In this document: in pieces, positions 1 through 64,000 of the stretch
How the letters are laid out: every line of letters starts with the position of its first letter
Numbering within the stretch: position 1 is the stretch's first letter
Virus record (IMG/VR): IMGVR_UViG_2690316068_000002
Source: a virus
Taxonomy: Duplodnaviria > Heunggongvirae > Uroviricota > Caudoviricetes
Direction: 5' to 3' (one strand)
DNA length: 64,000 nucleotides
Translations under genes and position numbers: made by a program
The notes under the pieces: generated by a model
Told to the model about the DNA's origin: nothing
Database searches by the model: none
What the model saw: the letters and a program-made list of their open reading frames with translations, nothing else

Positions 1-243
1 ATTGGTGGTGCTATGAAAACCATCTGAGAACTCGCGTTCCTCACCACGATACTGGAGAACGATACCGTAACCGCCCGGGCCACCCGGATTTTTAAGGCAA
101 GAGCCATCACTAAAGATTTTCACGGTTTTGAGCTGGGGATTGAACTCTACGACAGGCGTTGTGGGATTGGTGCGGGGAGATTTTTTGTTTTTGGCTTTTT
201 TGCGAGTTTTTGCTTGCGATCGGGCTGGTGTCTTCGTCGTCAT
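1..243 (-). CDS. rnhA: RNase H (RnhA-like); N-terminal part only, gene continues past the window edge
   Basis: Minus-strand translation from ATG at 241-243 gives [81 protein letters not shown]; the [19 protein letters not shown] block matches the RNase HI N-terminal signature; AGGAG upstream. Confidence 0.7.
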
Positions 244-825
244 ATAAACTCCTGAATCAAGCGCCGCGCCGATTTTTTCCTCGCGCGTGCGCACACGCGT
301 GCGTGTTAATAATTATTAAAATAAACAAATTACTTCCCAGAACAGGTTTTTATAAACCTGAACTGAACGAACGAAGTGAGTGAAGTTCACCTCGAACGAA
401 GTGAGAGGTTGTCTTTTCAGGTAATACTCTCCCAGGGAGGTGAGTATAAAATTCCTCACCAACCTGGTCGTTTCATAACCTGAAAAGCTATGGTCTAAGT
501 CTACTGCCAGCTTAGACTTGGGAAGTTATGGATGACAGCACCCCAGAACCGAGATCTTCCCACACTTTATGAAGGGGAGTACTGGATTCAACCTCTCGAA
601 ACACCCCAGACTCGACAATCATAAAGTGACCCTTGTCTCTGCTCACTTTGGTTCCCCCTTCCCCGACACCTAAACGGCACCGGTTCTACGCTGGTAGTGA
701 GCTTTTTTAAACCTGACGCCAGTGACGCTTACCCCCACCCATCAGGTCGAGTCTCCAGTCTACGACTGGAAACTATCAGATCTTAGCACTTACAATTCAC
801 TTTATAAATAGTTTGTACTTATCTA

Positions 826-1056
826 TCATTGTGATTGATTATTTTCTCGACCATGTAGTTGAACATTCAAGGCAAACACCTCATTGATCAACTCACCTAA
901 AAGCTGTTCAACAAGTTCGCGATGCTCGCCAAGATGCAAGCACTTAATTGCCCACTCGTACAAGTTGAAAGCCTGCTCACGATCTTTCATCATTTCACGA
1001 GCCTGGGCCAGAAAATCGCTCTCTACGAGCGCAACGACATTAGTCGGGTATGACAT
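826..1056 (-). CDS. hypothetical protein
   Basis: ORF 826..1080; internal ATG at 1056 is preceded by AAGGAA, so preferred start. Confidence 0.45.
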   Translation of the reverse strand: MSYPTNVVALVESDFLAQAREMMKDREQAFNLYEWAIKCLHLGEHRELVEQLLGELINEVFALNVQLHGRENNQSQ

Positions 1057-1162
1057 GTTGGTTTCCTTAAAGTGGTTCATAAAATCGATTTTAAAGCGTC
1101 TGGGAAGGGGTTCTAGTGGATTCTGTAGTGATGTTCAGGTCTGGAGTCTCTGATACAAAACA

Positions 1163-1220
1163 GCCTGCTTCCGTATATTAATAATTAATATGTAGTTATT
1201 TATATATACAGAAGCAGGCT
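1163..1220 (-). terminator. large hairpin (10-15 bp stem, AT-rich loop) downstream of methyltransferase gene
   Basis: agcctgcttc...gaagcaggct inverted repeat followed on minus strand by GTTTTGTAT; near-identical element at 48235-48290. Confidence 0.4.
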
Positions 1221-1241
1221 AATTACAGACGCCAGAACAAA

Positions 1242-1835
1242 CTAAGCAGCCTTCTTTGATGGTCTTTTTTTCCTGATCACATTCGCAGGATCATACCCTC
1301 CCAGACTTTTCATGACGTCCAAAGGGATCTTGCTTATAGAGTGCCCAGCGTCCTGACAGAATCCTCGAAAAACAACGAGCATACTGCCACCGGGGTTGAT
1401 GTTTACTTCTACCTGACCCAAATTGACGTCAGGCTCGACAAACGCTACGCGGCCACCAGACAGAATAATCGTCTCATTCGCATACTCTGTTGCACGCTCA
1501 TACCACTTTGTATCGAGGGATTGAGGAATTAGCATCACTGTTGTAACTCCGCGAGCCTGCTCACGTATAGCAGCATCAATCCAGGGGGAGATTTTGGAGT
1601 AGGGTGGATTGAGGAAGGCAATTGTACCTGGCTGTCCCCATTCAGATTTCAAAGCATCACGCTCAATGCCTATGAAATTAGGCAGCTTTGCGTTGTCCTT
1701 GTTGCAGGCAACGTCAACATCAAATGTCACTCCAAGATAACGTTGAATGGCAGAAAACAGCCAATCAGGTGTTCTCCAGAGGTCACGAAGAGAGTTGTCG
1801 CGCTTTCGCTGTTTGATTTTTTCGGCTGCAATCAT
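1242..1835 (-). CDS. DNA N6-adenine methyltransferase (phage Dam-like)
   Basis: FLNPPYS motif (NPPY/DPPY catalytic motif IV of N6-adenine MTases); 197 aa. Confidence 0.7.
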   Translation of the reverse strand: MIAAEKIKQRKRDNSLRDLWRTPDWLFSAIQRYLGVTFDVDVACNKDNAKLPNFIGIERDALKSEWGQPGTIAFLNPPYSKISPWIDAAIREQARGVTTVMLIPQSLDTKWYERATEYANETIILSGGRVAFVEPDVNLGQVEVNINPGGSMLVVFRGFCQDAGHSISKIPLDVMKSLGGYDPANVIRKKRPSKKAA

Positions 1836-1898
1836 CTTCTTTCTCGATAGGTAAGTGATTACCTATTTTTGCATTTGATTTTATGTCTGGCAATCAAA

Positions 1899-1945
1899 TA
1901 AAACGCGCCAGAAATGCAAACGAGAAGCTCTCTGGCGCGTTTTTG
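1899..1945. terminator. bidirectional rho-independent terminator candidate
   Basis: acgcgccag...ctggcgcgt stem with T-runs on both sides. Confidence 0.45.
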
Positions 1946-2018
1946 TGGTGCTGGATATGTGATTGGCTTACCCAGCACTATAAAGCTCTCTATGGGCTTT
2001 ATTTTCAGTAGGGGGACG

Positions 2019-2828
2019 TCATCCAATAGTGTACTCCGCTACAAACTTCTTAACGATCGGTGATTCTTCGTTCAATGTTAGATTTCCACCGTCTCTAACG
2101 GCAACTCCTGTCGCTGGAAATACAGCCATCATTTGCCCAGCCTGAGTTGACGCAGTGTTAAGCGGATACGGTTTTTCTGGATTGCTCATTAAAGCAATCT
2201 TAATACTATTACTTGTAGCCTTCTTTTCTGTGAGAAGGTGTCTCATGGAAATTACCGTGTAAACACTAATATCTGGACCTCCGCTAAACCAATTAAGAAG
2301 GTTTAATATCTTATCCTTTGCTTTGACAGGCGCGTTTTCGTAAGCGTCTAAGAAAATATCTGTTTCTAATCCTGCTTTATTGAAAAACGAATCATCTTTA
2401 TCACTTAAAGTAAAACGAGGACCTCTTGCAGTACGCGCTTTTTTATTTGTGTTGCTATCATTTGACTGTTGAACTTTTAATTCATCATTAACATCAACAC
2501 ACTCTTCAACCTCAATCAATCCCAATTGTTCTGGCTCGTTTTCGGCAGATTCAACACTTTCAGCGTTAATTACGTTTATAGGCTCATGCGCTAACTCCAA
2601 CTCATTTAAAGCAGAGCTGAAATCACCTGCTTTTTCTTCATTGAACAGTTCTTCGGCAACATCATCAGAACTCATGGCTACGCCAGCATCGAGGCCGAGC
2701 AGCAGATCGTCAATATCATCAGTATTTTCAACCTGTGCGGCTTTTTTTACTGGTTCATCAAGTGATTGCAACATGGCTGTCAGCTCGTCCAGATCATCAT
2801 TTGTCATTACATTTTCAACCGAACTCAT
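2019..2828 (-). CDS. hypothetical protein with strongly acidic N-terminal half
   Basis: 269 aa ORF; N-terminal ~130 aa very rich in D/E. Confidence 0.5.
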   Translation of the reverse strand: MSSVENVMTNDDLDELTAMLQSLDEPVKKAAQVENTDDIDDLLLGLDAGVAMSSDDVAEELFNEEKAGDFSSALNELELAHEPINVINAESVESAENEPEQLGLIEVEECVDVNDELKVQQSNDSNTNKKARTARGPRFTLSDKDDSFFNKAGLETDIFLDAYENAPVKAKDKILNLLNWFSGGPDISVYTVISMRHLLTEKKATSNSIKIALMSNPEKPYPLNTASTQAGQMMAVFPATGVAVRDGGNLTLNEESPIVKKFVAEYTIG

Positions 2829-2942
2829 GTAAGTCTCCTTCTGCTTGGTTACATTTGCGTTTCGATAGCTACATTTTGACTAAACCTATCAGGCGGAAAA
2901 GTATTAAATACAGGCAGGAAATGATTGAAAGGCGGCTGTTCT

Positions 2943-2983
2943 TTAAAAGAAAGCCTGCTTTAAACTCTCTTTAAAGCAGGCTT
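2943..2983 (-). terminator. rho-independent terminator candidate after exonuclease gene
   Basis: aaagcctgctttaaa...tttaaagcaggcttt stem followed by T-rich tract. Confidence 0.45.
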
Positions 2984-2988
2984 TTGTT

Positions 2989-3543
2989 TTACACAATTTC
3001 AGAGGGTAATTTAAAAAATCCGTACTTATTACGTGCCTTAAAGAAGCATTGCATCATTAAGTTTGTGTCATATAAGGCACTATGTGCTTTAGTATGATCG
3101 TACATAAAGCCAAGAGAGAAGGCCAACTCTTCAAGGCGGGGACGTTTACCGTCTTCTGTGGCCCACAGGGAAAATATAGTGTCAATCAATGGGATGTCTG
3201 GAAGCGAAAAACCGTAACTTTTCAGCTCATGCCTAATAAACGGAATATCGAACGCTTCGCCGTTGTGGGCTATCCAAATATCGGAAGAAGAGAGATACGA
3301 AGCGACAGATGAAGCGTGATCGGCTAGTAACGGCTCGGCGGCTAAATCTTCAAGACTGATGCCGTGTACCGCTTGCGCTTTCGGATCGATACTGCGACGC
3401 GGGTTGAACCGCATTACAAAACTATCAACCATTGTCTGTGTCTCCAGTTCATAGCGGGTAATTGCGATTTCAATAATTTTATGACCAGCAAGGAAATCCA
3501 GTCCCGTAGACTCGATATCGATGCCTGCAACAATCGTTGTCAT
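2989..3543 (-). CDS. DnaQ-like 3'-5' exonuclease (DEDDh family, Pol III epsilon-like)
   Basis: Exo I motif VAGIDIESTGL near N-terminus; H-x4-D motif (HSALYD) near C-terminus; 184 aa. Confidence 0.75.
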   Translation of the reverse strand: MTTIVAGIDIESTGLDFLAGHKIIEIAITRYELETQTMVDSFVMRFNPRRSIDPKAQAVHGISLEDLAAEPLLADHASSVASYLSSSDIWIAHNGEAFDIPFIRHELKSYGFSLPDIPLIDTIFSLWATEDGKRPRLEELAFSLGFMYDHTKAHSALYDTNLMMQCFFKARNKYGFFKLPSEIV

Positions 3544-3552
3544 CAGAACTCC

Positions 3553-3972
3553 TTACAACTTCTTAGCGCCCTTAAGTAGTGCGCTACGTACAAATTGAGC
3601 CGCTTTTTTCAAAGTTTCTTCACTGGTTTCACAGACAATCGGATCTTTCCACTTACCTGACGCAGTGTTGAGAATATTGATTTGGTTGCTATCCAGACAA
3701 ACAGAGATATAAAGCACCGTGCCACCAGCCAGCATCAAATGCATAGGAAACAGAGGCTTTTTACTGTCTTCACTGAACTGAGACATGGCGATGTTAATGG
3801 CTTCACCTACTTGTGCGCCAACAAGCCCTTGCGCAATTTCGAATACGGTACGAATAGCCAGACGAGCCTCTCGATCGCTCATAAGCGACCGGGAATGTTC
3901 GTCCGCTACACGAATCAAAGCCTCTGTTGTTTTCCGATCCAGTTCATCTTCAAGTAACATTTCACTAAACAT
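3553..3972 (-). CDS. hypothetical protein
   Basis: 139 aa ORF in operon context. Confidence 0.5.
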   Translation of the reverse strand: MFSEMLLEDELDRKTTEALIRVADEHSRSLMSDREARLAIRTVFEIAQGLVGAQVGEAINIAMSQFSEDSKKPLFPMHLMLAGGTVLYISVCLDSNQINILNTASGKWKDPIVCETSEETLKKAAQFVRSALLKGAKKL

Positions 3973-4033
3973 TTTTTATCCTTAACCCATTTTGAGAGTT
4001 TTATTGTCGCAATGTCGAAGAGGCGAACAATTT

Positions 4034-4678
4034 CTAATGAACGGTTACTCGGCCACAGAACCGGTTTTCTATCTTTTCTACAGCGTTATCTAGCATTCTC
4101 ATCACTGATCTGGCTCTTGCTTCAACCGTGCGATATCGGTTGGAAACGACGAAGGTTTGCAGATCTCCCCTTTGCGGATGCAGGTGAATTTTTGTCAGTT
4201 CCCCGCACATCAACGCATCAATACGAGCGACATACAGACGGTCTAATGATGCTCGTTGTGATCGCAAGTAATCTCGCTCTGAGAGAGCGACCCCCGGGCG
4301 TAGGCCAGCAATGGCGTTAAAGTTTGAAATAGCAGTTTTGTGGCAAAACTTTTCGATATCGAGGGCTAACTCAATACACCGATCTTCATTTGTATGGCCA
4401 ACCAAATCCAACGTGTAGGCCATAACATCAGCAGGTGTGCGATCGATAACAAAGCCTTCAACACCACGTGTAAGTAGCTCTATATGCTTTGCTATTTCCA
4501 TTTGAATCTGAAGCCGCTCATATAGAGGCATAGACTCACCTACTCGAACACCGAGGCGGCTCATCAAACTTCCGACACCAGCATCCACGTAAGGGATTCC
4601 GTAATGTTTGTCGATATATTTAGCCAGGGTTGTTTTCCCACTGCCCTGAGCACCAGTGATCCCAATCCGGTAATCCAT
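4034..4678 (-). CDS. P-loop nucleotide kinase, putative deoxynucleoside monophosphate kinase
   Basis: Walker A GITGAQGSGKTTLAKY at N-terminus; sits in nucleotide-metabolism cluster next to DHFR/ThyA. Confidence 0.55.
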   Translation of the reverse strand: MDYRIGITGAQGSGKTTLAKYIDKHYGIPYVDAGVGSLMSRLGVRVGESMPLYERLQIQMEIAKHIELLTRGVEGFVIDRTPADVMAYTLDLVGHTNEDRCIELALDIEKFCHKTAISNFNAIAGLRPGVALSERDYLRSQRASLDRLYVARIDALMCGELTKIHLHPQRGDLQTFVVSNRYRTVEARARSVMRMLDNAVEKIENRFCGRVTVH

Positions 4679-5154
4679 TACGACCTTCTGTATACGATCT
4701 GCGAAAAGCCAGGCTCTTCCTCGCTGGCTCGTTGGGTATAAGCTGTTTCAACAGGCACAAAGCCTAAGTTACGCATCATGCTTGCCGGGAAGAATGCATC
4801 GGCGTTTGGTACATCAACGCCGATGTGGGAGAGCCAAATCTCTTCAACATGCGGCATGAATAGCGAGTAAATTTGTTCCCCGCCAATCACCCACACAGGC
4901 TCTGGTAATCGCAACACATCATCCACACCAGCAGGGTAGAATCCATTTGGTACAAAGCCATGAGAGCGCGTCAAAACGAGGTTATGACGCTCTGGAAGAG
5001 GGCGTTTGAGACTTTCCATCGTTTTACGCCCCATAACGACAGTGGCGTTTTTGGTGAGTCTCTTAAATAGCTTCAGATCGGTAGAACAACGCCAGGGCAG
5101 TTCGTTCGCTATGCCGATCTCATAGTTACGGCCAACAGCAGCGATCATCTTCAT
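4678..5154 (-). CDS. folA: dihydrofolate reductase
   Basis: N-terminus MIAAVGRNYEIGIANELPW resembles DHFR; GRKTMESL and VIGGEQIY motifs; 158 aa. Confidence 0.8.
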   Translation of the reverse strand: MKMIAAVGRNYEIGIANELPWRCSTDLKLFKRLTKNATVVMGRKTMESLKRPLPERHNLVLTRSHGFVPNGFYPAGVDDVLRLPEPVWVIGGEQIYSLFMPHVEEIWLSHIGVDVPNADAFFPASMMRNLGFVPVETAYTQRASEEEPGFSQIVYRRS

Positions 5155-5552
5155 TTGCTCACCTCATAGATGACCGGTCGATGGTGAGAGTCGGCTAAAG
5201 CGGCACGGAGTCGAGGATCGTGCACCAGCGCAGCGATAAGCAGATCGCCTTTATGCTCCGCTAATGTGCGCTTAATATGCTTCTCATAACTGGTGCCATT
5301 CGGTACGAGATGAAGCCAGTCATAATCAACGCCAAAATCTTTCAGCCATCGTTTAGTTGGCGCTTCAAGAGTTTCAGAGCGGCTACTGATAAGCACCACT
5401 TCAGCCCCTGAGCGAGCAAAACCACGCAACATACGGCTGGTGGGGAAAATGAGTTCATCACCGGCAATGAGCTGGCCTGCATCCGCGTCAGATACTGATT
5501 TACGATGGCTGGCATTTGCCAGCACACCTTCAATTTCGCATAAGACATACAT
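5151..5552 (-). CDS. hypothetical protein, possible HAD-like phosphatase
   Basis: ORF 5151..5612; ATG at 5552 has GAGG RBS and avoids overlap with thyA; degenerate CEIEGVL N-terminal motif. Confidence 0.4.
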   Translation of the reverse strand: MYVLCEIEGVLANASHRKSVSDADAGQLIAGDELIFPTSRMLRGFARSGAEVVLISSRSETLEAPTKRWLKDFGVDYDWLHLVPNGTSYEKHIKRTLAEHKGDLLIAALVHDPRLRAALADSHHRPVIYEVSK

Positions 5553-5565
5553 ACCTCTTGCCATA

Positions 5566-6669
5566 TCACACCGCCACTGGAACCTTGATCCACGGTAGAG
5601 GGTCATAGCCAAGAATTAAAACCTCGTCCCATTTGAAATCATCCAACTCTGACCATTCATGAGGGAAAATAACGACCGGATCTGAATGCTCTGGAGCCTG
5701 TCGTTTCATTAGCTCACACACACCTTCCATGTGGTTGTTGTACAAATGCACGTCAAAGCCAAAATGCACAAATGCACCGGCCATGTGACCCGTAATCTTC
5801 GCGAGAAAATGAGTGAGAATGCCATAGCCAGCAATATTGAATGGCATACCAACAAAAGTGTCTACGCTACGCTGTACGAGGCAGGAGTTGAGGATGCGTT
5901 TGGGGATTCCAAGTTCATCCAGTTCAGCTTCAGTAACACTGCCGTCCATCTCCAGATCGTATAGCATCTTGGTGTAGATAGACTCGTAACCGAGGCGACT
6001 GTGTTGAAGACCAATGTCAGTTGCCATCGTTAAACGGGTTTCAAAATCCAGCTCACGACTCCACAAAGAGAAGACAAAGTGGCAAGGTGGCAGTTTCATA
6101 TCCTCAAGCTCGCCTACGTTCCATGCGTTAAGCATGATGCGACGATCGGTAGGGTTCGTGCGCAGTGTATCGACAATACGCTGTAGCTGATCGATTTCAC
6201 GGGACAGCACTACGCGATCTTCACTGATACCCAGGTATCCCTCGACTTTGTACCCGCGTTCACGGAAAGTAGCGATCTTGCTCAGATATTCACTATGGCT
6301 CACGATGCGGGTATCTTCCCATCGACGCCACTGCTTACCGTAAACCGGCCCCAAATCGCCATTCTCATCGGCCCATGCATCCCAAATCTTAACGCCGTTA
6401 TCCTTGAGAAATTGGATGTTGCCCGTGCCTTTCAGATACCACTCAAGTTCGACAAGTAGTGGCTTAAGATTTACCGCCTTTCCAGAAATAAGCGGCACAG
6501 TCCCACCAGTAAGCATGTAGTAAGAGGGAACGTAGCAGGTGCTTAAAGTGCCAGTGCCTGTGCGATCATCAGCCTGCACGCCGCTTTTAAGCACCGTCTC
6601 AATAACTTTTGCATACGATGCGTTTGTTACCTGACCGTTCGTATGCTCTCGATTCAAAAGGAGTGACAC
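5566..6669 (-). CDS. thyA: thymidylate synthase
   Basis: DRTGTGT motif, catalytic PPCH motif; 367 aa; non-ATG (GTG) start at 6669 with GAGG RBS. Confidence 0.9.
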   Translation of the reverse strand: MSLLLNREHTNGQVTNASYAKVIETVLKSGVQADDRTGTGTLSTCYVPSYYMLTGGTVPLISGKAVNLKPLLVELEWYLKGTGNIQFLKDNGVKIWDAWADENGDLGPVYGKQWRRWEDTRIVSHSEYLSKIATFRERGYKVEGYLGISEDRVVLSREIDQLQRIVDTLRTNPTDRRIMLNAWNVGELEDMKLPPCHFVFSLWSRELDFETRLTMATDIGLQHSRLGYESIYTKMLYDLEMDGSVTEAELDELGIPKRILNSCLVQRSVDTFVGMPFNIAGYGILTHFLAKITGHMAGAFVHFGFDVHLYNNHMEGVCELMKRQAPEHSDPVVIFPHEWSELDDFKWDEVLILGYDPLPWIKVPVAV

Positions 6670-6684
6670 AAAAACCTCACAAAG

Positions 6685-6700
6685 ATAAGTAATTACTTAT
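6685..6700. promoter_or_regulatory. promoter-proximal palindrome ATAAGTAATTACTTAT (member of recurrent operator-like family)
   Basis: Perfect 16-bp palindrome 16 nt upstream of thyA start. Confidence 0.4.
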
Positions 6701-6744
6701 TCATCGTGTGAGTTTACATTCATTGAGAGAACAAGACCAGACAG

Positions 6745-6768
6745 ATAAAAAAATGGTGGCCATAGGCC
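6745..6768 (-). terminator. rho-independent terminator
   Basis: GGTGGCC-ata-GGCCACC stem followed on minus strand by TTTTTTT. Confidence 0.55.
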
Positions 6769-6839
6769 ACCAAAACGAATAGTCATTCCAGAGTTTTATT
6801 ACGCATGTTAAATATACACAGATAGATAACTACCTACAA

Positions 6840-7709
6840 TTATTTTTTGATCATTCCGTACATTGCTGAGGCTTTAGCTTGCTCAACAAAGGAGGATAAA
6901 TCGACATCACTATAGGTTGGAGACTTCAGAATCTTTCCATCGGAAATTCGAAAACCGATCATCTTATCGGTGCCATCAGCATGGCGGAATCCCAGATCTG
7001 AAGAGTCGTATTTGCAGTTGGCCACAGCCTGGCGACGTTCCTCAACATCAGCAGGCCATAATTTTGTCATGTTAGACCGATGAATTTCGCCAACCAGCTC
7101 GACGACATTGATACCGAGGAAATCAGCCAGTCGATAAGTCATCATGCACGCCACATAGATTTTGTTCATTACACGGCGCAGTTCCTGAATCAGCTCAGAA
7201 TCCTTAACAGTCTTCTTCTCAAGTTTATCTGCCAGCTCTTCGAGCATACATGACGCCTCACGAGCTTCCTGAAATGGCATTGCCATATCATCGAAAACAG
7301 TGTTACCGGGCACAAAAATTGTCTGCATAAAGCGATCAATGCTCTGTTCCTGCGTGTAATAGGTCATGCCGGTAGAAATACCACCTTTGATGGAGACCAT
7401 CGTACCAACACCAACGTATAAAAAGTCGGCCATTGCATCCAGCAGTTGCTCAATATCCCCATTCATTGCGGCTGGAATACCTTCCACTACAGCTTCTTCA
7501 TGAATCAGGCTTGCACGGAGACGAAGCAGCTCTGGTGTCGGCATAACGCGTCTCGGATGCTGGAAGAGTTCATGAAACTGATCGACCATCTTGTAAATAC
7601 TTTCAGTGGCTACACCATGGCCTTCATGCAACTCATATGGTTCTGGCTTAAATCCAATGAGTCGATCGGTGGCAAGTTTCAGGTGGTCAGTCAGTTTGGT
7701 AAAGTTCAT
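6840..7709 (-). CDS. hypothetical protein, possible MazG-like all-alpha NTP pyrophosphohydrolase
   Basis: ORF 6840..7907 trimmed to ATG at 7709 (AAGGAAC RBS; avoids overlap with nrdB); EE-x-D-x-LLDA-AD-LY acidic helical motif resembles MazG/HisE. Confidence 0.4.
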   Translation of the reverse strand: MNFTKLTDHLKLATDRLIGFKPEPYELHEGHGVATESIYKMVDQFHELFQHPRRVMPTPELLRLRASLIHEEAVVEGIPAAMNGDIEQLLDAMADFLYVGVGTMVSIKGGISTGMTYYTQEQSIDRFMQTIFVPGNTVFDDMAMPFQEAREASCMLEELADKLEKKTVKDSELIQELRRVMNKIYVACMMTYRLADFLGINVVELVGEIHRSNMTKLWPADVEERRQAVANCKYDSSDLGFRHADGTDKMIGFRISDGKILKSPTYSDVDLSSFVEQAKASAMYGMIKK

Positions 7710-7786
7710 GCTAGTTTTGTTCCTTCTTAATTCTTGTGATCCATTGTGGCCCAGCGTTGCCAGGCCACATAATGCTTTGTATCGGT

Positions 7787-8929
7787 TTACAGGTCTGCAA
7801 ACTGGCTTAGAGAAGCCTTGTCCACGGTAGAATCGATCTGACCTACCAGATATGTGCTTTGCTCTGCCTCTTGTGGTGCAATTTGCAGTGTGTCGGTTAA
7901 CAACCACTTGTTCATCCAGACCAGCGGATCAGTGGTAACTTCTGGAAATAAAGCCTTCAGGCCAAGACGATTCATAGCCAGATTGGTTCGGTATTTTACA
8001 TAGGTCTTCAGAATATCCGCGTTTAAACCAATCATCGAACCGTCTTTGAAGAGATAGTCTGCCCAGTTCATTTCTTGTTCGGCGACTGATTTCATGGTGT
8101 CGTAAATGACGTTTTCTTCATCAGCAGCAATCTCTTTCCACAATAAACCTTCGCGACCGGTACGCATGAAGCGGATCATGCGTTCAGTTCCTTCGCAATG
8201 CAGAGCTTCATCACGGGCAATAAAGCGCATAATTTTGGTGTTACCCTCAAGCAACTTCCGTTCGCCAAAGGCAAACGTACATGCAAAACTTACATAGAAA
8301 CGGATCGCCTCAAGCGCATTAATGGACACTAACGTGCGGAAAAGCTGACGGTGCAAAGGATATGGCTCCCAGCCATATTCATTTACGTACAGACGCTCAA
8401 ATTCCTTCTCGCCTAACGACTGGCGATCGCAGGTCATCCCATAAAGCCTGTCATATTCAGCAGAGATACTGATGGCTCGGTTGATGATTTCTTCATCCGT
8501 AACAATACCGTCAAAAACAATACTCGGATCGTCCACCATGCCACGAATAATGTGGGTGTAGCTGCGGCTATGGATAGTCTCAGAGAAAGACCACGTTTCA
8601 ACCCACGTTTCCAGTTCAGGAATAGAGATAAGCGGCAGCAGAGTTGCGTTTGGGCTACGTCCCTGAACTGAATCGAGCAACGTTTGATAACGGAGATTAC
8701 TCAGGAAAATGTGGCGTTCGTGGTCCCGCAGCTTCGTATTGAAGTCGATGCGATCGCTCGAAATATCAACTTCTTCCGGCCGCCAGAAGAAAGACAATTG
8801 ACGTTCAATCAACTTTTCAAAATCACGGTATTTTTGTTGATCGTAACGAGCCACGTTGACAGATTGTCCGAGGAACATAGGCTCTTTGGTTGCATCATTA
8901 GCACCCAAACGGAACGTTGAATATGACAT
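7787..8929 (-). CDS. nrdB: ribonucleotide reductase class Ia small subunit
   Basis: N-terminus nearly collinear with E. coli NrdB ([41 protein letters not shown]); 380 aa. Confidence 0.92.
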
Positions 8930-9007
8930 GTGTTTTTCCTTTTTTGATGTGTTTAAACAAGTTGTTATCTTATGTGTTTAAACAAGGCTTACAAATCAAA
9001 GATAAGG

Positions 9008-9027
9008 TGGGGATATACCCCACCATA
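9008..9027 (-). terminator. rho-independent terminator after nrdA
   Basis: GGTGGGG-atata-CCCCACC followed on minus strand by TTATCTTTGATTTG. Confidence 0.5.
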
Positions 9028-9029
9028 TG

Positions 9030-11345
9030 TCAGATTTTGCAGGCTCCGTCGCACTCATCTTCTGGCTCGACGGCTACAGCTTGCGTAAGTGGATTCTGCG
9101 CTTCGTCGTCATCACGCTTTCCTGCACCATCTCTGGTGTTGTGGTAGTAAAGCGTTTTAACTCCCATCTTGTAGGCGAGAAGCAAATCTGACAGTAGCGT
9201 CATCATTGGGACTTTATCGCCTTCAAAGCGAGAAGGGTCATAGTTGGTATTAGCTGAAATAGCCTGGTCAAAGAACTTCTGGATGATCGCCACCTTTGTC
9301 AGATAGCCGCGGTTGTCCGGCATATCCCACAGGTATTCATACTGTTCCTTCAGTTTTTCAAACTCAGGCACGACCATCTTAACGATGCCGTCCTTAGAAG
9401 ATTTCACCGACACCGGGCCACGAGGCGGTTCGATGCCGTTGGTGGAATTAGTGATCTGGCTGGAAGTCTCGCATGGCATTTGTGCCGTCAGAGTGGAGTT
9501 GCGAAGGCCGTATTTTGCAATACGTTCACGCAGTTCTTCCCACGGCATCTTTAACTCAAAGTTGGTTTCGCCGCTTTCGTCTAATGAAGAACGGTAATGG
9601 TCGATCGGCAACTGACCAATTGCGTATTTGGTCTGCTCAAACCAGTCACACTCACCTTTTGCTTCAGCAAGTCGGCAGCTGGCGTCAAGAAGGTAATACT
9701 GGATAGCTTCGAACGTTTCATGCACCAGTTTATTGCCAGCGGTATCAGAATAACGAACGCCATTCTTTGCCAGGTAATAAGCAAAGTTGGTTACACCAAT
9801 TCCCAGGCTACGACGAGCTTTGGCAGGCACTTCGGCTGCCTCCATCGGATAGTCTTGATAATCCAGTAACGAATCCAGTGCAGCAACGGCATAGAACGCC
9901 ACCTCTTTAAGAGACTCCAGTGAACGGATGGCTCCGAGGTTAAAAGCGGATAAAGTGCATAGCGCGATCTCACCGTTCGGGTCGTCGGTAAATGCCAGTG
10001 GACGGGTGGGTAGAGTGATCTCCATGCACAGGTTTGACTGGCGAACAGGTGCAAGAGCAGGAATGAAAGCGCCATGCTCGTTAATATGATCGACGTTCGC
10101 AATATAAATTCGGCCCGTGGACGCTCGTTCCTGCATCAGAGATGAGAACAGCTCAATGGCAGGTACTGACTTCTTGCGAATTGAATCATCGGCTTCGTAT
10201 TTATGGTACAGCTTTTCAAACAGATCCTGGTCTGTGAAGAAGGCTTCGTACATATCAGGCACATCATGCGGGCTGAACAGAGTGATGTTCTCGCTTCTGA
10301 CGAGTCGACGGTACATTAGACGGTTACTCATGACGCCGTAATCAAGATGGCGAACGCGGTTTTCATCAATACCACGGTTATTTTTCACCACCAGCAGACT
10401 TTCAACCTCAAGATGCCAAATCGGGTAAAACGCTGTTGCTGCGCCACCACGAACACCACCTTGCGAACAAGATTTAACAGCCGTCTGGAAATGCTTCAGG
10501 AATGGAATAACTCCGGTATGGGTGGCTTCACCATTGCGGATCTCGCTGCCCAGCGCACGGATACGGCCAAAACCAATACCAATTCCAGCACGACGTGAAA
10601 CGTAGTCGATAATTGCGGCTGAAGCTGCACTAATCCCTTTCAGACTATCGCCAGACTCAATCAGCACACAACTGGAGAACTGACGGGTTGGAGTACGGAC
10701 GCCGGCCATGATTGGTGTGGGCAGAGACAGTTTGAACGTACTTGTAACGTCATAGAAACCTTTGACCATCTCCATACGTGTTTTGCCAGCGCAGTCGTCT
10801 TCCCAATTCTGGAACAGACACATGCCTACCAGCATATAGATATGTTGCGGCCCCTCATGAATCTCACCAGTAACACGGTTTTGAACGAGGTATTTGCTTT
10901 GCAACTGCACCGTAGCTGCATAGCCAAAAAGATCGTCACGTTTCGGCTTAATGTAATTGCCGAGTTCTTCGATCTCTTCAAACGAATAATGTGTCAGCAA
11001 ATCCTTGTCATAAACGCCCTTGTTAACGTTCTTGACAATGTGTTGGTAGAAGTTCGGATAGTCGTAACGACCGAAGGCATCTTTGCGGATTTTAAAAATG
11101 TTCAGGCGGGCAGCCACCTGTGAGTAATTTGGTGCTTCTGGTGAGATCAAATCAGCGGCAGATTTAACCAAAGCCTCATGCAACTGGCTGGTGGTAATCC
11201 CATCAAAAATGCTGGCCGCAGCTCCCATTGCTACAGCGGATGCGCTTACACCACGAATGCCTTCTACGCCATACATTACGACGCGGTTGTATTTTTCTTC
11301 GGATAACGGCTCTGTTTGGCCGTTACGTTTTACGATGCTTATCAT
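9030..11345 (-). CDS. nrdA: ribonucleotide reductase class Ia large subunit
   Basis: 771 aa; RNR catalytic-core motifs including C-terminal cysteine pair; adjacent to nrdB. Confidence 0.92.
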   Translation of the reverse strand: MISIVKRNGQTEPLSEEKYNRVVMYGVEGIRGVSASAVAMGAAASIFDGITTSQLHEALVKSAADLISPEAPNYSQVAARLNIFKIRKDAFGRYDYPNFYQHIVKNVNKGVYDKDLLTHYSFEEIEELGNYIKPKRDDLFGYAATVQLQSKYLVQNRVTGEIHEGPQHIYMLVGMCLFQNWEDDCAGKTRMEMVKGFYDVTSTFKLSLPTPIMAGVRTPTRQFSSCVLIESGDSLKGISAASAAIIDYVSRRAGIGIGFGRIRALGSEIRNGEATHTGVIPFLKHFQTAVKSCSQGGVRGGAATAFYPIWHLEVESLLVVKNNRGIDENRVRHLDYGVMSNRLMYRRLVRSENITLFSPHDVPDMYEAFFTDQDLFEKLYHKYEADDSIRKKSVPAIELFSSLMQERASTGRIYIANVDHINEHGAFIPALAPVRQSNLCMEITLPTRPLAFTDDPNGEIALCTLSAFNLGAIRSLESLKEVAFYAVAALDSLLDYQDYPMEAAEVPAKARRSLGIGVTNFAYYLAKNGVRYSDTAGNKLVHETFEAIQYYLLDASCRLAEAKGECDWFEQTKYAIGQLPIDHYRSSLDESGETNFELKMPWEELRERIAKYGLRNSTLTAQMPCETSSQITNSTNGIEPPRGPVSVKSSKDGIVKMVVPEFEKLKEQYEYLWDMPDNRGYLTKVAIIQKFFDQAISANTNYDPSRFEGDKVPMMTLLSDLLLAYKMGVKTLYYHNTRDGAGKRDDDEAQNPLTQAVAVEPEDECDGACKI

Positions 11346-11362
11346 GTATCACCAAATAAAGA

Positions 11363-11384
11363 GGGCCACTAAATATAGTGGCCC
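11363..11384 (-). terminator. rho-independent terminator
   Basis: GGGCCACT...AGTGGCCC stem followed on minus strand by TCTTTATTT. Confidence 0.55.
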
Positions 11385-11418
11385 ATGTTAATAGATAAGC
11401 ACTTACCTATCAATGAAA

Positions 11419-11988
11419 TCAAATGAGAGACTTAAGAACATCGCGCACCTGGCGGAACTGATCTGTTTGCATACCGGTATGGATGGCAGCCACCGCATCA
11501 GCCAAATGTTCGTTTTTGTTCACGAGAACATCCTGTCCAGATTGCTTACGACGCAGCCACGGTGCTTTAGGGTGTTTTTTCGTAGCCCACTGGATAATCT
11601 CTTCTTTCGATGTAGTAAGTTTATTGCCGACAAAATGCTTGATTTCGTTTGGAGTAACCTGGATCAATGGCTTATCCACACACGCAAGTACACCGATACA
11701 AATACCGTAAGACGTCTGCGAACGAGAGTTTTGGCTCCCAACCGGTAGCTCACAAAAAACCATATTTGCCTTATCAATGATTGGCTTCGCAACACGCCAT
11801 ATTTCACTGGCGCGGCGCAGATCGTCACTGTTCACACGAACGGTCTTTTTGTTACTCCCCGCTTTAGTCTCAACAAGAGTAAGGCCGTGAATCTCAAGTT
11901 CGTCCGTCTCAAGGTCTAAAGTGCCCACAGCAAGCCCAAAGTTGCTCATTGAGGGATCAACACCAACTACGCTGATTTTTTTACTCAT
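11419..11988 (-). CDS. RuvC-like Holliday junction resolvase
   Basis: N-terminal VVGVDPSMSNFGLAV and C-terminal EHLADAVAAIHTG resemble RuvC catalytic motifs; 189 aa. Confidence 0.55.
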   Translation of the reverse strand: MSKKISVVGVDPSMSNFGLAVGTLDLETDELEIHGLTLVETKAGSNKKTVRVNSDDLRRASEIWRVAKPIIDKANMVFCELPVGSQNSRSQTSYGICIGVLACVDKPLIQVTPNEIKHFVGNKLTTSKEEIIQWATKKHPKAPWLRRKQSGQDVLVNKNEHLADAVAAIHTGMQTDQFRQVRDVLKSLI

Positions 11989-11997
11989 ATAGTCTCC

Positions 11998-12741
11998 TTA
12001 CCATGTTCCCCATATAGGGTTTTCCAATAATCTCGCCTCCAACGAATTGGCTACTATTGCCGTTTGCAACGTTGGTTGGGGATAGTTTGCAAAGTCTGAA
12101 TACTCATTTTCCTGCGTGACACGTTTATCTGCGGCATGTTTAACACCACTTGCTATGAAATGACGCATGATGCCCAATAGCCTCCGACTGTCTGCACTAT
12201 CGTTTGCTAAAACATGAGGGAGCTGAAGTTCGATTTCTACCATTTCTCCATACTTACCAACAAACTGTAGTTTGTCCGCACTGTACTTTTTATCCCTCCT
12301 TTGGATAAGGAAACCAGTAAAAGCATCACCTGGCGATGCCAAACTATCCACCCGCTTATTGGCAAGTCGAATAAGGTTCGTGAAAGCCATACAGTGATGC
12401 GCACCCATTCCCCCAAAGAACCCTTCGCTATTAATGTTAAGATCTTCAGTTTCATGGGATGCAATAAACCCAGGCCCGACGTTGGGAAGATATCCCCCCT
12501 CAACAAAAGGATTAATCAGGATCGGCGCAATACATCCAGGTGGTAGTGATTTCAAACTTTGCATCAATGGCGTCTCGGATATTAGACCAAGCAACGCGGC
12601 GAATTGTACTCCGTCAATATTGTTGCTGCCCCACAGAATACGTGGAGCCGCACCATTGGAAGTATGCCCATTGATCAGTTTTATCGACTGCATCACTGCA
12701 AATACCTGCAAAAACTGCGAGCGGCTTAATTTAAACGACAT
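11998..12741 (-). CDS. hypothetical protein
   Basis: 247 aa ORF between resolvase and SbcC-like gene. Confidence 0.5.
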   Translation of the reverse strand: MSFKLSRSQFLQVFAVMQSIKLINGHTSNGAAPRILWGSNNIDGVQFAALLGLISETPLMQSLKSLPPGCIAPILINPFVEGGYLPNVGPGFIASHETEDLNINSEGFFGGMGAHHCMAFTNLIRLANKRVDSLASPGDAFTGFLIQRRDKKYSADKLQFVGKYGEMVEIELQLPHVLANDSADSRRLLGIMRHFIASGVKHAADKRVTQENEYSDFANYPQPTLQTAIVANSLEARLLENPIWGTW

Positions 12742-14647
12742 AGCTGCGCCCCTCTTTAACTTCCAGCGTAATAGTTTCCCGGAACCATGACTTCATCTCT
12801 TTATGGGAGATAATCAGCACAGTACCTCGCTCGCGAGCTTTGGACTCCAGAATACCCATGAGACGTTCAAGACCGGCTGTATCGAGTGCATCGTCAATTT
12901 CGTCGCCGATAAACAAATCGATGTTTTTACTCGCCCGGTTACTAACCAGATCCTGCAATGCCAAAGAACACGCAATGCGAACCTTCCGCTTCTCACCACC
13001 AGAGAGGGTTTGGAACGACTTACTTGAACCTTTCTTCTGCACACTAATGTTGAATTTGTCGCGATACTCACCTTTTTTAGTGACATCCATCGTCGACCAC
13101 TCAGCAGTAATATTCCCGTCAGACAACGTATTGAGATACTCGGCAGTGCGTGTATTCAGGAAAGGCGTAACAGACGTCAAAATATGAGAACGCACCCCGG
13201 CAGGAGAGTAGACCTGACGAGCTTTTTCCAATAGCAACGTTTGTTCCTGAATAGCCTTTAACTCATCTTTTAAGGACTTGAAGGTAGACTTACTGGATAC
13301 CAAGTTATCTTCGTGTCTGGCGATAAGAGCAATAAACGGATTAATCTCTTTTGATATACGATCGACCTCAGTACGAGCACGAGTCACAAGAGACTCAATA
13401 GCAACAACCTCCTTCTCACGATGACGCAAAGATGAGAGTTGTTTCGTAAGCTCTTCAATCCGGGCAATGATAGCCGTTACATCAGGTGTCGTTTTAACAA
13501 GGGCAGACTCAATGCTTAACGCTTTCTCAAGATTCGTTTTGTGTTTAGCCATTGCCTCTGCAAGTGTCTTCGCCTGACCAATTTCCTGACGTGCTTGTTC
13601 AATGAAATTCTCCTTCACCGTTGATAGATCTTCTTCGCAGTAGGCTTTGCCACAAGTAGGGCATGGTGATCCCACTTTAGTACCAACCTCTTCTGCTTTG
13701 GTCTTAAAATTACGCGCGCGGTTCATTGCATCAGCCTGACTATTTTCTGTAGCTTTGATGCTTGCCCGAATATCAGTTATCGCACCACGAACTTTGAGCA
13801 ACTTGGCGTCATGTTCTTCTTTTGAGGCTAACTTTTTGCGCTCACTTTCGATTGCCTTCTCGGTATCACGTATCTGTTCGGGAAGAGTGCGGATCTCAAG
13901 TTCAACTTCCGTTAACTCAACTTCGGCACTGGCCAGCCCAGCCAGGGCATCGTCATAACGTTTAGAACGCTCTTGCTCCCATGATTCAGAGGAGGCTTTC
14001 GCTGACTCAATTTCTGACTGTGTTGCCTCAATGGTCGAGATTGTCGACTCCAATTTGGTTTTAACCACATCCATACGTGCGGCAGCTGCATTAGCTCGCT
14101 CACGAGCAATAGCGTAGGCGCGTGTCAGTCTGTCAACGCCAGCGGCTTCTTCTACGATGGTTTTGAGGTTTTTGTCGGACATTCCAGGTAAATCTGGCAT
14201 AGCTTCTTGGCTCGCATAGATGGAAGCCATGAAAACCTCTTTAGATGCACCGATCAGACGCTCGACGAACTCCTGCGTCAGCGCATCTTTGCCTTTCGTC
14301 ATATCGCCATCTTCACCACGAACGATAAGACGATTTTTGAACTCTTTGTGTTTACGGTGACGAATGATTGCGTATCTCTTGCCTTCATCCTCGATGGTTA
14401 CTGCAACACGACAGTTCTTTTCATGGTCGGTAGACAACACATCGTCACCCTTCACACCATGAGCTGTTTCGCCATAAAGACACCACATCAGGCTATTCAT
14501 TAGAGTTGACTTTCCAGAGCCATTACTTGATGCGGAACTATCATCACTATTAACACCCTGAATGAGCACTAAACCACGCTGATCTAACTCGACCTCCGCG
14601 CTGGCGATAGCCATAAAATTCTCAACCTGGAGTTTTAAAAACTTCAT
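12731..14647 (-). CDS. sbcC: SbcC/Rad50-like recombination ATPase
   Basis: Walker A NGSGKST at N-terminus, central coiled coil with CPTCGK zinc hook, C-terminal LSGGEKRK signature and DEIDDALD Walker B. Confidence 0.8.
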   Translation of the reverse strand: MKFLKLQVENFMAIASAEVELDQRGLVLIQGVNSDDSSASSNGSGKSTLMNSLMWCLYGETAHGVKGDDVLSTDHEKNCRVAVTIEDEGKRYAIIRHRKHKEFKNRLIVRGEDGDMTKGKDALTQEFVERLIGASKEVFMASIYASQEAMPDLPGMSDKNLKTIVEEAAGVDRLTRAYAIARERANAAAARMDVVKTKLESTISTIEATQSEIESAKASSESWEQERSKRYDDALAGLASAEVELTEVELEIRTLPEQIRDTEKAIESERKKLASKEEHDAKLLKVRGAITDIRASIKATENSQADAMNRARNFKTKAEEVGTKVGSPCPTCGKAYCEEDLSTVKENFIEQARQEIGQAKTLAEAMAKHKTNLEKALSIESALVKTTPDVTAIIARIEELTKQLSSLRHREKEVVAIESLVTRARTEVDRISKEINPFIALIARHEDNLVSSKSTFKSLKDELKAIQEQTLLLEKARQVYSPAGVRSHILTSVTPFLNTRTAEYLNTLSDGNITAEWSTMDVTKKGEYRDKFNISVQKKGSSKSFQTLSGGEKRKVRIACSLALQDLVSNRASKNIDLFIGDEIDDALDTAGLERLMGILESKARERGTVLIISHKEMKSWFRETITLEVKEGRSYVV

Positions 14648-14876
14648 ATAACACCTCTGATACCGTGTGTTAGTTTTTGGCCTTCTTTCAATCTGAACTC
14701 CGTATGCGCCGGGAAGGATCTGCGCCTCAATACGCCTTTTCTGGTTAACCTTCCAAGATAAAACGCTACGGGATTTCCTTGTGGCGGGTAGGGCTTGTGA
14801 AACATCACCGTCTGGCCTCGTTCAAGTCTTTTCATCGTGATGGCAAAGTCTCGAAAGCTCCCATAACGACTTTGCC

Positions 14877-15962
14877 TCACACAGCCTCCGAACTCTCCGC
14901 TTCGGTGAGGATTTCCTGACACAAAATATCCAACTTGCTCAGATCAAATCCGCCGTCAGTATCGTGGACAATCTTGCAATAAGCAGATACCGACTCTCCC
15001 AGGCTATCGATTTTGCTGGTTTCCGTTGTGCTTGCTGTCCCTTCCATCATTGATGACTTACGGATGAAGTTGCACACAACACCTTTTGCACCCATTGTTT
15101 TGAGGATGTTCTGGTACTTAATGCCTTCTTCGTCGTTCTCGATTACGGCGCGGAAACGCACGTAGTTGCCGCGAATTTGGTCATCAGCAACATAATCTTC
15201 CAGGTTAATGAATTTAGGCGCACTAGTTTCGTAGTGACTAAAACTGCCGTCCGGGTTTACGATCATGTAACCAGCCAGAGAGCCAACATCCCCCCAATTT
15301 TGATGGGTCAGTGCACCGACACTGATAACTCCAGGAATGACCTCTTTGTGGTTGTGGTAATGCCCACTAAGCACGAGACGAAAGCCGATATCCTTTAACT
15401 CCTGCGCATCAATACCGACGTCAGGCATTGTTGGAATGGCTTTGTTGATGGATGTATGGATAACAACGTCATGGTTATCACCTTCTACGCTCTTACGTAA
15501 CGTTTTCAGATCGCTGATAAGCTCCGCATGATTGTTACGCCAGCTAATCAGGTGGACAGTGACATCACCAATTTTTATTGAGTGTGGGCGTTTTCCACAT
15601 ACGATTACCACGCCGATAGAACTCAGCGATGCTGCTGCGTTGGCGCTATATACTGAATCGTTGGTTTCAAGATCGTGATTACCGGCCAGCATTACTACTG
15701 TCAGATCAAGCTCGTTGATAATCCACTTGTACGTTTCAGTTACGTAATGCAGAACAGAAGGGGACACAGTTCCTCGGACGTGAAATGTATCACCGGCAAC
15801 CAACATGTACTTACAACCAGCCTTCTTCATGGCGATGGCGGCTTCTTTCGTTGCTTCCAACTGTATTTCAAGTCTGGAGTTAAGCCCCTCAGCGTTCGTC
15901 GTGGAGAACGCATCCCATTTGTGGTAGTGGCAGTCAGAAATGACGCCGTATGGCAAAGTCAT
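14877..15962 (-). CDS. sbcD: SbcD/Mre11-like metallophosphatase nuclease
   Basis: ORF 14877..16058 trimmed to ATG at 15962 (AAAGGAAAAACAC upstream); DCHYH, GDTFH and GNHD phosphoesterase motifs. Confidence 0.75.
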   Translation of the reverse strand: MTLPYGVISDCHYHKWDAFSTTNAEGLNSRLEIQLEATKEAAIAMKKAGCKYMLVAGDTFHVRGTVSPSVLHYVTETYKWIINELDLTVVMLAGNHDLETNDSVYSANAAASLSSIGVVIVCGKRPHSIKIGDVTVHLISWRNNHAELISDLKTLRKSVEGDNHDVVIHTSINKAIPTMPDVGIDAQELKDIGFRLVLSGHYHNHKEVIPGVISVGALTHQNWGDVGSLAGYMIVNPDGSFSHYETSAPKFINLEDYVADDQIRGNYVRFRAVIENDEEGIKYQNILKTMGAKGVVCNFIRKSSMMEGTASTTETSKIDSLGESVSAYCKIVHDTDGGFDLSKLDILCQEILTEAESSEAV

Positions 15963-16075
15963 GTGTTTTTCCTTTGTGGTTATTTTGATACAGATATTAA
16001 GTGTGTTTGAGAGGCGAACAATCCAGATAACACGGCCATTAAGAATGTTCACAGACACATGATTATGGCAAATTC

Positions 16076-16095
16076 ATAGGTAAGTGAATACCTAT
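16076..16095. promoter_or_regulatory. promoter-proximal palindrome ATAGGTAAGTGAATACCTAT
   Basis: Member of recurrent palindrome family; ~115 nt upstream of sbcD start. Confidence 0.4.
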
Positions 16096-16188
16096 TTTTA
16101 TGGGCAGCAAAGATTTCTAGATGTTACAAGCCACTCTATAATCGCAGTCACTTAATGATGACAACCAAACGAAAAAGGAGAACTGACG

Positions 16189-16692
16189 GTGAAACGCGTA
16201 ATTATAGGGACGATGGCCATTGCTCTGATCGGATGCGTACCAAAACCACCTCAAGATGAAAAGTCAGCTGGCGGGTACGTTGATATTTACTCCACTTCAA
16301 GCGTAGCAATTGCCCAAGACAGAGCCGACAAATTGTGTGGAAGCCATGCCTATTATGTCTCTAACGACAATGATTTAACCAAAGTCATGGGTAGATACGC
16401 GCCTTCATTCCCAAAAATCAGGTTCAACTGTGATCTTGAAATGGCCGCTTATCTGGGCAGCAAAGAGGCAAAGGAGATCAAAATGAAACGCATAGAGGAA
16501 GCCTACAAGGAGATGTACAAGGCCCAATATGAGCTGAAAGAAGTGCGCCGTAAGAACGCTGATCCGAAGAAGCTGGAGTCTTACACAGAACGCGATCCGG
16601 ACGGTACTATTCGCAGCTACAGCTTCTTGAATGGCAAGTCGTGCGAATCAATCGTGTACCCAGACGGCACGGGCAAAACGACTTGTGATTAA
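16189..16692 (+). CDS. putative lipoprotein
   Basis: Signal peptide with lipobox LIGC; plus strand amid minus-strand genes; followed by terminator. Confidence 0.6.
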   Translation: MKRVIIGTMAIALIGCVPKPPQDEKSAGGYVDIYSTSSVAIAQDRADKLCGSHAYYVSNDNDLTKVMGRYAPSFPKIRFNCDLEMAAYLGSKEAKEIKMKRIEEAYKEMYKAQYELKEVRRKNADPKKLESYTERDPDGTIRSYSFLNGKSCESIVYPDGTGKTTCD

Positions 16693-16701
16693 TTCTTCAG
16701 G

Positions 16702-16733
16702 AGCACCTCGTATGGGGTGCTTTTTATTTTGGG
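16702..16733 (+). terminator. rho-independent terminator
   Basis: AGCACC-tcgtatgg-GGTGCT followed by TTTTTATTTT. Confidence 0.6.
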
Positions 16734-16735
16734 TC

Positions 16736-17164
16736 GCGAAACAGCATGTCGGCCATTTGCGAGGATTTGACGTAGCACTTTGCCATCATCGGCTGACTAG
16801 GGTTTGATGCGATCATGTCGGACACCAGCATTGACCCATAGCCTTTTCCGCGAAGCTCTTTGACAATACTGACGGCACGGAGTTCAAGTCAAGGTGCGCC
16901 AGTCGGATCGAGTGCGGCACAGAACCAGATTAGTCCTACTTTTTGTCATCAGAACGATGCAGCAGGATGTAGATAAAATGCCCGGAGTATTGGCCCCGCT
17001 CGTTCGTCTTGATTGCCAGTCTGGTCTGCTGCTCAAAGGTTTTACCCCCCCTTTGATGTGAGGATCTCTTCGTAGAAGTGACCTTTGCGTGCGCCGTCCT
17101 CGAACTCAGCCATGATAAAAGGCATGTCTGTCACAGTTGCTGCCCTTGAATAAAATTCACTCAT
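16736..17164 (-). pseudogene. disrupted GNAT-family N-acetyltransferase
   Basis: Minus-strand fragments in three frames: MSEFYSRAATVTDMPFIMAEFEDGARKGHFYEEILTSKGG*, FEQQTRLAIKTNERGQYSGHFIYILLHRSDDKK*, ELRAVSIVKELRGKGYGSMLVSDMIASNPSQ...; the RGKGYGSML block is GNAT motif A; no intact ORF. Confidence 0.45.
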
Positions 17165-17239
17165 GTATTAATCCTAAAAGCCCTCAGTGTCTTTCTAATG
17201 CACCATATTTTATGCCTCGGTTAAACCCTGAGATTACGT

Positions 17240-17884
17240 TTAAAACGTCTCAGTGGGCTTTTTACGCGCTGCGTTTATGCTTATGACGCCAGCTTTTGGA
17301 CGTGGGTCAACAAGGTTAAGCTCTTCTTCACTGTGGTATTCGAGGTCGAACTCACGTTTTACATGTCTGATGTAGATTGCGGTGAGCAGGCTATCTTTGG
17401 TCAGAAAGTGTCCGTAGGATTTGCGGATCACTTCTTCTACCTTCTCGATTTTCTCACCACCCATACAGAGATGATTAAACCGGCTGTGTTTCCGCAACAT
17501 TTCGTCTACTGGGCCTGAGTAAACCTTGTCTACTTTCCCAAAACGGATGATTTTCCCTGTGTCTGCGGATACGAGGCAAATCAGCTTGTCTGGTGATAAA
17601 CGATCTCGCCACGTCACACCTGAACGGAGTGTGTTGAAGTAGGGAGCATCCAATCCGATGATCGGTTTACGAAATGCGAGTAATGGAACGTACCTGATGC
17701 AACTGTTTAAATGAAAATTCACACCAGCCTTATCAAGTTTAATTCTGGTTTCGTAGATCGGGCACTTCGCCGCTATACCGCAGATGTCACAAAGCAACTT
17801 CTGCTTATTCAGGTTGGAATTCGATTCGATAGTGTAGGAGCCGTCTTCAAGACGACGAACCCAGCGCGTGCGTTTTAGATCCAT
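17240..17884 (-). CDS. hypothetical protein
   Basis: 214 aa ORF divergent from the replicon. Confidence 0.5.
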   Translation of the reverse strand: MDLKRTRWVRRLEDGSYTIESNSNLNKQKLLCDICGIAAKCPIYETRIKLDKAGVNFHLNSCIRYVPLLAFRKPIIGLDAPYFNTLRSGVTWRDRLSPDKLICLVSADTGKIIRFGKVDKVYSGPVDEMLRKHSRFNHLCMGGEKIEKVEEVIRKSYGHFLTKDSLLTAIYIRHVKREFDLEYHSEEELNLVDPRPKAGVISINAARKKPTETF

Positions 17885-17971
17885 ATGTCATTTTTCTGTG
17901 ATTGTTAGCCGAGGCAACGATAACCCACCAGGTGCGCCGAAGGTAGTAAATGCCTGTTTTAATTATTCACA

Positions 17972-18044
17972 TTATCCACAGGATAGATCCTAATAAAGAG
18001 ATCCATAGATAGATCCTTGTATAGATCAAATAAGATCCCCGATC
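17972..18044. promoter_or_regulatory. origin-associated DnaA box plus GATC cluster
   Basis: TTATCCACA (17972-17980) matches DnaA box consensus; six GATC sites at about 17986, 18000, 18012, 18024, 18034, 18041. Confidence 0.6.
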
Positions 18045-18084
18045 GCTGTAAGCCGCGCCACGACTGGTCTGAAGCCATGTTCAT

Positions 18085-18186
18085 GTATGCTGTCAGCGGT
18101 AATTGATAGTCTGTCAGCGGTTCACCGTATGCTGCCAACTGTTTTTGGTATTCTGTCAGCGGCAAATCAAGTATGCTGTCAGCGGT
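18085..18186. repeat. iteron array upstream of repA (5 copies)
   Basis: GTATGCTGTCAGCGGT-like 16-mers at about 18085, 18107, 18127 (degenerate), 18148, 18171. Confidence 0.8.
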
Positions 18187-18206
18187 TGAATGACAAAGGT
18201 GTCCAC

Positions 18207-19301
18207 ATGTCCACAAAAAATAAAAAAGGTAAAAATAACAAAGAAGTAGAAGATAACATCGACAACTTTGAAGAAGGTTCCCTTGAATTGTACACAGGGG
18301 AACTTGTCCCTAATAGCAACAATACAGTCCAACCAATTGCGTTGATGCGACTGGGGTTGTTCGTCCCCACGCTTAAGGGAACAAAATACAGTAAACGTAA
18401 CAAGCCAAATGAGATCGATGCTTCAAAGGAGCTTGTCCAGCTCGAAGTAGCCCGTTCTGAAGGCTATTCCGATATCAAGATAACCGGCCCTCGCCTGGAC
18501 ATGGATCATGATTTCAAAACGTGGGTGGGCGTTGTGCGTTCGCTGGCAGAATACGGCGAACCTAATGGTCGTGTCGAGTTAAGCATCACGAAATTTGCGA
18601 AGTTTTGTGGCTATCCATCGTCACAGATCCGCAAAACACTCCGCGACCGGCTTACAAACAGTCTTTTGAAGATCATGCGTACAACTCTGTCTTTCCAGAG
18701 AACGTATGAAGAAAAGAACGTCGACGGCTCTAACAAGATCTCGCTTCTGATGGTGCACCTCATCAATAGCGTGGACTACAACGAGCAGAAAGATACGGTG
18801 GTGTTCTATGCAGAACCGAAGCTGGCCGAACTATATCGCTTTGACCATAAGGTTCTTTTGCAGTTAAAGGTTATCAATAAGCTACCACGCAAAGAAACAG
18901 CACAGGCTCTGTACACCTTCATCGAAAGTCTTCCAACCAAGCCTGCGCCGGTATCGCTTGCTCGATTGCGTGCGCGACTCAATTTGAGTAGCAGGAATGT
19001 CAGCTCGCAGAATCAGACTATACGTAACGGCTTAAAAGCTCTCCAAGATTTGGGCTATCTCGAATACAGCGAGATTAAGCGTGGGCGGTCGATCTATATC
19101 CAGATTCACAGCCGCAATCCAAAACTCAAAGTCGCACCGCCAAAACCTGAAGACATCGAACCCAAAAAACCAGATGAGAAAGCTGGGGAAATTGATGCCA
19201 AACAGAACATTATCAACAAGATAACCGAACTTTCGCAGAATTTGACGCCTGAAAATATCAAGATGATTGAGATCCTTTCCAATAGTCTCAAACTGCTTTG
19301 A
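18207..19301 (+). CDS. repA: plasmid-type replication initiator (RepA-like)
   Basis: ORF 18087..19301 trimmed to ATG at 18207 (AAAGG RBS; longer ORF would run through the iterons); assignment rests on flanking iterons, DnaA box and GATC cluster, not on recognised protein motifs. Confidence 0.6.
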   Translation: MSTKNKKGKNNKEVEDNIDNFEEGSLELYTGELVPNSNNTVQPIALMRLGLFVPTLKGTKYSKRNKPNEIDASKELVQLEVARSEGYSDIKITGPRLDMDHDFKTWVGVVRSLAEYGEPNGRVELSITKFAKFCGYPSSQIRKTLRDRLTNSLLKIMRTTLSFQRTYEEKNVDGSNKISLLMVHLINSVDYNEQKDTVVFYAEPKLAELYRFDHKVLLQLKVINKLPRKETAQALYTFIESLPTKPAPVSLARLRARLNLSSRNVSSQNQTIRNGLKALQDLGYLEYSEIKRGRSIYIQIHSRNPKLKVAPPKPEDIEPKKPDEKAGEIDAKQNIINKITELSQNLTPENIKMIEILSNSLKLL

Positions 19302-19418
19302 TATGCTGTCAGCGGTGAAATGTATGCTATCAGCGGCTATTTTTCTGAAAAGTATGCTGTGAACGGTTAAAGATATGCTACCAGCGGTATAGTGAGATAA
19401 ACGTATGCTGTGAGCGGT
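19301..19418. repeat. iteron array downstream of repA, cluster 1 (5 copies)
   Basis: 16-mers (G/A)TATGCT(G/A)(T/C)(C/G)A(G/A)CGG(T/C) at about 19301, 19322, 19342, 19373, 19403. Confidence 0.8.
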
Positions 19419-19577
19419 AAATCATCTATCACCACTCAATGCTCTGGCATACCTCCCCAGTGGTTACTAACCTCGAAGAGTGCATTCCATATAGGTTTGC
19501 GCTCACTAACATTCTATTGCCGTTGCGCTGATTGCTTGTAGTGAAAGGCATTTATTGCCTGCTGCTCCCTGATAGAA

Positions 19578-19832
19578 CGTATGCTGTCAGCGGTGTTTTA
19601 TTGAGGAATTTTTGTTTGGATATGCTATCAGCGGTAATTAATGGTATATGTCAGACCTTCGTATGCTGCCAGCGGTAATTTTGTTCTGGTTATACCCATA
19701 CCGGTACACATTATTCATGCAATGTCTTAAGTATGCTGTCAGCGGTAAAAAATCGAGTAAAGTATGCTGTGAGCGGTGAGATAAACTCTCGATATGCTAT
19801 CAGCGGTAATTGATTGTGTATGCTGTCAGCGG
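19578..19832. repeat. iteron array downstream of repA, cluster 2 (7 copies)
   Basis: Same 16-mer family at about 19578, 19619, 19660, 19730, 19761, 19791, 19817. Confidence 0.8.
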
Positions 19833-19845
19833 TGACGACTATGAA

Positions 19846-19867
19846 ATATGACTGCGGCACGTGCCGC
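19846..19867. repeat. perfect 22-bp palindrome GACTGCGGCACGTGCCGCAGTC
   Basis: Seen directly; sits at end of iteron field between convergent units; hairpin or protein-binding site. Confidence 0.6.
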
Positions 19868-19880
19868 AGTCAGTTTGCAT

Positions 19881-20093
19881 TTAGTGTATTTTCTTTAACA
19901 GACCCCAAAGTGTTCCGGCTTTTGTAGTCAGTTTTCCTGTTTCTGGATCGTACATACGCCATTCACGCCGCTGGTGGACGATATACCCATCTTCACGTTC
20001 CAGACGCTCAAGAATGCCAGGCTGCTTGAAACCCTTAGCACGCCAGTAGCCGCTTGTTTTCTCGATTTCCAGACCTGCCAGTGTTAATGCCAT
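19881..20093 (-). CDS. hypothetical protein
   Basis: 70 aa ORF. Confidence 0.4.
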   Translation of the reverse strand: MALTLAGLEIEKTSGYWRAKGFKQPGILERLEREDGYIVHQRREWRMYDPETGKLTTKAGTLWGLLKKIH

Positions 20094-20428
20094 TATCCAA
20101 CCTCCTTGCAGTCATCGAAAAGGTAGCTTTGCTGAGAAGCGTGAACGCCATAGAAGCCCTTGTATTTGTTGTATACGAAGTGGTCTTCTCCTACGCCGGT
20201 TAATTTGCCATTACGGTTTGTGAGATATGGGGATGACAATACTCGATCGTCACGCACTACATAGAACTGGTCGCCGCTGTCTACGACCATCGCGCCATAT
20301 GGTGCTTTTATGACGTCGGTAAAAGCGCCATTCTTAATGTCGGCTACAGACATTTCACACTGATAAACAGTGGTGTCGGCCACAACGATCGAAGAAAGGA
20401 ACAACAGAGCGAATGGGATGGCCTTCAT
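20093..20428 (-). CDS. hypothetical secreted protein
   Basis: N-terminal signal peptide MKAIPFALLFLSSIVVA. Confidence 0.5.
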   Translation of the reverse strand: MKAIPFALLFLSSIVVADTTVYQCEMSVADIKNGAFTDVIKAPYGAMVVDSGDQFYVVRDDRVLSSPYLTNRNGKLTGVGEDHFVYNKYKGFYGVHASQQSYLFDDCKEVG

Positions 20429-20604
20429 GCTGCCACCTCTTTGATTACATCAAATGCTGAATTAAATACGAGCACGATAGCCAAAGCGTTTATGACTACT
20501 TCGTTCACCGGGGAAAAGACTTTACGAATGACACCAGTGAAAATGCAGTCGATGACAAAAGCTATTGACACGATGAGTAACAAGTATTCAATAAAAATCT
20601 TCAT
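20425..20604 (-). CDS. small hydrophobic membrane protein (59 aa)
   Basis: Below the 60-aa ORF cutoff, found by manual translation: MKIFIEYLLLIVSIAFVIDCIFTGVIRKVF...; ATGA overlap with downstream gene. Confidence 0.35.
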   Translation of the reverse strand: MKIFIEYLLLIVSIAFVIDCIFTGVIRKVFSPVNEVVINALAIVLVFNSAFDVIKEVAA

Positions 20605-20643
20605 GATAGGTAGATACTAACTTATATAAATTTTACTGTAAAC

Positions 20644-20919
20644 TCACTCAAAAGTGCTGATGCTTAAAATACGCTCAAGATGTGCGGCATCTTCATCACT
20701 GATTTGTTGAGTCTCTTCTACGTACCAACAGTTGCCGTTATGCCAACAAACACCATCATCATCAACCATCACTGAATCAGCGTCATGACCTGTATATTCA
20801 ACGAGAATGCGCTGGATCAGCGCGTCAGTTTCTTCGTCGTTAAGGCCATCGGCTTTGACCATAAAAAGCGGAAACACGTCATAGACAGTGCTGGTAACGA
20901 TTCGAACTAAAACTCTCAT
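20644..20919 (-). CDS. hypothetical acidic protein
   Basis: 91 aa ORF; conserved TIR AAAGGAAAAACAC before ATG. Confidence 0.5.
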   Translation of the reverse strand: MRVLVRIVTSTVYDVFPLFMVKADGLNDEETDALIQRILVEYTGHDADSVMVDDDGVCWHNGNCWYVEETQQISDEDAAHLERILSISTFE

Positions 20920-20974
20920 GTGTTTTTCCTTTTGTGGTTAGTGTTTACTTATTTTGTTAGTTATGAATAGGCGA

Positions 20975-21400
20975 TCAATCTTCTTGTTTAGGGAAAAACT
21001 GTTCAATAACTCTGTCAACGGCTGTGTCTATATGGAGTAGATGCCACACAACCATATCTTTGCTTCCCATGCCTTGTGTGAATATCACGTCATACTTACG
21101 CCATGCGCAGTGGAACCAATATGCTGAGTCATCAATTGGTAAATCCTCTCCCGCCTCTTTGAAGTATTTCAGCAGCATTGCCTGCTCTGCCGTTGGCGTT
21201 GGACCTATTTCCTGAGCGTACATACGGATGAATCGCTGCCAGTCTGTCTCGTCGGGGGTTGGATCTGGTGGGGTCATTTCTGCGATAGCGTTTCGTAGCT
21301 GATGCGCCCAATCAGGTTCAGGAAAGCCTTTTGCTACTTCATCATCAATAACATCCAGAGCCACGTTTGCGGCATCGTAGAGTTTCTTAATAGCTGTCAT
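20975..21400 (-). CDS. hypothetical protein
   Basis: 141 aa ORF. Confidence 0.5.
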   Translation of the reverse strand: MTAIKKLYDAANVALDVIDDEVAKGFPEPDWAHQLRNAIAEMTPPDPTPDETDWQRFIRMYAQEIGPTPTAEQAMLLKYFKEAGEDLPIDDSAYWFHCAWRKYDVIFTQGMGSKDMVVWHLLHIDTAVDRVIEQFFPKQED

Positions 21401-21450
21401 GTTTTCTTATCCTTTTAAACAAATTGTTTTCTTAATAAGATAATTGCGAT

Positions 21451-21476
21451 AAAAAAGGCGTCCAACTGGACGCCTG
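21451..21476 (-). terminator. rho-independent terminator (AGGCGTCC...GGACGCCT family)
   Basis: Stem AGGCGTCC/GGACGCCT followed on minus strand by TTTTTTAT. Confidence 0.6.
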
Positions 21477-21491
21477 AACTTTTTAGGGGAG

Positions 21492-22322
21492 TTATTTCAC
21501 TGTAATGAAAGGAGTGTTAGCCCCTTGAGTCATGTACTGCGGTAACTGGCCATTCCATTTATTGATGGCTTCCAGTTCCATAACGTTCGGGTTTTGACGC
21601 AGAGCTTCACCGCGCAGACGAATGGCGTCTGCTTCTGCTTGCGCACGAGCACGGATAGCATCAGCTTCACCATTAGCCTGTTCACGTAGCATATTCGCCT
21701 CAGCTTTACGCTGTTCAACTTCCTGCTGACGTTGCAGAGTACGCTGGTTAGCCGTTACTTTGGCGTTAATAGATTCAATGACGGTTTTTGGGTAATCAGG
21801 CTTTCCAACCCATGACAGGCTCAGTACCTCAATACCAACCGGAGACATCTCTTTCTGAATATCTTTCAGTGCGTTGTCCAGCAATTGTGCCTTACCACCG
21901 TCGATAAATGAGTCAGTGGTCATACGGCTGGCCAAACGGTTTAGAGAGTCGGCAATTTTCTGACGCAGATCTGATTCGGTGATATCGTCTACGCCTTTGC
22001 GATAGGTCTGGAACACCGTCGTTACCTTGTCACGATTAACCAGATACGCAACGCCAATTTTGTGACCAATAGCAGTACCGTCACTCATCTGGAATGTGAA
22101 CGGCTCGTCGTAGGTCTTCATTTGTTTGAAGGTCGGGAATACGTAAAGTTCGGTGTTAAGACCTGTCCATTGGCGACCAACGCCAACCACTTCACCAATC
22201 CCTTTGTCTTCACCTAATTTGTTTACTTTGATGCCAACGTATCCAGGCTCCACGCGATCACAGCCAGTAAGACCCATTGTGCAAATAGCCGCCAGAGCAA
22301 CTGCAAGTAAACCTTTCTTCAT
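21492..22322 (-). CDS. SPFH (band-7/stomatin/prohibitin-like) domain lipoprotein
   Basis: Lipobox LTGC after signal peptide; SPFH-like core with C-terminal coiled-coil Ala/Glu/Arg-rich tail. Confidence 0.55.
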   Translation of the reverse strand: MKKGLLAVALAAICTMGLTGCDRVEPGYVGIKVNKLGEDKGIGEVVGVGRQWTGLNTELYVFPTFKQMKTYDEPFTFQMSDGTAIGHKIGVAYLVNRDKVTTVFQTYRKGVDDITESDLRQKIADSLNRLASRMTTDSFIDGGKAQLLDNALKDIQKEMSPVGIEVLSLSWVGKPDYPKTVIESINAKVTANQRTLQRQQEVEQRKAEANMLREQANGEADAIRARAQAEADAIRLRGEALRQNPNVMELEAINKWNGQLPQYMTQGANTPFITVK

Positions 22323-22325
22323 TAC

Positions 22326-22526
22326 TTATTTCCCCTTTGCTTTGATTAATGAGTTGATAAACTTACGACCAGCAATAAGACCGATTACAGGAGCACCAAA
22401 ACCAACGATAACTCCAAACATGACGGCTAAATCACTCTTGGTAGAAATCAGCGACGGAACCAGTAAACCGTAGATGAGAGCCACTGAAAGGCCTGTGGCT
22501 ACTGCCAATAGATAGATTTTGATCAT
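22326..22526 (-). CDS. small two-TM membrane protein
   Basis: 66 aa, two hydrophobic helices; immediately upstream of SPFH gene. Confidence 0.45.
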   Translation of the reverse strand: MIKIYLLAVATGLSVALIYGLLVPSLISTKSDLAVMFGVIVGFGAPVIGLIAGRKFINSLIKAKGK

Positions 22527-22590
22527 GTGTTTTCCTATGTGGTTGTTATGCGAAAATAATAAGTAAGTGCTTATATATTTTCAAGAGATA

Positions 22591-22615
22591 AAAAAGGCGT
22601 CCTGTGGACGCCTTG
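22591..22615 (-). terminator. rho-independent terminator (AGGCGTCC...GGACGCCT family)
   Basis: AAGGCGTCC-acag-GACGCCTTTTTTA on minus strand after recA-like gene. Confidence 0.6.
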
Positions 22616-22618
22616 TGT

Positions 22619-23692
22619 TTACTCTTCTACTGACTCGGTGGGGTTGTCTTTTGCTCTTCGGTCGTCGATTGCCTGCAAAGCCGCAATGATTTCAGCCAGT
22701 GGCTTCTCCCGATACATCTCGACGATCTGCGATTTGGTGTATTTCTTGTCACCAATTTCAACTCGCCCGCTGGCGTTCTTTGGCAGGTATCCTTCTTCCA
22801 GCATGTACTCGACGAGCGATTCGATAACGTCGAGGCCACGAGTAGGATCGAAGTAGAATTTCCAGGTGCATTTGCCATACGGTGGTGCAACTTTGTTTTT
22901 GATGCATTCTGCGCCTACGTCCTGGCCGATCTTCTCTTTACCATCCTTCATCACCGATGCACCAAGACGGATACGTACAGAAGCGTAGAACTTCGGTGAA
23001 TCTCCACCTGGCGACGTAGTAGGGTCGCCAAACATTACACCGATTTTTGTGCGAACCTGATTCAAGAAGATGATGCAGGCGTTGTATTTGCGTGCCCACA
23101 AAGCCAGAGTAGGGAAGTTCGCACTCGTCGCACGAGCCAGTGCCGTATTGTCGTTCATGTTTAGCTGATCTTTGTCTTTGGCAGTGCCTTCAGCCATCTT
23201 TTCGAACTTCTCGGCTTTGGAGTTCGGAACCATAGACGCAAGAGAGTCAGCCACGATACAGATTGGTGCTGATTCGGGGATAAGCTCTTCATCACGAACC
23301 AATTTAAGTATTGTGCCGATCAACTCTACAGAGTCTTCGAAGGTATCTGGCTGCTTGTATACCCACTGACCGTCATCCTCATCTGCGTTCAGGCCATTGG
23401 CGACAGCCAGGCCAACGTCAAAACTGTTTTCATGATCGAGGAATACCGCCAGACCATCTTGTTTTTGAGCGGAGATCATCGCTGCTGTTGCAAGGAACGT
23501 TTTCCCTGCACTTGGAGGACCGAATACTTCGACGATACGACCACATGGGAAGCCGCCATCGTAACGACCAGAAATAGCTTTGTTTAACGGTGGAAAGCCT
23601 GTATCAATCCAATGAGTTACTTTCTGAATTTCGTCGTTGCTACCGATTTTCTTTTTCAGAGCAAGTGCCAGTGCGGATTTTCCTTTTGCCAT
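22619..23692 (-). CDS. recA: RecA-like recombinase
   Basis: Walker A GPPSAGKT; block LIFLNQVRTKIGVMFGDPTTSPGGDSPKFYASVRIRLG nearly collinear with E. coli RecA L2-loop region. Confidence 0.85.
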   Translation of the reverse strand: MAKGKSALALALKKKIGSNDEIQKVTHWIDTGFPPLNKAISGRYDGGFPCGRIVEVFGPPSAGKTFLATAAMISAQKQDGLAVFLDHENSFDVGLAVANGLNADEDDGQWVYKQPDTFEDSVELIGTILKLVRDEELIPESAPICIVADSLASMVPNSKAEKFEKMAEGTAKDKDQLNMNDNTALARATSANFPTLALWARKYNACIIFLNQVRTKIGVMFGDPTTSPGGDSPKFYASVRIRLGASVMKDGKEKIGQDVGAECIKNKVAPPYGKCTWKFYFDPTRGLDVIESLVEYMLEEGYLPKNASGRVEIGDKKYTKSQIVEMYREKPLAEIIAALQAIDDRRAKDNPTESVEE

Positions 23693-23694
23693 GA

Positions 23695-23967
23695 TCAGGC
23701 TCCTTTTGTTTCGTTGATTCGTTTTAAAGCGGCGGATTCATCGAATACAATCGCATCGTGGTTAAGGAGTCTGGATACACGAGCGAGGATTTTTACGACC
23801 TGCTCGCTGACTAATCCAAACTCGCGATCTGTCGCTTTCATTCCGGCAGCGCCTAGAATTGACGGCAGTGCGATGACAGCGTACTCACCGTGATAAAAGA
23901 CAATCTCTTTTGCCAGTTGGGCAGGGGTGGTTGTAGCGCCATTGATAATCGATTTAAGCATTAGCAA
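23695..23967 (-). CDS. hypothetical protein
   Basis: 90 aa ORF. Confidence 0.4.
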   Translation of the reverse strand: MLMLKSIINGATTTPAQLAKEIVFYHGEYAVIALPSILGAAGMKATDREFGLVSEQVVKILARVSRLLNHDAIVFDESAALKRINETKGA

Positions 23968-24905
23968 TACCTTTCGAATGGAAGAACAAACACTTCAAGG
24001 TCTTCAAGGAACGAACGGAAATTCAGCTCGTAGCACAGTTGCTCGAATGCTTTCACGTCACGATTGCCTTTGATTGTTTCGATTTCGGTAGGCGGAAACT
24101 TCGTCTCAATCAGGTTCATTAGCGTGATGTTTCTCTTGAACGCTTCGAGCATTCGACAGCCTGTTTTCTCGTTGAAGGCATTCTTCGCTAGTTTGTTGAA
24201 GGCGGTCTTATGACGCCCTTTATTAACCACGATTGAGCCGTCGTTGATGCCGCGTACCATCGTTGCGACACTTCCCCATTCATGCAGCAGCTCTTTCGCA
24301 CCGCCAGCACCAATGCCACCAACACCGCTAATGTTGTCCGAGTTATCGCCTTGTAATGCTTTTGCTTCCAAAAATGCGCGAGGCGTGGCGAATCCTGTCA
24401 GCTCCGCAAATTGCTCAAAATTAACCTGCTTGTTTTTGGCGTCTTCACGCAGGCTTACCCAGCTTACGTTTTCACGAACTAACTGAAGCCAGTCGCTATC
24501 GCCTGTTAACAGATAGATGTGTTCAACGGTTGGCTGCGGTGCCATGCGGGATACCAGCAGCCCGGCCAGATCATCCGCTTCTGCATCTTTTGCAATGAGT
24601 TGGGTAACTCCAAGCGCGGTCATCATTTTGAGGATGTATGGCTTCTGGATAGCAAAGCCTTCCTTCATCTTTTTCATATCAGGATCGTCGTCGCGATTTG
24701 CTTTGTAGTCCGGGTAAAAGTCGCGACGCTTGTCACTAAATCCATCCCAAAGAATCATAGGTCGGGCATGGAGGATGGAGGCATAACGACGGACGTTCTT
24801 AACAAAGCCGAAAGCAGCCTGTACTTCCATTTCGCCGTTGTGCAATTTGTCAGATTGTTGATGGTAATAACCCAGGCTATTGCCATCTACGAAGAGATAA
24901 TTCAC
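23961..24905 (-). CDS. flap endonuclease / 5'-3' exonuclease (FEN, T5 D15-like)
   Basis: VDGNSLGYY N-terminal motif and GVGGIGAGGAKEL helix-hairpin-helix motif; ORF begins with GTG at 24956, but GTG at 24905 with GGAAGGAA RBS leaves the upstream terminator outside the CDS. Confidence 0.75.
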   Translation of the reverse strand: MNYLFVDGNSLGYYHQQSDKLHNGEMEVQAAFGFVKNVRRYASILHARPMILWDGFSDKRRDFYPDYKANRDDDPDMKKMKEGFAIQKPYILKMMTALGVTQLIAKDAEADDLAGLLVSRMAPQPTVEHIYLLTGDSDWLQLVRENVSWVSLREDAKNKQVNFEQFAELTGFATPRAFLEAKALQGDNSDNISGVGGIGAGGAKELLHEWGSVATMVRGINDGSIVVNKGRHKTAFNKLAKNAFNEKTGCRMLEAFKRNITLMNLIETKFPPTEIETIKGNRDVKAFEQLCYELNFRSFLEDLEVFVLPFERYC

Positions 24906-24924
24906 CGGTACATTCCTTCCAAAA

Positions 24925-24950
24925 AGTAAGGCGTCCGTAGACGCCTTACT
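24925..24950 (-). terminator. rho-independent terminator (AGGCGTC...GACGCCT family)
   Basis: TAAGGCGTC-tacg-GACGCCTTAC followed on minus strand by TTTTTGG. Confidence 0.55.
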
Positions 24951-24965
24951 GGTCACGTAATGGGA

Positions 24966-25994
24966 TTACAGAGAGTCCAGCTCTCTCAGTAGGTCATCCA
25001 GACCTTCATCTTCCGTCGCAGATGCGGTTGCTACAGATGTCGCTGCGACTGCTTCAGACTCTTTGACTGATACGGCAACGGCAGCGGAACTTGCCTCTGG
25101 TTTAAATTCAGTTTCAACGGCACGGAGGATTTCTTCATCAACCAGACTGGTTGGTTCAGAAGCCGGTGTGTGCGCGGTTGCTACAGCCGTCGCTCCTTCT
25201 GTATGACCAGTGACAGAGCCAAATCCAGGTAGTGCCGCAGCCGATGTTTTCGCGGTTGAGGAAATTGCTGGTGCAGATGCTGCGGCAGTTGGTGCAGCGA
25301 TGCCAATCAGACGACCCATAGTGCGAACTGTCGACAGAAGACGAGTTTCATCAGCCTGATTTGCGTATGCGATCAGATCATGCTGGGTGTTCCAGAATTT
25401 ATCTTCGATATCGCCTTTGTAGACTTTACGCTTAGGCGAGACGTCATATTTGGTATCGCGACCAGAGCCAGTACGTTTAATCAGGAATGCGTAGCCTTCC
25501 TCTTTGCTCAGTGGATTGCCGATATCATCAGCGATGTCTTCGGTGATTGCTTTGCAGATATCATCGAATACAGTAGACGGCAGCTCGATTAACTGGCATT
25601 TCTCAGCATCTGCGAAATCCTCACGAGCAGAAAGAATGCCGTTGACCAGGTAGCGAGGAGTGGCACGCATTTGACCGATGCGTTCTTCCATTGCTTTGTT
25701 ACCCTTGTGACGAGCGCGACCTTCCATAACCATTTCGCATAGCTGACAAGCGCGACCGTGAGTATGTTGCTCACAAATATAAGCGTTGGTTGCTTCTTTA
25801 CCTTCCTCGTTCTGATACTTAACGTAGTGCATACCGAAAGTCTGGAAGAACTTACCGTTTGGGTCGTCTTTATTCGGGAAGATGCGGATATAGTTGACGC
25901 CGTCTTTTAAGCGAGTCAGATCAACGTTGTTGCCACGTTTGGCGGCAATGTCTTCACGAGTTTTGTTAAGCAAATCAAGTAATGTCTTAGACAT
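24966..25994 (-). CDS. putative ssDNA-binding protein (gp32-like)
   Basis: Cys/His cluster CEQHTHGRACQLCE, Ala/Ser/Thr-rich linker and acidic C-terminal tail EDEGLDDLLRELDSL typical of SSBs. Confidence 0.5.
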   Translation of the reverse strand: MSKTLLDLLNKTREDIAAKRGNNVDLTRLKDGVNYIRIFPNKDDPNGKFFQTFGMHYVKYQNEEGKEATNAYICEQHTHGRACQLCEMVMEGRARHKGNKAMEERIGQMRATPRYLVNGILSAREDFADAEKCQLIELPSTVFDDICKAITEDIADDIGNPLSKEEGYAFLIKRTGSGRDTKYDVSPKRKVYKGDIEDKFWNTQHDLIAYANQADETRLLSTVRTMGRLIGIAAPTAAASAPAISSTAKTSAAALPGFGSVTGHTEGATAVATAHTPASEPTSLVDEEILRAVETEFKPEASSAAVAVSVKESEAVAATSVATASATEDEGLDDLLRELDSL

Positions 25995-26111
25995 GTGTTT
26001 CTCCTTGTTGTGATTTGGCCGATGGCGCTATGCGCGTTGGGCTTTCGTTCATTCGTGGCTCTTTCGAGCTGTTAAATGATAGATCAGTACTTACTTATTA
26101 TCTATCAAAAA

Positions 26112-26543
26112 TCAACGGGGAGTAATAAAGCGTTCAGAGCCTAATCGCTCTAATTCAACGATGGCCATCTTTGACGCCTGAACGATCATGTCTCGGCGAT
26201 GCGAAAAGGCGGCGACAGCATGTTTGTATATGTCTGCGATGTGCCGTGCTTCATCCAACTTCTGCCGTTTAGACAGATACTGTGGGTTTGTTTTAACCTT
26301 AGCGTCCAGTACAGACTCGTTGAACTTAATGCCGTTCATACTCAAGTTCTTACGCTCTGTGTCGTATAGCTTTGCTTCAACAGCTTCAAGGTTAAGTTTT
26401 GCCTCTGCGACATCTCGATCTGCCTGCGCTAGTTTTGACCCATACTCCATTAAAAGCCGTGGCTGTTTACGCCATACTTCCTCAAGGTTGTCGCGGTCGA
26501 ACTCCAGATCGGCCATGATTTTAGAAAAAATATCAGTGTTCAC
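26112..26543 (-). CDS. hypothetical protein
   Basis: 143 aa ORF. Confidence 0.5.
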   Translation of the reverse strand: MNTDIFSKIMADLEFDRDNLEEVWRKQPRLLMEYGSKLAQADRDVAEAKLNLEAVEAKLYDTERKNLSMNGIKFNESVLDAKVKTNPQYLSKRQKLDEARHIADIYKHAVAAFSHRRDMIVQASKMAIVELERLGSERFITPR

Positions 26544-26797
26544 TCTAATAGGTTCCTACTTATAAAATCTGTATCAATTATATCAAACAGAGAACGGGTT
26601 TATGGCGTCATGTCAACTTTGTTCAGGGGAAAATATTGAGATCACCGAAGATAATTAGTTGTCTTATTTTGGTAAGCTGTGCTGACCATCTTTAGGTCAC
26701 ATACATGAGATGGATGGGGGTGTGGCATGAACGGATGAAATTCAGTCGCCGTTGACAGATGTCAACACTGTGAATAGAATACTATTATCGGAGGCGA

Positions 26798-27022
26798 ATG
26801 AAGCAACATCCGAATAAGCATATTCAAGCAGCCATTGACTATGCATTAAGTAAAGGCTGGATCTGGGTAGCTGCTGGTGGTGCTGCACATTGTTTTTGCA
26901 GACTGCGATGCGGTAATCCAGAAGGTGAACACAAAACTCACCAAATGAGCGTATGGTCGACTCCGGGTAATCCCGAAAACCATGCCAAACAGATCAAACG
27001 AATGGTTGATCGTTGTAAATGA
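26798..27022 (+). CDS. small Cys/His-containing protein, possible HicA-like toxin
   Basis: 74 aa; KGW-x-GG-x-H...H-x-MSVW-x-PG pattern loosely resembles HicA/YcfA fold; followed by hairpin. Confidence 0.4.
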   Translation: MKQHPNKHIQAAIDYALSKGWIWVAAGGAAHCFCRLRCGNPEGEHKTHQMSVWSTPGNPENHAKQIKRMVDRCK

Positions 27023-27028
27023 TTTCAA

Positions 27029-27050
27029 GGCGGCATTAGCCGCCTTTTGC
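27029..27050 (+). terminator. hairpin with T-run between the two plus-strand genes
   Basis: AGGCGGC-atta-GCCGCCT-TTTG. Confidence 0.4.
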
Positions 27051-27082
27051 AGAAACTGTCCAACTATCTTCAAAGGAAAACT

Positions 27083-27646
27083 ATGGCGCTTTATAACTTC
27101 ACTCTGACGCTCTCAGGCGTATCGTATGAGACGGAAGGACTGGAAGACGCGCTGTACCAAAACGGCTGTGACGATGCGCTAATTTGCGCATATGGAAACT
27201 CCGTCTATGTAGAATTTGACCGCGAAGCACAATCACTTGATGCAGCTATCGCATCTGCGGTCGACAATATTGAATCAGCCGGTATCGGTGCAATTGTTGA
27301 ATCCGTCGACTCGGCTCTTGTGGGCTTAAGCGATATCGCGGAACTGACAGACCTGTCTCGCCAGGCAGTGGCGTTGCTCAAAGACGGTAAGCGCGGAAGC
27401 GGCGACTTCCCTTGCCCTGTACAACGCATAAAAGGCCAGTCTCCTCTCTGGGATTGGGCTGATGTGGCTGAATGGCTCATGAATAACGGACGACTTAAAG
27501 AGGGCGATCAAATTGTCCAAAATGCCCGAACTTTGAGTAAATGGAATCTGGCGCTTCGAAACAGCGTCTCGAAAGATTTCAACGAAATAGAGCAAATTGC
27601 GGAGAAACTGATTAAACGCCGCAAAGATATTGCGAAATGCGCATAA
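27083..27646 (+). CDS. hypothetical protein with C-terminal helix-turn-helix, possible HicB-like antitoxin
   Basis: ORF 27047..27646; ATG at 27083 preceded by AAGGAAA; HTH-like IAELTDLSRQAVALLKDG. Confidence 0.4.
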   Translation: MALYNFTLTLSGVSYETEGLEDALYQNGCDDALICAYGNSVYVEFDREAQSLDAAIASAVDNIESAGIGAIVESVDSALVGLSDIAELTDLSRQAVALLKDGKRGSGDFPCPVQRIKGQSPLWDWADVAEWLMNNGRLKEGDQIVQNARTLSKWNLALRNSVSKDFNEIEQIAEKLIKRRKDIAKCA

Positions 27647-27975
27647 TGATGCCCGCCAATTGGCGGGCATCTGTTCTCTGTAAAGGTGTCTGGCATCGTC
27701 TGGTTCGTTAACGTTTACTAAACCAATGGTGACAAAAATTAGTTATCTTTGAAAAATAAAGGTTGCATGAAAAGAAGGGGTATGCGTTAATAGCATCGTT
27801 GGTTTGCAAGACAGACCTTATGTAAGCAGTTTTAGTAAAGCAGTCTCAGTTCAGTGTTATCTTCTGATTTCCCTTCTTCGTGAGTCTCCTCCTTAAGTGC
27901 CTAAGTAAGTCCCAATCTATACAGATCAAATTCTCGCCGCACTATGTGGCTCACAAAATTAAGAAGGTAATATCT

Positions 27976-28191
27976 ATGTCTAATAAAATGACTGGTTTAG
28001 TAAAATGGTTTAACTCTGATAAAGGCTTTGGCTTTATTTCTCCTGCTGATGGCAGTAAAGATGTTTTTGTACATTTTTCGGCAATTCAGAGTAATAATTT
28101 CCGCACTTTGGAAGAAGGCCAGCAGGTCGAATTCTCTATCGAGAATGGGGCTAAAGGCCCAGCAGCAGCAAATGTCGTTGCTCTAAGTTGA
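27976..28191 (+). CDS. cold-shock protein (CspA family)
   Basis: [71 protein letters not shown] is near-identical in pattern to E. coli CspA/B/G; RNP1/RNP2 motifs present; AAGAAGG RBS; long leader. Confidence 0.9.
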
Positions 28192-28461
28192 TTCAACGCT
28201 GATGATCCTCATTTCTACAATAACGAAGACGGTGTAAGCCTGAGTGGATAGATTTGTAGGATTGTACAAGTTGAATAAATTAGCATGGTAAGGCCATGCT
28301 AATTAAATCGACACAACGGCCAGTTTATTCCATAAAAGTGAATTGCCCATTGTGGCGAAATGCGGGGTTGCCGCATGAATAGTCAAAGGCAGAAGCTAAC
28401 TGCCGGCATGGCAAAACAAAGTGCGTAAGAGGAGTGACTTCCTCAACAAGCGCCATAATTC

Positions 28462-28490
28462 TTTATAAACCCGCCAACAGGCGGGTTTTC
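28462..28490. terminator. bidirectional terminator
   Basis: CCCGCC-aaca-GGCGGG with T-rich tracts on both sides. Confidence 0.6.
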
Positions 28491-28494
28491 TTTA

Positions 28495-31400
28495 TTACTT
28501 ATTTATTGTCTCCGCGATATCAGCCAGAATGGCCTCCAGTCGCTCTCCTTCTTCCGGTCGGAAGTACAGGATATTCGGGTTAAATCCGTAGAAGACGGTT
28601 GCATCAAGCTCTGGGAAGTACTCCTTACGACCAATCAGATCTGATGGTTTACTCTTATTGTTAAATAGTGCGGTTGAACGACTACCACACGTCAAAATGT
28701 AGGTCGGACGCACCAGATTGATCTCTTCACGCATAAAGTCGGTGAACTGGCCGATCTCGTCTTTGGTGTAGTCTTTTTCTTTGTCTTTAACCTTCTTGCA
28801 AACGCCTGTGACATAGAGATCGCCCATGCGTAAATCTCCAGCCGTCAATAGCTTGGCCTTAAAGTCGTCGTATCCGTTCTCCATGAAGTAACCGGTTCGA
28901 GCATCATTGCCGTTCGCATTGTCCAGAATGATCATGATTTTCGGCTTAATACCAATGTTGGGGCGGATTAGTTCATCACCTAAGCCCATTTCAGCCGCCA
29001 TCCGTGTCATGAGCACGTTAATCTCAGCCGAACGTTTGGGGTTCATCTCAAACGGACGTGAGGCTTTAACTGCGTCTATGACAAGGTTTCCCATCAATTC
29101 AGCCTGGTCGCGTAGGCGCTCTGGATCAGTTGCTGGCAGACTACCTGGCTCGATGGATGCAAACGCCCCTACTTTTTGCAGCGATTCGCGCACTCGACTA
29201 TTACAGGCACGTTTCTCGACAGCTTCTTCGAATTGCGCCAGTGACTCGAATTTGCCGCCAACTTTTTCTCGCGCTCTCATGATGGCTTGGCAGCCATTCT
29301 CAGAACACCCCTTCACAGCAGAGAAGGGCGCATACAGCACCTGGCTGCCATCTTCAAGCGTGCGGATCTCGATTCGGTTAGATGACACGTTAACGTCTGG
29401 TGGCAATACGCGAATACCATAGGTCAGCGCATCTTTAACCAGCCCCTGGTGTTTATCTTCGCCAAGAATAGTGAGAGCAGCAGCGAAAAACTCTGCGGGA
29501 TAATGAGTTTTCAACCACATAGATTGATAACTGATTAAGGAGTAGGCAACAGAGTGTGATTTATTGAACTGGTAGGCACCATTTTTTTCGAATGCGGTCC
29601 AGATCTCCTTCGCTTTCATCTCTGATAGCCCTGGATGTGACGCTGTAACGCGTACTGCGTTTATAGGTAGTTTTGCGCCGTGCTCAAGTGCCTCTTCGAC
29701 AGTTTTCAGAGTTCCGTCTTCGCATTTAAAATGTTCCGCACGGTGAATGCGCTGTGTAGTGCCATCTTCCAGCTCAACGTCTATCCAGCCAGCTTGAGCC
29801 TGAACGATGAACTTCTCGCCCATGCTCTTCATTTTTTCCATGTTCTTCTTACCGATTGCGGAACGCACACCGTCAGCTTCAGCCATTGTGAAGCCGGCAA
29901 GCAATCGAGTCGCGTTCATCGTCTGTTCCTGATAGAGAATCACGCCATTTGTTTCCGCGGTAAGTTCATCAAGAACGGGGTGTAATGATTCCGGCGTCAT
30001 AAAGCCTTTGGCGACAGAAACATAGTCGTCCAACATGCCGGATTGGATCGGGCCAGGTCGGAAGAGTGCGGTCGTGGCGACAACGGTTTTAAAGCTCATT
30101 GGCTCAATGCCACCGCCTAGATCTTTAAGCAGCTTGCGCATGGGGCCGGACTCCAGCTGGAATACGCCCTGTGTATACCCTGCAGCAAAACCATCCAGCA
30201 CCTTGCGATCTTCAAGAGAAATGGCATCAAGATTGATATCTTCACCTGTGTTCTCTTTTATGTAGCGTTTTGCACTATCGAGCAAATCGAGAGTTGCCAG
30301 GCCAAGCACGTCCAGCTTAATTAGGCCCATAGCCTCGCAGTAACGCTTGTCAAATGCGATACAACGCGCGTCACCACGGCGCTCAACCGGTGTACGTTCT
30401 GTCAGAGGAACACCTGCTACAATCATCCCTGCCGCATGTCTACCAAAGCCACGCATAAGGCTTTGTAACTTGCAGGCTGCATTGAATGCATCAGGATATT
30501 TTGTTGCGTATTTGTCGAGACTTGCCAGTTGTTCGCGCAGCTCTTCCAATGGAAGGCTATCATCCTCGACGTTCTTCAGTTCTTTTGATACCGCCATATC
30601 TGCGGACTCCACACCATAAATACGAGCGGTGTCACGTAGTGCAGAGGCTGCGCCCAGGTAGGTGAAGTTCGGAATGCCTGCAACGTAATCTTCGCCGTAG
30701 CGTTCATTCAGATACTCGATCACCTCATGGCGACGTGCCTGGCTGAAGTCCAAGTCCGCATCCGGCAAGTCGAGACGCTCAGGGTTGATGAAACGCTCAA
30801 ACAGAAGACCGTGACGGATTGGGTCGACGTTGGTTATGCCTATGCACCACGCCACCAGAGAACCGGCAGAGGAACCACGACCAGGCCCGACAGGAATGCC
30901 AGTTTCACGGCTGTGATTCATCAGATCGCGTACCATCAGGAAGTAACCACAAAATCCCAGGCGAGTCAGCGTGTTCATTTCGTACTTTAGCCGCTCAACA
31001 TAAACCCTGTTCTCAGAAGCAGGTGGTGTGTATCCAAACTCTTTTGTGGTAAGACGTTTACGCAGCCCTGCAACAGCCAGTTTCATCAGCGTTGCAGGTT
31101 CGTCGTCTGCCATCTTGGGCAGTGCTGGTGGCAATTCATGCCAGCGCCATGTGCAGGCATCGATAATGGAGTCCTGCGTTGTTGAGGCCATTGCAGCTGT
31201 TACCGGCACATCCATGCGAACGGAGAAGGCTTTAAGCGCCTCAAGGAGATGGCGACGACCATTGATGGCGTTATCTCGCTGGTGGGGGATACGCAGACGA
31301 TGCGGCTGGTCGATTTTTATGTTGTTCGTAACCATGTGCGCAATGTCTTTAATGTCTGCATCGTCGATCGATTCGTAATAAGCGGGATAGAACGCTACTG

Positions 31401-32013
31401 GCTCTATTTTCAGTGCGCTGGCTACTTTCATCGCTCGGACGTTAATCTGGTCGTAGAATGGGGTAGGGTGCGGATAAACCACGCTATAGAAGTTGTCTTT
31501 CCCGCCCGCTGTAATCAGTGAGCTTATGATTTTTGCAAAATCGTTGCGTTGGAACACGCTACCGATGTCGGAAGTGAGCAGGATGATGTTGCCTTTGGCA
31601 TATGTAGAAACCAACTGTTCGAGCGAGAGACGCGGTACAAAGTAGAACTGTTCTCGTGTGTTGGCCACCGTCATTAGTTCGCAGATGTCGCGATATCCTT
31701 GCTCATTTTTAATTAGAGCGGTAAACGAGTAGTTACGTCCCCGCTCTAATGATTCCATACATCTCATAGATTCTTTAGCAAGTTTAGCCCGGTGCTCGTA
31801 TGTGGGATCATCAACGATATTTAGTTTCACACCACAAATAACCGCCATGTCGTCACCAGCGGCACGTTGTAGTGGAATAACGCTCGCAATATTCATGCTA
31901 TCTGCTGAAATTACAGCGGTGTAGCCAGCTTCTCTGGCAATCTTCACCGCGTTTTCTGCTTTTAGAGCCGACTCCCCAAGTGAGAAGTCAGTTCGAACCA
32001 TCAGTGCCTTCAT
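28495..32013 (-). CDS. dnaE: DNA polymerase III alpha-like replicative polymerase (DnaE family)
   Basis: 1172 aa; block GYFLMVRDLMNHSRETGIPVGPGRGSSAGSLVAWCIGITNVDPIRHGLLFERFINPER matches the DnaE palm-domain signature; N-terminal PHP-like region. Confidence 0.85.
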   Translation of the reverse strand: MKALMVRTDFSLGESALKAENAVKIAREAGYTAVISADSMNIASVIPLQRAAGDDMAVICGVKLNIVDDPTYEHRAKLAKESMRCMESLERGRNYSFTALIKNEQGYRDICELMTVANTREQFYFVPRLSLEQLVSTYAKGNIILLTSDIGSVFQRNDFAKIISSLITAGGKDNFYSVVYPHPTPFYDQINVRAMKVASALKIEPVAFYPAYYESIDDADIKDIAHMVTNNIKIDQPHRLRIPHQRDNAINGRRHLLEALKAFSVRMDVPVTAAMASTTQDSIIDACTWRWHELPPALPKMADDEPATLMKLAVAGLRKRLTTKEFGYTPPASENRVYVERLKYEMNTLTRLGFCGYFLMVRDLMNHSRETGIPVGPGRGSSAGSLVAWCIGITNVDPIRHGLLFERFINPERLDLPDADLDFSQARRHEVIEYLNERYGEDYVAGIPNFTYLGAASALRDTARIYGVESADMAVSKELKNVEDDSLPLEELREQLASLDKYATKYPDAFNAACKLQSLMRGFGRHAAGMIVAGVPLTERTPVERRGDARCIAFDKRYCEAMGLIKLDVLGLATLDLLDSAKRYIKENTGEDINLDAISLEDRKVLDGFAAGYTQGVFQLESGPMRKLLKDLGGGIEPMSFKTVVATTALFRPGPIQSGMLDDYVSVAKGFMTPESLHPVLDELTAETNGVILYQEQTMNATRLLAGFTMAEADGVRSAIGKKNMEKMKSMGEKFIVQAQAGWIDVELEDGTTQRIHRAEHFKCEDGTLKTVEEALEHGAKLPINAVRVTASHPGLSEMKAKEIWTAFEKNGAYQFNKSHSVAYSLISYQSMWLKTHYPAEFFAAALTILGEDKHQGLVKDALTYGIRVLPPDVNVSSNRIEIRTLEDGSQVLYAPFSAVKGCSENGCQAIMRAREKVGGKFESLAQFEEAVEKRACNSRVRESLQKVGAFASIEPGSLPATDPERLRDQAELMGNLVIDAVKASRPFEMNPKRSAEINVLMTRMAAEMGLGDELIRPNIGIKPKIMIILDNANGNDARTGYFMENGYDDFKAKLLTAGDLRMGDLYVTGVCKKVKDKEKDYTKDEIGQFTDFMREEINLVRPTYILTCGSRSTALFNNKSKPSDLIGRKEYFPELDATVFYGFNPNILYFRPEEGERLEAILADIAETINK

Positions 32014-32197
32014 GTGTTTTTACCTTTCTGGTTTTTTTGATTTTGTCATTTGGGAAGCCTACGAACTTCCCATGCATCGAAATCGCAACTTCTTTTGCTG
32101 ATTGGTGACAATCGGGCTTGTCTGGACACACCAGACAAGCCTTACCAGTTTCAGAAGCAGCGATAAGAGAGCCGAAACATCCTTTACGCACGATCAA
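31988..32197 (-). CDS. small Cys-rich hypothetical protein
   Basis: 69 aa; CLVCPDKPDC motif; ATGA overlap with upstream AAA ATPase gene. Confidence 0.35.
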   Translation of the reverse strand: MIVRKGCFGSLIAASETGKACLVCPDKPDCHQSAKEVAISMHGKFVGFPNDKIKKTRKVKTHEGTDGSN

Positions 32198-33429
32198 CCA
32201 AATATTTTTTGAACAACTTCACGAGCCGCTTGTGCAGAAGCTGAAGGGAGTTTGTTAATGAAAGAACGCTCAATACCTGTCACAAAGTCGCCTCGCATCA
32301 TTCCAATCTTGGCCGACAACAAAAGTTCACGAGGGCCAATTGGCTGACTGATAAGGTGTTCTTCGTATCCATCGCGAACGATACCGGCAAACTTAACCAT
32401 CTTTTCTGCGTATTCATCCACGATACCGGCATTTATCAACATGTTGATCTCTGCCTCTTTGCTCATGTATTTCACATTCGAAACGATGCCAAAACGCGAA
32501 AAGTTCGCGGCGTTCTGGATGTTTGTACCCTGGTACAAGCCGGTTTCATCACCAGATCCGTTCGTGTTGCCAGTGCCAATGAAAGCAAACCGTTCATGCG
32601 GAGTAATGCGACGCCATTCTGGAGTCGCCTCTTTGATGACCAACGCTTCACCTTCCAGCACTGGCTGATACACGCCAAGAATCTGTGGAAACGCAAAGTC
32701 GTATTCATCCGCGAGGTAAACCCAGCCATGCTTCATTGCGAGCGCAAGCAAGCCAGGCTCGAAATACGTAGAGCCATCACGCGCCAGAATTTGTCCCGTA
32801 ACATGAGCCTCTTCCATTGATGCTGTATGTTGGGCACGGATTAACGGACGATTGAGCAAAGCACATAGTTGTGTAGGCAATGAAGATTTGCCTGTTCCTG
32901 CATGACCCCACAAATAGCCAGGTATGCCAAGTTCAAGCATCATGAAAATGTCTTTGATCAGTTCGAAGTCGCCATATACGTATCCCTTCTTCACTTCTGG
33001 AACGAACTCTGGAAACGGCGTATTGACGTTGACGCTAACCATGAGCGGCGTCCCACGTTTTGTTCCGAGTTCTTTCACCGTTACATTTAGCAGTTCGTGA
33101 GCTGCGACCAGATCTGTCTTGTACTCAACTGTGCCTGTGTAGCCTGGGCTACTGGTCACGCCAGATGATTTGGCCATTTCGCTTTTTTGCTCGGCACGTT
33201 TAGCTTGAATTGCATCAAGTGCCTTTTTCGATAGCGTTGGCTCATCTGGAAACTGTGTTGTGTACATTTTCAGTACGGTGTCAGGATCGGCATCTTTTAC
33301 TGACTCAGGAATGCCCTCGCAATTACCATTGGCAACATGGGACTTAAAATAGTGAAATGATTTTCCGCACCACTTGCAAACAAGGTAATCAGAAGGATTT
33401 TTTTCATTTTGCAGTGCAGTAGTAGTCAT
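32194..33429 (-). CDS. MoxR/CbbQ-type AAA+ ATPase (CobS-like)
   Basis: Walker A GHAGTGKSS and Walker B VYLADEYD in MoxR-like arrangement. Confidence 0.7.
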   Translation of the reverse strand: MTTTALQNEKNPSDYLVCKWCGKSFHYFKSHVANGNCEGIPESVKDADPDTVLKMYTTQFPDEPTLSKKALDAIQAKRAEQKSEMAKSSGVTSSPGYTGTVEYKTDLVAAHELLNVTVKELGTKRGTPLMVSVNVNTPFPEFVPEVKKGYVYGDFELIKDIFMMLELGIPGYLWGHAGTGKSSLPTQLCALLNRPLIRAQHTASMEEAHVTGQILARDGSTYFEPGLLALAMKHGWVYLADEYDFAFPQILGVYQPVLEGEALVIKEATPEWRRITPHERFAFIGTGNTNGSGDETGLYQGTNIQNAANFSRFGIVSNVKYMSKEAEINMLINAGIVDEYAEKMVKFAGIVRDGYEEHLISQPIGPRELLLSAKIGMMRGDFVTGIERSFINKLPSASAQAAREVVQKIFG

Positions 33430-33524
33430 GCGTTTTTCCTTTGTTTTCTAATGAGCGTTCAACTTCTTATATAAATATATCATTATCTATCGTAAGTGGT
33501 TACTTATCATTAAGGCTGTTTTAT

Positions 33525-35633
33525 TCACTTCAAAATGATACGAGATAGTTCAGTAACTACAGATGAACCAAGACTATCAACGCTCGTTACCAGGGCATGA
33601 TTTGAGTAAAATCTCTCCGGTGCGTCAGTCATGATGCCAATTGCCATCAAATCAATGTCAGTCTGCGTTTCAATTTGCTTCGCAACCGAACGCAAATGAG
33701 CGTCAAAACCTCTCCCAACAGCCCACGGCTCGCCATCGCTCAGAACAAGCATGATCTTCCTGTCCTCCATGCGACCGGAAAATAACGATGCAAGGCTGGC
33801 TATGCTTTCACCATCCACGTTATTAAGAAGTGGGAATGTGTAGCCTACGCACCCCATACGTGAGCGAACTTCGCGAGAATTTACCTTTTCATTCCAATTT
33901 TTGATGATAGGTAGCATTAAAGATTCAAAGCGAGAGAACTCATACTTGACAGCCTTAAGTTCTCCTGCCGCCATATGACTACCAAATGTAGTGAAGCCGG
34001 TGATAATGTTGGGAACATTTATTCGATCAAGGGCATCGGCGATGGTATATGCACTTGCAAGAGCCAATTGTATCGTTATACCCCTCATTGAACCTGATAA
34101 ATCAATCACTTGTTGAACACAGGCGTTAACGGCTTTAGATTCTTCTTTTTTACGAAACACGCGATCATCATTCATTGCTAATCTGTAGATACTAGAACCA
34201 TGAATGCGCCCCCGACGCTGGCCCGGTATAAACTGAACTCTGTTTCTGCTTGCTATTGCTCGCTCCAGGTCTTTTGCCAGCGTCGACGAAACACCTGACG
34301 AAAGATGCTTTTCAATATATTTGTCGAAGAGCTGGTTGCCTTCAGGAACGATGCGATAGCGGCTGATTGGACATCCTCCTAAATCAATATCGGAGAATGT
34401 TTTAATAAGCCGTTTGATATGGGCTTCTGCCTGATCAATCGAGCCGATGAAGTCGTATGAGCGATTGTATGGCCTGTATTCGCTTTTCGAGCTTTCTGTT
34501 AACTCGCTTTTAATCGTTTCGGATAGAGCATCTTCTGTCATGCCTCCGACTTCATCTTCTATGCTATCCAGCTCCTCTAAAGCCTCTTCCAGACTCATTT
34601 TTGACGGAGTTGGAATATCTGAAGAGCCGTCTTCTGTCGTTTTTCTTTTTTCGTGGTCAGCGGTTAATGATTCTGACGCCGCGTTATCAGAAGCATCAGA
34701 ATCTGATACCTCTTTATCATTTTCTGTATCATCGAATATTGTTTCTGATGATTCAGAATTATCTGAATCATCACTGTCGTTATTATCATGTTTGTGCTTA
34801 CTGTGTGATTCTGATTTGATAGATTTGTGATTATCTAACGATGAGGGTGTCTCATGATCTTCGTTGTCTTCATTGTTTTCTCCAGAGGCATCCGTCTGGT
34901 CAGCGTCTGAAGGATCGGAAGTTTTTCCCGGAGCTGACTCCTTACCTTTGCTTTCACTTTCAGTGTCTTTGAGGATCTTAGCTATGGTCGCAGCCACCTT
35001 TACACAATCCTCGGTGCAAGACATGTTACGCACGGCCACATCGATACCATGTTCTTTTAATAATGAAATTGGTTTCTCAATGACAGGCCAGTATTCATCC
35101 ATGAAATCTACGAACGGTGCTTGGCCATCCCAGGCTCTTACAACCGGACAGAGAAAGAAGTTTAGAAAAAGCGCGCGCTGATCTTTGCCACAATAAGCAA
35201 TAGCCTCTGAAGCCTTTGGTTTAAAGACTTTTTCGATTATAAGGCGCTGAGTTGCCATCAGATTACGTCTTGTTCCGTTAAAGACCTGACCCATTTTTCG
35301 CTCGATGAACACGTCTTCTAAGGCATTCCATAGCGACCAGGAAGGAACGCGTCCTTTTTCTCTCATTTTGTTGGACACACGAATATCGGTAAACAAAATG
35401 TGAGCAACCTCATGATCGAGAAATCCGCGCACAGCATTCATCAATGCCGGTGTTGCGTTATCCGGGATTGATGGGATGTTTACGAGAATTGGCTCTCCAT
35501 CATCGTTATAGCGTACATAAGCGTCGTCCCCTCGTTCTGCAACAGGGATGTTTTTACCTGAAAGGAGAGCGACTACTCGTTTTACACTGTCACGGAAGTC
35601 CTGAACCTCTTTGATGGAACGTTTTTTAGACAT
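33525..35633 (-). CDS. von Willebrand factor A domain protein (CobT-like)
   Basis: C-terminal vWA with VIDLSGSMRG motif; central Ser/Asp/Glu-rich low-complexity acidic region. Confidence 0.65.
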   Translation of the reverse strand: MSKKRSIKEVQDFRDSVKRVVALLSGKNIPVAERGDDAYVRYNDDGEPILVNIPSIPDNATPALMNAVRGFLDHEVAHILFTDIRVSNKMREKGRVPSWSLWNALEDVFIERKMGQVFNGTRRNLMATQRLIIEKVFKPKASEAIAYCGKDQRALFLNFFLCPVVRAWDGQAPFVDFMDEYWPVIEKPISLLKEHGIDVAVRNMSCTEDCVKVAATIAKILKDTESESKGKESAPGKTSDPSDADQTDASGENNEDNEDHETPSSLDNHKSIKSESHSKHKHDNNDSDDSDNSESSETIFDDTENDKEVSDSDASDNAASESLTADHEKRKTTEDGSSDIPTPSKMSLEEALEELDSIEDEVGGMTEDALSETIKSELTESSKSEYRPYNRSYDFIGSIDQAEAHIKRLIKTFSDIDLGGCPISRYRIVPEGNQLFDKYIEKHLSSGVSSTLAKDLERAIASRNRVQFIPGQRRGRIHGSSIYRLAMNDDRVFRKKEESKAVNACVQQVIDLSGSMRGITIQLALASAYTIADALDRINVPNIITGFTTFGSHMAAGELKAVKYEFSRFESLMLPIIKNWNEKVNSREVRSRMGCVGYTFPLLNNVDGESIASLASLFSGRMEDRKIMLVLSDGEPWAVGRGFDAHLRSVAKQIETQTDIDLMAIGIMTDAPERFYSNHALVTSVDSLGSSVVTELSRIILK

Positions 35634-35731
35634 GGCTAATCCTTTGTTATGAAAACAAATTATTTACTAGTGTGTTTAATGTAGCACTGCGCGAACAGGG
35701 AACTAAGCCATTCGCGCAGGGAGAAGAGGGG

Positions 35732-35944
35732 TTAACAGATTCTGACGGCTAAAGACCAGGAGCCGGTATTGAGAAGCGTGAAGCGTTTGTTGTTAAGTTC
35801 GAATATAAAGCCAGTTGTGTCATTCACACCAACCTGAATCTGCTCATTCGGTAGATCGGTGAGGATGTCAGCTACACACTCATCAGCTAATTTCTGTACG
35901 TGTCCGATCTCAAGAGCGATTAGGCTGGAAATAGTGGTGTTCAT
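35732..35944 (-). CDS. hypothetical protein
   Basis: 70 aa ORF. Confidence 0.4.
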   Translation of the reverse strand: MNTTISSLIALEIGHVQKLADECVADILTDLPNEQIQVGVNDTTGFIFELNNKRFTLLNTGSWSLAVRIC

Positions 35945-36122
35945 TCAATCAATCCATTCTAACTTATACTATGGTAAGGAATACTACTAAAATTTGTATC
36001 AATACTGAATACATTCATATCATATGCAAGTTGATTTTCTTACCTGTTTTGGGCTAATTTTTCTCCGTGCAATGGCCTTTAACCGGTCTTTTAAGTGCCT
36101 ATCGAAAAAAATGATAATAGCT

Positions 36123-36164
36123 TTACAACCCTAACCTTTGATGTAATATCGGTAAGCACTTACC
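36123..36164 (+). promoter_or_regulatory. sigma70-like promoter with operator-like palindrome at the predicted start site
   Basis: TTTACA-16 nt-TAATAT followed directly by GGTAAGCACTTACC (36151-36164), upstream of the HTH regulator. Confidence 0.5.
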
Positions 36165-36195
36165 AGAGAGAATTGAACGCGCAAAGGTTGTAACC

Positions 36196-36582
36196 ATGTC
36201 TGATAACAAGATTGAATTTATAGAAAGTCGCTACGCTGCTTTTATCGCAGGGTTGATTGAATCCTCACCTATGAGCCAGGCCCAGATAGCCAAAACAATT
36301 GGGTATAAAAACGCCAACAACCTTTCTTTAATTAAAAGCGGCAAAATTCCTTTGCCTATCGATAAGGTTCGTCCGCTGGCGCTGGCACTGGGCATTGAGC
36401 CAAGTCGTCTTATGATGATGGTGCTGGAAGAACGCCAACCCGAACTCGCAGCATTTTTATACAAAGAAGGCACTGCTCCTCTTAACGAGGACGAAAAACA
36501 GGTTCTTGCTGCATATAACGAGCGATTCGGTAAAGAGAAAGGCGCATCACAAAAGGTTGTTGAGGCCATAAAGTCTCTATGA
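36196..36582 (+). CDS. helix-turn-helix (XRE-like) transcriptional regulator
   Basis: HTH-like segment SQAQIAKTIGYKNANNLSLIKSGK; 128 aa; convergent with recombinase gene. Confidence 0.6.
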   Translation: MSDNKIEFIESRYAAFIAGLIESSPMSQAQIAKTIGYKNANNLSLIKSGKIPLPIDKVRPLALALGIEPSRLMMMVLEERQPELAAFLYKEGTAPLNEDEKQVLAAYNERFGKEKGASQKVVEAIKSL

Positions 36583-37680
36583 AAAATTTACACGAATAAG
36601 CTCTGTTGATAGACGATCTCCCTTAAATTTGTGGTCAATTTCGTCTAAATCCGGTTGCTCTACGATTGATGCGATGTACGTCGAGAAACTTTCTAAGGCG
36701 TCTCGCATCTCGTCCATATAATCGTGCCGGTCGTAGACCCGATCTATCCCCTCAAGACTGTGGTTCATGATTTTACGTGATACCTCCTGGCTTATGCCTA
36801 ATGCTGGGAAGTAACTACGCGCAGTACGGCGCAAATCTCGGGGTGTAAATGGCTCAAGCTCCATCAGTTCTGGTCGTTCCAGAATACGACGTAATGCCTG
36901 GGCTATTGCCACTTTAGACATAGGAAGGTCTTTCCCGATTTTTTTATTCGAAGGCACGAGCCACTGGCTGTCTTTACCATATTCGAACAACTCTTCAATA
37001 CAAGTGCGCATTAATGAGCTTAAAGGCAGAGAATGCTCACGGGCAGATTTGTTCCTCTTGCCTTGATTCCAAACCCCACGCTTAAGATTGAACTCACTTT
37101 TTTTAGCCCGCAGTACTTCGTCAGGTCGTCTTGCGGATACAAGACATAGCCTGGCCGCCCATTTTGTACCAGCACACACATTGAAGTAGTCCCATATATT
37201 CCAGAACACCCATACCTCTGCGTCGGTCAGCTTCCGCTCGCGAGGTGTGGGCTTTGCGCCACCGGCAACTTTGTTAAGTGACATATCGTTTAACGGTGAC
37301 ACGTCTATCATCCCCTGGAAGGCGCACCAGCTAAGGAACTGCTTCATCAGAGAGAAAACGCGGCGGCCCATAACAATTTTGCCATCCAGTATTAGTGGGT
37401 TGACCAGTTGGTTCACCATGAACCTATTAATGTCACTTACTTTTACATCGGCAATGTGCGGCAAAACATGTATCAAAATACAATGAACAGCGATCTCTGG
37501 CCGACGTCTGGTTATCAGCAGAGATAAGCGAGTGAATAACATGAATGCGTCCGAGAATCTCATGTCATTGCTGACCTGGGAGATCATAACGGCCTGCATT
37601 TGAGATGCTCTTTCGAGATACTCTATCGCCTCTTTTGAGGTGTTCTCCGCAGCGCGTGCTCTGTCAAAGCTATTTTTCAT
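36577..37680 (-). CDS. tyrosine site-specific recombinase (phage integrase family)
   Basis: C-terminal catalytic domain with RPDEVL (Arg I), box II variant FTPRDLRRTA, and HSLEGIDRVYDRHDY containing candidate Tyr nucleophile. Confidence 0.8.
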   Translation of the reverse strand: MKNSFDRARAAENTSKEAIEYLERASQMQAVMISQVSNDMRFSDAFMLFTRLSLLITRRRPEIAVHCILIHVLPHIADVKVSDINRFMVNQLVNPLILDGKIVMGRRVFSLMKQFLSWCAFQGMIDVSPLNDMSLNKVAGGAKPTPRERKLTDAEVWVFWNIWDYFNVCAGTKWAARLCLVSARRPDEVLRAKKSEFNLKRGVWNQGKRNKSAREHSLPLSSLMRTCIEELFEYGKDSQWLVPSNKKIGKDLPMSKVAIAQALRRILERPELMELEPFTPRDLRRTARSYFPALGISQEVSRKIMNHSLEGIDRVYDRHDYMDEMRDALESFSTYIASIVEQPDLDEIDHKFKGDRLSTELIRVNFS

Positions 37681-37778
37681 ATGACAATCACCGAGTTACG
37701 CCGATGCACTGTATAAGTAAACAGTATATTAGGCATAGATTCTTATAGGATCAAGAGTAAAAGTAACTCATTTTCAGC

Positions 37779-37811
37779 AATGATTCCATACATAGTAGGT
37801 ATGGAATCATT
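37779..37811. other. candidate recombination site: perfect 13-7-13 inverted repeat
   Basis: AATGATTCCATAC-atagtag-GTATGGAATCATT, ~100 bp upstream of the recombinase gene; architecture like loxP/dif/FRT. Confidence 0.55.
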
Positions 37812-37892
37812 TAGACGTCGTTTTTTAAATTTTAAGGTAAACAGGAGTGAGTTTGGTGGGGAATAAAAAACGGCTCCTGTGAGCCGTTAAAA

Positions 37893-38141
37893 TCAGAGGG
37901 TGCTGACGTATGCAGCCAGTTCTGTGTATCCGCCAATCGGCTGGCCATCGATCAGCACCTGGGGGATAGTCTCTACCGGTTTATCAACAATTTCACTTAG
38001 TTTTTCCTTGTCGATACCGGCAGTGGTGATGTCGATGTACTCATAATCACCGTAGCCATGTCCCTTTAGTTGCTTCGCCAGCTCAACCGCACGTTTGCAG
38101 TATGAGCAGTTATCTCGTCCGTAGATAACGACTTTCATCAC
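37893..38141 (-). CDS. glutaredoxin-like protein (NrdH/Grx)
   Basis: CSYC redox motif after VVIYGRDN beta strand; 82 aa. Confidence 0.75.
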   Translation of the reverse strand: MMKVVIYGRDNCSYCKRAVELAKQLKGHGYGDYEYIDITTAGIDKEKLSEIVDKPVETIPQVLIDGQPIGGYTELAAYVSTL

Positions 38142-38263
38142 TTCACCTCGTGCAACTGCTGTTCATTAACGATGATTGTGTCAATTTCGTAGCCGTGGAT
38201 GCGTGGCTTTGGCTTCACTGCCTGACGAGCTGCGCGACGCGCCTGTTTACGTTTGTTTCCCAT
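38138..38263 (-). CDS. small basic protein (41 aa)
   Basis: ORF 38138..38323 trimmed to ATG at 38263 (AAAGGA RBS); the longer ORF would start inside the upstream palindrome; ATGA overlap with grx. Confidence 0.35.
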   Translation of the reverse strand: MGNKRKQARRAARQAVKPKPRIHGYEIDTIIVNEQQLHEVK

Positions 38264-38310
38264 ATAGAGTCCTTTCAAGTGAGTAAGTGTCGTGACTATA
38301 GCTAAAATGA

Positions 38311-38330
38311 ATAGGTGAGTCATTACCTAT
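38311..38330. promoter_or_regulatory. promoter-proximal palindrome ATAGGTGAGTCATTACCTAT
   Basis: Member of recurrent palindrome family. Confidence 0.4.
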
Positions 38331-38469
38331 TTAATGTGTTTGGTTACTAAGCAGAAATGGCTTTGTGAGGTTGACACATTAGAAACGGCAAGACAGCTTT
38401 AAACTAGCTGAAATGGTATGGTCGATTAGGTATCATTCAGTTTCAAAATTAACCAAAGACACTGATAAA

Positions 38470-39702
38470 ATGCCTGTTTTGTTAATCCTCATACTTGGGA
38501 CAGTGATGATTATTTTCTGGGATACCGTCAAGGAAAACGTAGAGGTCATAGGTACACTTGCCACTTCACTTGCATTTTTCGCCACAGCATGGGCCGCTTA
38601 CGAGGCAAGGCATAGTGCAAAGGCAGCAATGAGGGCCACTAGGCTGACGGCAGCTTCACTCCTTGAAATGAAAAAAGCCTCTTTTAAGGAATGGTACGGC
38701 ATATTACTTGAACAGCATAATAGATTACTTGAGGATGTTAACAAGACCTTGCAGGATGATAGGGAACTTAATGCAAAACTGGGAACGAATCTCATCAAGG
38801 CTATTTATTACCATGTAACCAAAAACTCCGTTTACATTAAATATATTAACCACATAGTTTTAATTCTTGATTATTTAGATAAAGACTTCTATTCGCCGTC
38901 ATCAGCCGATTATGAAAAGAGAGCTTACATAGAACAGCTGCGCAACAGCATTAGTCCTAATGTAAGCCTGCTGATAGCTACATTCGGCCTTAATATTGAC
39001 ACTAATAAAACCTATGACGCAAAGAGGCTTTACAGCCTGCTAAGCAAGTATAACTTCTTCGAAGGCCAACTTTTTTTTGAAGAAGCAATATCGAAAGTTC
39101 ATTATTTGGACTCTTATGCTGCTGTGATATTTGATAACGAATACCGAAAAGATGTAGAGTTTTATGTTGAAGAAATGGTTCGAGGTCGTGAGACCCCTAA
39201 AATCGATTCAAGATATCGTCATTTAAGGGCTACGTTCGCAATTCTGTGGTCTTACAACAACCCCTGCCGACAACATTTGCTTCAAAGATTTAATGACCTA
39301 CCTATGCATATGCGAAACAGCATTGAGCTGAGGATGGAAAATGCAGCCGATAAAGTAGCTGAGTTCAACTCTTTGTTACTTGGTTTTATAGGCTGGGAGC
39401 TTAGAATCGCAGGTAATAAAGTGAGGGTGATCAAGGATGAAAAACATTTAAAGAGGCTAATAAAACTCAACGATAAGTATCCAATTCCCCCCCGAGAGAA
39501 AGGTATTCTGTTAACCAATGGTTTCACCAATAGATTCGCTGATGAGATTAAAAATAGTCTGTCTATGTATAAGTTAGAAAATGCCTATTTAGCACTCAAC
39601 TCTAATCAACACAAAGAAAAGGTGATTGATGAAATTGTTGTTGAAGTTGAGAAAATTGTCGATAAATTTAAAGCAGAACTTGATTCTTTGGATTTCAACT
39701 AA
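38470..39702 (+). CDS. low-GC membrane-anchored protein of unknown function
   Basis: ORF 38413..39702; two N-terminal TM helices; K/N/I/Y-rich composition unlike neighbours; plus strand; followed by terminator. Confidence 0.55.
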   Translation: MPVLLILILGTVMIIFWDTVKENVEVIGTLATSLAFFATAWAAYEARHSAKAAMRATRLTAASLLEMKKASFKEWYGILLEQHNRLLEDVNKTLQDDRELNAKLGTNLIKAIYYHVTKNSVYIKYINHIVLILDYLDKDFYSPSSADYEKRAYIEQLRNSISPNVSLLIATFGLNIDTNKTYDAKRLYSLLSKYNFFEGQLFFEEAISKVHYLDSYAAVIFDNEYRKDVEFYVEEMVRGRETPKIDSRYRHLRATFAILWSYNNPCRQHLLQRFNDLPMHMRNSIELRMENAADKVAEFNSLLLGFIGWELRIAGNKVRVIKDEKHLKRLIKLNDKYPIPPREKGILLTNGFTNRFADEIKNSLSMYKLENAYLALNSNQHKEKVIDEIVVEVEKIVDKFKAELDSLDFN

Positions 39703-39707
39703 GCAAA

Positions 39708-39737
39708 AAGGGGCCGAAGCCCCTTTAATTATTTGCG
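39708..39737 (+). terminator. rho-independent terminator
   Basis: AAAGGGGC-cgaa-GCCCCTTT followed by AATTATTT. Confidence 0.6.
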
Positions 39738-39881
39738 CTGAAAAAAGTGTTGCTAGGATGTTAGCAAGCTATGGTTAAGAACGTCTGCCGCAATTGTCTA
39801 TCACAGCGTTGAGCGGTCTGGTTTATGTTAGCGGAGTCTTAATCTGGGTGATTAAAAGGCCAAACCGCTCAACGCTGTGTC

Positions 39882-39968
39882 TGGCGGAGAGTAATGGAAT
39901 CGAACCATCATCGCTTGCGCAATGGGACGGTTTTCAAGACCGCTTGAGCACCATGCTCCCTACTCTCC
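39882..39968 (-). tRNA. tRNA-Ser (anticodon UGA), type II with long variable arm
   Basis: Minus-strand GGAGAGT...CTTGAAA...GGTTCGATTCC...ACTCTCCGCCA; 7-bp acceptor stem, T-loop TTCGATT, anticodon loop CUUGAAA; D-arm atypical. Confidence 0.6.
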
Positions 39969-40181
39969 AGTTGTTGTGGTGCCGGGGGCTTCCCGGTGTC
40001 CTTTGGCTGGTTATCCACCGTGGACGGAGCCAATAGTCATCACAAAGGATCAATATAACCATTTCCCCGCGTGCGCTTAGCCGCATTCACCACAACGAAA
40101 AGAGCACTGTATGACGTTTGCACGGACTTACGCTTAAAACAGGGCAGTCTCGGCGGTTCTCAATGCTCTTTCCTGTTGTGT

Positions 40182-40257
40182 TGGTGCCGGTTAACGGATT
40201 CGAACCGCCGACCATTCGCTTACAAGGCGACTGCTCTACCAACTGAGCTAAACCGGC
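40182..40257 (-). tRNA. tRNA-Thr (anticodon UGU)
   Basis: GCCGGTTTAGCTCAGTTGGTAGAGCAGTCGCCTTGTAAGCGAATGGTCGGCGGTTCGAATCCGTTAACCGGCACCA; perfect acceptor stem; canonical D and T loops. Confidence 0.8.
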
Positions 40258-40261
40258 AATT

Positions 40262-40348
40262 TGGTGGGGAGTGATGGAGTCGAACCACCCGAGTCGCAAT
40301 GACAGTAGATTTACAGTCTACACCGCTACCTCTACGGACTAACTCCCC
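40262..40348 (-). tRNA. tRNA-Tyr (anticodon GUA), long variable arm
   Basis: GGGGAGT...GTAGACTGTAAATCTAC...GGTTCGACTCC...ACTCCCCACCA; anticodon loop CUGUAAA. Confidence 0.7.
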
Positions 40349-40353
40349 TAAAT

Positions 40354-40428
40354 TGGCGATGGTGGGTGGATTCGAACCACCGACCAGTTGGTTAACAGCC
40401 AACTGCTCTACCGCTGAGCTACACCATC
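40354..40428 (-). tRNA. tRNA-Asn (anticodon GUU)
   Basis: GATGGTGTAGCTCAGCGGTAGAGCAGTTGGCTGTTAACCAACTGGTCGGTGGTTCGAATCCACCCACCATCGCCA; perfect 7-bp acceptor stem. Confidence 0.8.
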
Positions 40429-41206
40429 AATTCGGCACTGCCAGTATTTATTACTCAACAGTGCCAATCGCGACGGTTTAGTTTCTGCCAGGAAACGCAC
40501 CGCTACTTGCACTTTTCGTTAGTGCCAGACGCTTTCGACTTCGCTCAATAGTAGAAGGCAAAATCTTTAAGTAGATGATGTTTCTGAGGACAGCACCTAC
40601 TTTGTAATTTATACAATGTGATGTATGGAATCATTTGTTGTGAAAACAGGCACCAATGGCAACAGTGGTTAAACCTACACAACAATCCTGTCTTCACAAC
40701 GTTGAGGCCACTACTCCGATTGAATGTTTGCCCAACATGTTACATATCAACGCTCGCCGGTATCTCTGTGAATAGAACCTTAGAATTGATAAAAATGTAA
40801 TGGCCTCAACGTTGTGTGCTGGCTAACCATACCAGCCGGGCTACGTCGCCGCTTTTTAACCCAGTATAAACGACATAATTGAACAAAATGACGTAACAGG
40901 ATGGGCGGTCAGTGGCTAAGAATCCGGGAGTCATATGGAGTTGAAAATATACCAACCGCCCATTCTGTTACTTCATCGGAGGGAACATGAATGTTCCCTC
41001 CTGCGTTCTGCAATCACACTCGCTCAGTGTGTCCCATTTCGGTAACGAGGCTGGAAACTGACCTCGCTGGTGTTTGGCTTATTAGGCTACTGCCAGATAG
41101 ACTTCTTCGTTTGCACTTGTATTTAAGTTCAAACAGTCGCGTCTCAACGAAAACAAAGTCATCTTATACATAAAAGATAAGTAAGTAAATACTTATTATT
41201 GTATTT

Positions 41207-41497
41207 TTATTCGGTTGTGACTTTTTTGATCAAGGCCACTCTACGACTAGGTGTTCTTGTGATGGTGGCAGTGAATCGTTTCGCTTGGATAGTAATGGTT
41301 TCGTTCTCCTTAAGTTGCCCGTAGCGAGTTTCCACCAGGGTGCCAAGACGCCACAGACCATCATCGATACGTTTATGACTAGCAAATTTAATCAGCAACA
41401 GTTTTACGACTAACTGACCTACGTAAAAGGCGAATGCGACTCCGGCCGCTAAGCAATAGGTGGCCAACCACCAGTCCCAAGAAGTTAAATTGCTCAT
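41207..41497 (-). CDS. hypothetical membrane protein
   Basis: 96 aa; N-terminal TM helix WWLATYCLAAGVAFAFYVGQLVV. Confidence 0.5.
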   Translation of the reverse strand: MSNLTSWDWWLATYCLAAGVAFAFYVGQLVVKLLLIKFASHKRIDDGLWRLGTLVETRYGQLKENETITIQAKRFTATITRTPSRRVALIKKVTTE

Positions 41498-41646
41498 TTT
41501 CTAACCTTTGTTTCATGAACTACCCGATACACACGCTTTCCGATGCACAGTGTTTTGGTTTTAAGTTCCTGCTTAATTAAATCACGACAGATGCCGAAGC
41601 CGATAAGGAAGCCACTCATAAAAGCTAATGAGATGTATGGAATCAT
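41494..41646 (-). CDS. small membrane protein (50 aa)
   Basis: Below ORF cutoff, found manually: MIPYISLAFMSGFLIGFGICRDLIKQELK...; AGGAG RBS; ATGA overlap with downstream gene. Confidence 0.35.
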   Translation of the reverse strand: MIPYISLAFMSGFLIGFGICRDLIKQELKTKTLCIGKRVYRVVHETKVRK

Positions 41647-41858
41647 TTTAACACTCCTGATTCTACTAATTGCTGTAGCAATACTTTCCCTTTATCAGTT
41701 AACTGGTAGTTGGCCGAACACTTCGTTTCAGAAACGTTTGCAACCAACCCTAACCGCTCTAACTTAGCCCGCGTTTTAGGCTTCCAGTACTCAGGGAACT
41801 CTGACCACTTACTGATTTCATGAAGCGTTTCCTTCTCCCGCTTACTTAATACGATCAT
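41643..41858 (-). CDS. hypothetical protein
   Basis: 71 aa ORF. Confidence 0.4.
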   Translation of the reverse strand: MIVLSKREKETLHEISKWSEFPEYWKPKTRAKLERLGLVANVSETKCSANYQLTDKGKVLLQQLVESGVLK

Positions 41859-42017
41859 CCTTAATCTCCTTCACTGTGTGGGTTATTTCTACAATGCGAT
41901 AAATACGACCGCGTCGTTCTATAACACCGCTTTTAATGTAGTCATTGATGCAACTGGACATCACCACAATACCGATTAAAAAACCAACCGCTAAAAATGC
42001 AATCATCCAGCCGAGCA

Positions 42018-43340
42018 TCATTCTTTATCTCCGATTCGATCTTCTGTATCGCGTAAGCAACGCGGCCATTTCAGTCGTGGGTGGCGTAAGCTGCCGTCCG
42101 GTGTTTTCTCGTGACAATGAACCTCGACAATACGACCACGGTACTTCTCTTTGTTGTTCCAGATCTCGTCCAGATATTTATGCTTAATGCCGCTCGCACG
42201 AACGATGACGCCGTTTTCAAGACGAATAACAATTTTTCCAAGTGTGTTGGCAAAACCAGAGTCCGGGTCGCCCGGCTCAAAGTCGATAATTTCACCATCT
42301 TCTGAATCTTCGTCTTTTAACTTCCACCAGCTGCGGGTACGTTTAAACTCGTAAACAGAGTTCGGATCTTTGCCCATCTCCCCTTCTTCGTTATCGTCCA
42401 GGCGTTTCATGAAGCGTTCGATGAAGTCTTCGTGGCTATGGATGATGTAGAACGGATGTAGGTGAATGTCTTGCGCGTAGTCTTCACTGCGATCGTTTTT
42501 GAACAACGCCACGAGAATAGCCAGGCGCTCTTTCAGCTTCATACCTGTCTTTGCATACTCTTTGGATTTAGCCTGTGCCCGCCATTCCGGTAGGAAGAAG
42601 TCGAAAACATGATAAATAGCGCCAATTGCCTGCACGTTCTTTTTGCGCAATGCAGATACGGACTGGTTAAATGAACCGGCTGTTCCTTCACCATCGAAGA
42701 AGATGTGTTTGTGGCCTGAAAGTTTGCCTAATTCGAGCATGGCTGGCTTTAGGTGATCGAGAGACGTGATTGGATTACCAGTACGAGAAAGGAAGTTCAC
42801 CTCTTCCTCGTCAACAATAACCTCACAAATTACTCGCAAACCATCGAGCTTAAGGCTGCCAATCATCGGCCATTTGGCTTTAGGATTTGGCTTGAAGGGG
42901 TATTTGTCGCCTTTTTCTTTATACGGTGACGCCAGCTGCACCTCAAATTTCGGAATGGGATTTTCAAAAACCTTGTTGCATAGGCTAATCCCAACGCCAG
43001 CTTTCGGATCTTTTAAGAGGAAACGACGGAACACGTCCTGCCCATCGGCGCACATTGACGCCACGATAGACTCAACAGCAGCTATTGCTGCGTTCCCCGT
43101 CAGCTCGCGAGAGGCCAGCTTATTCAGTATATCAATGGCTTTTTCGTCACTTGGGACGGACTCACTAAGCGGCTCTGCCACTTTGTATTTCTTTACCCCA
43201 AAACGGATGAAAGGGTTGAGCATCAATGAAACCATGCTTTGCTCGAAGTCATCCATGTTGGCCAATGCCTCTTTTTTTGCATTGGTTCCCATAGCTTTCA
43301 TTTCGTCCAGCTTATGCTTAAGTGCGATCAACTTTTTCAT
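42018..43340 (-). CDS. ATP-dependent DNA ligase
   Basis: Nucleotidyltransferase motif I SLKLDGLRV (KxDGxR) with active-site lysine; 440 aa. Confidence 0.7.
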   Translation of the reverse strand: MKKLIALKHKLDEMKAMGTNAKKEALANMDDFEQSMVSLMLNPFIRFGVKKYKVAEPLSESVPSDEKAIDILNKLASRELTGNAAIAAVESIVASMCADGQDVFRRFLLKDPKAGVGISLCNKVFENPIPKFEVQLASPYKEKGDKYPFKPNPKAKWPMIGSLKLDGLRVICEVIVDEEEVNFLSRTGNPITSLDHLKPAMLELGKLSGHKHIFFDGEGTAGSFNQSVSALRKKNVQAIGAIYHVFDFFLPEWRAQAKSKEYAKTGMKLKERLAILVALFKNDRSEDYAQDIHLHPFYIIHSHEDFIERFMKRLDDNEEGEMGKDPNSVYEFKRTRSWWKLKDEDSEDGEIIDFEPGDPDSGFANTLGKIVIRLENGVIVRASGIKHKYLDEIWNNKEKYRGRIVEVHCHEKTPDGSLRHPRLKWPRCLRDTEDRIGDKE

Positions 43341-43819
43341 TGTTGTTTTGCCTCCATATGTTGATCGATTTGCTCATGTGTTTCTTTTGTTGTTTCTTCA
43401 AGCAACGCCGCATACACGTCAGTGATCGCTGTTTGTGATGTGGTGCTCTTCTTAACCATGCCATTAATCGTTACACTGTCACGTTTTCGTTTTATAGTTC
43501 TGGCTTGTTTATTCCGTTCTTCAACCTCCTTAATGAGCGCGGTCATATCTTCGAAATACAGAGATTCTCCTTTACGAATCTCTTCAACCATCATTTTTAA
43601 CGCCTTGCATTTGCCTGCTTTGATAGCGGTTGCGCACGACTGGAATGAAGTTCGAGGAAGACGGTTTTCTTTGAAGGCAAGAATGGTGTGCTGGCAAACG
43701 GAGTAGCTGCAATATGCCGACTCACCGTTTATCTTTACTTCCTCACAACGAAGTGAATAACCATTATTTCCTGAAATAGAGGGGATTTTTGACAAATCAG
43801 CTTTCACAACTACCGCCAT
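43337..43819 (-). CDS. hypothetical protein
   Basis: 160 aa ORF. Confidence 0.5.
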   Translation of the reverse strand: MAVVVKADLSKIPSISGNNGYSLRCEEVKINGESAYCSYSVCQHTILAFKENRLPRTSFQSCATAIKAGKCKALKMMVEEIRKGESLYFEDMTALIKEVEERNKQARTIKRKRDSVTINGMVKKSTTSQTAITDVYAALLEETTKETHEQIDQHMEAKQQ

Positions 43820-43873
43820 AAATAATCTTGTACTTACCTATCGTTATTTGCGTAAAAACGACGCACGGAGAGA

Positions 43874-44656
43874 TTACCAACTTCCCCAGCTAACCATCTT
43901 GCGCTGATTGCTTTCTAAGCGATAGGGGACAAGAAGCTCTGTGACATGATTGGTGGCGTATGATTTAGCCTCTTGCTCTATCATCGGTAATTCGTTAGCA
44001 ATCCTGACCATCTTCCCAGCAAATTCCGCCATTACGCCATCACATGCCTTCCCAGCATCAATAACGATATGCACCAGATCCAACTGGCTTTTGCACATGT
44101 CGCAAAGAGACGCATACTCACTCTCTCTGATTACATTTACGGCATCATTAGCCCCTTTATTAAGCAAGACTTCCAACAGGTTTGTCGGGGTAACGAAATC
44201 GGCTTTAAGTGACAATGTTCTCTCACCTTTTATCGACCGTAAGTACTCTTCGTAGTTTTGCTTGTCTTCCAGCAAAACTAAGCTATGCATAGTTAGAAGT
44301 GATTCCTGAATAGCCTCTTCAATAATACTGTCGTTTGGCGCACAAAAAACGGTATTTGTGTAGATCACTTTGCCATCCATCCATGCACCAACCTGCACTT
44401 TAAGACTGAGCGGGTTTTCTTTGCTAATAAAAACAACTAATGCAGAACGCCGTGCACAAGAAGGTTCACCCCATACGTGTAACTCAACTTTCAGATAAGG
44501 TAGCCCTGGTAGCGGGATCTCAACCAAACGAGTGGCGATATGATCCATTGCTGTTTTTACCGCTTTTTCAATGATGTCTAGTCGATTGCTCTCGCTGATT
44601 TCTAAACCAGTTTTATCAATGATGTCGCAGGCTAATTTCTGAATTTCGTCTTTCAT
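43874..44656 (-). CDS. hypothetical protein
   Basis: 260 aa ORF. Confidence 0.5.
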   Translation of the reverse strand: MKDEIQKLACDIIDKTGLEISESNRLDIIEKAVKTAMDHIATRLVEIPLPGLPYLKVELHVWGEPSCARRSALVVFISKENPLSLKVQVGAWMDGKVIYTNTVFCAPNDSIIEEAIQESLLTMHSLVLLEDKQNYEEYLRSIKGERTLSLKADFVTPTNLLEVLLNKGANDAVNVIRESEYASLCDMCKSQLDLVHIVIDAGKACDGVMAEFAGKMVRIANELPMIEQEAKSYATNHVTELLVPYRLESNQRKMVSWGSW

Positions 44657-44731
44657 ACCAACTCCTAGCTAACAGATGAAAGTATTCTCACAGAAAGATA
44701 AGTAATCATCTACTTATTTTAAAGGTGATTG

Positions 44732-45913
44732 TTATGATAGAGCCTTAATGCCCAAAACCTTGCTTTGCAACTCCAACTGTTTGGTATACGGTTTTGCCCG
44801 ATAATAGGCTTTGATAATTTGTTCTGGCGTTGCACCGCCCGGGTCGAGTCCTTCCTCACCCAAACACGCAACTTTGACATTAAGACCGATACTGGTCAGT
44901 CGCCTGGCTGCGGCCATAGTGTTGCGTATAGCTTGCTTTTCACTATCCCACATCATGATCACATTACGTAACCCACGCGCCTTGAGCGTCAGGAACGCGC
45001 CTAACTGATCTTCTGCATCCTGAGTGGTGTTACCAGATAGATGCATCCCGAACGTTCCTATTGGTTCCACGTAATCACGTAATGTTTCTTCGTCAAAAAT
45101 AGCTCGTTTAACCCCCATAACATCGAACGCCCCCTCACAGACAACTACAGTCTGTTTGCCGACTGCATTATGGCCGTTGTAGAGAAACTTACCTGAAGCT
45201 GGAAGTTGCATAGGAAAGAGGTAGCGGCGTTCTGCTGTACCGGTAATGTCTCGTCCCTGAAATGTCTTCATTACCCCATCCAGATCGTAAACCGGTATCA
45301 GTATTCGCATATCGAATATCTGTCCTTTAACCTGATCTGTATACGGATCTACATAAGCGTGCTTGCCTTCGACGCAGTATCGTAGGTCAAAATACTTTGC
45401 CATTTCAGGTGATATGTTTCGTTCAACCAGATAGTCTGGAAGACGGCCATCTATAGGAAGTTCGTAATGACGAGGGAGTGCAAGTGGTCCCTCTAACTCG
45501 ACTGTGCTTGCAAGCACTATCTCTTCTTTCTTTGGTGCCCACCCCTGGGAAAGAAGGGCGTTCTGCACATATTCCTCGAACTGTCGTCGTGATTTGCCGC
45601 TGTAGTGCTTGAGGAAGACCAGCTTATTGAACTGAATCTCTTCGGGATGATCACCAGCAAAGCATTTGCCGACGCCACTGGTCAGATTGAAATATACCTT
45701 CCAGTTGGAGCTGCCGCATACCGGACATTCCTTGATATTCACTTCACGACCGCGAGCACTCACGCCTCCACGTCGATAAACGATACCTTCAGTATCCAAC
45801 CATTGTTCAAAATCTAATTCGGCAATTAGCTCTTTCAGCTCGCTCACGATAATTCCACTTTTAACAGGCAATATTGTGACCAACCTAAATGTTGATATAA
45901 CATAAAGGCTCAT
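44732..45913 (-). CDS. DNA primase (zinc finger plus TOPRIM)
   Basis: ORF 44732..45985 trimmed to ATG at 45913 preceded by conserved AACCACAAAAGAAAAACAC leader; CPVCGSS...C zinc ribbon; TOPRIM VVVCEGAFD. Confidence 0.7.
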   Translation of the reverse strand: MSLYVISTFRLVTILPVKSGIIVSELKELIAELDFEQWLDTEGIVYRRGGVSARGREVNIKECPVCGSSNWKVYFNLTSGVGKCFAGDHPEEIQFNKLVFLKHYSGKSRRQFEEYVQNALLSQGWAPKKEEIVLASTVELEGPLALPRHYELPIDGRLPDYLVERNISPEMAKYFDLRYCVEGKHAYVDPYTDQVKGQIFDMRILIPVYDLDGVMKTFQGRDITGTAERRYLFPMQLPASGKFLYNGHNAVGKQTVVVCEGAFDVMGVKRAIFDEETLRDYVEPIGTFGMHLSGNTTQDAEDQLGAFLTLKARGLRNVIMMWDSEKQAIRNTMAAARRLTSIGLNVKVACLGEEGLDPGGATPEQIIKAYYRAKPYTKQLELQSKVLGIKALS

Positions 45914-45961
45914 GTGTTTTTCTTTTGTGGTTTGGCAAAAGAAAAGTTGTTTCACAAATGA

Positions 45962-45994
45962 ATCAAGCGTGGAGGTGTTCTCCACGCTTATTTT
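45962..45994. terminator. hairpin terminator candidate
   Basis: AAGCGTGGAG-gtgtt-CTCCACGCTT followed by ATTTTTT on plus strand. Confidence 0.45.
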
Positions 45995-47335
45995 TTAGGT
46001 AACGTCTAAGATTCGCTCAATGAAACGCATTTGTTCGAGGTTTTGTTTAACGCGAATGCTGATCCCACCCTGCTGGTTACGTGAACCAGCAAAGTAGAGA
46101 CGAGCCTCTCCTTTCGCTTCTTCTTCTTCGGTTTTGTTGATCGTTATTACCAGGTCAGCAATACGTACTTTTTCGATGTTATCGGCGGCGTGCATCATTG
46201 TGGCAACTTCTGACGCGCCACCTTCACGGTTTGTCTGCGATGCCGTGATCCCAGCAACGTTATGCTTGTCATAAAGAGCACGTAAATCGGTGTAGATACT
46301 ACGAATGTTGGCGCGATCATCACGAAGGTCATAACTGGCACGCATCAAATCTGCGTAGTCGACAACAACCATGTCAGGCACCATGCCGTTGGCTTTCATG
46401 CTGTTAAGCATACGGTCCAGATCTGCCGGTGACATACTTCCTGACGGACGCTCAACAACCCACAAACTACCAATCCCCTTAGAGGCTCCCAACTCTGCCA
46501 ACTTACGATGAACTTCATCGCGCCGTTCCACCAACTTGGACATTTCCGTCTCCGACAATCTTGCATCAAAACGGTCGGACAAAATGTTGGTGTGAACCTC
46601 CAGCGAGAGATACAGAACATTGTAGCCAGCAAGCGTTGCGTTTATGGAAAACTCACCCATTGCGGTCGATTTACCGGATTTAGCGAACCCCATGAAGAGC
46701 ACCATTTCACGCTTCGCCCAGCCTTTTTGGTACAGCAACCTATCGAGCAGAGGGAGTCCAGTTGTAATGCTGTTTGGCACATACTCCTCTGAGGCCTCAT
46801 ATTCACGCGCTTTCAGTCGCTCACTTGCTGAGGTGTAGTAGTCATAGATTCCGGTTGCTTCGTTCGAGCCTATCTGCTGAACCTTGGCCATGATTGCCAT
46901 CGCCCCCTGAAAGTCGCCCTTCTCTTTCAGTTCAGCAGCCTTAATCAGAGCATCATCAAACGCTACGCTTTTTGCGAAGGTTGATACCTGGTCAACCATG
47001 TACGAGGTATCGGACAATTTTTCTGCAAGGATGCGCTTAAACGCAGCAACAACATCGGCGAATAGTTCCTCACGGATAGTCTTATCGCGTTTCGCACGCT
47101 TAAGCATATCCAGAATTGCAGATGAAGAGGGCGCGCTCTTGTACATACGGTAATAGCCCGAAACCATATTAACCAATATGGCATTGGCCGCATTGGCAAA
47201 TTGGTTAGGCACAACCAGATCTCCCGCACGAGTAAGAAACTCGTGATCACGACAAAAATATGCCGTCAGTCTGTTCTGGAAATCTTCATCAAACTCTTCG
47301 GACAGCCCGCGTCCTGTATGGCAAAGTTCGGTCAT
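45995..47335 (-). CDS. DnaB-like replicative helicase
   Basis: Walker A GFAKSGKST in RecA-like C-terminal domain; 446 aa; adjacent to primase. Confidence 0.75.
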   Translation of the reverse strand: MTELCHTGRGLSEEFDEDFQNRLTAYFCRDHEFLTRAGDLVVPNQFANAANAILVNMVSGYYRMYKSAPSSSAILDMLKRAKRDKTIREELFADVVAAFKRILAEKLSDTSYMVDQVSTFAKSVAFDDALIKAAELKEKGDFQGAMAIMAKVQQIGSNEATGIYDYYTSASERLKAREYEASEEYVPNSITTGLPLLDRLLYQKGWAKREMVLFMGFAKSGKSTAMGEFSINATLAGYNVLYLSLEVHTNILSDRFDARLSETEMSKLVERRDEVHRKLAELGASKGIGSLWVVERPSGSMSPADLDRMLNSMKANGMVPDMVVVDYADLMRASYDLRDDRANIRSIYTDLRALYDKHNVAGITASQTNREGGASEVATMMHAADNIEKVRIADLVITINKTEEEEAKGEARLYFAGSRNQQGGISIRVKQNLEQMRFIERILDVT

Positions 47336-47378
47336 GTGCTTTCCTTTGTTTTTTAAACAAATTGTTTTCTAGTATTAG

Positions 47379-48128
47379 TTAATTAGATAGGGGATCAATA
47401 AACCGCCGTGCTTCTTCCAGTTCTTCTGGAAAGTGGGCGGAAATAAGGCGTTCTGGAACGATTTCCATTAGCCAGATAGCGGAGAAAATTGCGCGTATGC
47501 GCTTGCTGCGAGGGATGGTGCGCAAACGCTCCAGAATCCACTCAAAATAGCTTTCCTGAATCGGGTTGAACTGCATGTCTCCCATATGCTTAAAGCTAAC
47601 CAGAGAGTCATCCAGACGGGTTGTTGCGCGTCTGGCTAATTTCTCTTCAAATATCTCAATCAGTTCTGGCTGCCACAAATGCTGTGGGCGCGGCAGCTTG
47701 TCCCACAGCCGTCGTGCAGCTGCGGAAAGAACGGTGGAGATAAAGTAGTCGTATGAGCAGCAATAGCGATCCGCAAACTGGCGTGCTTTCCATAGCGACG
47801 TTTTATTGGCAGTCGACAACTCCTGATAAGGCAGGCGTTTTAACCCGGTGGTGAACGGAGCTGTTTCAAAGTGTTCGCGACCGTGCGTCAGCATGATATT
47901 TGAGTACTGACGTTTGTATGCCTCCGTAAAAAGACAGGTGGCCATGAGAGGATGCATGTCGCGGTAATCAAACCACTTCGTCTCGAAGAGTTCAGCCTCG
48001 TCTTTACAGCGCGACAAACCAATGTTTTCAGCGACCCACTTGTCCATAACAGCGGTATTCCACTCTGTCATGAAGTCGTACTGGTCGTTGTCGATGGTAT
48101 CGAAAAAGATTTGGCTCATGTGGCTCAC
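47379..48128 (-). CDS. hypothetical protein
   Basis: 249 aa ORF. Confidence 0.5.
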   Translation of the reverse strand: MSHMSQIFFDTIDNDQYDFMTEWNTAVMDKWVAENIGLSRCKDEAELFETKWFDYRDMHPLMATCLFTEAYKRQYSNIMLTHGREHFETAPFTTGLKRLPYQELSTANKTSLWKARQFADRYCCSYDYFISTVLSAAARRLWDKLPRPQHLWQPELIEIFEEKLARRATTRLDDSLVSFKHMGDMQFNPIQESYFEWILERLRTIPRSKRIRAIFSAIWLMEIVPERLISAHFPEELEEARRFIDPLSN

Positions 48129-48234
48129 CTGGTAGGTAGTTACTTACTTATCACAATGAGCGGATGATAGCGACTGGTGGCAGTTTTTGGAAGTGGAAAC
48201 GGAAGGGACTTGTTCTGGTGGGTGTCTTTAAAAG

Positions 48235-48290
48235 ACCTGCTTCTGTATATATATAAATACTAATTTACTTATTATATACAGAAGCAGGTC
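48235..48290 (-). terminator. large hairpin with AT-rich loop, paralogous to element at 1163-1220
   Basis: GACCTGCTTC...GAAGCAGGTC followed on minus strand by TCTTTTAAAG. Confidence 0.45.
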
Positions 48291-48312
48291 ATAATTGTTG
48301 ATACTACCAATA

Positions 48313-49116
48313 CTAGTATCCAAGAAAATCAGTATCTTTCTCTAATCTTATTTTTTCCAGCTTATACGATCCTGGAGGGCACTTCATTTTGTAGATTTCG
48401 ATACCTGAATCAAATAGTTGATGAACATAATTTTGAAGTTGACTGCTAGCCTTACAACCTATTGTTATTTCCTTAATTAAGGATTTATCAAATAATTTCA
48501 CGCCACAATTCTCGGTTACGATTCTAACCTCCTCTTCATATTCCCAGACATCGCTTTTATTTAGGCAAAGAGCCGCTGCAATCTCTTTATCTGAGTCGGT
48601 AAAAAAATTTACAACCGGAACATCAGAGGAATATTTGACCTCACCGCGAACAAAAAAACCATCATCAAACGCATTTATAAAACCATCATCAAATCCGATG
48701 CAAAAACCAGAGTGAGAATGCGCATAATGCGACCACATAAGATAATTATCTGGTCTTTTTGTCAAACAAATAACTCCCCGACACTGCAGAAAAGTTGTTC
48801 TAATCATATAGTTATCAAAACTGCGACTATGTTCTGTTTGACTCAATAACCAGCGTTCAAATTCATCATTGTGATGATTAGGCCAAAGCTCAAAAAATCT
48901 TTTCTTAATGGCGTCTATATCAGCATCATAATCAAAATTAACTTTAAACTCGGCAGGATCGTTGAAATCATTCGGACGAGTTGCTCGAATTTTCCCATCT
49001 TCTAAGTAATACTTTAAATACTTTATTGTGTCTTCCGGGACGCTACTTCCAACATATTTGTAAAGCATAAATATACCTTTTAAGAGAAGGCGTCTAATCA
49101 CGCCTTCTCTTATCAA
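48313..49116 (-). CDS. hypothetical protein, DUF2971-like pattern, low GC
   Basis: 267 aa; YLKYYL...NDFNDPAEF...W-HYA-H-G-C-GF resembles DUF2971 as I recall it; AT-rich codon usage. Confidence 0.45.
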   Translation of the reverse strand: MIREGVIRRLLLKGIFMLYKYVGSSVPEDTIKYLKYYLEDGKIRATRPNDFNDPAEFKVNFDYDADIDAIKKRFFELWPNHHNDEFERWLLSQTEHSRSFDNYMIRTTFLQCRGVICLTKRPDNYLMWSHYAHSHSGFCIGFDDGFINAFDDGFFVRGEVKYSSDVPVVNFFTDSDKEIAAALCLNKSDVWEYEEEVRIVTENCGVKLFDKSLIKEITIGCKASSQLQNYVHQLFDSGIEIYKMKCPPGSYKLEKIRLEKDTDFLGY

Positions 49117-49472
49117 CCTTTCTTCATCAACTCGCGTTTGATTTCATCGGTACGCATCGTTACGTCGGCAGCTGTGATCGCCTCGTTAAGTTTCACGATG
49201 TCCTCGATTTCCTGCGGTGACTTCTCTGCCAGATGGAAAATGGCTGCTCGAATCACGTCAGAACGAGTGAACTTCTCGAAGCGAGGGATGAACTTCATCA
49301 TCTCCAGCAGTTCGAAGTATTCGTCCTCCAGTGACATTGTGCGGCTTTTAATTTTCTCTTTGCCACGAGTCGGGCGTCCCTGTGGTCTGACTGGTTGGCG
49401 CAAAGGAGTTGTGTTCTTAGCCGGTGCATCAGGCTCTTTGCGCTTTGCTAGGTCACCCATTTTCATGGACAT
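49113..49472 (-). CDS. putative partition protein (ParA partner, ParG/ParB-like)
   Basis: 119 aa basic N-terminus; translationally coupled downstream of ParA-like gene. Confidence 0.45.
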   Translation of the reverse strand: MSMKMGDLAKRKEPDAPAKNTTPLRQPVRPQGRPTRGKEKIKSRTMSLEDEYFELLEMMKFIPRFEKFTRSDVIRAAIFHLAEKSPQEIEDIVKLNEAITAADVTMRTDEIKRELMKKG

Positions 49473-50140
49473 TATTCTTCTTCCTCCAGACTCAACAGAT
49501 AATCTACAAATTCTTCAAACTCGGCTTCCGCCTTTTTGTCGCGCTCGCTACCGGTCATTTCAAAGATAGAACGACCAGACTCTTCCGCATCATCATAGAC
49601 GTTGCGGTTATATAGATTGACTGGCGCAGACTCGATTCCAAACGTCTCAACAATCTCTTTAGCCGCCAGAATGCGAGACACTTGTGATGGCAAAGCCGGG
49701 CACTGGTTCATGACCGCGCGGACCTTCACTTTATCGTTTACATTGCGAACATTGTCGATAATAGGATCGATGTCACGTAAAGATTTCAAATCACGACGCT
49801 TAGGACGCAGCGGGATAATGATAACGTCAGCCATCAGCATCGCTTGTCGCTGAATTTCGGAGTCGAAGCCACCAGCATCTACCACTACAAACTCAGCTCT
49901 ACCCTGAAGCGATTTTAGGTGCTTAATGATGTCATCCTGAACGTATGCAAAAGGAATCAGCTCAAGGTCTTCGTTCTGTCGACGGTCTTCACACCAGCTC
50001 GTTGTCGTGCGCTGAATATCTATATCGGTAATATAAACCTTCTTCTTCTTTTTGACTTTCAGGCAAACGGCAATTTGCTGGGCAACGGTGGATTTGCCAG
50101 GCCCGCCCTTTGTGCCGCCAACCACAAAGATCTTGGTCAT
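49472..50140 (-). CDS. parA: ParA/ParF-type partition ATPase
   Basis: Deviant Walker A TKGGPGKST (KGGxGK[ST]T with signature lysine); VVVDAGGFD; 222 aa. Confidence 0.7.
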   Translation of the reverse strand: MTKIFVVGGTKGGPGKSTVAQQIAVCLKVKKKKKVYITDIDIQRTTTSWCEDRRQNEDLELIPFAYVQDDIIKHLKSLQGRAEFVVVDAGGFDSEIQRQAMLMADVIIIPLRPKRRDLKSLRDIDPIIDNVRNVNDKVKVRAVMNQCPALPSQVSRILAAKEIVETFGIESAPVNLYNRNVYDDAEESGRSIFEMTGSERDKKAEAEFEEFVDYLLSLEEEE

Positions 50141-50321
50141 TGGAGAGTTCCCTTTGCGTATATAATTATCGTCTGAAACAACTTGTTTTCTTATATGTGA
50201 TATAGCCTAAATGCCTACGGCTGCGGTGTAAAGGTTAAATGGTAGGTTGTGATTAACAATTGGCAATCATAGCTTGTATTTGTCTGTTGAAAAAAGTAAC
50301 AATGACCTCTATATTACAAGT

Positions 50322-50340
50322 ACGGTGATATGCCGTACAC
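50322..50340. promoter_or_regulatory. palindrome GTACGG-tgatatg-CCGTAC upstream of toxin-antitoxin operon
   Basis: Inverted repeat in the promoter region, candidate antitoxin operator. Confidence 0.35.
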
Positions 50341-50458
50341 AATTTGATAATGCACACGTAATGGGCTATAGCCTTTTAAAGTAATTTTTGAGTCGAAAAC
50401 TCAGTTTGAACAGAGGAGATTGATGGCCTTCCTACATCACGGCCATCAGGAGGAATAC

Positions 50459-50728
50459 ATGTCAGCACTAAAAAAGCAGCGCATCGATTTGAGATTAACC
50501 GATGACGATAAAAGCATCATCGAGGAAGCTGCCGCAATGTCTAACCAGAGCATTACTCAGTTTATGGTTAGCAGTGCATCTGAACGTGCCGTGAAAGTTA
50601 TAGAGCAACACCGTAGACTAGTTCTGAATGAAGAATCCTGGAATCTGGTTATGGACGCTATAAGCAATCCTCCGGCACCGAACGACAAGCTGAAACGAGC
50701 TGCTGATCGTCTGAAAAGCATGGAGTAG
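50459..50728 (+). CDS. DUF1778-family antitoxin (TacA/KacA-like, RHH)
   Basis: ORF 50420..50728 trimmed to ATG for MSALKKQRIDLRLTDDDKSIIEEAA (AGGAGG RBS), a typical DUF1778 antitoxin N-terminus. Confidence 0.75.
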   Translation: MSALKKQRIDLRLTDDDKSIIEEAAAMSNQSITQFMVSSASERAVKVIEQHRRLVLNEESWNLVMDAISNPPAPNDKLKRAADRLKSME

Positions 50729-50735
50729 TTTACTC

Positions 50736-51257
50736 GTGAGCAATACAACGATAGAGATTTTCTCTGGAGAGAAAGATTATGATCTAAACGGTTTTGATTG
50801 CGGCGAAGAGTCACTAAACGCCTTTTTAGCCAACCACTTAAAAAGGCAGCATGAGGGAAAAATTCTTCGTGCTTATGTGCTTTGCACTCAAGAAGAAAGG
50901 CCAAAAGTGTTAGGATATTACACTTTGTCAGGTAGTTGTTTTGAAAAGGAGTCCTTACCTTCAAGAAGCAAACAAAAGAAGGTTCCTTATCGGAATGTTC
51001 CAAGTGTTACTTTGGGTAGGCTGGCTTTGGACAAGTCCCTTCAAGGTCAAGGATTTGGCTCAATGCTTGTAACACATGCAATGCGCGTTGTGTACAATGC
51101 ATCTCTTGCTGTAGGCATTCATGGACTTTTCGTTGAGGCGTTAAATGACAAAGCCAAGGCGTTTTATAAAAGTTTAGGCTTTATCCAGCTGGTTGGTAAC
51201 AACGAGCGTTCTTTGTTCTATCCTACAAAATCTATCGAAAAATTGTTCGAAGAATAA
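50736..51257 (+). CDS. GNAT-family acetyltransferase toxin (TacT/KacT/AtaT-like)
   Basis: 173 aa, 8 nt downstream of antitoxin; GNAT motif A LQGQGFGSMLV; C-terminal AFYKSLGF; non-ATG start. Confidence 0.75.
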   Translation: MSNTTIEIFSGEKDYDLNGFDCGEESLNAFLANHLKRQHEGKILRAYVLCTQEERPKVLGYYTLSGSCFEKESLPSRSKQKKVPYRNVPSVTLGRLALDKSLQGQGFGSMLVTHAMRVVYNASLAVGIHGLFVEALNDKAKAFYKSLGFIQLVGNNERSLFYPTKSIEKLFEE

Positions 51258-51258
51258 T

Positions 51259-51281
51259 GTGTTCCCCTCATTTGAGGGGAA
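51259..51281. terminator. hairpin terminator between convergent toxin and spanin genes
   Basis: GTTCCCCTCA-ttt-GAGGGGAAC. Confidence 0.5.
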
Positions 51282-51289
51282 CTTCGACA

Positions 51290-51475
51290 TCACCAACCAC
51301 AAACCCTCTCTCCCATCGTATTGTGAAAAAGGATTTGGCGTTCGGTTTCTTCAGTCATTACATCATTATTGCTGATATAGATAGGCTCAGCCCCATCGCA
51401 GAACAACACGCTGGCTGTTTGTGGTTTAATGACGCACCCACTTATCATACAACTCACGATGAACGGCAGAAGCAT
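51290..51475 (-). CDS. putative o-spanin (Rz1-like lipoprotein)
   Basis: Lipobox ISGC after hydrophobic N-terminus; starts inside the 3' end of the upstream gene in another frame. Confidence 0.35.
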   Translation of the reverse strand: MLLPFIVSCMISGCVIKPQTASVLFCDGAEPIYISNNDVMTEETERQILFHNTMGERVCGW

Positions 51476-51677
51476 CTTTCTGACGTATTTTACTGCTCGT
51501 CTCATTCACCACTTTCACTGTGTTTTGAAGTCGTTTTCTGTCTTCCTGTTTTGCCTTCTCTTCCATTGCTCGTCGCGCCGCATTCCCGCCCATCGTGTAA
51601 GCGCCGACAAGAACGAAAAGAACGGCAGCCAGCGTAATCAAAGCAACTTTTAGCTTTGTCATCAGGCTGCCTAGCAT
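51426..51677 (-). CDS. putative i-spanin (Rz-like)
   Basis: N-terminal TM anchor followed by charged coiled-coil segment; downstream of endolysin candidate. Confidence 0.4.
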   Translation of the reverse strand: MLGSLMTKLKVALITLAAVLFVLVGAYTMGGNAARRAMEEKAKQEDRKRLQNTVKVVNETSSKIRQKDASAVHRELYDKWVRH

Positions 51678-51678
51678 A

Positions 51679-52371
51679 TTAGACCATCCCTTTCTGGTGT
51701 TTTCTTACCTGCGACCAGGCAATGAATCCTGCCACAACAATAGTGGCAATACCGAAGATGATGCGTACTGTATCCCCGCTAGAGATATGACCTTGTGCTT
51801 TATCCATAGCAGCGGAAACCTGCGGCATAACATCGGCCAGCTGCGCCAGACCAATACCTGCTGTAACAGTTGCGCCTGCGGTTTCTTTAGTTACAGGAAC
51901 AGCCTTCACGGTTTTCACCGGCTTAACAACGCCAGCTCGACGCAGACCTTCCTCAATAACTTCTGCCGCATACCAGGTGTTCAGCGTTTTTAGCGGGCCT
52001 CGGCCATTCTCGTGGCGAATGATTGCCTCAACCAAAGGTCGAAGGATGTCGTAATCATGCAGATCGATGATCATGTCTGCGGTTACACCAACGGCTTTAG
52101 ACACCTCATTAATGTAGGCGTCAGTATTGTTTTCATTCGGCGGTGCCCAGCGTTCAATAACTTCACGAATGGTATCGATACTTGTGCCGTCTTTTGCGCG
52201 ACGTTTATCGTGGTAGGTAATTAGAGTCACCGCCAGCGCACGAATCCCCCAAACAGGGTCTTTAAACGTGCAAAAGCGCGGTTCGTCTGGATTCGCAACC
52301 AGACCTTGCCACGGTGATCCTTTATCAAGATTACCGGGGTTATTATTACGAATGCCTCTCGGAGTCTTCAT
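51679..52371 (-). CDS. putative peptidoglycan hydrolase (endolysin candidate) with C-terminal hydrophobic segment
   Basis: ORF 51679..52398 trimmed to ATG at 52371 (AGGAG RBS); N-terminal RGIRNNNPGN motif; position between holin-like and spanin genes. Confidence 0.4.
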   Translation of the reverse strand: MKTPRGIRNNNPGNLDKGSPWQGLVANPDEPRFCTFKDPVWGIRALAVTLITYHDKRRAKDGTSIDTIREVIERWAPPNENNTDAYINEVSKAVGVTADMIIDLHDYDILRPLVEAIIRHENGRGPLKTLNTWYAAEVIEEGLRRAGVVKPVKTVKAVPVTKETAGATVTAGIGLAQLADVMPQVSAAMDKAQGHISSGDTVRIIFGIATIVVAGFIAWSQVRKHQKGMV

Positions 52372-52384
52372 CCTTGATCTCCTG

Positions 52385-52720
52385 TTATTGCAGTCCACTT
52401 TTTACGCCATACGCGGCTAACCCCAAAAGCAGTGCGGTAATAATGAACGACGTTATTTTAGAAACAATGCCGCCAAAGAACCCACTTGAGATGGAATCTA
52501 ACCGGTTAAGGAGTTTGTCCAGATTGGAGTGTTGAATACTATGTTGCGCCGGGGTCATATCACCAAAGTAGGTTTTCAGCTGATCATTGACCTCCTGGCC
52601 AATTTCTTCACGTAGCTCTTTACCTAATTTGCCAACAACCTCCCGAGCAACGATCGCGGCAATACGCTCAACTTGCTCTGTTGTAACGCCCGCCATCTCG
52701 TTCGACATGTTTTCCTCCAT
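52385..52720 (-). CDS. putative holin or lysis membrane protein
   Basis: 111 aa with single C-terminal TM helix; first gene of lysis cluster. Confidence 0.35.
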   Translation of the reverse strand: MEENMSNEMAGVTTEQVERIAAIVAREVVGKLGKELREEIGQEVNDQLKTYFGDMTPAQHSIQHSNLDKLLNRLDSISSGFFGGIVSKITSFIITALLLGLAAYGVKSGLQ

Positions 52721-52910
52721 GAAAAGTCAAATCGGGATGGCGGATTTATATCACACTTCTCCTTTCAATTATAGGTATATACTTACCTACCTATGCATAT
52801 ACCGTTTAACGGCTGTTCAAATTCGTATCTAGTAACTCACTAATATATCCCTATGATTGCGGCTGTGAGATCGCATTTTAAACCTCACAGCCATATAAAT
52901 AATGTCTAAA

Positions 52911-55900
52911 TCAGTTACTTGTTGCCCCAACAGTACCTGCAAATTTCAGCCATTGACCTGACGGACTTCTATTACTACGGTAGTGATAAACGAGGATTGC
53001 GTTTGTAACTCCACCGTAGTCAGCTTTATGTGACGTTGTTAAACGAATTGTATAATCACCGTTAGGTAGATTAAAAACTTCGATTATAGATTCTGCTAAT
53101 TCTACAGCACCAAATCCCGTTATATTGTTGATACTGCCAGCATTGAATCCCATAGCATCGCCAAAGCCAATCCAATAACTTTTGCTAAACGCCCCATTTG
53201 ATTTTAGGTGGCTAATGAATGTGGACAAACTCATGCCCATATCCCCACCTGAAACAGAGGAAGTTCGCACAGTCATACTTGGAAGAGCACTGCTCTTCAC
53301 ATAGGAACTTAGAAGGTTTGTTACCTCTGTTTTCGTATAGGCATTAAGGTTAGCCGCAGTCAAAGTAATATCGGCAGAGCCATCAAACGCCACACCAGCA
53401 ATTTTCCTTGCTGTCTGCAATTTTGTGGCGGTGGCAGCATTACCAGTAGTGTTCTGATTACCGGTTGTATTCACACCAGGTATTGAATCCTTAGCGGTAT
53501 ATACCTGCGCCCACGCTGACCATGCCGCATCAGTGGTATCTCTTCGGGAGCGAATGAAAACCGGCGCATGTGCACCGCTCGTACCACTCCAGCCAATAAG
53601 CAACTCGCCCTCACCAGCAGCACTCGCACCTTTCATGTGCAATACGTTGCCATACGTGGTCGGGTAGCTATTGCTGTACGCCTCGTACATTTGAATGCCA
53701 GCAGTACCTTGAGCAGAACCGCTTAACGCCGTAACTCGGCCACGAGATACCAATGTATTAATGTTGATATCGCCTGAGCCATCAAACTTAACACCATTGA
53801 TGTTTCTCGCTGTTTGCAACTTCGTAGCTGTTGAAGCATTACCGTTCAAACTACCATTTACGCCACCAGTCACATTTAGTCCATTACCAATTGATACAGC
53901 ACCGCTGGTATTATTAATTGTAATAGGTCGCAAACCGTTCCATGAACCTAATGTGTCTCCTGATGCTGTTAGCATGAAATATGTGTTCGATCCATCATTA
54001 CGGATAAAGAACCCAAAGCTACCGTAAGCAATGCGGAAACCATTTGCATATTTTGAAATGATCTCGCCAGAAGATGTCAAACCTCCAGATAATGTACCAC
54101 CGGTAAGAGGTAATGCACCGACATCAGAGGCTGTTGGTTTGTTTTTCGTGTTATATACTCTTCGCCATCCTGGAGAATAATCTGTGCCATTAAATACATA
54201 GATAAACTCCGCATTAGTGAGAGCACCAGAGACACTCGTCGTTGTGGCCGTTGTTATACGGATCGTATAATTGTTTGAGCTACTACCGTTATTAAATACC
54301 TCTATAACAGCTCCTGCCAATGGAATAACGCCACAACCAGTTTCACTATTTGGTATGGTTGCACTATTGGCATAGGCCCACGCACATCGAGCAATCCATG
54401 ACTTTGTGTTAAATGCTCCATTATTTTGCAATAACGTCACTAACTGTGCTGTTGTTATTGCTCCGCCATTACTTCCTGTAGTTAACCAACCAGTAGGAGA
54501 TGCCGGGCAACCTATATTTGCTGGCGACAAGGAAATATTTGCCGAGCCGTCAAACGACACCCCATTAATAGTACGCGCAGTCTGCAACTTCGTAGCAGTA
54601 GCCGCGTTGCCCGTTGTATTCTGATTACCAGTCGTATTAACACCTGGCAAATTAATATTCGCAGTACCATCAAAGCTCACGCCGCCGATAGTTCTTGCCG
54701 TCTGAAGTTTTGTAGCAGTTGCAGCATTACCAGTGGTGTTCTGATTACCCGTAGTATTTACACCTGGAAGGTTGATATTTGCAGAACCGTCGAAACCAAC
54801 TCCACCGATAGATCTTGCCGTCTGCAATTTCGTTGCTGTACTTGCATTACCATTTAATGTTCCGGTGATCCCACCAGTAACAGACAACGGACCTGAAACT
54901 GTTCCTCCGGTTGTTGGCAGTGCACCAATATCTAACGGCGTCGGTTTCTGATGTGTGCTATACATCGTATAAACAACACCATCGGTAACGCTGGAAGGCT
55001 TACTCGCTGAATATGTTGGCGATGTATAAATAGAAACTGTCGCATTTGCAGTACAATCCCAATGGATATTTACACTCGTCGCATAATTGCCAATCTCAAC
55101 GTAAATATCATATGTATCGCCGGATGTGTTGATCCAGGCGAAATTCGTTAATCCGACAGCTGTACGCTTCCACAAAGCACCTGTAATCCCTTTGGGGTTT
55201 CCATTGCCTGCTCGTAGAACCAGTTCTGAAATGCCTGCCTGATGTGGGGAGCCGACGTTGTAACCAGCGCCACCAATCAATGCGATGTAAACGATGGAAC
55301 TCGCTTGTGGCATGGTAACCGTAGCCAGTTTGAACCACCCAGCCCCGCCAGAGAAAGACATCGTTACTGAATTTAAAGTACCAATATCTTTCGGCGTTAA
55401 TGTGATATCCGCAGTCAGTGCTTTACCGTTAACTTTTCGGTTAGATGGCACCCTGCTATTCGCATTGTCATTGGCTGCTTTAACTGCTTTTGGCGTTGCG
55501 GCCAGCGATTCACTGGTGCTGTCGACAGCACTGCTAAGTTTCACAACACCTTTAGTTGTAAGGCTTGCGTCTTCCATCGCAACTGCACCGGCAATCTCTT
55601 CAGCACGATCAGCAGCAGCTTCCGCACGGGTCGCAGCGGATTCAGCAGCAGTTTTGCTCTGAGATGCTGCCGTCGCACTGCCTGCCGCCTCTGTTGCTTT
55701 CGTGGATGCCGTCGTGGCACTGCCCTTCGCTGCTGACGCCTGTCTGGTCGCCTCATCTTTTGAAGCAGACGCAGATGATGCCGATGACGCTGCCGAACTG
55801 GCGGACGATGCGGCTGCCGTTTTTGAGGATTCTGCACGGGTTTCCGACGCTTTCGCGTTCGTTTCGGATGTCTTCGCTGCGGAAGCAGACCTCGCTGCTG

Positions 55901-56939
55901 CGCTGGCCTGTTCAGTGGCTTCGCCAGCCTTCGTTGTGGCTGTTGAAGCAGACGATGCGGCACTTTCTGCCGATTTTCCGGCGGCGGTGGCACTGGCTGA
56001 GGCCTGCCCGGCACTTGTTGACGCGGCACTGGCAGACGACGCAGCCGCTGTTTTTGAGCCTGCCGCAGCTGAGGCGCTCTGTCCCGCTGCCGTCTCAGAA
56101 GACCTGGCGTTCGTCTCGGACGTTTTTGCCGCCTTCGCGGAATTTCCTGCCGCCGTTGCCGAGGAAGCTGCGCTACTGGCGCTCAAGGATGCGTTCGTTT
56201 CTGATGATTTCGCTGCCTCTTTTGAGGCCGCCGCATCCCGGGCTGAGGTGGCAGCTTCTGACGCTTTCGTGGTCGCGGTGGATGCAGAAGTGGCTGCTGA
56301 TTGTTGTGACGCTGCGGCATTCGTTTCAGATTTTTTCGCAGCAGTTGCACTCGCACTTGCGGCACTTTGTGAGGATGCCGCAGCGGATGCACTTTGAGAC
56401 GCTTGAGAGGCTTTTTCTCCAGCGGTATTGGCGCTTTCTGCTGCTGCGGCAGCACTGGCCGCCGCCTCACGAGCTTTGTCGCCAGCAGCATCAATCGCGT
56501 CAGTGTTATTTTTATACCACTCAACGTTTTCGTTGTGCTCGTTGACGATCTGCATTAGCGGCTTAACGGTTACTTCTGTACCGTCTTCACGCTCGATTGT
56601 CACCTCATCCAGAGCAGTCAACCAACTGCGCATAGACTTGGAATCAGCCGACATACGCGACATTAGTGCTGTAAAGCGCGCGCTAAACTGTGTTAAGTCG
56701 CCTTCATAGGTCGTAATGATTCGGCACGGAACTTCAGACTGAGTTTCGCCGGTATAAGGTTCTGAGAGAACAATGTTCGTATCACTGGTTACGCGCTTGA
56801 TCTCATACAGCTTATTGTCGGGGCCAATGACGATCATCCCCGGCAACACACCATTAGCTGTTACGTTCCAGGCTGTCCCTGCCCCAACCAGAGTATTGCT
56901 ACCCTGTGTAAATGTGATAGTACCTTCCCTGTACCACAT
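52911..56939 (-). CDS. side tail fiber protein
   Basis: 1342 aa; long Ala/Ser/Thr-rich SETNA-type heptad low-complexity region; C-terminal tandem tail-fiber repeats GVNTTGNQNTTGNAATATKLQTAR-x-GVSFDGSANI. Confidence 0.8.
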   Translation of the reverse strand: MWYREGTITFTQGSNTLVGAGTAWNVTANGVLPGMIVIGPDNKLYEIKRVTSDTNIVLSEPYTGETQSEVPCRIITTYEGDLTQFSARFTALMSRMSADSKSMRSWLTALDEVTIEREDGTEVTVKPLMQIVNEHNENVEWYKNNTDAIDAAGDKAREAAASAAAAAESANTAGEKASQASQSASAAASSQSAASASATAAKKSETNAAASQQSAATSASTATTKASEAATSARDAAASKEAAKSSETNASLSASSAASSATAAGNSAKAAKTSETNARSSETAAGQSASAAAGSKTAAASSASAASTSAGQASASATAAGKSAESAASSASTATTKAGEATEQASAAARSASAAKTSETNAKASETRAESSKTAAASSASSAASSASSASASKDEATRQASAAKGSATTASTKATEAAGSATAASQSKTAAESAATRAEAAADRAEEIAGAVAMEDASLTTKGVVKLSSAVDSTSESLAATPKAVKAANDNANSRVPSNRKVNGKALTADITLTPKDIGTLNSVTMSFSGGAGWFKLATVTMPQASSIVYIALIGGAGYNVGSPHQAGISELVLRAGNGNPKGITGALWKRTAVGLTNFAWINTSGDTYDIYVEIGNYATSVNIHWDCTANATVSIYTSPTYSASKPSSVTDGVVYTMYSTHQKPTPLDIGALPTTGGTVSGPLSVTGGITGTLNGNASTATKLQTARSIGGVGFDGSANINLPGVNTTGNQNTTGNAATATKLQTARTIGGVSFDGTANINLPGVNTTGNQNTTGNAATATKLQTARTINGVSFDGSANISLSPANIGCPASPTGWLTTGSNGGAITTAQLVTLLQNNGAFNTKSWIARCAWAYANSATIPNSETGCGVIPLAGAVIEVFNNGSSSNNYTIRITTATTTSVSGALTNAEFIYVFNGTDYSPGWRRVYNTKNKPTASDVGALPLTGGTLSGGLTSSGEIISKYANGFRIAYGSFGFFIRNDGSNTYFMLTASGDTLGSWNGLRPITINNTSGAVSIGNGLNVTGGVNGSLNGNASTATKLQTARNINGVKFDGSGDININTLVSRGRVTALSGSAQGTAGIQMYEAYSNSYPTTYGNVLHMKGASAAGEGELLIGWSGTSGAHAPVFIRSRRDTTDAAWSAWAQVYTAKDSIPGVNTTGNQNTTGNAATATKLQTARKIAGVAFDGSADITLTAANLNAYTKTEVTNLLSSYVKSSALPSMTVRTSSVSGGDMGMSLSTFISHLKSNGAFSKSYWIGFGDAMGFNAGSINNITGFGAVELAESIIEVFNLPNGDYTIRLTTSHKADYGGVTNAILVYHYRSNRSPSGQWLKFAGTVGATSN
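53340..54900 (-). repeat. tandem ~123-bp repeats inside side tail fiber gene
   Basis: Four or five copies of the ~41-aa tail fiber repeat visible at DNA level. Confidence 0.6.
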
Positions 56940-56983
56940 GTTGAATATGCTCCTTGATTTGGCGGGCTATCCTTGCCCGCCAT

Positions 56984-57002
56984 TAGGTAAATACTTACCT
57001 AT
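56984..57002. promoter_or_regulatory. promoter-proximal palindrome TAGGTAA-atac-TTACCTA
   Basis: Perfect inverted repeat between J-like and side tail fiber genes. Confidence 0.4.
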
Positions 57003-57032
57003 TTTTACCGATATAAAAATTTTTTTCCACCA

Positions 57033-60000
57033 TCACAGACGGCCAATTCTTACTCGTAGGACGTTGTTATCGTCATAAACGTCAATCCGCTGACCATTTA
57101 TAACCAATCGCCCATTGCCGCCGCTATTACCGTTGATCTCAAGCGTTCCATTTTTGCCGAACCGCCATCCAGATCTACCGCTAACAAAATTGGTAGATTG
57201 CAGATCGCCTACTTTTGCATTGGTGATTGTGCCATCCTTGATATACGCTCCATTCATATAGGCGATACTGTTTTCGATAACAAATGGCGTTGTGATCTTC
57301 CCGTTAACAGAGTTGACCAAACCAAACCTGTCCGCCTGAACCAAAAACTGAGATAGCCCAGTGGTGTCAATACCAAGCGCAATACCGGCAACATACTTCT
57401 GCCCTCCGCTCGTTGAAGTCTCCATTTTCAACGTCCACGCGGTTGATACTTTTTTGTTGGTATCAGCAATAGCTGTTGCCTGCTGTTGAATTATCGCGGT
57501 ATTTCCATCCACCTCTGCTTTCAGAGTATCGATTCGCCCACTCAGAGCATTATCTGCCTGCGTTCTCGCTGTCGTTTCAGTTGTTACCGCCGCGGAAATG
57601 TTGGCTGCCGTTTGAGACTCTAAGTTTGTGATTTGAGTCGCCAATGCAGCATCTTGCTCTGTACGCGTTTTCGTTTCGGTTGCTACAGCCGCTTTAATAT
57701 CCTCTTTGTATTGAGAGGTCAGCTTGGTGATCTGAGATGACAACGCCGAGTCAGCATCAGTTCGAGCCTGCGTTTCAACTGCAACGGCCGCACTAATATC
57801 TTTCGCAGTCTGTGCTTTTAAACTTGAAACCTCTTTTGTTAAAGCGGTATCACCATCTGCACGAGCCGTTGTTTCTCTGGCAAGAGATGCCTCGAGATCA
57901 TTAGCTTTTGCTGTAAGAGACGTAATCTGAGTGGACAATGCACTATCGGCATCAGTCCTTGCCTTTGTCTCTACAGCAACCGCTGCGGCAATATCAGTTC
58001 CGGTCTGTGCTCGCAGGCTGTTAATTTCTCGTGAGAGCGCCTGGTCAGCACTTGCCCTGGCCTCCTGCTCCTGAGTGATGGCGGCGGATATATCACCGTC
58101 AACCTTTGCTTGAAGCTGGTTTATTTGTTTGGCTAAGGCAGAGTCCCCGCTTGCTCGAGCCTCCTGCTCACTACGTATTGCAGCAGAAATATCATCATCA
58201 ACCTTTGCCTGAAGTTGGGTGATCTGGCTTGCCAGAGCCGAATCTTCCGTTGCTCGGGCTTCTTGCTCCTCCTTAATAGCTGCGACGATATCGTTGCTTA
58301 CTTTCGACTCAAGCTGAGTGATCTGTGTCGTCAGAGCTTCATCGGCAGATGTACGAGCCTCCTGCTCTGTACTAATCGCCGCGCTGATATCTCCTTCAAA
58401 CTTAGATTGCAGCTGAGTGACACGCTTTGCCAACGCTTCATCGCCATCGGCACGAGCGGTGGACTCTTCCAGAATACTGGCCTTAATGTCTTCGCCAATT
58501 TCTACGCGAATTTCCTCAACCTTCGTGGCCATTGCAGACATATCATCAGCAAAGGTTTTCTGTGTTGTTGCGATCTTCGCGTTATTGACCATCTGCTTGT
58601 GCTGGTCTTCATCTTGACGAAGAGCCAGGTCAATATTTGTTTTGGCTAACGCCTCAATGTTCGTAGTCAGTTCTGCACTGGCACGATCGACCTCTGCAAC
58701 CGTCTTTTTCATTTCTTCAACGGCAGCGGAGCTTTCCTCTACCGTTGACTGCAACACTTCCAGTTGTTTAGCGTTTGCAGCATCGCCTTCAACACGAGCC
58801 TCGCTTTCCTTAGCAATAAGAGCCGCCGCTTCATCTCTTGCAGCCTTTATTGCCTCGACTGTATTAGCGAGAGCTTTATCGTGTTCAGATACGGTGTTTT
58901 CGATTTCAACAATTGCAGCATCAGTAGCATCAATTTTTTCAAACGCTTCATTGACCTTGTCGATCGTTGCCGAAACCTCACCTTTAAGCTCGGTTTGTGC
59001 GTTCTCCAAAGCATCGCTACGCTCGTTGAATTTTATTTCAAAATCCGCGAGGTTATCGCTGAACTGCTTATCTAATTCAGCTATATCTTCCTTAACGTCG
59101 TTTACCGCCCCCTCCAAAGATTCGACGCTCTGGTTGATATGCTCATTTAACTCGTCAACTGCCTCTTGAGAGGCTTTGCTGTTGATGTCCTCAAGCAGAG
59201 CCTGACCAAGCTCGGAAGATGTAATTTTGCCAGTCAGGAACGACAGTACATCGCGAGTTGTCGCCTCTGTACCCAAGTTTGAGTTCGGAGGACTTAACAT
59301 GCCGCGCTTGTTCGATGCTCGAACCCAGTAATACCACGTTTCACTATCCCCAAGACCAGCATGTGTAAAGGTGGTGCTTGCAGACTCTGCGATCAGTTTC
59401 GCCGTATCCAGATTGTTGGTCTGGGATGCGTAAACATTAATGTGATCAAGGTCTACCGAATCTGGATTAACCCAATTCAGTATCACATTACGATAGTCTC
59501 CAACGGCCGTTAATGACGTTGGTGCATCCGGCGGTGTCATTGTGCCCAGCACCTGATAAACGGTACTGATAATCTCTGTTTTTTTACCGTTGAATGAAAC
59601 CGCATACAGTTGGAAGTCGTAGCGTCCATTCTCCGCGACATTAACGATTTCGTATTGCTCTTCGGTTACACGCGCCGATTGCCAGTTCGATACATTGTTT
59701 TCATCAGAACGTCGCCAACTGATCCAATACTCTGGAGATTTCCCTTCCCATGTTGCAGTCAGTTTTACTGACAGGTTGCCCGGGCTTGAGAGATAAGTCC
59801 CTTCAGTGATTTGCAGATTAGATGGCTTGGAGTAAGTTGGGTCCAATACCGTCGTATTCTGCGGGATCAGCGTTGCACCATTGTCGATTGCCTCATATTT
59901 AGACGGATTGTTCTCAACAGCGGTGATGTCAAAGCTACCCGGCGTTTCCCCCTGCGCGATGTTAACGATGCGAACGCGCATAGGTTCGAGGTCTGGTTCT

Positions 60001-61766
60001 GTAATAGTCCAGACGCCGTTCAAAACAGGCGTTTCCGCTGACGACAGAGCTTTTGAAAACGTAACCTTTGTTATGCTTTCGCCAGTTTCAAGAACATCGC
60101 GTTCAACGATTTTGCCTTCCTGATTCAATATCCGAATAAAGCTGCCGCTTTTAGCTAACGACACAGGCGCATCGAGAGTGATGCTGTTTTTGGTAAACTC
60201 CACAATTCGACCGGAGTTACGTTTACCTGCACGATATTTGTTCTGAATCAGAACGGTTTCACCGGGCATCAGAAATGAGGCGTCTAAACCGGCAGTAAAT
60301 GTAATTACATCCGACTCCATTCTGGCGGTATACAAAAGCCACAAACCAACTCGGTGAGCTTGGCCTCGACTTGTACATCCAAATGCTACGACTTCTGTTT
60401 TACGCTCACCATAACGGCGCATTGCGTCCTGATCTTCAACGTACTCAATGTTTTGCTTATAACCGTCCTCCTTGTTGTTGTAGGTTACGAGCGCAACGGA
60501 TGGGCGATCTTTACGCGCAGAACCTTTATAGGTAAACAATCCATCTTTGACGTTCGAGTTGGTAAACATCATTACCGGATCTGATGGGCTATCCTGCATG
60601 ATGTTAACCATGCCACCAGCCCAAAACACCATACCGCGGAATGCACCGGCAATATCCTGAATTAATCGGTATGCGTCCTGTCGACTGGTGATCTGCGTAT
60701 TGATTGCAAAGCGTTTCTCTTTACTACCAAAGCCATCATCAACCTCTTCGTCACAATATCGACCGATCTGGTATAGCTGGCCGAGGTCAATCATAGATTC
60801 CGACACATACTGACCAAGGCCATATCGAGCATTGGTAAGCAAATCAAAGAGAATCCACGCGGGGTTTGAAGAAGACAACAGCTTAAAAGTGCCATCCCAT
60901 ACACCATCATAAGTGTTGCTGGCCTCGTTGTAGTTTGACGGCACGCGAATTTTTAATCCACGTACCAAATACGAACGAGATGGCATGGTGCTACCAAACT
61001 GCTCAGAATTAACCTTCAGACCCACCAGCACAGAGTTTGGGTAGTTCATCGGTGTATCTACAATCTCACCTATTGAGTCCACCCATGTATCGTTATAGAG
61101 ATACTGGCTGCTGTTATCATCGGTAATACGGACTACACGAACCTTGTACGCGCGTCCAGGCTTAGGCAGCTTCAGCTCATAGCTACGGTAATAAACACCT
61201 GTCTTCTTTGCTGTTAGCTTAATGCCAACGCTTTTTTCACCTTCCGCGACCACATCTACAAATGTTGAGTCGCCATTTGCTATCTGGAACTTGTACTCAA
61301 CAGTCGTACCGTTCGTGTCACCAGTTTTTTTATCTATGCTTCGCAAAGAAGGAAACTTCATGATGACACGAACCCGATCAGCTTCATCGTTATCGATTGA
61401 AACCGTTACATAATGTGTTTTTTTTAACTGGATATTGACGGATTTAGGCGTTTCAACGAAATCAAAGCCAGACATTGGAGTCTGGTCTTGTGAACCGTCG
61501 CGAAAATCCCATGTGATTCCGCTGAAGTTGGAGGAACCGTCTTCATTTACAATCGGCAGATCGTCGATAAAAATAGATCTTGCGCCATTTACTAAGCCGC
61601 CAATTACCCCTTCCCCAAGAAGATCGAGGATAGCGGCCATTGCACGAGAATTTACGGTATCGTCGGCTTCAACCGGTGTACGGCTGGAGCTTTTGCTGCT
61701 TTTTTTACCACCCGCACCGGCAATAAACAGCGGTAGCTTTTTCTTCTTGAACTGTTCCATGTTCAA
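57033..61766 (-). CDS. lambda gpJ-like central tail fiber / host specificity protein with long coiled-coil insertion
   Basis: 1577 aa; FGCTSRGQAHRVGLWLLYT and N-terminal region collinear with lambda J; C-terminal SQFLVQADRFGLVN resembles lambda J. Confidence 0.85.
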   Translation of the reverse strand: MNMEQFKKKKLPLFIAGAGGKKSSKSSSRTPVEADDTVNSRAMAAILDLLGEGVIGGLVNGARSIFIDDLPIVNEDGSSNFSGITWDFRDGSQDQTPMSGFDFVETPKSVNIQLKKTHYVTVSIDNDEADRVRVIMKFPSLRSIDKKTGDTNGTTVEYKFQIANGDSTFVDVVAEGEKSVGIKLTAKKTGVYYRSYELKLPKPGRAYKVRVVRITDDNSSQYLYNDTWVDSIGEIVDTPMNYPNSVLVGLKVNSEQFGSTMPSRSYLVRGLKIRVPSNYNEASNTYDGVWDGTFKLLSSSNPAWILFDLLTNARYGLGQYVSESMIDLGQLYQIGRYCDEEVDDGFGSKEKRFAINTQITSRQDAYRLIQDIAGAFRGMVFWAGGMVNIMQDSPSDPVMMFTNSNVKDGLFTYKGSARKDRPSVALVTYNNKEDGYKQNIEYVEDQDAMRRYGERKTEVVAFGCTSRGQAHRVGLWLLYTARMESDVITFTAGLDASFLMPGETVLIQNKYRAGKRNSGRIVEFTKNSITLDAPVSLAKSGSFIRILNQEGKIVERDVLETGESITKVTFSKALSSAETPVLNGVWTITEPDLEPMRVRIVNIAQGETPGSFDITAVENNPSKYEAIDNGATLIPQNTTVLDPTYSKPSNLQITEGTYLSSPGNLSVKLTATWEGKSPEYWISWRRSDENNVSNWQSARVTEEQYEIVNVAENGRYDFQLYAVSFNGKKTEIISTVYQVLGTMTPPDAPTSLTAVGDYRNVILNWVNPDSVDLDHINVYASQTNNLDTAKLIAESASTTFTHAGLGDSETWYYWVRASNKRGMLSPPNSNLGTEATTRDVLSFLTGKITSSELGQALLEDINSKASQEAVDELNEHINQSVESLEGAVNDVKEDIAELDKQFSDNLADFEIKFNERSDALENAQTELKGEVSATIDKVNEAFEKIDATDAAIVEIENTVSEHDKALANTVEAIKAARDEAAALIAKESEARVEGDAANAKQLEVLQSTVEESSAAVEEMKKTVAEVDRASAELTTNIEALAKTNIDLALRQDEDQHKQMVNNAKIATTQKTFADDMSAMATKVEEIRVEIGEDIKASILEESTARADGDEALAKRVTQLQSKFEGDISAAISTEQEARTSADEALTTQITQLESKVSNDIVAAIKEEQEARATEDSALASQITQLQAKVDDDISAAIRSEQEARASGDSALAKQINQLQAKVDGDISAAITQEQEARASADQALSREINSLRAQTGTDIAAAVAVETKARTDADSALSTQITSLTAKANDLEASLARETTARADGDTALTKEVSSLKAQTAKDISAAVAVETQARTDADSALSSQITKLTSQYKEDIKAAVATETKTRTEQDAALATQITNLESQTAANISAAVTTETTARTQADNALSGRIDTLKAEVDGNTAIIQQQATAIADTNKKVSTAWTLKMETSTSGGQKYVAGIALGIDTTGLSQFLVQADRFGLVNSVNGKITTPFVIENSIAYMNGAYIKDGTITNAKVGDLQSTNFVSGRSGWRFGKNGTLEINGNSGGNGRLVINGQRIDVYDDNNVLRVRIGRL
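57450..59200 (-). repeat. tandem ~84-87 bp repeats encoding ~28-aa coiled-coil units within J-like gene
   Basis: Repeating units D-x-ALA-x-QITQLQAKVD-x-DISAAI-x-EQEARA, more than 12 copies; boundaries approximate. Confidence 0.6.
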
Positions 61767-61777
61767 AAAATCCTTGT

Positions 61778-62371
61778 TTACATTAGCTGGTCAATCGTGA
61801 TTGAAGAACTCACAACCTGTGAGCCAACCAGAATTTCCTCGCCATAGATAAGTTGTACTGGGTTGCCCTGGTTTTCTGTATTTTGAGGGCCGTCGAAATA
61901 ATAAGAGTTCGAGTTATCTGCCTGTCTCACACTTTCGTTAGTGGCTTGCGGCGATATGATTTGTGATATGCCGCCCATCATCAGTGACAAACCGAGAGGT
62001 GCTAAAGCAGGCATCACTACCGCCGATACAACCAACAAAGCGGCCCCTACTACCGTCTGAAACCACCCAAAAGCAGATCCACCGCTTCCTCGCGGAACAG
62101 GTGTAATGCGGATTTTGGCAATGTTGTCAGACTGCCCCATCATCTGATATTCACTTTCGTCAACAGACCACTTGTGGCCCTGTTTATTGGTGATCTGGAT
62201 GTGGTAACGGTCATAGGTTTTGATATTGCGCTTCATCCATGCTTTAAACCCAGGCTTGTTGGCCTCAATTAAATCCAGAGCCTGTTTTGTATTGCGCACC
62301 TTTAGATGCCAGTGGCGGCCAAAATGTTTGGCCATAGGGCCGCCAAGCTGCACATGAACTAACTCAGACAC
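61778..62371 (-). CDS. lambda gpI-like tail assembly protein
   Basis: 197 aa; hydrophobic Gly/Ala-rich segment VVGAALLVVSAVVMPALAPLGLSLMMGG and C-terminal LIYGEEILVGSQVV resemble lambda I. Confidence 0.7.
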   Translation of the reverse strand: MSELVHVQLGGPMAKHFGRHWHLKVRNTKQALDLIEANKPGFKAWMKRNIKTYDRYHIQITNKQGHKWSVDESEYQMMGQSDNIAKIRITPVPRGSGGSAFGWFQTVVGAALLVVSAVVMPALAPLGLSLMMGGISQIISPQATNESVRQADNSNSYYFDGPQNTENQGNPVQLIYGEEILVGSQVVSSSITIDQLM

Positions 62372-63117
62372 GTCTCATCTCCCTTGAGCAAGTCTCTGTG
62401 ACGCAAGTGATGCGTCGTATGTTTCTGATACATTCCGCCGTAATAAGCACGACAACTAAGGCGGTCGATCTGGTGATGAAGAATCATTCCATCGCCGATA
62501 TAAACCGCGCAGTGGTCGGGCATTTTCCCGTATTGGATAAAGAAGATGTCCCCACGTTGAGGCTCTGTTCCGGGCGCAAGACGCACCAATCCTTCGTTAC
62601 GGTAGTTCTGATCGAGAATGTCGTTATCGCCGGTGTACCACGATGGAATATGCAGGTGTGCGTTCGGGTTTAGTTCGACGTTAAACTCACGCTTCAAATA
62701 GTCCCGACACAACATCCAGCAATCGAATACGCCAAATACATACGGTCTGCCCAGGTATGGCATTTCGAAACCATCAGGTGTGATCACATTCATCTCGCTA
62801 AAATGGAAAGGGGCATCTCCCTCAACATTCTTGCGAATAGCCAGAATCATCCACGGAACTTCCGTCGCTTCGCAGCCTGCACGATCGGCATCAGATGCTT
62901 CTGCTGATTCATCAGTATGTGAATGCCAGATTGCGATAACATCACCCGCATCCTCTGCCGCCATAATGTCGTCAACGTGCATTACAAAAGTGTTCTGCGG
63001 GTTCTCCGAAACATTCCGCGCTTCCATAAAGCGATATTTGTCGCCATTAGTTCTAACCAGAAAGCCACACGCTTCATTAGGGTAGCGATTTATGGCGCAG
63101 AGATAGATTTGCTGCAT
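62359..63117 (-). CDS. lambda gpK-like tail assembly protein (MPN/JAMM plus NlpC/P60 domains)
   Basis: ORF 62359..63183 trimmed to ATG at 63117 by alignment to lambda K N-terminus; JAMM-like HSHTDES motif. Confidence 0.7.
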   Translation of the reverse strand: MQQIYLCAINRYPNEACGFLVRTNGDKYRFMEARNVSENPQNTFVMHVDDIMAAEDAGDVIAIWHSHTDESAEASDADRAGCEATEVPWMILAIRKNVEGDAPFHFSEMNVITPDGFEMPYLGRPYVFGVFDCWMLCRDYLKREFNVELNPNAHLHIPSWYTGDNDILDQNYRNEGLVRLAPGTEPQRGDIFFIQYGKMPDHCAVYIGDGMILHHQIDRLSCRAYYGGMYQKHTTHHLRHRDLLKGDETCLS

Positions 63118-63148
63118 AACGTCAGAGCCAAGCTCAGGGATTGCTTTA

Positions 63149-63847
63149 TTACCCATACCGCGTAGCTCCAATAAATCCGCCAAAATGGATCACACCGTCG
63201 GCAAAATAATTCCGACGCGCATTACAGGCGTCATAACGTTTTGTGCAGTAATCCGCACCAGACATAGACGTCTGCTGGTTATTTTTGTCGAAATATGGAC
63301 CGGTATAGCCGCATTCTGGCCCTCGGTATTTCCACGGGCAGGTGTTTTTAATGATCTGACGATACGGCAGTTGCACCCCCATCAAATCGAACACACTGGA
63401 CAATTCAAACTCGACAACCTTATGAGTTTCGAGAGTTTTCTGTTCGATAAACCACATTTCATCCGGGAAATGTTGGTTTGGATCTGCTGTTGGGTTGCCG
63501 TCTTTAAAATTAACGGCATCGAGGAAGCGAGCCAGCGTCATCTTGCGAATAATGCGGCAGCCAACAAGATCGTCGTTCGCCTGAACTTCCGCAGAGACGG
63601 TTCCGGCAAAGTTCGATACCTGAATTTTTGGACGTGGCAACGTTCCCTGGCCCGTTTTGTCAAAACCTGATGCTTTGATTGGCCACGGCTCGTATGTCAC
63701 TCCTTGCCAGACGACCGGTTGCATCAGTTCGTTTGTTCCGGCGTGGAAGAATAGCTTCCCCCCTGAAGTTGTGTTCGACATATCCAGTACGAACAACTCA
63801 ATGAGTGCAGAGGGAGATAAGCTCTGAATATCAGCTTTAATTCCCAT
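63149..63847 (-). CDS. lambda gpL-like minor tail protein
   Basis: ORF 63149..63880 trimmed to ATG at 63847 (AAGGA RBS); ARFLDAVNF and C-W-YRG-ECGY-GP cysteine motif as in lambda L. Confidence 0.75.
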   Translation of the reverse strand: MGIKADIQSLSPSALIELFVLDMSNTTSGGKLFFHAGTNELMQPVVWQGVTYEPWPIKASGFDKTGQGTLPRPKIQVSNFAGTVSAEVQANDDLVGCRIIRKMTLARFLDAVNFKDGNPTADPNQHFPDEMWFIEQKTLETHKVVEFELSSVFDLMGVQLPYRQIIKNTCPWKYRGPECGYTGPYFDKNNQQTSMSGADYCTKRYDACNARRNYFADGVIHFGGFIGATRYG

Positions 63848-64000
63848 TGTTTCATCCTTGAAATAAGTAGGCGCTAACATCCTGTCAGCGCCACAATGAT
63901 AGTAAATTAGTACTTACTTATCCAGATACTTAAGCCTCAAATACTTGTCTGAATGTAGCAGTTAAGACACAGTACCCCTGATATCGCTTGACCGTATGAC

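Follow-up and report, generated by a model that had tools for sequence, protein, structure and literature searches.

The window, by which we mean the entire 64,000-nt stretch of DNA analysed here, is an SSU5-type phage-plasmid with 97–98% identity to the E. coli phage Cyrano (pLF82). Such elements make up the largest phage-plasmid supergroup, with 268 members (PMC9600943). These include pHCM2 of S. Typhi, the backbone of pMT1 of Y. pestis and resistance-carrying plasmids of Klebsiella, Enterobacter and E. coli. The window holds a switch region formed by hyp46, a gene for an XRE-type helix-turn-helix (HTH) protein and the integrase gene int. This region also includes a tyrosine recombinase, accompanied by a lox-like inverted repeat, and the replicon consists of RepA flanked by iterons. 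Distributed among the minus-strand genes is a repeated unit, an imperfect 20-bp dyad of the form ATARGTAAGT/ACTTACYTAT (Table 1).

Table 1. Dyads, promoter-like matches and switch-region features of the window (arrows give the direction of minus-strand elements; scores are position weight matrix bits).
Feature	Coordinates	Gene context (coordinates, strand)	Score (bits)	Remarks
Dyad ATAGGTAAGTGATTACCTAT	1847-1866	11 nt upstream of Dam methyltransferase start (1242-1835, -)	26.4	0 mismatches to pattern; promoter-like TTGCCA-17-AAAAAT at 1893->1865 ends within dyad
Dyad including perfect 16-bp palindrome 6685-6700	6681-6700	11 nt upstream of ThyX (5566-6669, -)	23.1	terminator-like hairpin upstream, 6772->6754
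Dyad	11391-11410	upstream of NrdA (9030-11345, -)	26.7	kept in SSU5 and pJN2-26; inside spacer of TTGATA-17-TAACAT at 11413->11385
Dyad	16076-16095	upstream of SbcD (14877-15962, -)	24.5	orthologous in Cyrano, SSU5, pJN2-26
Dyad	20606-20625	1 nt upstream of hyp60 start (20425-20604, -)	23.5	identical in SSU5; overlapped by TTTATA-16-TATCAT and TTTACA-17-TAGTAT
Dyad	22559-22578	upstream of membrane-protein gene (22326-22526, -)	23.2	fills spacer of TTGAAA-17-TATTAT (10/12) at 22584->22556; terminator 22614->22594 precedes this promoter
Dyad	26079-26098	upstream of gp32-like SSB gene (24966-25994, -)	23.4	TAGATA-17-TATCAT at 26104->26076; 19/20 columns identical across three genomes
Weaker dyad and adjacent partial site	33471-33490; 33492-33511	upstream of CobS (32194-33429, -)	19.6; 11.2	ATGATA-17-GATAAT at 33510->33482
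hyp46, 70 aa	35732-35944	-		divergent from HTH gene; first lytic-strand gene of switch region
HTH-gene promoter	36122-36149	+		TTTACA-16-TAATAT
Core-only dyad GGTAAGCACTTACC (36151-36164)	36148-36167	directly downstream of HTH-gene -10		proposed autoregulatory operator
XRE-type HTH protein, 128 aa (CYRAN_45)	36196-36582	+		proposed repressor reading the dyads
int	36577-37680	-		convergent; overlaps 3' end of HTH gene
int promoter (TTGATC 37754-37749, TAATAT 37731-37726)	37707-37754	-		overlapped by LexA box TACTGTTTACTTATACAGTG (37726-37707)
Dyad	38311-38330	start of orf38138/glutaredoxin block (-)	22.6	ATGACT-17-TATAGT at 38323->38295
Dyad	41177-41196	downstream of hyp39, ~750 bp upstream of tRNA cluster (39882-40428, -)	25.4	orthologous in Cyrano, SSU5, pJN2-26
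Weak dyad	43822-43841	2 nt upstream of hyp35 (43337-43819, -)	16.3	gene-distal half good, gene-proximal half poor
Dyad	44698-44717	upstream of hyp34 (43874-44656, -)	21.2
Dyad	48132-48151	12 nt upstream of hyp31 (47379-48119, -)	24.1
Dyad	52771-52790	upstream of holin/lysis genes (52385-52708, -)	24.0	3' TAT (gene orientation) starts a perfect TATAAT
Dyad	56983-57002	upstream of tail-fibre gene (52911-56939, -)	24.0	orthologous in Cyrano, SSU5
Dyad	63902-63921	upstream of minor tail protein L (63149-63880, -)	23.0	orthologous Cyrano and SSU5 sites: TAGATA-17-TATTAT

The original prediction had described a family of 16–20 bp palindromes with ten full sites and six half-sites, all of which we recovered where it had placed them or within a few bases. 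The recurrence holds, and the actual unit is the 20-bp dyad. Four of the supposed half-sites are full dyads (26079-26098, 48132-48151, 52771-52790 and 63902-63921). The perfect 16-bp palindrome upstream of ThyX is real and also fits the 20-bp frame, its orthologs in SSU5 and the Klebsiella plasmid pJN2-26 being regular 20-bp dyads. The site listed at the HTH promoter is present as a core-only variant without the otherwise invariant outer TA/TA. A strong dyad at 20606-20625 was missing from that list.

The dyad is strongly enriched. Its half-site ATARGTAA occurs 22 times in the window against 3.2 expected (0 of 100 shuffles reached 22), and ATAAGTAA is the commonest 8-mer of the window. All ten exact matches to ATARGTAAGT are intergenic, although only ~12.6% of the window is non-coding. 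ATARGTAA-N4-TTACYTAT was found 20 times at up to three mismatches, with 0.63 expected. Enrichment over composition-matched DNA had been named as a check on the palindrome family, and the family passes it clearly: when dinucleotide shuffles were confined to the intergenic DNA, 16 full dyads stood against 0.27 expected and a shuffle maximum of 2. The 55.9 kb of coding DNA contain only two full-dyad sites, and sites are ~56 times as dense between genes as within them.

A one-directional promoter consensus, the other reading against which the family was to be checked, does not account for the motif. When sites are picked on one half alone, the partner half matches at 7.4 of 10 positions in the 20-bp register, compared with a background of 2.9, and the matrices of the two half-sites are identical. 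The dyad symmetry is genuine. Positions T2, A3, T6 and A7 are invariant, and nearly 9 bp are conserved per half-site, which is long for one HTH. The LexA consensus CTGT-N8-ACAG is absent from the dyad family. In contrast to intrinsic terminators or REP-like elements, the dyads are rich in A+T and lack a run of T on the sense strand, and none of the terminator-like sites predicted in the window coincides with a dyad. Scanning 185,579 reference genomes (596 Gb) for the exact perfect dyad returned 13 scattered single matches in unrelated metagenome bins, approximately the chance level.

Comparing the window with related elements reveals the same motif in orthologous gaps: Cyrano has 28 sites, SSU5 has 22 and pJN2-26 has 20. 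Dyads are kept at orthologous positions in the Salmonella and Klebsiella relatives, and 82% of dyad columns are identical in three genomes, compared with 63% of other intergenic columns (p = 1e-6). They also occur within the head, tail and lysis clusters; in the comparison of Cyrano, SSU5 and pJN2-26 the motif is absent from the plasmid/accessory region. On the lytic strand, the dyads keep to those gaps that bear promoters, and they share the promoters' orientation.

Predicted minus-strand promoters overlap the dyads at the genes for Dam, NrdA, hyp60, the membrane protein (the best promoter match of its region), SSB, CobS and orf38138, and a predicted plus-strand promoter abuts the core dyad of the HTH gene. 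Over five genomes, a sense-strand promoter-like match was found at 64 of 97 dyads but at only 11% of random positions. The −10 start clusters at dyad position 17–18, 21 or −3, and the matched spacers measure 16–18 bp. In the antisense control, matches of at least 9/12 numbered 32 sense and 9 antisense (p = 1e-4). No −35/−10 in a fixed register around the dyad is visible in a simple alignment, so the link to promoters is evident only from these geometry statistics. The dyads overlap predicted gene-directed, sigma-70-like promoters, either in the spacer or over the start site. At Dam, the promoter-like match ends in the dyad, which would therefore cover the start site. Several dyads finish just 1–12 nt from an annotated start codon, and leaders would thus be very short or absent, or transcripts would begin upstream.

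We consider it probable that the dyads are operators of the element's own repressor, most likely the HTH protein, placed inside lytic promoters. A symmetric dimer, or a higher oligomer, of this element-encoded repressor would bind the 20-bp dyads, which would be built into the cores of host-type (sigma-70) promoters heading successive lytic blocks, here DNA metabolism, replication, lysis and tail, with head genes elsewhere in the genome. In the plasmid-prophage state the repressor would occupy ~20 sites in the window (~28 in the whole genome) and block RNA polymerase in the −35/−10 spacer or over the start site; the 3' TAT of the dyad may often double as the start of the −10. The HTH protein would restrain its own synthesis via the weaker core-only dyad at its own start site. 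A candidate route to derepression is the conserved LexA-controlled int promoter, which would fire convergently into the repressor gene. That the dyads serve repression and not another role at the DNA level we regard as highly probable, and for the identity of the binder we lean towards the HTH protein 36196-36582.

The HTH protein matches PHROG 8, a transcriptional regulator family (E = 1.3e-11), and Pfam HTH_19 at E = 7.8e-4 (19.7 bits, below the family cut-off of 30.2). Its predicted structure (AF2, pLDDT 75) is all-helical. Foldseek returned only weak matches (E ≥ 0.04; nothing at E ≤ 0.001), all of them XRE-type HTH domains of the lambda/434/C-protein type. A sequence search of the PDB gave no match.

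The HTH-gene promoter and its core dyad have hardly changed among E. coli, S. Typhi pHCM2, Y. pestis pMT1, Cronobacter and Klebsiella, five genera between which the remainder of this intergenic region has diverged. The helix-turn-helix is invariant among HTH orthologs of 56–69% identity, and its helix GYKNxNxLSLIKxG is unchanged wherever the operator is, including in a Klebsiella ortholog of 48% identity. Two Acinetobacter lineages have altered HTH helices, FKRPNVLSMIKSGE and INQNMVSFIVRGK, and correspondingly altered 20-bp dyads, ATCAGTCAGT/ACTGACTGAT and ATTAGTAAGC/GCTTACTAAT respectively. Each altered dyad is also found upstream of its own HTH gene. HTH and operator change together over three specificity classes, and only three; since all proteins have diverged in those lineages, another co-diverging protein could be responsible. 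Within one host species, A. baumannii, two plasmids have operator classes that exclude each other, which suggests that the dyad reader is most likely encoded by the element itself.

A survey that turned up ~1,000 plasmids found the HTH gene to be universal in the family's resident plasmids, with genus counts matching those of the capsid marker. SSU5, which was isolated as a free phage, has no HTH gene, an observation that at face value speaks against the HTH protein as binder. However, SSU5 matches a resident Enterobacter plasmid at 99.2% identity as far as a 5.9-kb deletion, which takes out hyp46, the HTH gene and int. By this alignment SSU5 is a recent deletion of exactly the hyp46/HTH/int module, and with the survey this led us to reject the objection. 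Loss of an immunity module would explain the free lytic behaviour of SSU5.

Expression was assessed in RNAseq data of LF82, the Cyrano lysogen, from LB and from macrophages at 6 h, all of which represent a still-repressed state. The HTH gene reaches 95.8 counts in the lysogen over a background of 9.8 (~10-fold), whereas genes behind strong dyads lie at the detection floor (5–11 counts). Lytic genes lacking a dyad are equally silent, so the silence of dyad-linked genes does not discriminate. At 6 h in macrophages, downstream expression was higher the weaker the dyad (rho = −0.55, p = 0.007); in LB this relation was not significant (rho = −0.27, p = 0.21). The gene downstream of the dyad at 44698-44717 is the leakiest dyad-preceded gene in the lysogen, with 43.7 counts. 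In one condition expression declines over dyad gaps (p = 0.014), and at the 48132-48151 gap it falls in the lysogen from 55–89 counts in the ParA operon to 6. A general step-up at dyads was not seen in these still-repressed samples, and as a test of the model the RNA-seq comparisons are weak. The genes downstream of 20606-20625 step up by ~3.6 log2 in the macrophage 6 h samples, and as step-ups were anecdotal, at CYRAN_12, 56 and 60 only, we rejected them as proof of promoters. Against repression at every dyad, the lysogen expresses the tRNA region downstream of the strong dyad 41177-41196, although this may come from a tRNA promoter closer by.

An alternative, which we judge unlikely, is that the dyads are operators of a different element-encoded protein and that the HTH protein controls only the local int/switch module. 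The HTH promoter's own site is atypical, being core-only and without the outer TA, and the co-variation of operator and HTH would be compatible with other co-diverging proteins. Candidates are the FljA-family protein CYRAN_114/SSU5_121 (encoded outside the window), the small protein CYRAN_117, hyp46 as a Cro-like protein, and CYRAN_37 (window 41643-41858) and CYRAN_123, two small proteins with a putative winged helix. The FljA-like protein is common to Cyrano, SSU5 and pJN2-26 (75–78% identity) and as widespread as the backbone in enteric plasmids, but its gene reaches only 18 counts in the lysogen (1.8-fold background). CYRAN_117 occurs in SSU5, and its lysogen expression is 12-fold above the background level; however, its identity drops to 52–58% where the operator stays invariant, and no DNA-binding domain could be recognised in it. 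Homologs of neither protein were found in the Acinetobacter plasmids, which share the 20-bp operator architecture, and CYRAN_117 was rejected on these grounds. CYRAN_37, CYRAN_123 and the ParB/KorB-like global regulators lie at the floor in the lysogen and thus cannot maintain repression; all were rejected. hyp46 is itself a lytic-strand gene with low expression in the lysogen. FljA-type proteins are understood to prevent translation of fliC mRNA (PMC2652032), an RNA-level action, and an RNA model fails for the dyads (see below). The original proposal of the HTH protein as binder is upheld, by comparative and indirect support, as the favoured candidate: the gene is universal in resident plasmids and expressed in the lysogen, it has its own core dyad, HTH and operator change jointly, and SSU5 has lost exactly this module.

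If the dyads instead served to switch the promoters on during development, they would be sites of a lytic-phase activator or dual regulator. The −35 elements of many dyad-linked promoters are weak, as is typical of activator-dependent promoters, dyads stand ahead of both early-type and late-type genes, and MerR-type activators bind dyads in promoter spacers. We nevertheless consider activation very unlikely. Overlap with the −10 or the start site is a position of steric repression, and the spacers of 16–18 bp differ from the 19–20 bp typical of MerR-type promoters. Moreover, a single regulator for early, lysis and tail genes would give no temporal order, weaker sites go with higher and not lower expression, and SSU5 is a productive phage without the only co-varying regulator.

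RNA hairpins in 5' leaders, acting as translational operators, processing sites or stabilisers and possibly read by the FljA-like protein, would be in keeping with the many sites located 1–45 nt upstream of start codons. We find this hardly plausible. Sense-strand G.U and A.C mismatches are balanced (24 versus 19 and 16 versus 17), and R4 and Y17 form a Watson-Crick pair in 11 of 22 and in 13 of 21 sites, roughly every second one; the two halves thus vary independently. As neither strand asymmetry nor compensatory changes are seen, an mRNA hairpin is improbable. In addition, sequence is conserved in the stem and least conserved in the 'loop', start codons follow at anything from 1 to >110 nt, no U-tract follows the dyads in the sense orientation, and the same architecture recurs in Acinetobacter elements in which no FljA homolog was found. 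The combination of a FljA-family binder and an RNA hairpin was rejected for its strand symmetry, the lack of covariation, the low lysogen expression and the absence of Acinetobacter matches. Least credible of all are sites for a host factor or for a non-transcriptional DNA function (partition, packaging, nicking): the motif is invariant over E. coli, Salmonella and Klebsiella elements, in line with a conserved host protein, each half contains a sequence resembling a NarL-type heptamer (TACYYMT), and ParB-like genes are present, one of them dyad-preceded, but a host factor, NarL-type included, is disfavoured by the mutually exclusive operator classes within one Acinetobacter host species, the half-site orientation and 6-bp separation of the dyad would not fit the 7-2-7 arrangement of NarL sites, the ParB-like genes are silent in the lysogen, and the sites are confined to promoter gaps of the lytic strand in promoter orientation.

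When comparing the proposed repressor circuit with known systems, P1 is the closest in function. Its C1 repressor has more than 15 operators dispersed over the genome, and we propose that here, too, a plasmid prophage silences its lytic functions by one master repressor at many dispersed promoter operators. In both elements the repressor gene, here the candidate one, belongs to an immunity region of its own, and both have a tyrosine recombinase, a lox-like repeat and RepA flanked by iterons. The C1 operators are asymmetric and 17 bp long, and C1 is not an XRE-type HTH protein, whereas here the dyads are symmetric, 20 bp long and accompanied by a small lambda-repressor-like HTH candidate. P1 late operons are controlled indirectly via Lpa, whereas here the head, tail and lysis clusters contain dyads themselves. 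A tblastn search with the HTH protein of 50,697 phage records from the GenBank phage genomes matched SSU5-type elements and one fecal contig only, placing it outside the C1 family. Dispersed operators of a global phage repressor, as originally suggested, are thus supported by comparative evidence and by the predicted promoter overlap; of the analogy to P1 C1 the functional part stands and the molecular part does not. The element works like P1 immunity and is not a member of the C1 family.

On the molecular level, the similarity is with lambdoid cI/Cro, 434 and P22 c2, which have an XRE/lambda-type HTH fold (suggested here by weak matches), symmetric operators of 14–20 bp over core promoters, and a repressor gene that is divergent to the first lytic gene and has an operator in its own promoter. 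However, the dyads are dispersed over ~28 promoters and not clustered as OL/OR, with ~9 conserved bp per half-site, and the 128-aa HTH protein gave no Peptidase_S24 match; it would lack a self-cleavage domain. LexA/SOS and KorA/KorB of RK2 likewise use a small dimeric repressor at graded palindromic boxes in many promoters, including its own, with box strength setting leakiness. The dyad is unrelated to CTGT-N8-ACAG, the true LexA box being separate, at the int promoter, and the ParB/KorB-like proteins of the element are not expressed in the lysogen. C proteins such as C.AhdI are among the best, albeit weak, structural matches to the HTH domain (TM 0.70 on target, 62 columns) and are small XRE proteins that bind dyads over their own promoter. 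They differ in serving a single operon through paired operators as both activator and repressor, and no restriction-modification context was seen here.

By analogy, the circuit would most likely be an ordinary one for phages and conceptually expected, combining P1-like dispersed-operator immunity with a lambda-like symmetric operator and HTH repressor. For the SSU5/pHCM2/pMT1 family it has not yet been described: the literature that we found on these elements treats lysis-lysogeny control as unknown and mentions no operator, and our search met the dyad motif in no relevant context. With an operator defined, a candidate repressor named and a possible SOS input, the switch becomes directly testable. 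Promoters and transcription units could be annotated over ~800 plasmids, and the operator/HTH class could serve to predict immunity groups. The family further offers at least three natural, mutually orthogonal candidate repressor/operator pairs on one 20-bp scaffold, as parts for synthetic biology.

The only CTGT-N8-ACAG in the window lies in the int promoter (37709-37724), and over six lineages the arms of this LexA box are invariant and its interior variable. It is a possible SOS input to the switch. As the HTH protein carries no S24 domain, SOS induction would have to be indirect, and we propose an input via int because int is convergent on the HTH gene and overlaps its 3' end. DNA damage would then start convergent or antisense int transcription and lower the repressor level without RecA-mediated cleavage or an antirepressor. 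The dyad network as output of such an SOS switch, in which LexA-controlled int transcription depletes a non-cleavable XRE repressor and opens ~28 promoters, is a tentative and rather improbable reading; if true, it would be a kind of SOS switch not described for phage-plasmids. All six enteric lineages examined have a LexA box in the int promoter, with int running towards the repressor gene and into its 3' end. The arrangement is not convergent in the two Acinetobacter lineages examined, where int follows the HTH gene on the same strand; Acinetobacter is not known to have a canonical LexA. The synteny of hyp46 (PHROG 2627, unknown function) is kept in both enteric and Acinetobacter lineages, and hyp46 is possibly a Cro-like partner; its expression is low in LB and climbs to log2 10.8 in macrophages at 6 h.

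All sites listed in the original prediction are present in the window, where they form part of a 20-bp imperfect palindrome, ATARGTAAGT-ACTTACYTAT (the dyad). The half-site ATARGTAA occurs 22 times in the window against 3.2 expected, and ATAAGTAA is its most frequent 8-mer. All ten exact matches to ATARGTAAGT are intergenic, while non-coding DNA makes up only ~12.6% of the window. Allowing up to three mismatches, the full dyad has 20 copies against 0.63 expected, and the predicted enrichment holds against dinucleotide shuffles of intergenic DNA only (16 versus 0.27); the 55.9 kb of coding sequence contain only two such dyads. A position weight matrix yielded 24 sites of at least 15 bits versus 0.04 in Markov simulations, a count that is partly circular, as the matrix was trained on the sites themselves. 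When sites were chosen by a single half, the partner half matched 7.4 of 10 positions at the 20-bp register versus a background of 2.9, which shows that dyad symmetry is truly required and that a one-directional consensus does not describe the motif. Several sites first described as half-sites proved to be full dyads, and one strong dyad (20606–20625) had been overlooked.

The dyads were predicted to be dispersed repressor operators. Their enrichment, symmetry, promoter embedding and conservation make it very probable that they are promoter-embedded operators of an element-encoded repressor. A plain alignment of the flanks gave no fixed –35/–10 register around the dyads. A promoter scan placed sigma-70-like promoters on the minus strand over the dyads of Dam, NrdA, hyp60, the membrane-protein gene, SSB, CobS and orf38138. 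Across five genomes, 64 of 97 dyads had a sense-strand promoter-like match, compared with 11% of random positions. The –10 element preferentially starts at dyad position 17–18 or 21, with the dyad in the spacer and the first bases of the –10 supplied by its terminal TAT, or at position –3, with the dyad over the start site. Because the ends of a symmetric dyad themselves favour such matches on either strand, the antisense strand served as control. Matches of at least 9/12 were found for 32 dyads in sense and 9 in antisense (sign test p=1e-4), indicating that the dyads are embedded in predicted, gene-directed promoters. At these positions, a bound protein would exclude RNA polymerase.

In the predicted NrdA leader, a terminator-like hairpin between dyad/promoter and start codon may be an attenuator, and a G+C-rich hairpin follows the tail-fibre dyad. 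A pair of related long hairpins (CCTGCTTCTGTATAT...ATATACAGAAGCAGG), each with an A+T-rich dyad-like site inside, may combine terminator and operator; expression in the lysogen falls ~10-fold across the second.

Features of the window, in order of position
Feature	Position	Strand	Remark
Long hairpin, first	~1176–1218		dyad-like site 1188–1207
NrdA leader hairpin	11363–11384	–	with T-run
RepA gene	18087–19301	+	iterons either side
Iterons	18090–18190 and 19300–19840		~16, TATGCTGTCAGCGGT and variants
Cold-shock-domain gene	27880–28191	+	CSD E=4e-33
Dyad-like site	27901–27920		18.2 bits
CobT-internal dyad	34819–34838		16 bits
HTH gene promoter		+	TTTACA-16-TAATAT, directly upstream of core dyad (promoter scan)
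HTH gene	36196–36582	+	candidate repressor; CYRAN_45 in Cyrano
Integrase promoter with overlapping LexA box	37707–37754	–	TTGATC-17-TAATAT; box TACTGTTTACTTATACAGTG, sole CTGT-N8-ACAG of the window
13-7-13 inverted repeat	37779–37811		AATGATTCCATAC-ctactat-GTATGGAATCATT
429-aa ORF	38413–39702	+	in the place of CYRAN_43
Long hairpin, second	~48236–48288		dyad-like site 48249–48268
G+C-rich hairpin	56961–56981		after tail-fibre dyad

Megablast assigned the window to the SSU5 group of phage-plasmids, with 97–98% identity to Escherichia phage Cyrano (pLF82), CMS-2020a and PhiR41_1 and ~76% to Salmonella phage SSU5. According to the transferred Cyrano annotation, window 1–64000 corresponds to roughly 79.3–15.3 kb of Cyrano on the opposite strand and carries nucleotide-metabolism, recombination, replication, partition, toxin-antitoxin, lysis and tail genes, with nearly all lytic genes on the minus strand. 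RepA is only 50% identical to that of Cyrano, and the replicon has thus been exchanged relative to the closest relative; its flanking iterons are reminiscent of P1 incC/incA. The 429-aa ORF has no match in Pfam or PADLOC and replaces the highest-expressed Cyrano gene in the lysogen (CYRAN_43, 723x background); its position is a variable ‘moron’ slot adjoining the immunity module. The cold-shock-domain gene, not annotated in Cyrano, lies on the strand opposite the lytic genes and has a dyad-like site upstream of its CSD-coding part. A minus-strand start context, AAAACACATG, recurs at 8927, 15960, 20917, 22524, 32011 and 45911 and is common to NrdB, SbcD, hyp59, the membrane-protein gene and PolIII alpha; judging by the copy at 45911, the primase may start elsewhere than annotated.

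Whole-genome scans located the dyad consensus in orthologous gaps of Cyrano (28 sites), SSU5 (22) and Klebsiella phage pJN2-26 (20), extending to the head, tail and lysis clusters; in the 20-kb plasmid/accessory region, the motif is missing except for one site before the parB-like operon. In nine aligned gaps, 82% of dyad columns are identical in three genomes versus 63% of other intergenic columns (p=1e-6). The dyad inside the CobT-like gene is likewise kept in Cyrano (16 bits), SSU5 (43661–43680, 24 bits) and pJN2-26 (91932–91951, 21 bits), and may point to a promoter within the gene or to an error in the annotated gene boundary.

In the lysogen, expression of the genes immediately following strong dyads sits at the detection floor, as does that of other lytic genes, and the RNA data show no general expression step-up at dyads. 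Expression drops across dyad gaps in one condition (p=0.014), as expected for transcription-unit boundaries. Dyad strength correlated negatively with downstream expression in macrophages at 6 h (rho=–0.55, p=0.007), which weakly supports repression; in LB the correlation was not significant.

Many dyads end just 1–45 nt ahead of a start codon, and the element encodes a FljA-family protein, relatives of which block translation of fliC mRNA (PMC2652032). We therefore considered an mRNA hairpin, using all sites of Cyrano and SSU5 in gene orientation. In these genomes, left and right half-site matrices are the same, G·U-type and A·C-type mismatches are equally common (24 versus 19 and 16 versus 17), and the variable position 4/17 is Watson–Crick in only about half of the sites, so that the halves vary independently. 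Moreover, the least conserved part of the dyad is its centre, the would-be loop. Such a pattern is expected of duplex DNA recognised by a symmetric protein, and not of a structured RNA.

The HTH protein had been named as the binder, and we consider this probable on indirect evidence, albeit with less confidence than the operator reading, given its lysogen expression, plasmid-wide presence, co-variation with the operator and deletion in SSU5. In the published LF82 lysogen transcriptome, its gene reaches 95.8 normalised counts (background 9.8); other conserved DNA-binding candidates stay at the floor or close to it (ParB-likes 5 and 9.5, CYRAN_123 7.8, CYRAN_37 6.4, FljA-like 18). SSU5 has no homolog, which made the HTH protein seem an unlikely reader until a plasmid database survey reversed this view. 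The HTH-integrase pair occurs in 865 records, with genus counts matching those of the capsid marker (for example, Klebsiella 348 versus 340, Yersinia 63 versus 62, Salmonella 49 versus 49), and with an Acinetobacter query it was also found in all Acinetobacter relatives (154 records). SSU5 matches a resident Enterobacter plasmid at 99.2% identity as far as a junction, where it is missing 5.9 kb with the hyp46-like gene, HTH gene, integrase and neighbours. SSU5 is thus a recent deletion of the HTH module, which explains both its free-phage lifestyle (it is a free-phage isolate used for biocontrol; PMC10972627) and its still-intact operators.

HTH orthologs from E. coli, S. Typhi pHCM2, Y. pestis pMT1, Cronobacter and Klebsiella share only 56–69% identity, retaining GYKNxNxLSLIKxGxIPLP. 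Across these five sources, the HTH promoter and core dyad cGGTAAGCACTTACCag stand out as a sharp footprint, the remainder of the intergenic region having diverged. The protein matches Pfam HTH_19 below cut-off and PHROG 8 at E=1e-11, lacks an S24 domain, and its AF2 model (pLDDT 75) retrieved only C-proteins, lambda cI, 434 and Stl in Foldseek, all at E>=0.04. These weak but consistent matches point to an XRE/lambda-repressor-type HTH.

Changes in the operator go along with changes in the protein. A second Klebsiella lineage, whose HTH is 48% identical and retains NANNxSLIKSG, keeps the enteric operator, with one copy 18 nt before its own HTH gene. In A. baumannii plasmid p107, the helix is FKRPNVLSMIKSGE and the dyad ATCAGTCAGT-ACTGACTGAT (15 sites versus 1.56 expected), with three copies upstream of the HTH gene; in A. 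baumannii pABTJ2, they are INQNMVSFIVRGK and ATTAGTAAGC-GCTTACTAAT (8 sites versus 0.01). The two HTH proteins share 30% identity. Since their operator classes are mutually exclusive within the same host species, a host factor is ruled out as dyad reader. Homologs of the FljA-like protein and CYRAN_117 were not found in the Acinetobacter plasmids. Each half-site consists of two tandem 4-mers (TARG-TAAG), which accounts for a 4-bp periodicity in the match profile of the dyads; in p107 both are altered alike (TCAG-TCAG). This pattern could reflect two or more reading heads per half-site or a higher oligomer. pABTJ2 also encodes a sigma-70-family sigma factor (15110–15775), between a MoxR/CobS-like gene and PolIII alpha, for which no counterpart is annotated in enteric members.

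The suggested analogy to P1 C1 applies to function, as P1 is likewise a plasmid prophage silenced by one repressor at many dispersed operators, but not to C1-family membership: the protein shows no similarity to C1, and its operator is symmetric. The parts are reminiscent of lambda: the operator is symmetric and lies in the core promoter, the HTH protein is small, and the switch region is divergent. Canonical cI differs in its S24 domain and clustered operators. Neither this operator nor the repressor turned up in the literature that could be searched; the finding is of moderate interest, given how far this plasmid family reaches in medicine and ecology.

Although the HTH protein lacks a cleavage domain, the elements are inducible: ciprofloxacin induces Cyrano 39-fold, and mitomycin C induces SSU5-like elements. 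The integrase promoter is conserved, and the arms of its LexA box are invariant with a varying interior in six lineages (E. coli, pHCM2, pMT1, Cronobacter and two of Klebsiella). As the convergent integrase gene reaches into the 3' end of the HTH gene, LexA-gated integrase transcription running into the HTH gene is a candidate trigger by which DNA damage could lift repression. An antirepressor encoded elsewhere on the element could equally well do so. Outside the window, Cyrano encodes a stand-alone, UmuD-like S24 peptidase (CYRAN_98, 89311–89700), expressed ~15x above background in the lysogen and without a tblastn match in SSU5 or pJN2-26. Just upstream of the integrase promoter lies the conserved 13-7-13 inverted repeat, similar in shape to lox/dif-type tyrosine-recombinase sites; single arms of the repeat also occur at about 31749, 40624 and 41636.

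Follow-up and report, generated by a model that had tools for sequence, protein, structure and literature searches.

Before nrdB in the window, the whole 64,000-nucleotide stretch of virus record IMGVR_UViG_2690316068_000002 analysed here, a translation-initiation leader and a palindrome stand close together. A preliminary description, which had found similar leaders and palindromes before other minus-strand genes, took them for one shared expression signal. Do the two motifs belong together, and of what kind is each? The window is 98-99% identical to the Escherichia phage-plasmid Cyrano of the SSU5 family, and its source is E. coli. SSU5-like phage-plasmids are common in their hosts, E. coli, Salmonella, Klebsiella, Enterobacter and Citrobacter; 797 plasmid records match one single core protein of these elements, some of which carry CTX-M-15 or other resistance genes according to the record titles. 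No description of how lysis and plasmid life are controlled in SSU5-like phage-plasmids was found in the literature searched.

Cyrano, SSU5 and Klebsiella pJN2-26 were used as comparison genomes, together with pMT1, pCAV1099-111 and 50 kb of P1, and chance expectations for motif counts were taken from Markov and shuffled sequences. Counts of the 9-mer NNNNNNATG were dropped as a control, because codon-usage words such as TTGATGATG confound them. Both leader and palindrome are real, lineage-wide signals conserved by selection, yet of ordinary kinds. On balance, we favour the view that SSU5-family phage-plasmids carry two independent cis signals, a translation-initiation leader and a palindromic DNA operator.

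Distribution of the leader and the palindrome

The leader sequence AAACACATG occurs eight times on the minus strand of the window and never on the plus strand, while shuffled sequences gave 0.84 copies on average and at most 4, none reaching eight. These copies correspond to seven minus-strand gene starts (nrdB, sbcD, gene 59, gene 56, and the genes for the gp32-like SSB, DNA polymerase III alpha and primase) and one uORF start, and none lies within a coding sequence; one-base variants stand at two further gene starts (Table 1). All eight leader sites of the preliminary description were recovered in place on the minus strand. The variant before the cobS-like gene was absent from that description; its spacer reads AAACAC in SSU5 and Klebsiella, compared to AAACGC in the window. 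Elsewhere, the leader has 11 copies in Cyrano (0.63 expected), 10 in SSU5 (0.44 expected) and 9 in pJN2-26, all on the coding strand. SSU5-like loci hold 186 copies per 1.06 Mb, compared to one per 83 kb in unrelated loci, and about 43 distinct gene starts carry the motif.

The palindrome AAACAANTTGTTT, allowing up to one mismatch, has five copies in the window, all of them intergenic (shuffle mean 0.51, none reaching five). Cyrano contains 9 exact copies and 18 with up to one mismatch (0 and 0.8 expected), SSU5 contains 11 and 20, and pJN2-26 and pMT1 have 17 and 6 copies, respectively. Among 120 viral contigs with the extended palindrome motif, 109 are SSU5-like, and P1 DNA (50 kb, with its C1 operators annotated) contained neither leader nor palindrome. 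Both motifs were present at orthologous positions in diverged relatives, the nrdB palindrome, for example, being kept in SSU5 and Klebsiella pJN2-26. While the reality of the palindrome was confirmed, some of the earlier positions required revision: the site assigned to 50182-50199 lies at 50176-50188, the one at 35653 had been missed, and the interval 8946-8987, reported to contain the palindrome twice, contains one full palindrome (8955-8967), the other TTGTTTAAACACAT copy being a half-site.

Nor is the palindrome often found upstream of a leader, as had been proposed, since the two coincide at only two of nine leader genes, those for nrdB and the helicase. The other seven lack a palindrome, and the genes behind the palindromes at 21417, 35653 and 50176 have no leader. 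What survives of the shared expression signal is that both motifs are genuine and non-random; they operate at two separate levels, translation and DNA element, and form no composite.

Table 1 Leaders, palindromes and neighbouring features in the window
Feature	Position	Strand	Remarks
nrdB leader ATCAAAAAAGGAAAAACAC + ATG	8927..8948	-	start codon 8929-8927
14-nt direct repeat TTGTTTAAACACAT	8947-8960 and 8972-8985	-	spacing 25 nt; upstream copy has only a half-site
Palindrome TAACAACTTGTTTA, one mismatch to AAACAANTTGTTT	8955..8967		26 nt upstream of nrdB ATG
GC-rich hairpin GGTGGGGTATATCCCCACC followed by TT, terminator-like	9006..9024	-	between nrdA and the nrdB control region
sbcD leader AACCACAAAGGAAAAACACATG, consensus copy	15960..15981	-	start 15962
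Leader AACCACAAAAGGAAAAACACATG of hypothetical gene 59	20917..20939	-	start 20919
Exact palindrome upstream of hypothetical gene 58	21417..21429		terminator hairpin and TTGGAC-17-TATCTT before palindrome
Leader AACCACATAGGAAAACACATG of small membrane-protein gene 56	22524..22545	-	start 22526; TTGAAA-17-TATTAT upstream of leader
Leader TCACAACAAGGAGAAACACATG of gp32-like SSB gene	25992..26013	-	start 25994
Leader AACCAGAAAGGTAAAAACACATG of DNA polymerase III alpha gene	32011..32033	-	start 32013
Variant leader GAAAACAAAGGAAAAACGCATG (AAACGC) of cobS-like AAA gene	33427..33448	-	start 33429
Palindrome, one mismatch, upstream of cobT-like gene 47	35653..35665
Leader AACAACAAAAGAAACACATG without GG Shine-Dalgarno, with 19-codon uORF, before ligase gene	43318..43394	-	conserved uORF 43377-43318 overlaps ligase start at 43340
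Primase leader AACCACAAAAGAAAAACACATG	45911..45932	-	ATG 45913, 66 nt upstream of and in frame with the Cyrano-annotated start (GTG 45847)
Helicase leader AAAAACAAAGGAAAGCACATG, variant AAGCAC	47333..47353	-	start 47335
Exact palindrome abutting helicase leader	47355..47367		just downstream of TTGATC...TAATAC
CY29 small-protein gene, after parA	49113-49472
Exact palindrome upstream of parA	50176..50188		36 nt upstream of parA start (50140)

The leader and its conserved spacer

In the leader, a 5′ stretch that is unstructured, rich in A/C and poor in G+T is followed by a purine-rich Shine-Dalgarno sequence (AAGGA, AAGAG or GGAGA) and by an AAACAC spacer abutting the ATG. A Shine-Dalgarno sequence (AAGGA, GGAGA or AGGTA) is located 7-8 nt before the ATG in seven of nine leader genes, while no more than AAAAGAAA stands in its place in the leaders of the primase gene and the ligase uORF; the use of these start codons was inferred from open reading frames and orthologues. 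G+T content is 25% in the leaders versus 48% in other genes (p = 4e-6), and the folding energy of the 63 nt around the start is -6.2 versus -9.3 kcal/mol (p = 0.01). All nine leader genes start behind an intergenic gap of 43 nt or more, compared to 25 of 46 other genes (p = 0.009); among the minus-strand genes behind a gap of 40 nt or more, nine of 34 have a leader. Most leader genes function in replication, recombination or nucleotide metabolism, with no structural or lysis gene among them, and a co-regulated class of leader genes appears plausible.

Comparison with the SSU5 and Klebsiella orthologues revealed 92% identity at spacer positions -6 to -1 in leader genes and 64% in other genes (p = 9e-8), whereas no such excess was observed in the Shine-Dalgarno region (67% vs 71%) or at positions -30 to -15 (53% vs 59%). 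Purifying selection acts on the AAACAC hexamer, because conservation of the hexamer only, with diverging flanks, reflects selection rather than recent copying. Duplication of one gene start, a trivial source of leader similarity considered in the preliminary description, does not fit either, as the similarity ends at the ATG, the N-termini encoded behind it are unrelated, and the sequence beyond the leader on its upstream side differs from gene to gene; neither motif was found inside coding sequence.

A purine stretch before the start and confinement to start codons are features of Shine-Dalgarno translation-initiation regions, and the low structure and G/U depletion near the start are those of A/C-rich enhancers; the leader displays all of them. 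It is likely to represent a lineage-specific consensus translation-initiation region for fresh ribosome loading after an intergenic gap, mainly at DNA-metabolism genes but also at two short uORFs, which would feed ribosomes into the primase and ligase genes. The leader may raise or standardise initiation, probably aided by ribosomal protein S1, like other A/C-rich leaders. Unstructured, A/C-rich translational enhancers read by S1 include the CAA repeats of TMV omega, which work in E. coli, and the lacZ leader CACACAGGAAACAGCUAUG. The leader resembles these enhancers in being A/C-rich, G/U-poor and little structured, with a modest or sometimes no Shine-Dalgarno sequence, but differs in having AAACAC fixed beside the AUG and kept by selection across lineages; to our knowledge, a fixed AUG-adjacent hexamer is not a described feature of S1-type enhancers.

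Since no generic ribosome contact is known to recognise a sequence like AAACAC, its 92% conservation may indicate a specific trans-acting reader. In that case the leader, and especially AAACAC-AUG, would serve as the RNA operator of a translational regulator encoded by the phage, either the FljA-family protein that is core to these elements or the gp32-like SSB, and the replication genes would form a post-transcriptional regulon, comparable to control by RegA or gp32 in T4. Conservation of the hexamer indeed greatly exceeds that of other spacers and of the Shine-Dalgarno region in the same leaders, the hexamer is kept in three leaders without a GG Shine-Dalgarno, and the SSB gene is itself a member of the leader class. 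The leader nevertheless resembles strong ribosome-binding sites of the ordinary E. coli type, the lacZ leader among them. T4 RegA operators are likewise short AUG-adjacent sequences common to many early DNA-metabolism genes, and the phage studied here also has gp32-like, UvsY-like and UvsW-like genes; however, the RegA consensus, AAAAUUGUUAUGUAA, is rich in AU and extends across the AUG, unlike the A/C-rich leader motif, which lies wholly upstream of it, and a tblastn search of low sensitivity with T4 RegA as query gave no match better than E = 3.4 in the window, Cyrano, SSU5 or pJN2-26. A full-length FljA homologue (PF03614, E = 1e-80; weak Hfq-like match) was identified in 12 of 12 SSU5-like phage records with a match, as well as in pMT1. 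FljA has been described as blocking the translation of fliC mRNA (PMC2652032), but the 5′ UTR of E. coli K-12 fliC resembles neither the leader nor the palindrome. Taken together, we regard an RNA operator of this kind as rather unlikely. The narrower proposal, in which the FljA-family repressor reads AAACAC-AUG and the DNA-metabolism genes form a translational regulon that is shut off during plasmid life, adding a second tier of silencing below the DNA operators, strikes us as unlikely. An antisense RNA against the leader, encoded in trans, was rejected, because the matches in Cyrano were only the leaders' own opposite strands.

The palindrome and its promoter cassette

The palindrome is part of a family-wide cassette of about 70 nt, in which a predicted extended -10 promoter is followed by CCAACAAG and then by the palindrome, at a predicted position of about +8 to +20 in the family-wide arrangement, within a range of about +1 to +20, relative to a transcript start derived from the predicted -10. 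The consensus of 152 distinct cassettes reads TTtt.t.CCTTtTct...ttG.gAtAAT-aAcaCCAAcAAG-AAAACAAnTTGTTTAa, with TGnGATAAT conserved 13 nt upstream of the palindrome, and extends the 6-N-6 dyad to 7-N-7 (AAAACAA-N-TTGTTTA), a geometry that suits a dimeric DNA-binding protein. Of the 152 cassettes, 26 have a further palindrome over the -35, exactly 51 bp upstream of the first. Conservation of the left flank CCAACAAG is asymmetric, for which a symmetric dimer does not account. A simple consensus promoter scan of the window did not flag the helicase and parA cassettes. Genes downstream of cassettes are unlisted in the table of Cyrano genes expressed in an LF82 lysogen (PMC9928086).

The palindrome is most likely a repressor operator. 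It would act as a DNA operator in a repeated cassette with an extended -10 sigma-70 promoter, where a family-conserved dimeric repressor may bind and, during plasmid life, silence the early, par and terminase promoters. The C1 operators of P1, annotated as Oref, Omat, Ossb, Oc4 and OrepL, are similarly single operators scattered over a plasmid-prophage, each overlapping the sigma-70 promoter of an early or auxiliary operon, and because they occur at many promoters, one repressor silences many units. However, the C1 operator is an asymmetric 17-mer, ATTGCTCTAATAAATTT, whereas the element described here is a perfect dyad of 13-15 bp, held in fixed register within the cassette and in some cassettes paired.

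Four candidate repressors, CY123, CY29, CY117 and CY45, were weighed on their domain content and their occurrence across genomes. CY45, an HTH ‘putative repressor’ encoded next to the integrase, is unlikely to bind the palindrome, given its absence from SSU5 and its 56% identity in Klebsiella; in both lineages, moreover, the palindrome in the promoter of CY45 itself is another one, GGTAAG..CTTACC. In the case of CY29, the palindromes would be partition-adaptor sites for a ParG/omega-like ribbon-helix-helix protein that autoregulates parA and acts as a global silencer, perhaps also as a dispersed centromere binder. Precedents are KorB/OB of RK2 and omega of pSM19035, partition proteins that double as global repressors. 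OB, too, is a 13-bp 6-N-6 palindrome with about a dozen copies per replicon at promoters including that of the partition operon, although its sequence differs from the one found here, and the ParB-domain proteins of this element (CY119/120) show the ParB N-terminal domain only.

An exact palindrome in the parA promoter region of the window, SSU5, pJN2-26 and pCAV1099-111 is consistent with such a role of CY29, as are the lack of a RelE/ParE signature and a weak match to the RHH regulator aCcr1. The CY29 segments SRTMS and FTRSDVIRAAI are invariant down to 48% overall identity, paralleling the invariance of the operator, more than 700 plasmids encode the protein with 90% identity or more, and it is expressed in the LF82 lysogen (PMC9928086 table). 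Its AlphaFold model (pLDDT 63) gave no Foldseek fold match, nor was there a PDB sequence match, so the ribbon-helix-helix assignment is a call from sequence pattern. pMT1 has no parA and no CY29, yet retains six intact palindromes; as pMT1 is young and operators could outlast their binder, this argues only weakly against CY29 and CY37. Typical type Ib centromeres are repeat arrays, unlike the single site upstream of parA, and presence and absence across genomes fit CY123 (88 aa, LexA-DBD-like winged-helix) better than CY29. We therefore consider it improbable that CY29 is the binder. Covariation with distant CY29 homologues was discarded as a test, since pCAV1099-111 (51% identity) keeps the same palindrome, leaving nothing to co-vary. 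A CY29 match in a 252-kb Klebsiella plasmid turned out to be an SSU5-like fragment.

Leader and cassette might also have been spread by recombination as mobile ‘linker’ modules and passively retained, in the manner of PeSL cassettes of T4-type phages, which, according to Arbiol and co-workers in 2010, reportedly combine a hairpin with an early sigma-70 promoter. As in PeSL, short repeated cassettes precede small ORFs in a plastic genome region, being densest among the small hypothetical ORFs at 80-98 kb of Cyrano; about 70 nt are nearly identical, and a terminator hairpin precedes 18 of 39 upstream-type copies. Unlike PeSL, the cassettes have a putative palindromic operator behind the -10, and core genes (helicase, nrdB, parA and terminase) are among those they precede. 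Moreover, the leaders belong to core genes whose positions are conserved in three lineages, the divergence of leader flanks around a conserved hexamer is contrary to passive copying, and the downstream coding sequences are unrelated, making this scenario very unlikely.

Finally, the palindrome of the canonical cassette lies downstream of the predicted -10 and adjoins the Shine-Dalgarno sequence, as would a 5′ UTR RNA hairpin for stability, processing or translation, but we rejected this highly improbable reading on folding energy and absent covariation: minimum free energies of -0.3 to -0.7 kcal/mol equal those of shuffles, deviations were uncompensated in 45 cases and compensated in 0 (with power limited by the filter of at most one mismatch), 0 of 2 double variants were compensatory, copies also occur upstream of the -35 in a fixed 51-bp phase, and no Rfam family matches the palindrome. 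The only cis-regulatory Rfam match in the window is cspA, located away from the palindromes.

Significance for SSU5-like elements

With the leader as a translation-initiation signal and the palindrome as a putative operator, the two motifs map the early promoters and the independently translated genes of SSU5-like elements. Gene calls benefit as well, at the primase start and for the uORFs ahead of ligase and primase, and the 15-bp operator may be used as bait for the repressor. The leader itself is a compact ribosome-binding module tested by selection, and its fixed spacer raises the question of what reads positions -6 to -1.

Distribution and conservation of the translation-initiation leader

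Escherichia phage Cyrano, which is the phage-plasmid pLF82 of E. coli LF82, shares 98.8% identity with the window over a 5-kb piece spanning the leader and palindrome finding; for Salmonella phage SSU5 and Klebsiella phage-plasmids the figure is ~76%. Gene annotation was lifted over from Cyrano, whose minus strand is the plus strand of the window; the window has the tail genes at one end and RNase H at the other. Comparisons drew on the remainder of the Cyrano genome, SSU5 (100 kb), Klebsiella pJN2-26 and Yersinia pMT1.

All leader sites listed in the preliminary description were confirmed in the window. On the minus strand the AAACACATG core has eight copies, and on the plus strand none (shuffle mean 0.84, eight never reached). 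Genes start at seven of them (nrdB, sbcD, gene 59, gene 56, gp32-like SSB, PolIII alpha and primase), and the remaining copy is the start of a uORF overlapping the ligase start. Two other starts have a one-base variant of the leader, AAGCAC at helicase and AAACGC at the cobS-like gene. Similarity stops at the ATG and the encoded proteins are unrelated, so the leader is not a duplicated gene start, as had been considered. Intergenic gaps of 43 nt or more precede 9/9 leader genes vs 25/46 other minus-strand genes in the window (p=0.009), and the leader therefore marks sites of fresh ribosome loading, not coupling.

The leader belongs to the whole lineage, with 11 copies in Cyrano (expected 0.63), 10 in SSU5 (expected 0.44) and nine in pJN2-26, all on the coding strand. 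The 1.06 Mb of SSU5-like viral contigs hold 186 copies, before ~43 different N-termini, compared with a single copy for unrelated contigs (83 kb) and none for the 50 kb of P1 searched. Its consensus runs from an A/C-rich stretch (-20 to -13) through A-R-R-R-R-A (AAGGA, AAGAG, GGAGA, AGGGA) and AAACAC to ATG. G+T over the 30 nt upstream is 25% in leader genes vs 48% in other genes (p=4e-6), and predicted folding is weaker (-6.2 vs -9.3 kcal/mol, p=0.01). Three leaders (window primase, window ligase uORF and SSU5 ligase uORF) lack the GG Shine-Dalgarno sequence and keep the rest of the motif.

Pairing of window genes with SSU5 and pJN2-26 orthologues gave, over the last six bases upstream of the start, 92% identity in leader genes (77/84) vs 64% in others (300/468; p=9e-8). 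No excess conservation was found in the Shine-Dalgarno region (67% vs 71%) or at positions -30 to -15 (53% vs 59%). At nrdB, the interval from palindrome to start is wholly rewritten, including an indel, and AAACAC is still kept. AAACAC itself is therefore under purifying selection, which goes further than a general liking for A-rich spacers would.

The best reading is that the leader is a cis-acting, lineage-specific initiation optimum on an unstructured A/C-rich leader, resembling strong E. coli sites such as lacZ. A/C-rich unstructured leaders are known to work with S1. A dedicated trans-acting reader is a real possibility. No antisense RNA to the leader was found in Cyrano, and a tblastn search of low sensitivity found no RegA homologue. 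The FljA family, which includes a core protein of SSU5-like elements, targets the fliC leader, and the latter bears no resemblance to the phage leader. The FljA-family protein itself (repressor of phase-1 flagellin translation) is full-length and encoded outside the window; its gene is core to pMT1 and to the SSU5-like records examined, and its target may be host fliC or phage mRNAs.

Upstream ORFs and neighbouring genes

In SSU5 and pJN2-26 the primase leader opens a 22-23-codon uORF, whose end overlaps the primase start as ATGA. The corresponding leader ATG of the window is joined in frame to the primase ORF, 66 nt before the Cyrano-annotated GTG, and the primase probably starts at this ATG, judging from its perfect leader. 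The SSU5 equivalent of the ligase uORF has 12 codons and ends one base into the ligase ATG, a layout that suggests translational coupling. At gene 60, TATAAGTTAGTATCTACCTATC, conserved in the window, SSU5 and Klebsiella, may be a promoter giving a leaderless mRNA.

The recA-like CDS annotated in Cyrano is 2340 nt long vs 1074 nt for the recombinase gene in the window and SSU5; the ~1.3 kb extra in Cyrano is perhaps an intein or inserted element. The cspA thermoregulator match accompanies a cold-shock protein gene, an opposite-strand cargo gene adjoining hicAB, and a tRNA cluster lies beside a Cyrano-divergent stretch in which an ORF replaces two Cyrano genes.

Coordinates of features, in the window unless another sequence is named
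Feature	Position	Strand	Remarks
TAAGTAnnTACTTA / GGTAAGnnCTTACC palindrome	1851-1862, 6686-6699, 22560-22573, 36152-36163, 41182-41195		Second dispersed palindrome
Gene 60 start	20604-20630	minus	No Shine-Dalgarno sequence; TATAAGTTAGTATCTACCTATC abuts ATG
Recombinase region compared with the Cyrano recA-like CDS	22619-24956		
cspA thermoregulator 5' UTR with cold-shock protein gene	27798-28215	plus	Full-length match, 187 bits
Integrase and HTH-repressor pair	36196-37680		
tRNA cluster and adjoining Cyrano-divergent stretch	38000-40430		Cyrano genes 41 and 43 missing
ORF in their place	38413-39702	plus	429 aa
tRNA cluster	39882-40428	minus	Ser, Thr, Tyr, Asn
Ligase uORF	43318-43377	minus	19 codons; leader without Shine-Dalgarno; overlaps ligase start 43340
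Primase start region	45847-45913	minus	Leader ATG 45913; annotated GTG 45847
CY29 gene	49113-49472	minus	Follows parA; Cyrano annotation RelE/ParE toxin
recA-like CDS	L001 (Cyrano piece) 10066-12405		
FljA-family gene	L005 (Cyrano piece) 20780-21301 = Cyrano 100780-101301		Pfam E=1e-80

The palindrome as a putative operator

Five copies of the palindrome AAACAA-N-TTGTTT (AAACAANTTGTTT, one mismatch or none) are present in the window vs 0.51 expected, in every case intergenic and ~13-36 nt upstream of a minus-strand start (nrdB, gene 58, cobT-like gene 47, helicase and parA). The two copies previously reported at nrdB are one palindrome and one half-site inside a 14-nt direct repeat. Cyrano holds nine exact and 18 near-exact copies (expected 0 and 0.8), SSU5 11 and 20, pJN2-26 17 copies and pMT1 six. 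The extended motif is found in 120 viral contigs, of which 109 are SSU5-like; each of the remaining 11 has one copy.

Alignment of 152 distinct copies gave a ~70-nt cassette, TTtt.t.CCTTtTct...ttG.gAtAAT-aAcaCCAAcAAG-AAAACAAnTTGTTTAa, with a Shine-Dalgarno sequence and ATG downstream of it. The cassette reads as a sigma-70 promoter of the extended -10 type whose -35 is weak. With a transcription start assumed 7 nt beyond the predicted -10, the palindrome would span about +8 to +20; in the window cassettes of helicase, nrdB and gene 58 it is nearer the -10, at about +1 to +8. A second palindrome is present in 26/152 cassettes, at a distance of exactly 51 bp upstream (~five helical turns) and over the -35, often immediately after a terminator hairpin. 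The conserved asymmetric flank CCAACAAG may be initial transcribed sequence or a third half-site.

An RNA hairpin role is argued against by a folding energy of -0.3 to -0.7 kcal/mol, not better than shuffled sequence, and by variants among which no compensatory changes were found; no Rfam family matches the palindrome. The position in the promoter cassette, the 51-bp spacing and the missing RNA fold point to a DNA operator for a putative dimeric repressor. Genes downstream of cassettes are missing from the published table of Cyrano genes with expression in the LF82 lysogen (PMC9928086), which fits repression in the plasmid state.

As to what may bind this operator, one lead is CY123, an 88-aa LexA-DBD-like winged-helix protein of Cyrano encoded outside the window, which is found in every genome with the palindrome and is located just upstream of a double site before the terminase operon. 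Another lead, the Cyrano protein CY29, is very conserved and has the palindrome at the adjacent parA; however, pMT1 lacks CY29 yet keeps the operators. No RelE/ParE Pfam signature was found in CY29, which, given its disordered basic N-terminus and the invariant segments SRTMS and FTRSDVIRAAI, looks like a ParG-type ribbon-helix-helix partition adaptor; its structure model was low-confidence and uninformative. CY45, the HTH protein adjoining the integrase, was put forward as master repressor by the LF82 paper; SSU5 lacks it, and the Klebsiella version shares only 56% identity. In E. coli and Klebsiella elements alike, the promoter of CY45 has another palindrome, GGTAAG..CTTACC, and CY45 more likely reads this motif than AAACAA-N-TTGTTT.

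The TAAGTAnnTACTTA / GGTAAGnnCTTACC palindrome, with six matches vs 0.21 expected, resembles the P1 late-promoter -22 box AAGTnACTT. It precedes dam, thyX and gene 56 (here between -35 and -10), as well as the integrase-adjoining HTH repressor gene in E. coli and Klebsiella elements, and is probably the operator of this repressor. The integrase and HTH-repressor pair is kept in E. coli, Klebsiella and pMT1 elements and is missing from SSU5, which a genome announcement termed virulent; this is consistent with SSU5 having become lytic through loss of the module.

Relation of the two signals

The preliminary description proposed one shared expression signal. Both motifs are real, but they are separate, occurring together at only 2/9 leader genes in the window, where three further palindromes precede genes without the leader. 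Both are of known kinds, a consensus ribosome-binding leader and dispersed operators as in P1 and RK2, and no description of either for the SSU5 family was found in the searchable literature. The leader and the palindrome are the translational and transcriptional layers, respectively, of the same early-gene programme, in which the conserved hexamer AAACAC and the putative repressor of the palindrome are the points worth experiment.

What the first reader, a model, noticed from the sequence alone, without database searches (positions are those of the whole stretch)
16736..17164. Decayed GNAT acetyltransferase gene next to the replicon
Minus-strand translation gives clear GNAT fragments (motif A RGKGYGSML) split across three frames by frameshifts and stops, in a region with no intact ORF. 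It could be a remnant of a second acetyltransferase toxin or resistance-type GNAT, indicating gene turnover at this locus; sequencing error is the alternative.
Basis: seen in the sequence. Interest (0 to 1): 0.45.

Follow-up and report, generated by a model that had tools for sequence, protein, structure and literature searches.

The report
Dead GNAT acetyltransferase gene on phage-plasmid
This is a real but ordinary dead copy of a small acetyltransferase gene, carried in a variable accessory slot of an SSU5-like phage-plasmid of E. coli; it was recently inactivated by four mutations and is not the relic of a toxin or a resistance gene.

Summary
Window 16724-17164 (minus strand) is the orthologue of the intact 164-aa GNAT gene of Salmonella phage SSU5 (SSU5_071). 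It is about 90-93% identical in DNA to intact copies on Salmonella, Enterobacter and Citrobacter phage-plasmids.

It carries four lesions:
- G6 to G7 (+1)
- A6 to A5 (-1)
- a CGA to TGA nonsense codon
- a 54-bp in-frame deletion between ATGCT repeats, which removes the family's most invariant block (MLKRRGF...)

The homologous protein sequence uses two reading frames, not three.

Eight independent E. coli plasmid records share the last three lesions; only the poly-G length varies among them (G7, G8 or G9). Sequencing error is therefore excluded as the cause of inactivation.

dN/dS against intact copies is 0.10-0.12, the same as between intact copies. Only two missense changes are unique to this copy. 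The inactivation is therefore recent.

The slot is variable and occurs in four states: GNAT plus lipoprotein gene, GNAT alone, dead GNAT plus lipoprotein gene, or neither.

The toxin idea is not supported. There is no antitoxin neighbour and no similarity to AtaT, KacT or TacT. A genuine TacA/AtaT-like pair sits elsewhere in the window (50420-51257). No resistance-family match was found. The substrate of the intact enzyme is unknown. Interest is low.

The parts
16724..17164 (-). Pseudogene of the SSU5_071-type GNAT N-acetyltransferase (441 nt left of an ancestral 495 nt)
   Evidence: Alignment to intact genes of SSU5, Salmonella pCFSAN059543 and Citrobacter pRHBSTW-00444_2. Megablast at 90-93% identity.
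17162..17175 (-). Retained start codon (17162-17164) and AGGA ribosome-binding site (17172-17175)
   Evidence: Read from the sequence. Identical to the intact orthologues.
17045..17051 (-). Lesion 1: poly-G tract G7 (G6 in intact SSU5 and Salmonella genes). The +1 frameshift gives a premature TAA at 17042-17044.
   Evidence: The tract is G7, G8 or G9 in sister E. coli plasmids. It is interrupted (GGGTGG) in the intact Citrobacter gene.
16940..16944 (-). Lesion 2: A5 tract (A6 in intact genes). The -1 frameshift returns to the original frame. In the shifted frame a TAG follows at 16936-16938.
   Evidence: Shared by all eight sister records.
16889..16891 (-). Lesion 3: nonsense codon TGA, where intact genes have CGA (Arg92)
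   Evidence: Shared by all eight sister records.
16835..16852 (-). Surviving GNAT motif A (R-G-K-G-Y-G), the acetyl-CoA pyrophosphate-binding loop
   Evidence: G106, K107, G108 and G110 are invariant in the family alignment.
16743..16747 (-). Lesion 4: junction of a 54-bp in-frame deletion between two ATGCT direct repeats. It removes residues 140-157 (MLKRRGFHLFDTSPKGTQ).
   Evidence: The deleted block holds the invariant MLKRRGF, P, G and Q columns. In the model it covers the end of helix 4, strand 6 and the start of strand 7.
16699..16724 (+). Intrinsic-terminator-like hairpin plus T-run of the convergent lipoprotein gene. It abuts the pseudogene's stop codon.
16189..16692 (+). Intact convergent 167-aa gene (orthologue of SSU5_072, PHROG 18989). 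It has a lipoprotein-type signal peptide with an LIGC lipobox and is the second accessory gene of the slot.
   Evidence: Absent from Enterobacter and Citrobacter elements and from PhiR41_1.
16002..17249 (.). The 1.25-kb accessory slot. Escherichia phage PhiR41_1 has an unrelated 225 bp here, between flanks that are 98-99% identical to the window.
17240..17884 (-). Upstream core gene, 214 aa (orthologue of SSU5_070, PHROG 2105). It is not an antitoxin.
18087..19301 (+). Replication initiator (Rep3_N domain; RepB family in related records): 'the replicon'

Best explanation
The region is a recently inactivated and now non-functional copy of an orphan accessory GNAT N-acetyltransferase gene (SSU5_071 / PHROG 15387 family). 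It sits in a variable slot between two core genes of an SSU5-like phage-plasmid: a 214-aa gene and the SbcD-like metallophosphoesterase gene. Four mutations each disable it. Slippage in a G-run (+1) and in an A-run (-1), and a CGA to TGA transition, are typical spontaneous events. A 54-bp deletion between 5-bp direct repeats removes the most conserved part of the protein. No reading of the poly-G tract can restore a product. The lesions are inherited within one E. coli lineage of these elements. Other E. coli elements have lost the whole slot, whereas Salmonella, Enterobacter and Citrobacter elements keep the gene under purifying selection. Shown here: homology, the lesions, their inheritance, the slot's variability and the GNAT fold of the intact protein. 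Inferred: the gene became dispensable in the E. coli lineage and is decaying neutrally; the acceptor substrate of the intact enzyme remains unknown.
For: The lesions were mapped by alignment to three intact orthologues and placed at exact coordinates. Eight independent E. coli plasmid records from Korea, China, Ecuador, the UK and elsewhere share the A5 tract, the TGA and the 54-bp deletion. The deletion removes invariant columns M140-F146, P153, G155 and Q157. dN/dS of the window copy against intact copies is 0.10-0.12, compared with 0.08-0.10 between intact copies. Only Q56R and R69H (R69 is an invariant column), plus R92*, are unique to this copy. Inactivation is therefore recent. The intact orthologue is a GNAT: Pfam Acetyltransf_1 scores 21.0 against a cut-off of 20.7; PHROG 15387 'acetyltransferase' matches at 4e-106; the AlphaFold2 model has pLDDT 91.7 and the canonical strand and helix order; 616 PDB chains match at E<=1e-3, and the top matches are all GNATs. 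Slot variability is shown. The RefSeq annotation of sister plasmids has no feature here.
Against: dN/dS gives no positive sign of relaxed constraint, as expected if inactivation is recent, so the case for 'pseudogene' rests on the lesions alone. No intermediate carrying only some of the lesions was found, so the order of events is unknown. The start codon and ribosome-binding site are intact, so a 40-aa N-terminal peptide could still be made. Expression was not tested. The Pfam match of the family is marginal.
Confidence: 0.93

Rival explanations
1. The gene is intact in the real plasmid and the disruptions are sequencing or assembly errors, chiefly homopolymer indels.
For: Two of the four lesions lie in homopolymers (G7, A5). 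The poly-G length differs among otherwise near-identical records (G7, G8 or G9), as expected for long-read homopolymer error.
Against: The CGA to TGA substitution and the 54-bp deletion are not homopolymer errors. Together with the A5 tract they are identical in eight independently sequenced plasmids. Even with a corrected poly-G the gene remains dead.
Confidence: 0.02
2. It is the remnant of a second GNAT-type toxin (TacT, AtaT or KacT class) whose antitoxin has been lost.
For: It is a small GNAT of about 164 aa on a plasmid-like element that also carries a genuine GNAT toxin-antitoxin pair. AtaT appears among the structural matches, at rank 17.
Against: Intact orthologues stand alone in every context examined: SSU5, Salmonella, Enterobacter and Citrobacter elements, and E. 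coli IncK/I-type plasmids next to IS remnants. The upstream gene has no TacA/DUF1778 or RHH domain and persists without the GNAT. phmmer against the PDB finds no toxin at E<=1. The only similarity to the window's real toxin is 27 residues around motif A. An unpaired, intact toxin under purifying selection would be lethal.
Confidence: 0.03
3. It is the remnant of an antibiotic-resistance GNAT (of the AAC(6'), streptothricin or phosphinothricin acetyltransferase type).
For: GNAT fold. Phosphinothricin acetyltransferases are among many equally weak structural neighbours. Phage-plasmids can carry resistance genes (PMC9600943; title and abstract seen).
Against: NCBIfam, which includes the curated resistance models, gives nothing near a cut-off. 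The best match is 16 bits against a cut-off of 344, and ArsN2 scores 14.6 against 125. Structural neighbours are 8-19% identical and spread over many subfamilies. The family is narrow, with 27 clusters mostly on contigs of about 100 kb.
Confidence: 0.03
4. The poly-G tract is a phase-variation switch, and the gene is reversibly switched off rather than dead.
For: The tract length varies among sister plasmids (G7, G8 or G9).
Against: No tract length restores an open frame, because of the A5 frameshift, the TGA and the deletion. The tract is not conserved in intact genes: GGGTGG in Citrobacter, and KVG or KGC in other family members.
Confidence: 0.02

Closest known systems
SSU5_071 (YP_006906703) acetyltransferase of Salmonella phage SSU5, and its orthologues on pHCM2-like, Enterobacter and Citrobacter phage-plasmids (e.g. 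WP_138657007, WP_001288958); PHROG 15387
   Same: Same position between the 214-aa gene and the SbcD-like gene. 90-93% DNA identity. The same start codon, ribosome-binding site, stop codon and motif A.
   Different: The window copy has two frameshifts, a nonsense codon and a 54-bp deletion, so it cannot make the 164-aa protein.
AtaT/KacT/TacT GNAT toxins with TacA-like (DUF1778) antitoxins
   Same: GNAT fold and similar size. A real example lies in the same window at 50420-51257.
   Different: The pseudogene's family has no antitoxin partner and no sequence similarity beyond motif A, and the structural match is no better than to any other GNAT.
Generic small GNATs of known structure (C. glutamicum HPA2-like 2QEC, SpeG, RimI/RimL, Naa60, phosphinothricin acetyltransferases)
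   Same: Shared fold. Foldseek E about 1e-7 to 1e-8, TM-score 0.6-0.72.
   Different: 8-19% identity and no clearly closest subfamily, so the acceptor substrate cannot be inferred.

Membership tests
GNAT (GCN5-related N-acetyltransferase) superfamily | Profile match to a GNAT Pfam family at or above the gathering score | tested here: met
   The intact orthologue scores 21.0 bits on PF00583, cut-off 20.7, so the match is marginal. The frame-corrected window sequence scores 20.5, just below. PHROG 15387 'acetyltransferase' matches at 4e-106.
GNAT (GCN5-related N-acetyltransferase) superfamily | Motif A, Q/R-x-x-G-x-G/A, the acetyl-CoA binding loop | tested here: met
   R-G-K-G-Y-G at 16835-16852. 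G106, K107, G108 and G110 are invariant in the family.
GNAT (GCN5-related N-acetyltransferase) superfamily | Canonical fold: b1-a1-a2-b2-b3-b4-a3-b5-a4-b6-b7 | tested here: met
   The AlphaFold2 model of orthologue P0001 has pLDDT 91.7 and this order of elements. 616 PDB chains match at E<=1e-3, and the top matches are all GNATs. The window copy itself lacks a4(end)-b6-b7(start) because of the deletion.
GNAT (GCN5-related N-acetyltransferase) superfamily | Acetyl-CoA-dependent acyl transfer | not testable with these tools
   Needs biochemistry on the intact SSU5_071 protein.
Pseudogene (non-functional relic of a protein-coding gene) | Full-length homology to intact genes, together with disabling lesions | tested here: met
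   Two frameshifts, one nonsense codon and one 54-bp deletion of invariant residues.
Pseudogene (non-functional relic of a protein-coding gene) | Lesions are real, meaning reproducible in independent sequences | tested here: met
   Lesions 2-4 are identical in eight other E. coli plasmid records. The poly-G tract is variable.
Pseudogene (non-functional relic of a protein-coding gene) | Relaxed selective constraint | tested here: inconclusive
   dN/dS is 0.10-0.12, the same as between intact genes. There is one unique change at an invariant column, R69H. This is consistent with very recent inactivation.
Type II GNAT/RHH toxin-antitoxin (TacAT, AtaRT, KacAT) | Adjacent upstream TacA/DUF1778 (RHH) antitoxin gene | tested here: not met
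   The upstream 214-aa gene has no such domain. There is no partner in any context of intact orthologues. By contrast, window 50420-50728 matches TacA1 at 8.6e-26.
Type II GNAT/RHH toxin-antitoxin (TacAT, AtaRT, KacAT) | Sequence relationship to characterised toxins | tested here: not met
   No PDB toxin matches at E<=1. The in-window toxin matches 6GTS, 6AJM and 5ZGN at 1e-75 to 1e-79. The pairwise comparison aligns only 27 aa around motif A.
Antibiotic-resistance acetyltransferases (AAC and related) | Match to a curated resistance model above its cut-off | tested here: not met
   Every NCBIfam hit lies far below its cut-off.

The most novel reading that the evidence does not exclude
The SSU5_071-type GNAT may be a host-specific accessory factor of SSU5-like phage-plasmids. 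It is kept under purifying selection in Salmonella, Enterobacter and Citrobacter elements but repeatedly lost (deleted or pseudogenised) in E. coli elements. The pseudogene would then mark a recent host shift or a change in the selective value of an unknown acetylation target. Less likely, the retained 5' end (ribosome-binding site, ATG and a 40-codon ORF) or the hypervariable poly-G tract has acquired a new regulatory role.
Probability: 0.2. Interest if true: 0.3.

Novelty: new member of a known kind. Interest (0 to 1): 0.1.

Why it matters
It matters little beyond annotation. The pseudogene is not annotated in the RefSeq records of sister plasmids. Recording it documents a small accessory-gene slot in SSU5-like phage-plasmids, next to the replication region, where genes are gained, lost and decay. 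It also prevents the fragment being read as a second toxin or a resistance determinant. The shared lesions are a convenient lineage marker for one E. coli clade of these elements.

Tried and rejected
1. I looked for intermediate alleles with the lineage-specific sequence context around the nonsense site and either CGA or TGA. Scans of IMG/VR viral contigs, JGI metagenome contigs and GTDB genome contigs gave no hits. PLSDB has no record in the 95-99% identity band. The order of the lesions therefore stays unknown.

2. I tried to infer the substrate of the intact enzyme. NCBIfam, PADLOC and a PDB sequence search gave nothing specific. Foldseek against the PDB gave only generic GNATs.

3. I checked for a hidden RNA element. 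Rfam finds nothing at gathering thresholds in 16000-18000.

4. I checked whether the upstream 214-aa gene could be an antitoxin. It has no domain (ASCH at E=0.15 only) and is present where the GNAT is absent. Rejected.

5. The promoter scan found nothing above the shuffle expectation (2 sites found, 3.6 expected).

6. A literature search found no paper that characterises this GNAT. One paper reports a KacT-type toxin on the SSU5-like element Cyrano of E. coli LF82 (PMC9928086). That corresponds to the other GNAT in the window, not to this one.

Full report
**Context.** The window is part of an SSU5-like phage-plasmid of E. coli. It is about 98% identical over most of its length to E. coli plasmid pE16EC0562-7. 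It carries the typical replication and nucleotide-metabolism genes of such elements, including nrdAB, thyA, dnaE and SbcCD-like genes. SSU5-like phage-plasmids are a described group (PMC7969092; PMC9928086).

**The observation.**
- On the minus strand an ATG at 17162-17164, preceded by AGGA, opens a reading frame that gives MSEFYSRAATVTDMPFIMAEFEDGARKGHFYEEILTSKGG and stops.
- The homologous sequence continues in the +1 frame: GGKTFEQQ...HRSDDKK, then a stop.
- It then returns to the first frame: VGLIWFCAALDPTGAP, stop, LELRAVSIVKELRGKGYGSMLVSDMIASNPSQPMMAKCYVKSSQMADMLFRDPK, stop.
No intact ORF covers the region.
- The fragments use two frames in three segments, not three frames.

**What it is homologous to.**
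- Megablast finds the region at about 90% identity in Salmonella phage SSU5, where it is the annotated acetyltransferase SSU5_071 (495 nt, 164 aa).
- It is also found in about 170 plasmid records of Enterobacter, Salmonella, Citrobacter, Klebsiella and others, annotated as 'GNAT family N-acetyltransferase'.
- The gene order is the same in all: Rep gene, 214-aa gene, GNAT, then (in SSU5 and Salmonella) a convergent 167-aa gene, then SbcD-like and SbcC-like genes.

**The lesions.** They come from alignment with three intact orthologues, with coordinates.

| # | Change | Window position | Effect |
|---|---|---|---|
| 1 | G6 to G7 | 17045-17051 | +1 shift; TAA at 17042-17044 |
| 2 | A6 to A5 | 16940-16944 | -1 shift; TAG at 16936-16938 in the shifted frame |
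| 3 | CGA to TGA | 16889-16891 | Arg92 to stop |
| 4 | 54-bp in-frame deletion between two ATGCT repeats | junction 16743-16747 | removes MLKRRGFHLFDTSPKGTQ |

- In an alignment of 16 family members, the deleted block contains the longest run of invariant residues: M140 to F146, plus P153, G155 and Q157.
- In the AlphaFold2 model of the intact orthologue it forms the end of helix 4, strand 6 and the start of strand 7.
- Each of the four lesions alone is likely to be disabling.

**Real or artefact.**
- Three PLSDB records are 100% identical over 701 nt. Four more are 99.4-99.9% identical. One further RefSeq plasmid is 99.6% identical over a 551-nt query.
- They come from human blood in Korea, a giant panda and a rabbit farm in China, human faeces in Ecuador, and UK cattle and sheep. 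One record gives a chicken source with no country.
- All eight records aligned share the A5 tract, the TGA and the 54-bp deletion. Only the G-run differs: G7, G8 or G9.
- The pseudogene is therefore inherited and is not a sequencing error. The G-run variation may be true slippage or homopolymer error, but it cannot change the verdict. With G9, which is in frame, the A5 shift still ends the frame after about 76 codons.
- The RefSeq annotation of the sister plasmids shows no feature here.

**Age.**
- dN/dS between the frame-corrected window copy and the intact genes is 0.10-0.12. Between intact genes it is 0.08-0.10.
- Only Q56R and R69H, besides R92*, are residues not seen in any of 14 full-length homologues. 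R69 is an invariant column.
- Most of the 7-10% divergence from the known intact copies therefore accumulated while the gene was still selected, and the inactivation is recent.
- No intermediate allele was found in PLSDB, complete E. coli genomes, IMG/VR, JGI metagenomes or GTDB genomes.

**The locus is a variable slot.** Four gene contents occur between the same core genes.

| State | Where seen |
|---|---|
| GNAT plus 167-aa lipoprotein gene | SSU5, Salmonella |
| GNAT alone | Enterobacter, Citrobacter |
| Dead GNAT plus lipoprotein gene | the window and its sister plasmids |
| Neither | Escherichia phage PhiR41_1 |

- In PhiR41_1, window 16002-17249 is replaced by 225 unrelated bases between flanks that are 98-99% identical to the window.
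- 369 plasmid records match a 701-nt query that includes the ends of both flanking genes. Only 183 match the GNAT itself. About half of the records therefore match only flanking sequence and lack the GNAT.
- The same GNAT also occurs alone, next to IS remnants, on E. coli plasmids of other replicon types such as IncK2/Z.
- The window is identical to pE16EC0562-7 across the slot but diverges sharply beyond about 17800. It carries a different replication initiator: Rep3/RepB type, where that record has a gene annotated repA and is typed IncFIB. These elements are therefore mosaic around this point.

**What the intact gene is.**
- The family is narrow: 27 clusters at 57-98% identity, mostly on contigs of about 100 kb.
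- It just reaches Pfam's GNAT threshold and has its own PHROG, annotated acetyltransferase.
- The AlphaFold2 model is confident (pLDDT 91.7) and has the GNAT topology.
- Foldseek finds hundreds of GNAT structures. None stands out: HPA2-like, SpeG, RimI/RimL, Naa60 and phosphinothricin acetyltransferases, at 8-19% identity and TM-score 0.6-0.72.
- The acceptor substrate is therefore unknown. NCBIfam, PADLOC and a PDB sequence search give nothing specific.

**Toxin or resistance gene?**
- The window does contain a genuine GNAT toxin-antitoxin pair. A TacA-like antitoxin lies at 50420-50728 (Pfam TacA1, 8.6e-26). It is followed 8 nt later by a 173-aa GNAT at 50736-51257 that matches AtaT and KacT structures at 1e-75 to 1e-79. 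An SSU5-like element of E. coli LF82 is reported to carry such a KacT-type pair (PMC9928086).
- The pseudogene's family differs in three ways. It has no antitoxin neighbour in any context. Its upstream gene lacks an RHH/DUF1778 domain and persists where the GNAT is absent. Its only sequence similarity to the in-window toxin is 27 residues around motif A.
- The toxin reading fails its defining tests. No curated resistance model matches.

**Verdict.** This is a real, recent, unannotated pseudogene of an orphan accessory GNAT in a variable slot of an E. coli SSU5-like phage-plasmid. It is ordinary gene decay. The mutational steps (slippage, a transition, and deletion at a microhomology) are read directly from the alignments. 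The claim that the gene became dispensable in this E. coli lineage is an inference from the distribution of intact, dead and absent states.

Noticed in passing
window 50420-51257 (+): An intact type II GNAT toxin-antitoxin pair. The TacA-like antitoxin is at 50420-50728 (Pfam TacA1, 8.6e-26). The AtaT/KacT-like toxin is at 50736-51257 (1e-79 to PDB 6GTS and 6AJM, 4e-75 to KacT 5ZGN).
   Followed up: partly
window 17800-19880: Replicon mosaicism. The window has a Rep3_N/RepB-family initiator (18087-19301), 99.8% identical to E. coli plasmid NZ_CP014490. Plasmid pE16EC0562-7 carries the 100% identical dead-GNAT module but has a different initiator (annotated repA; typed IncFIB). Sequence identity collapses beyond about 17800-18073.
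   Followed up: partly
window 16189-16692 (+): A 167-aa accessory protein with a lipoprotein signal (MKRVIIGTMAIALIGC, lipobox LIGC). It belongs to PHROG 18989, of unknown function. It is present in SSU5 and Salmonella and absent from Enterobacter, Citrobacter and PhiR41_1 elements, so it varies independently of the GNAT.
   Followed up: partly
window 17045-17051: The poly-G tract inside the pseudogene is G7 here but G8 or G9 in near-identical sister plasmids. This is either genuine slippage in unconstrained DNA or homopolymer sequencing error.
   Followed up: partly
window 27798-28215 (+): A full-length match to the Rfam cspA thermoregulator (187 bits, gathering score 78), overlapping a cold-shock-domain ORF (27880-28191; Pfam CSD, 4e-33). 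This is a cspA-like gene, with its RNA thermosensor leader, carried on the phage-plasmid. The region (about 26522-28529) is not matched by megablast in pE16EC0562-7.
   Followed up: no
window 40182-40428 (-): A cluster of three tRNA genes: Thr(TGT), Tyr(GTA) and Asn(GTT).
   Followed up: no
window 38413-39702 (+): A 429-aa ORF with no Pfam match. It lies in a stretch (about 37830-40352) that is not matched by megablast in the otherwise 98%-identical plasmid pE16EC0562-7.
   Followed up: no
L016 (NZ_CP060062.1) 4069-4563: An intact member of the same GNAT family sits alone on an unrelated E. coli plasmid, flanked by IS4 and IS66 remnants, with a serine acetyltransferase gene downstream. The gene therefore moves between plasmid types. 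Other intact copies are on IncK2/Z-typed plasmids (L015).
   Followed up: partly
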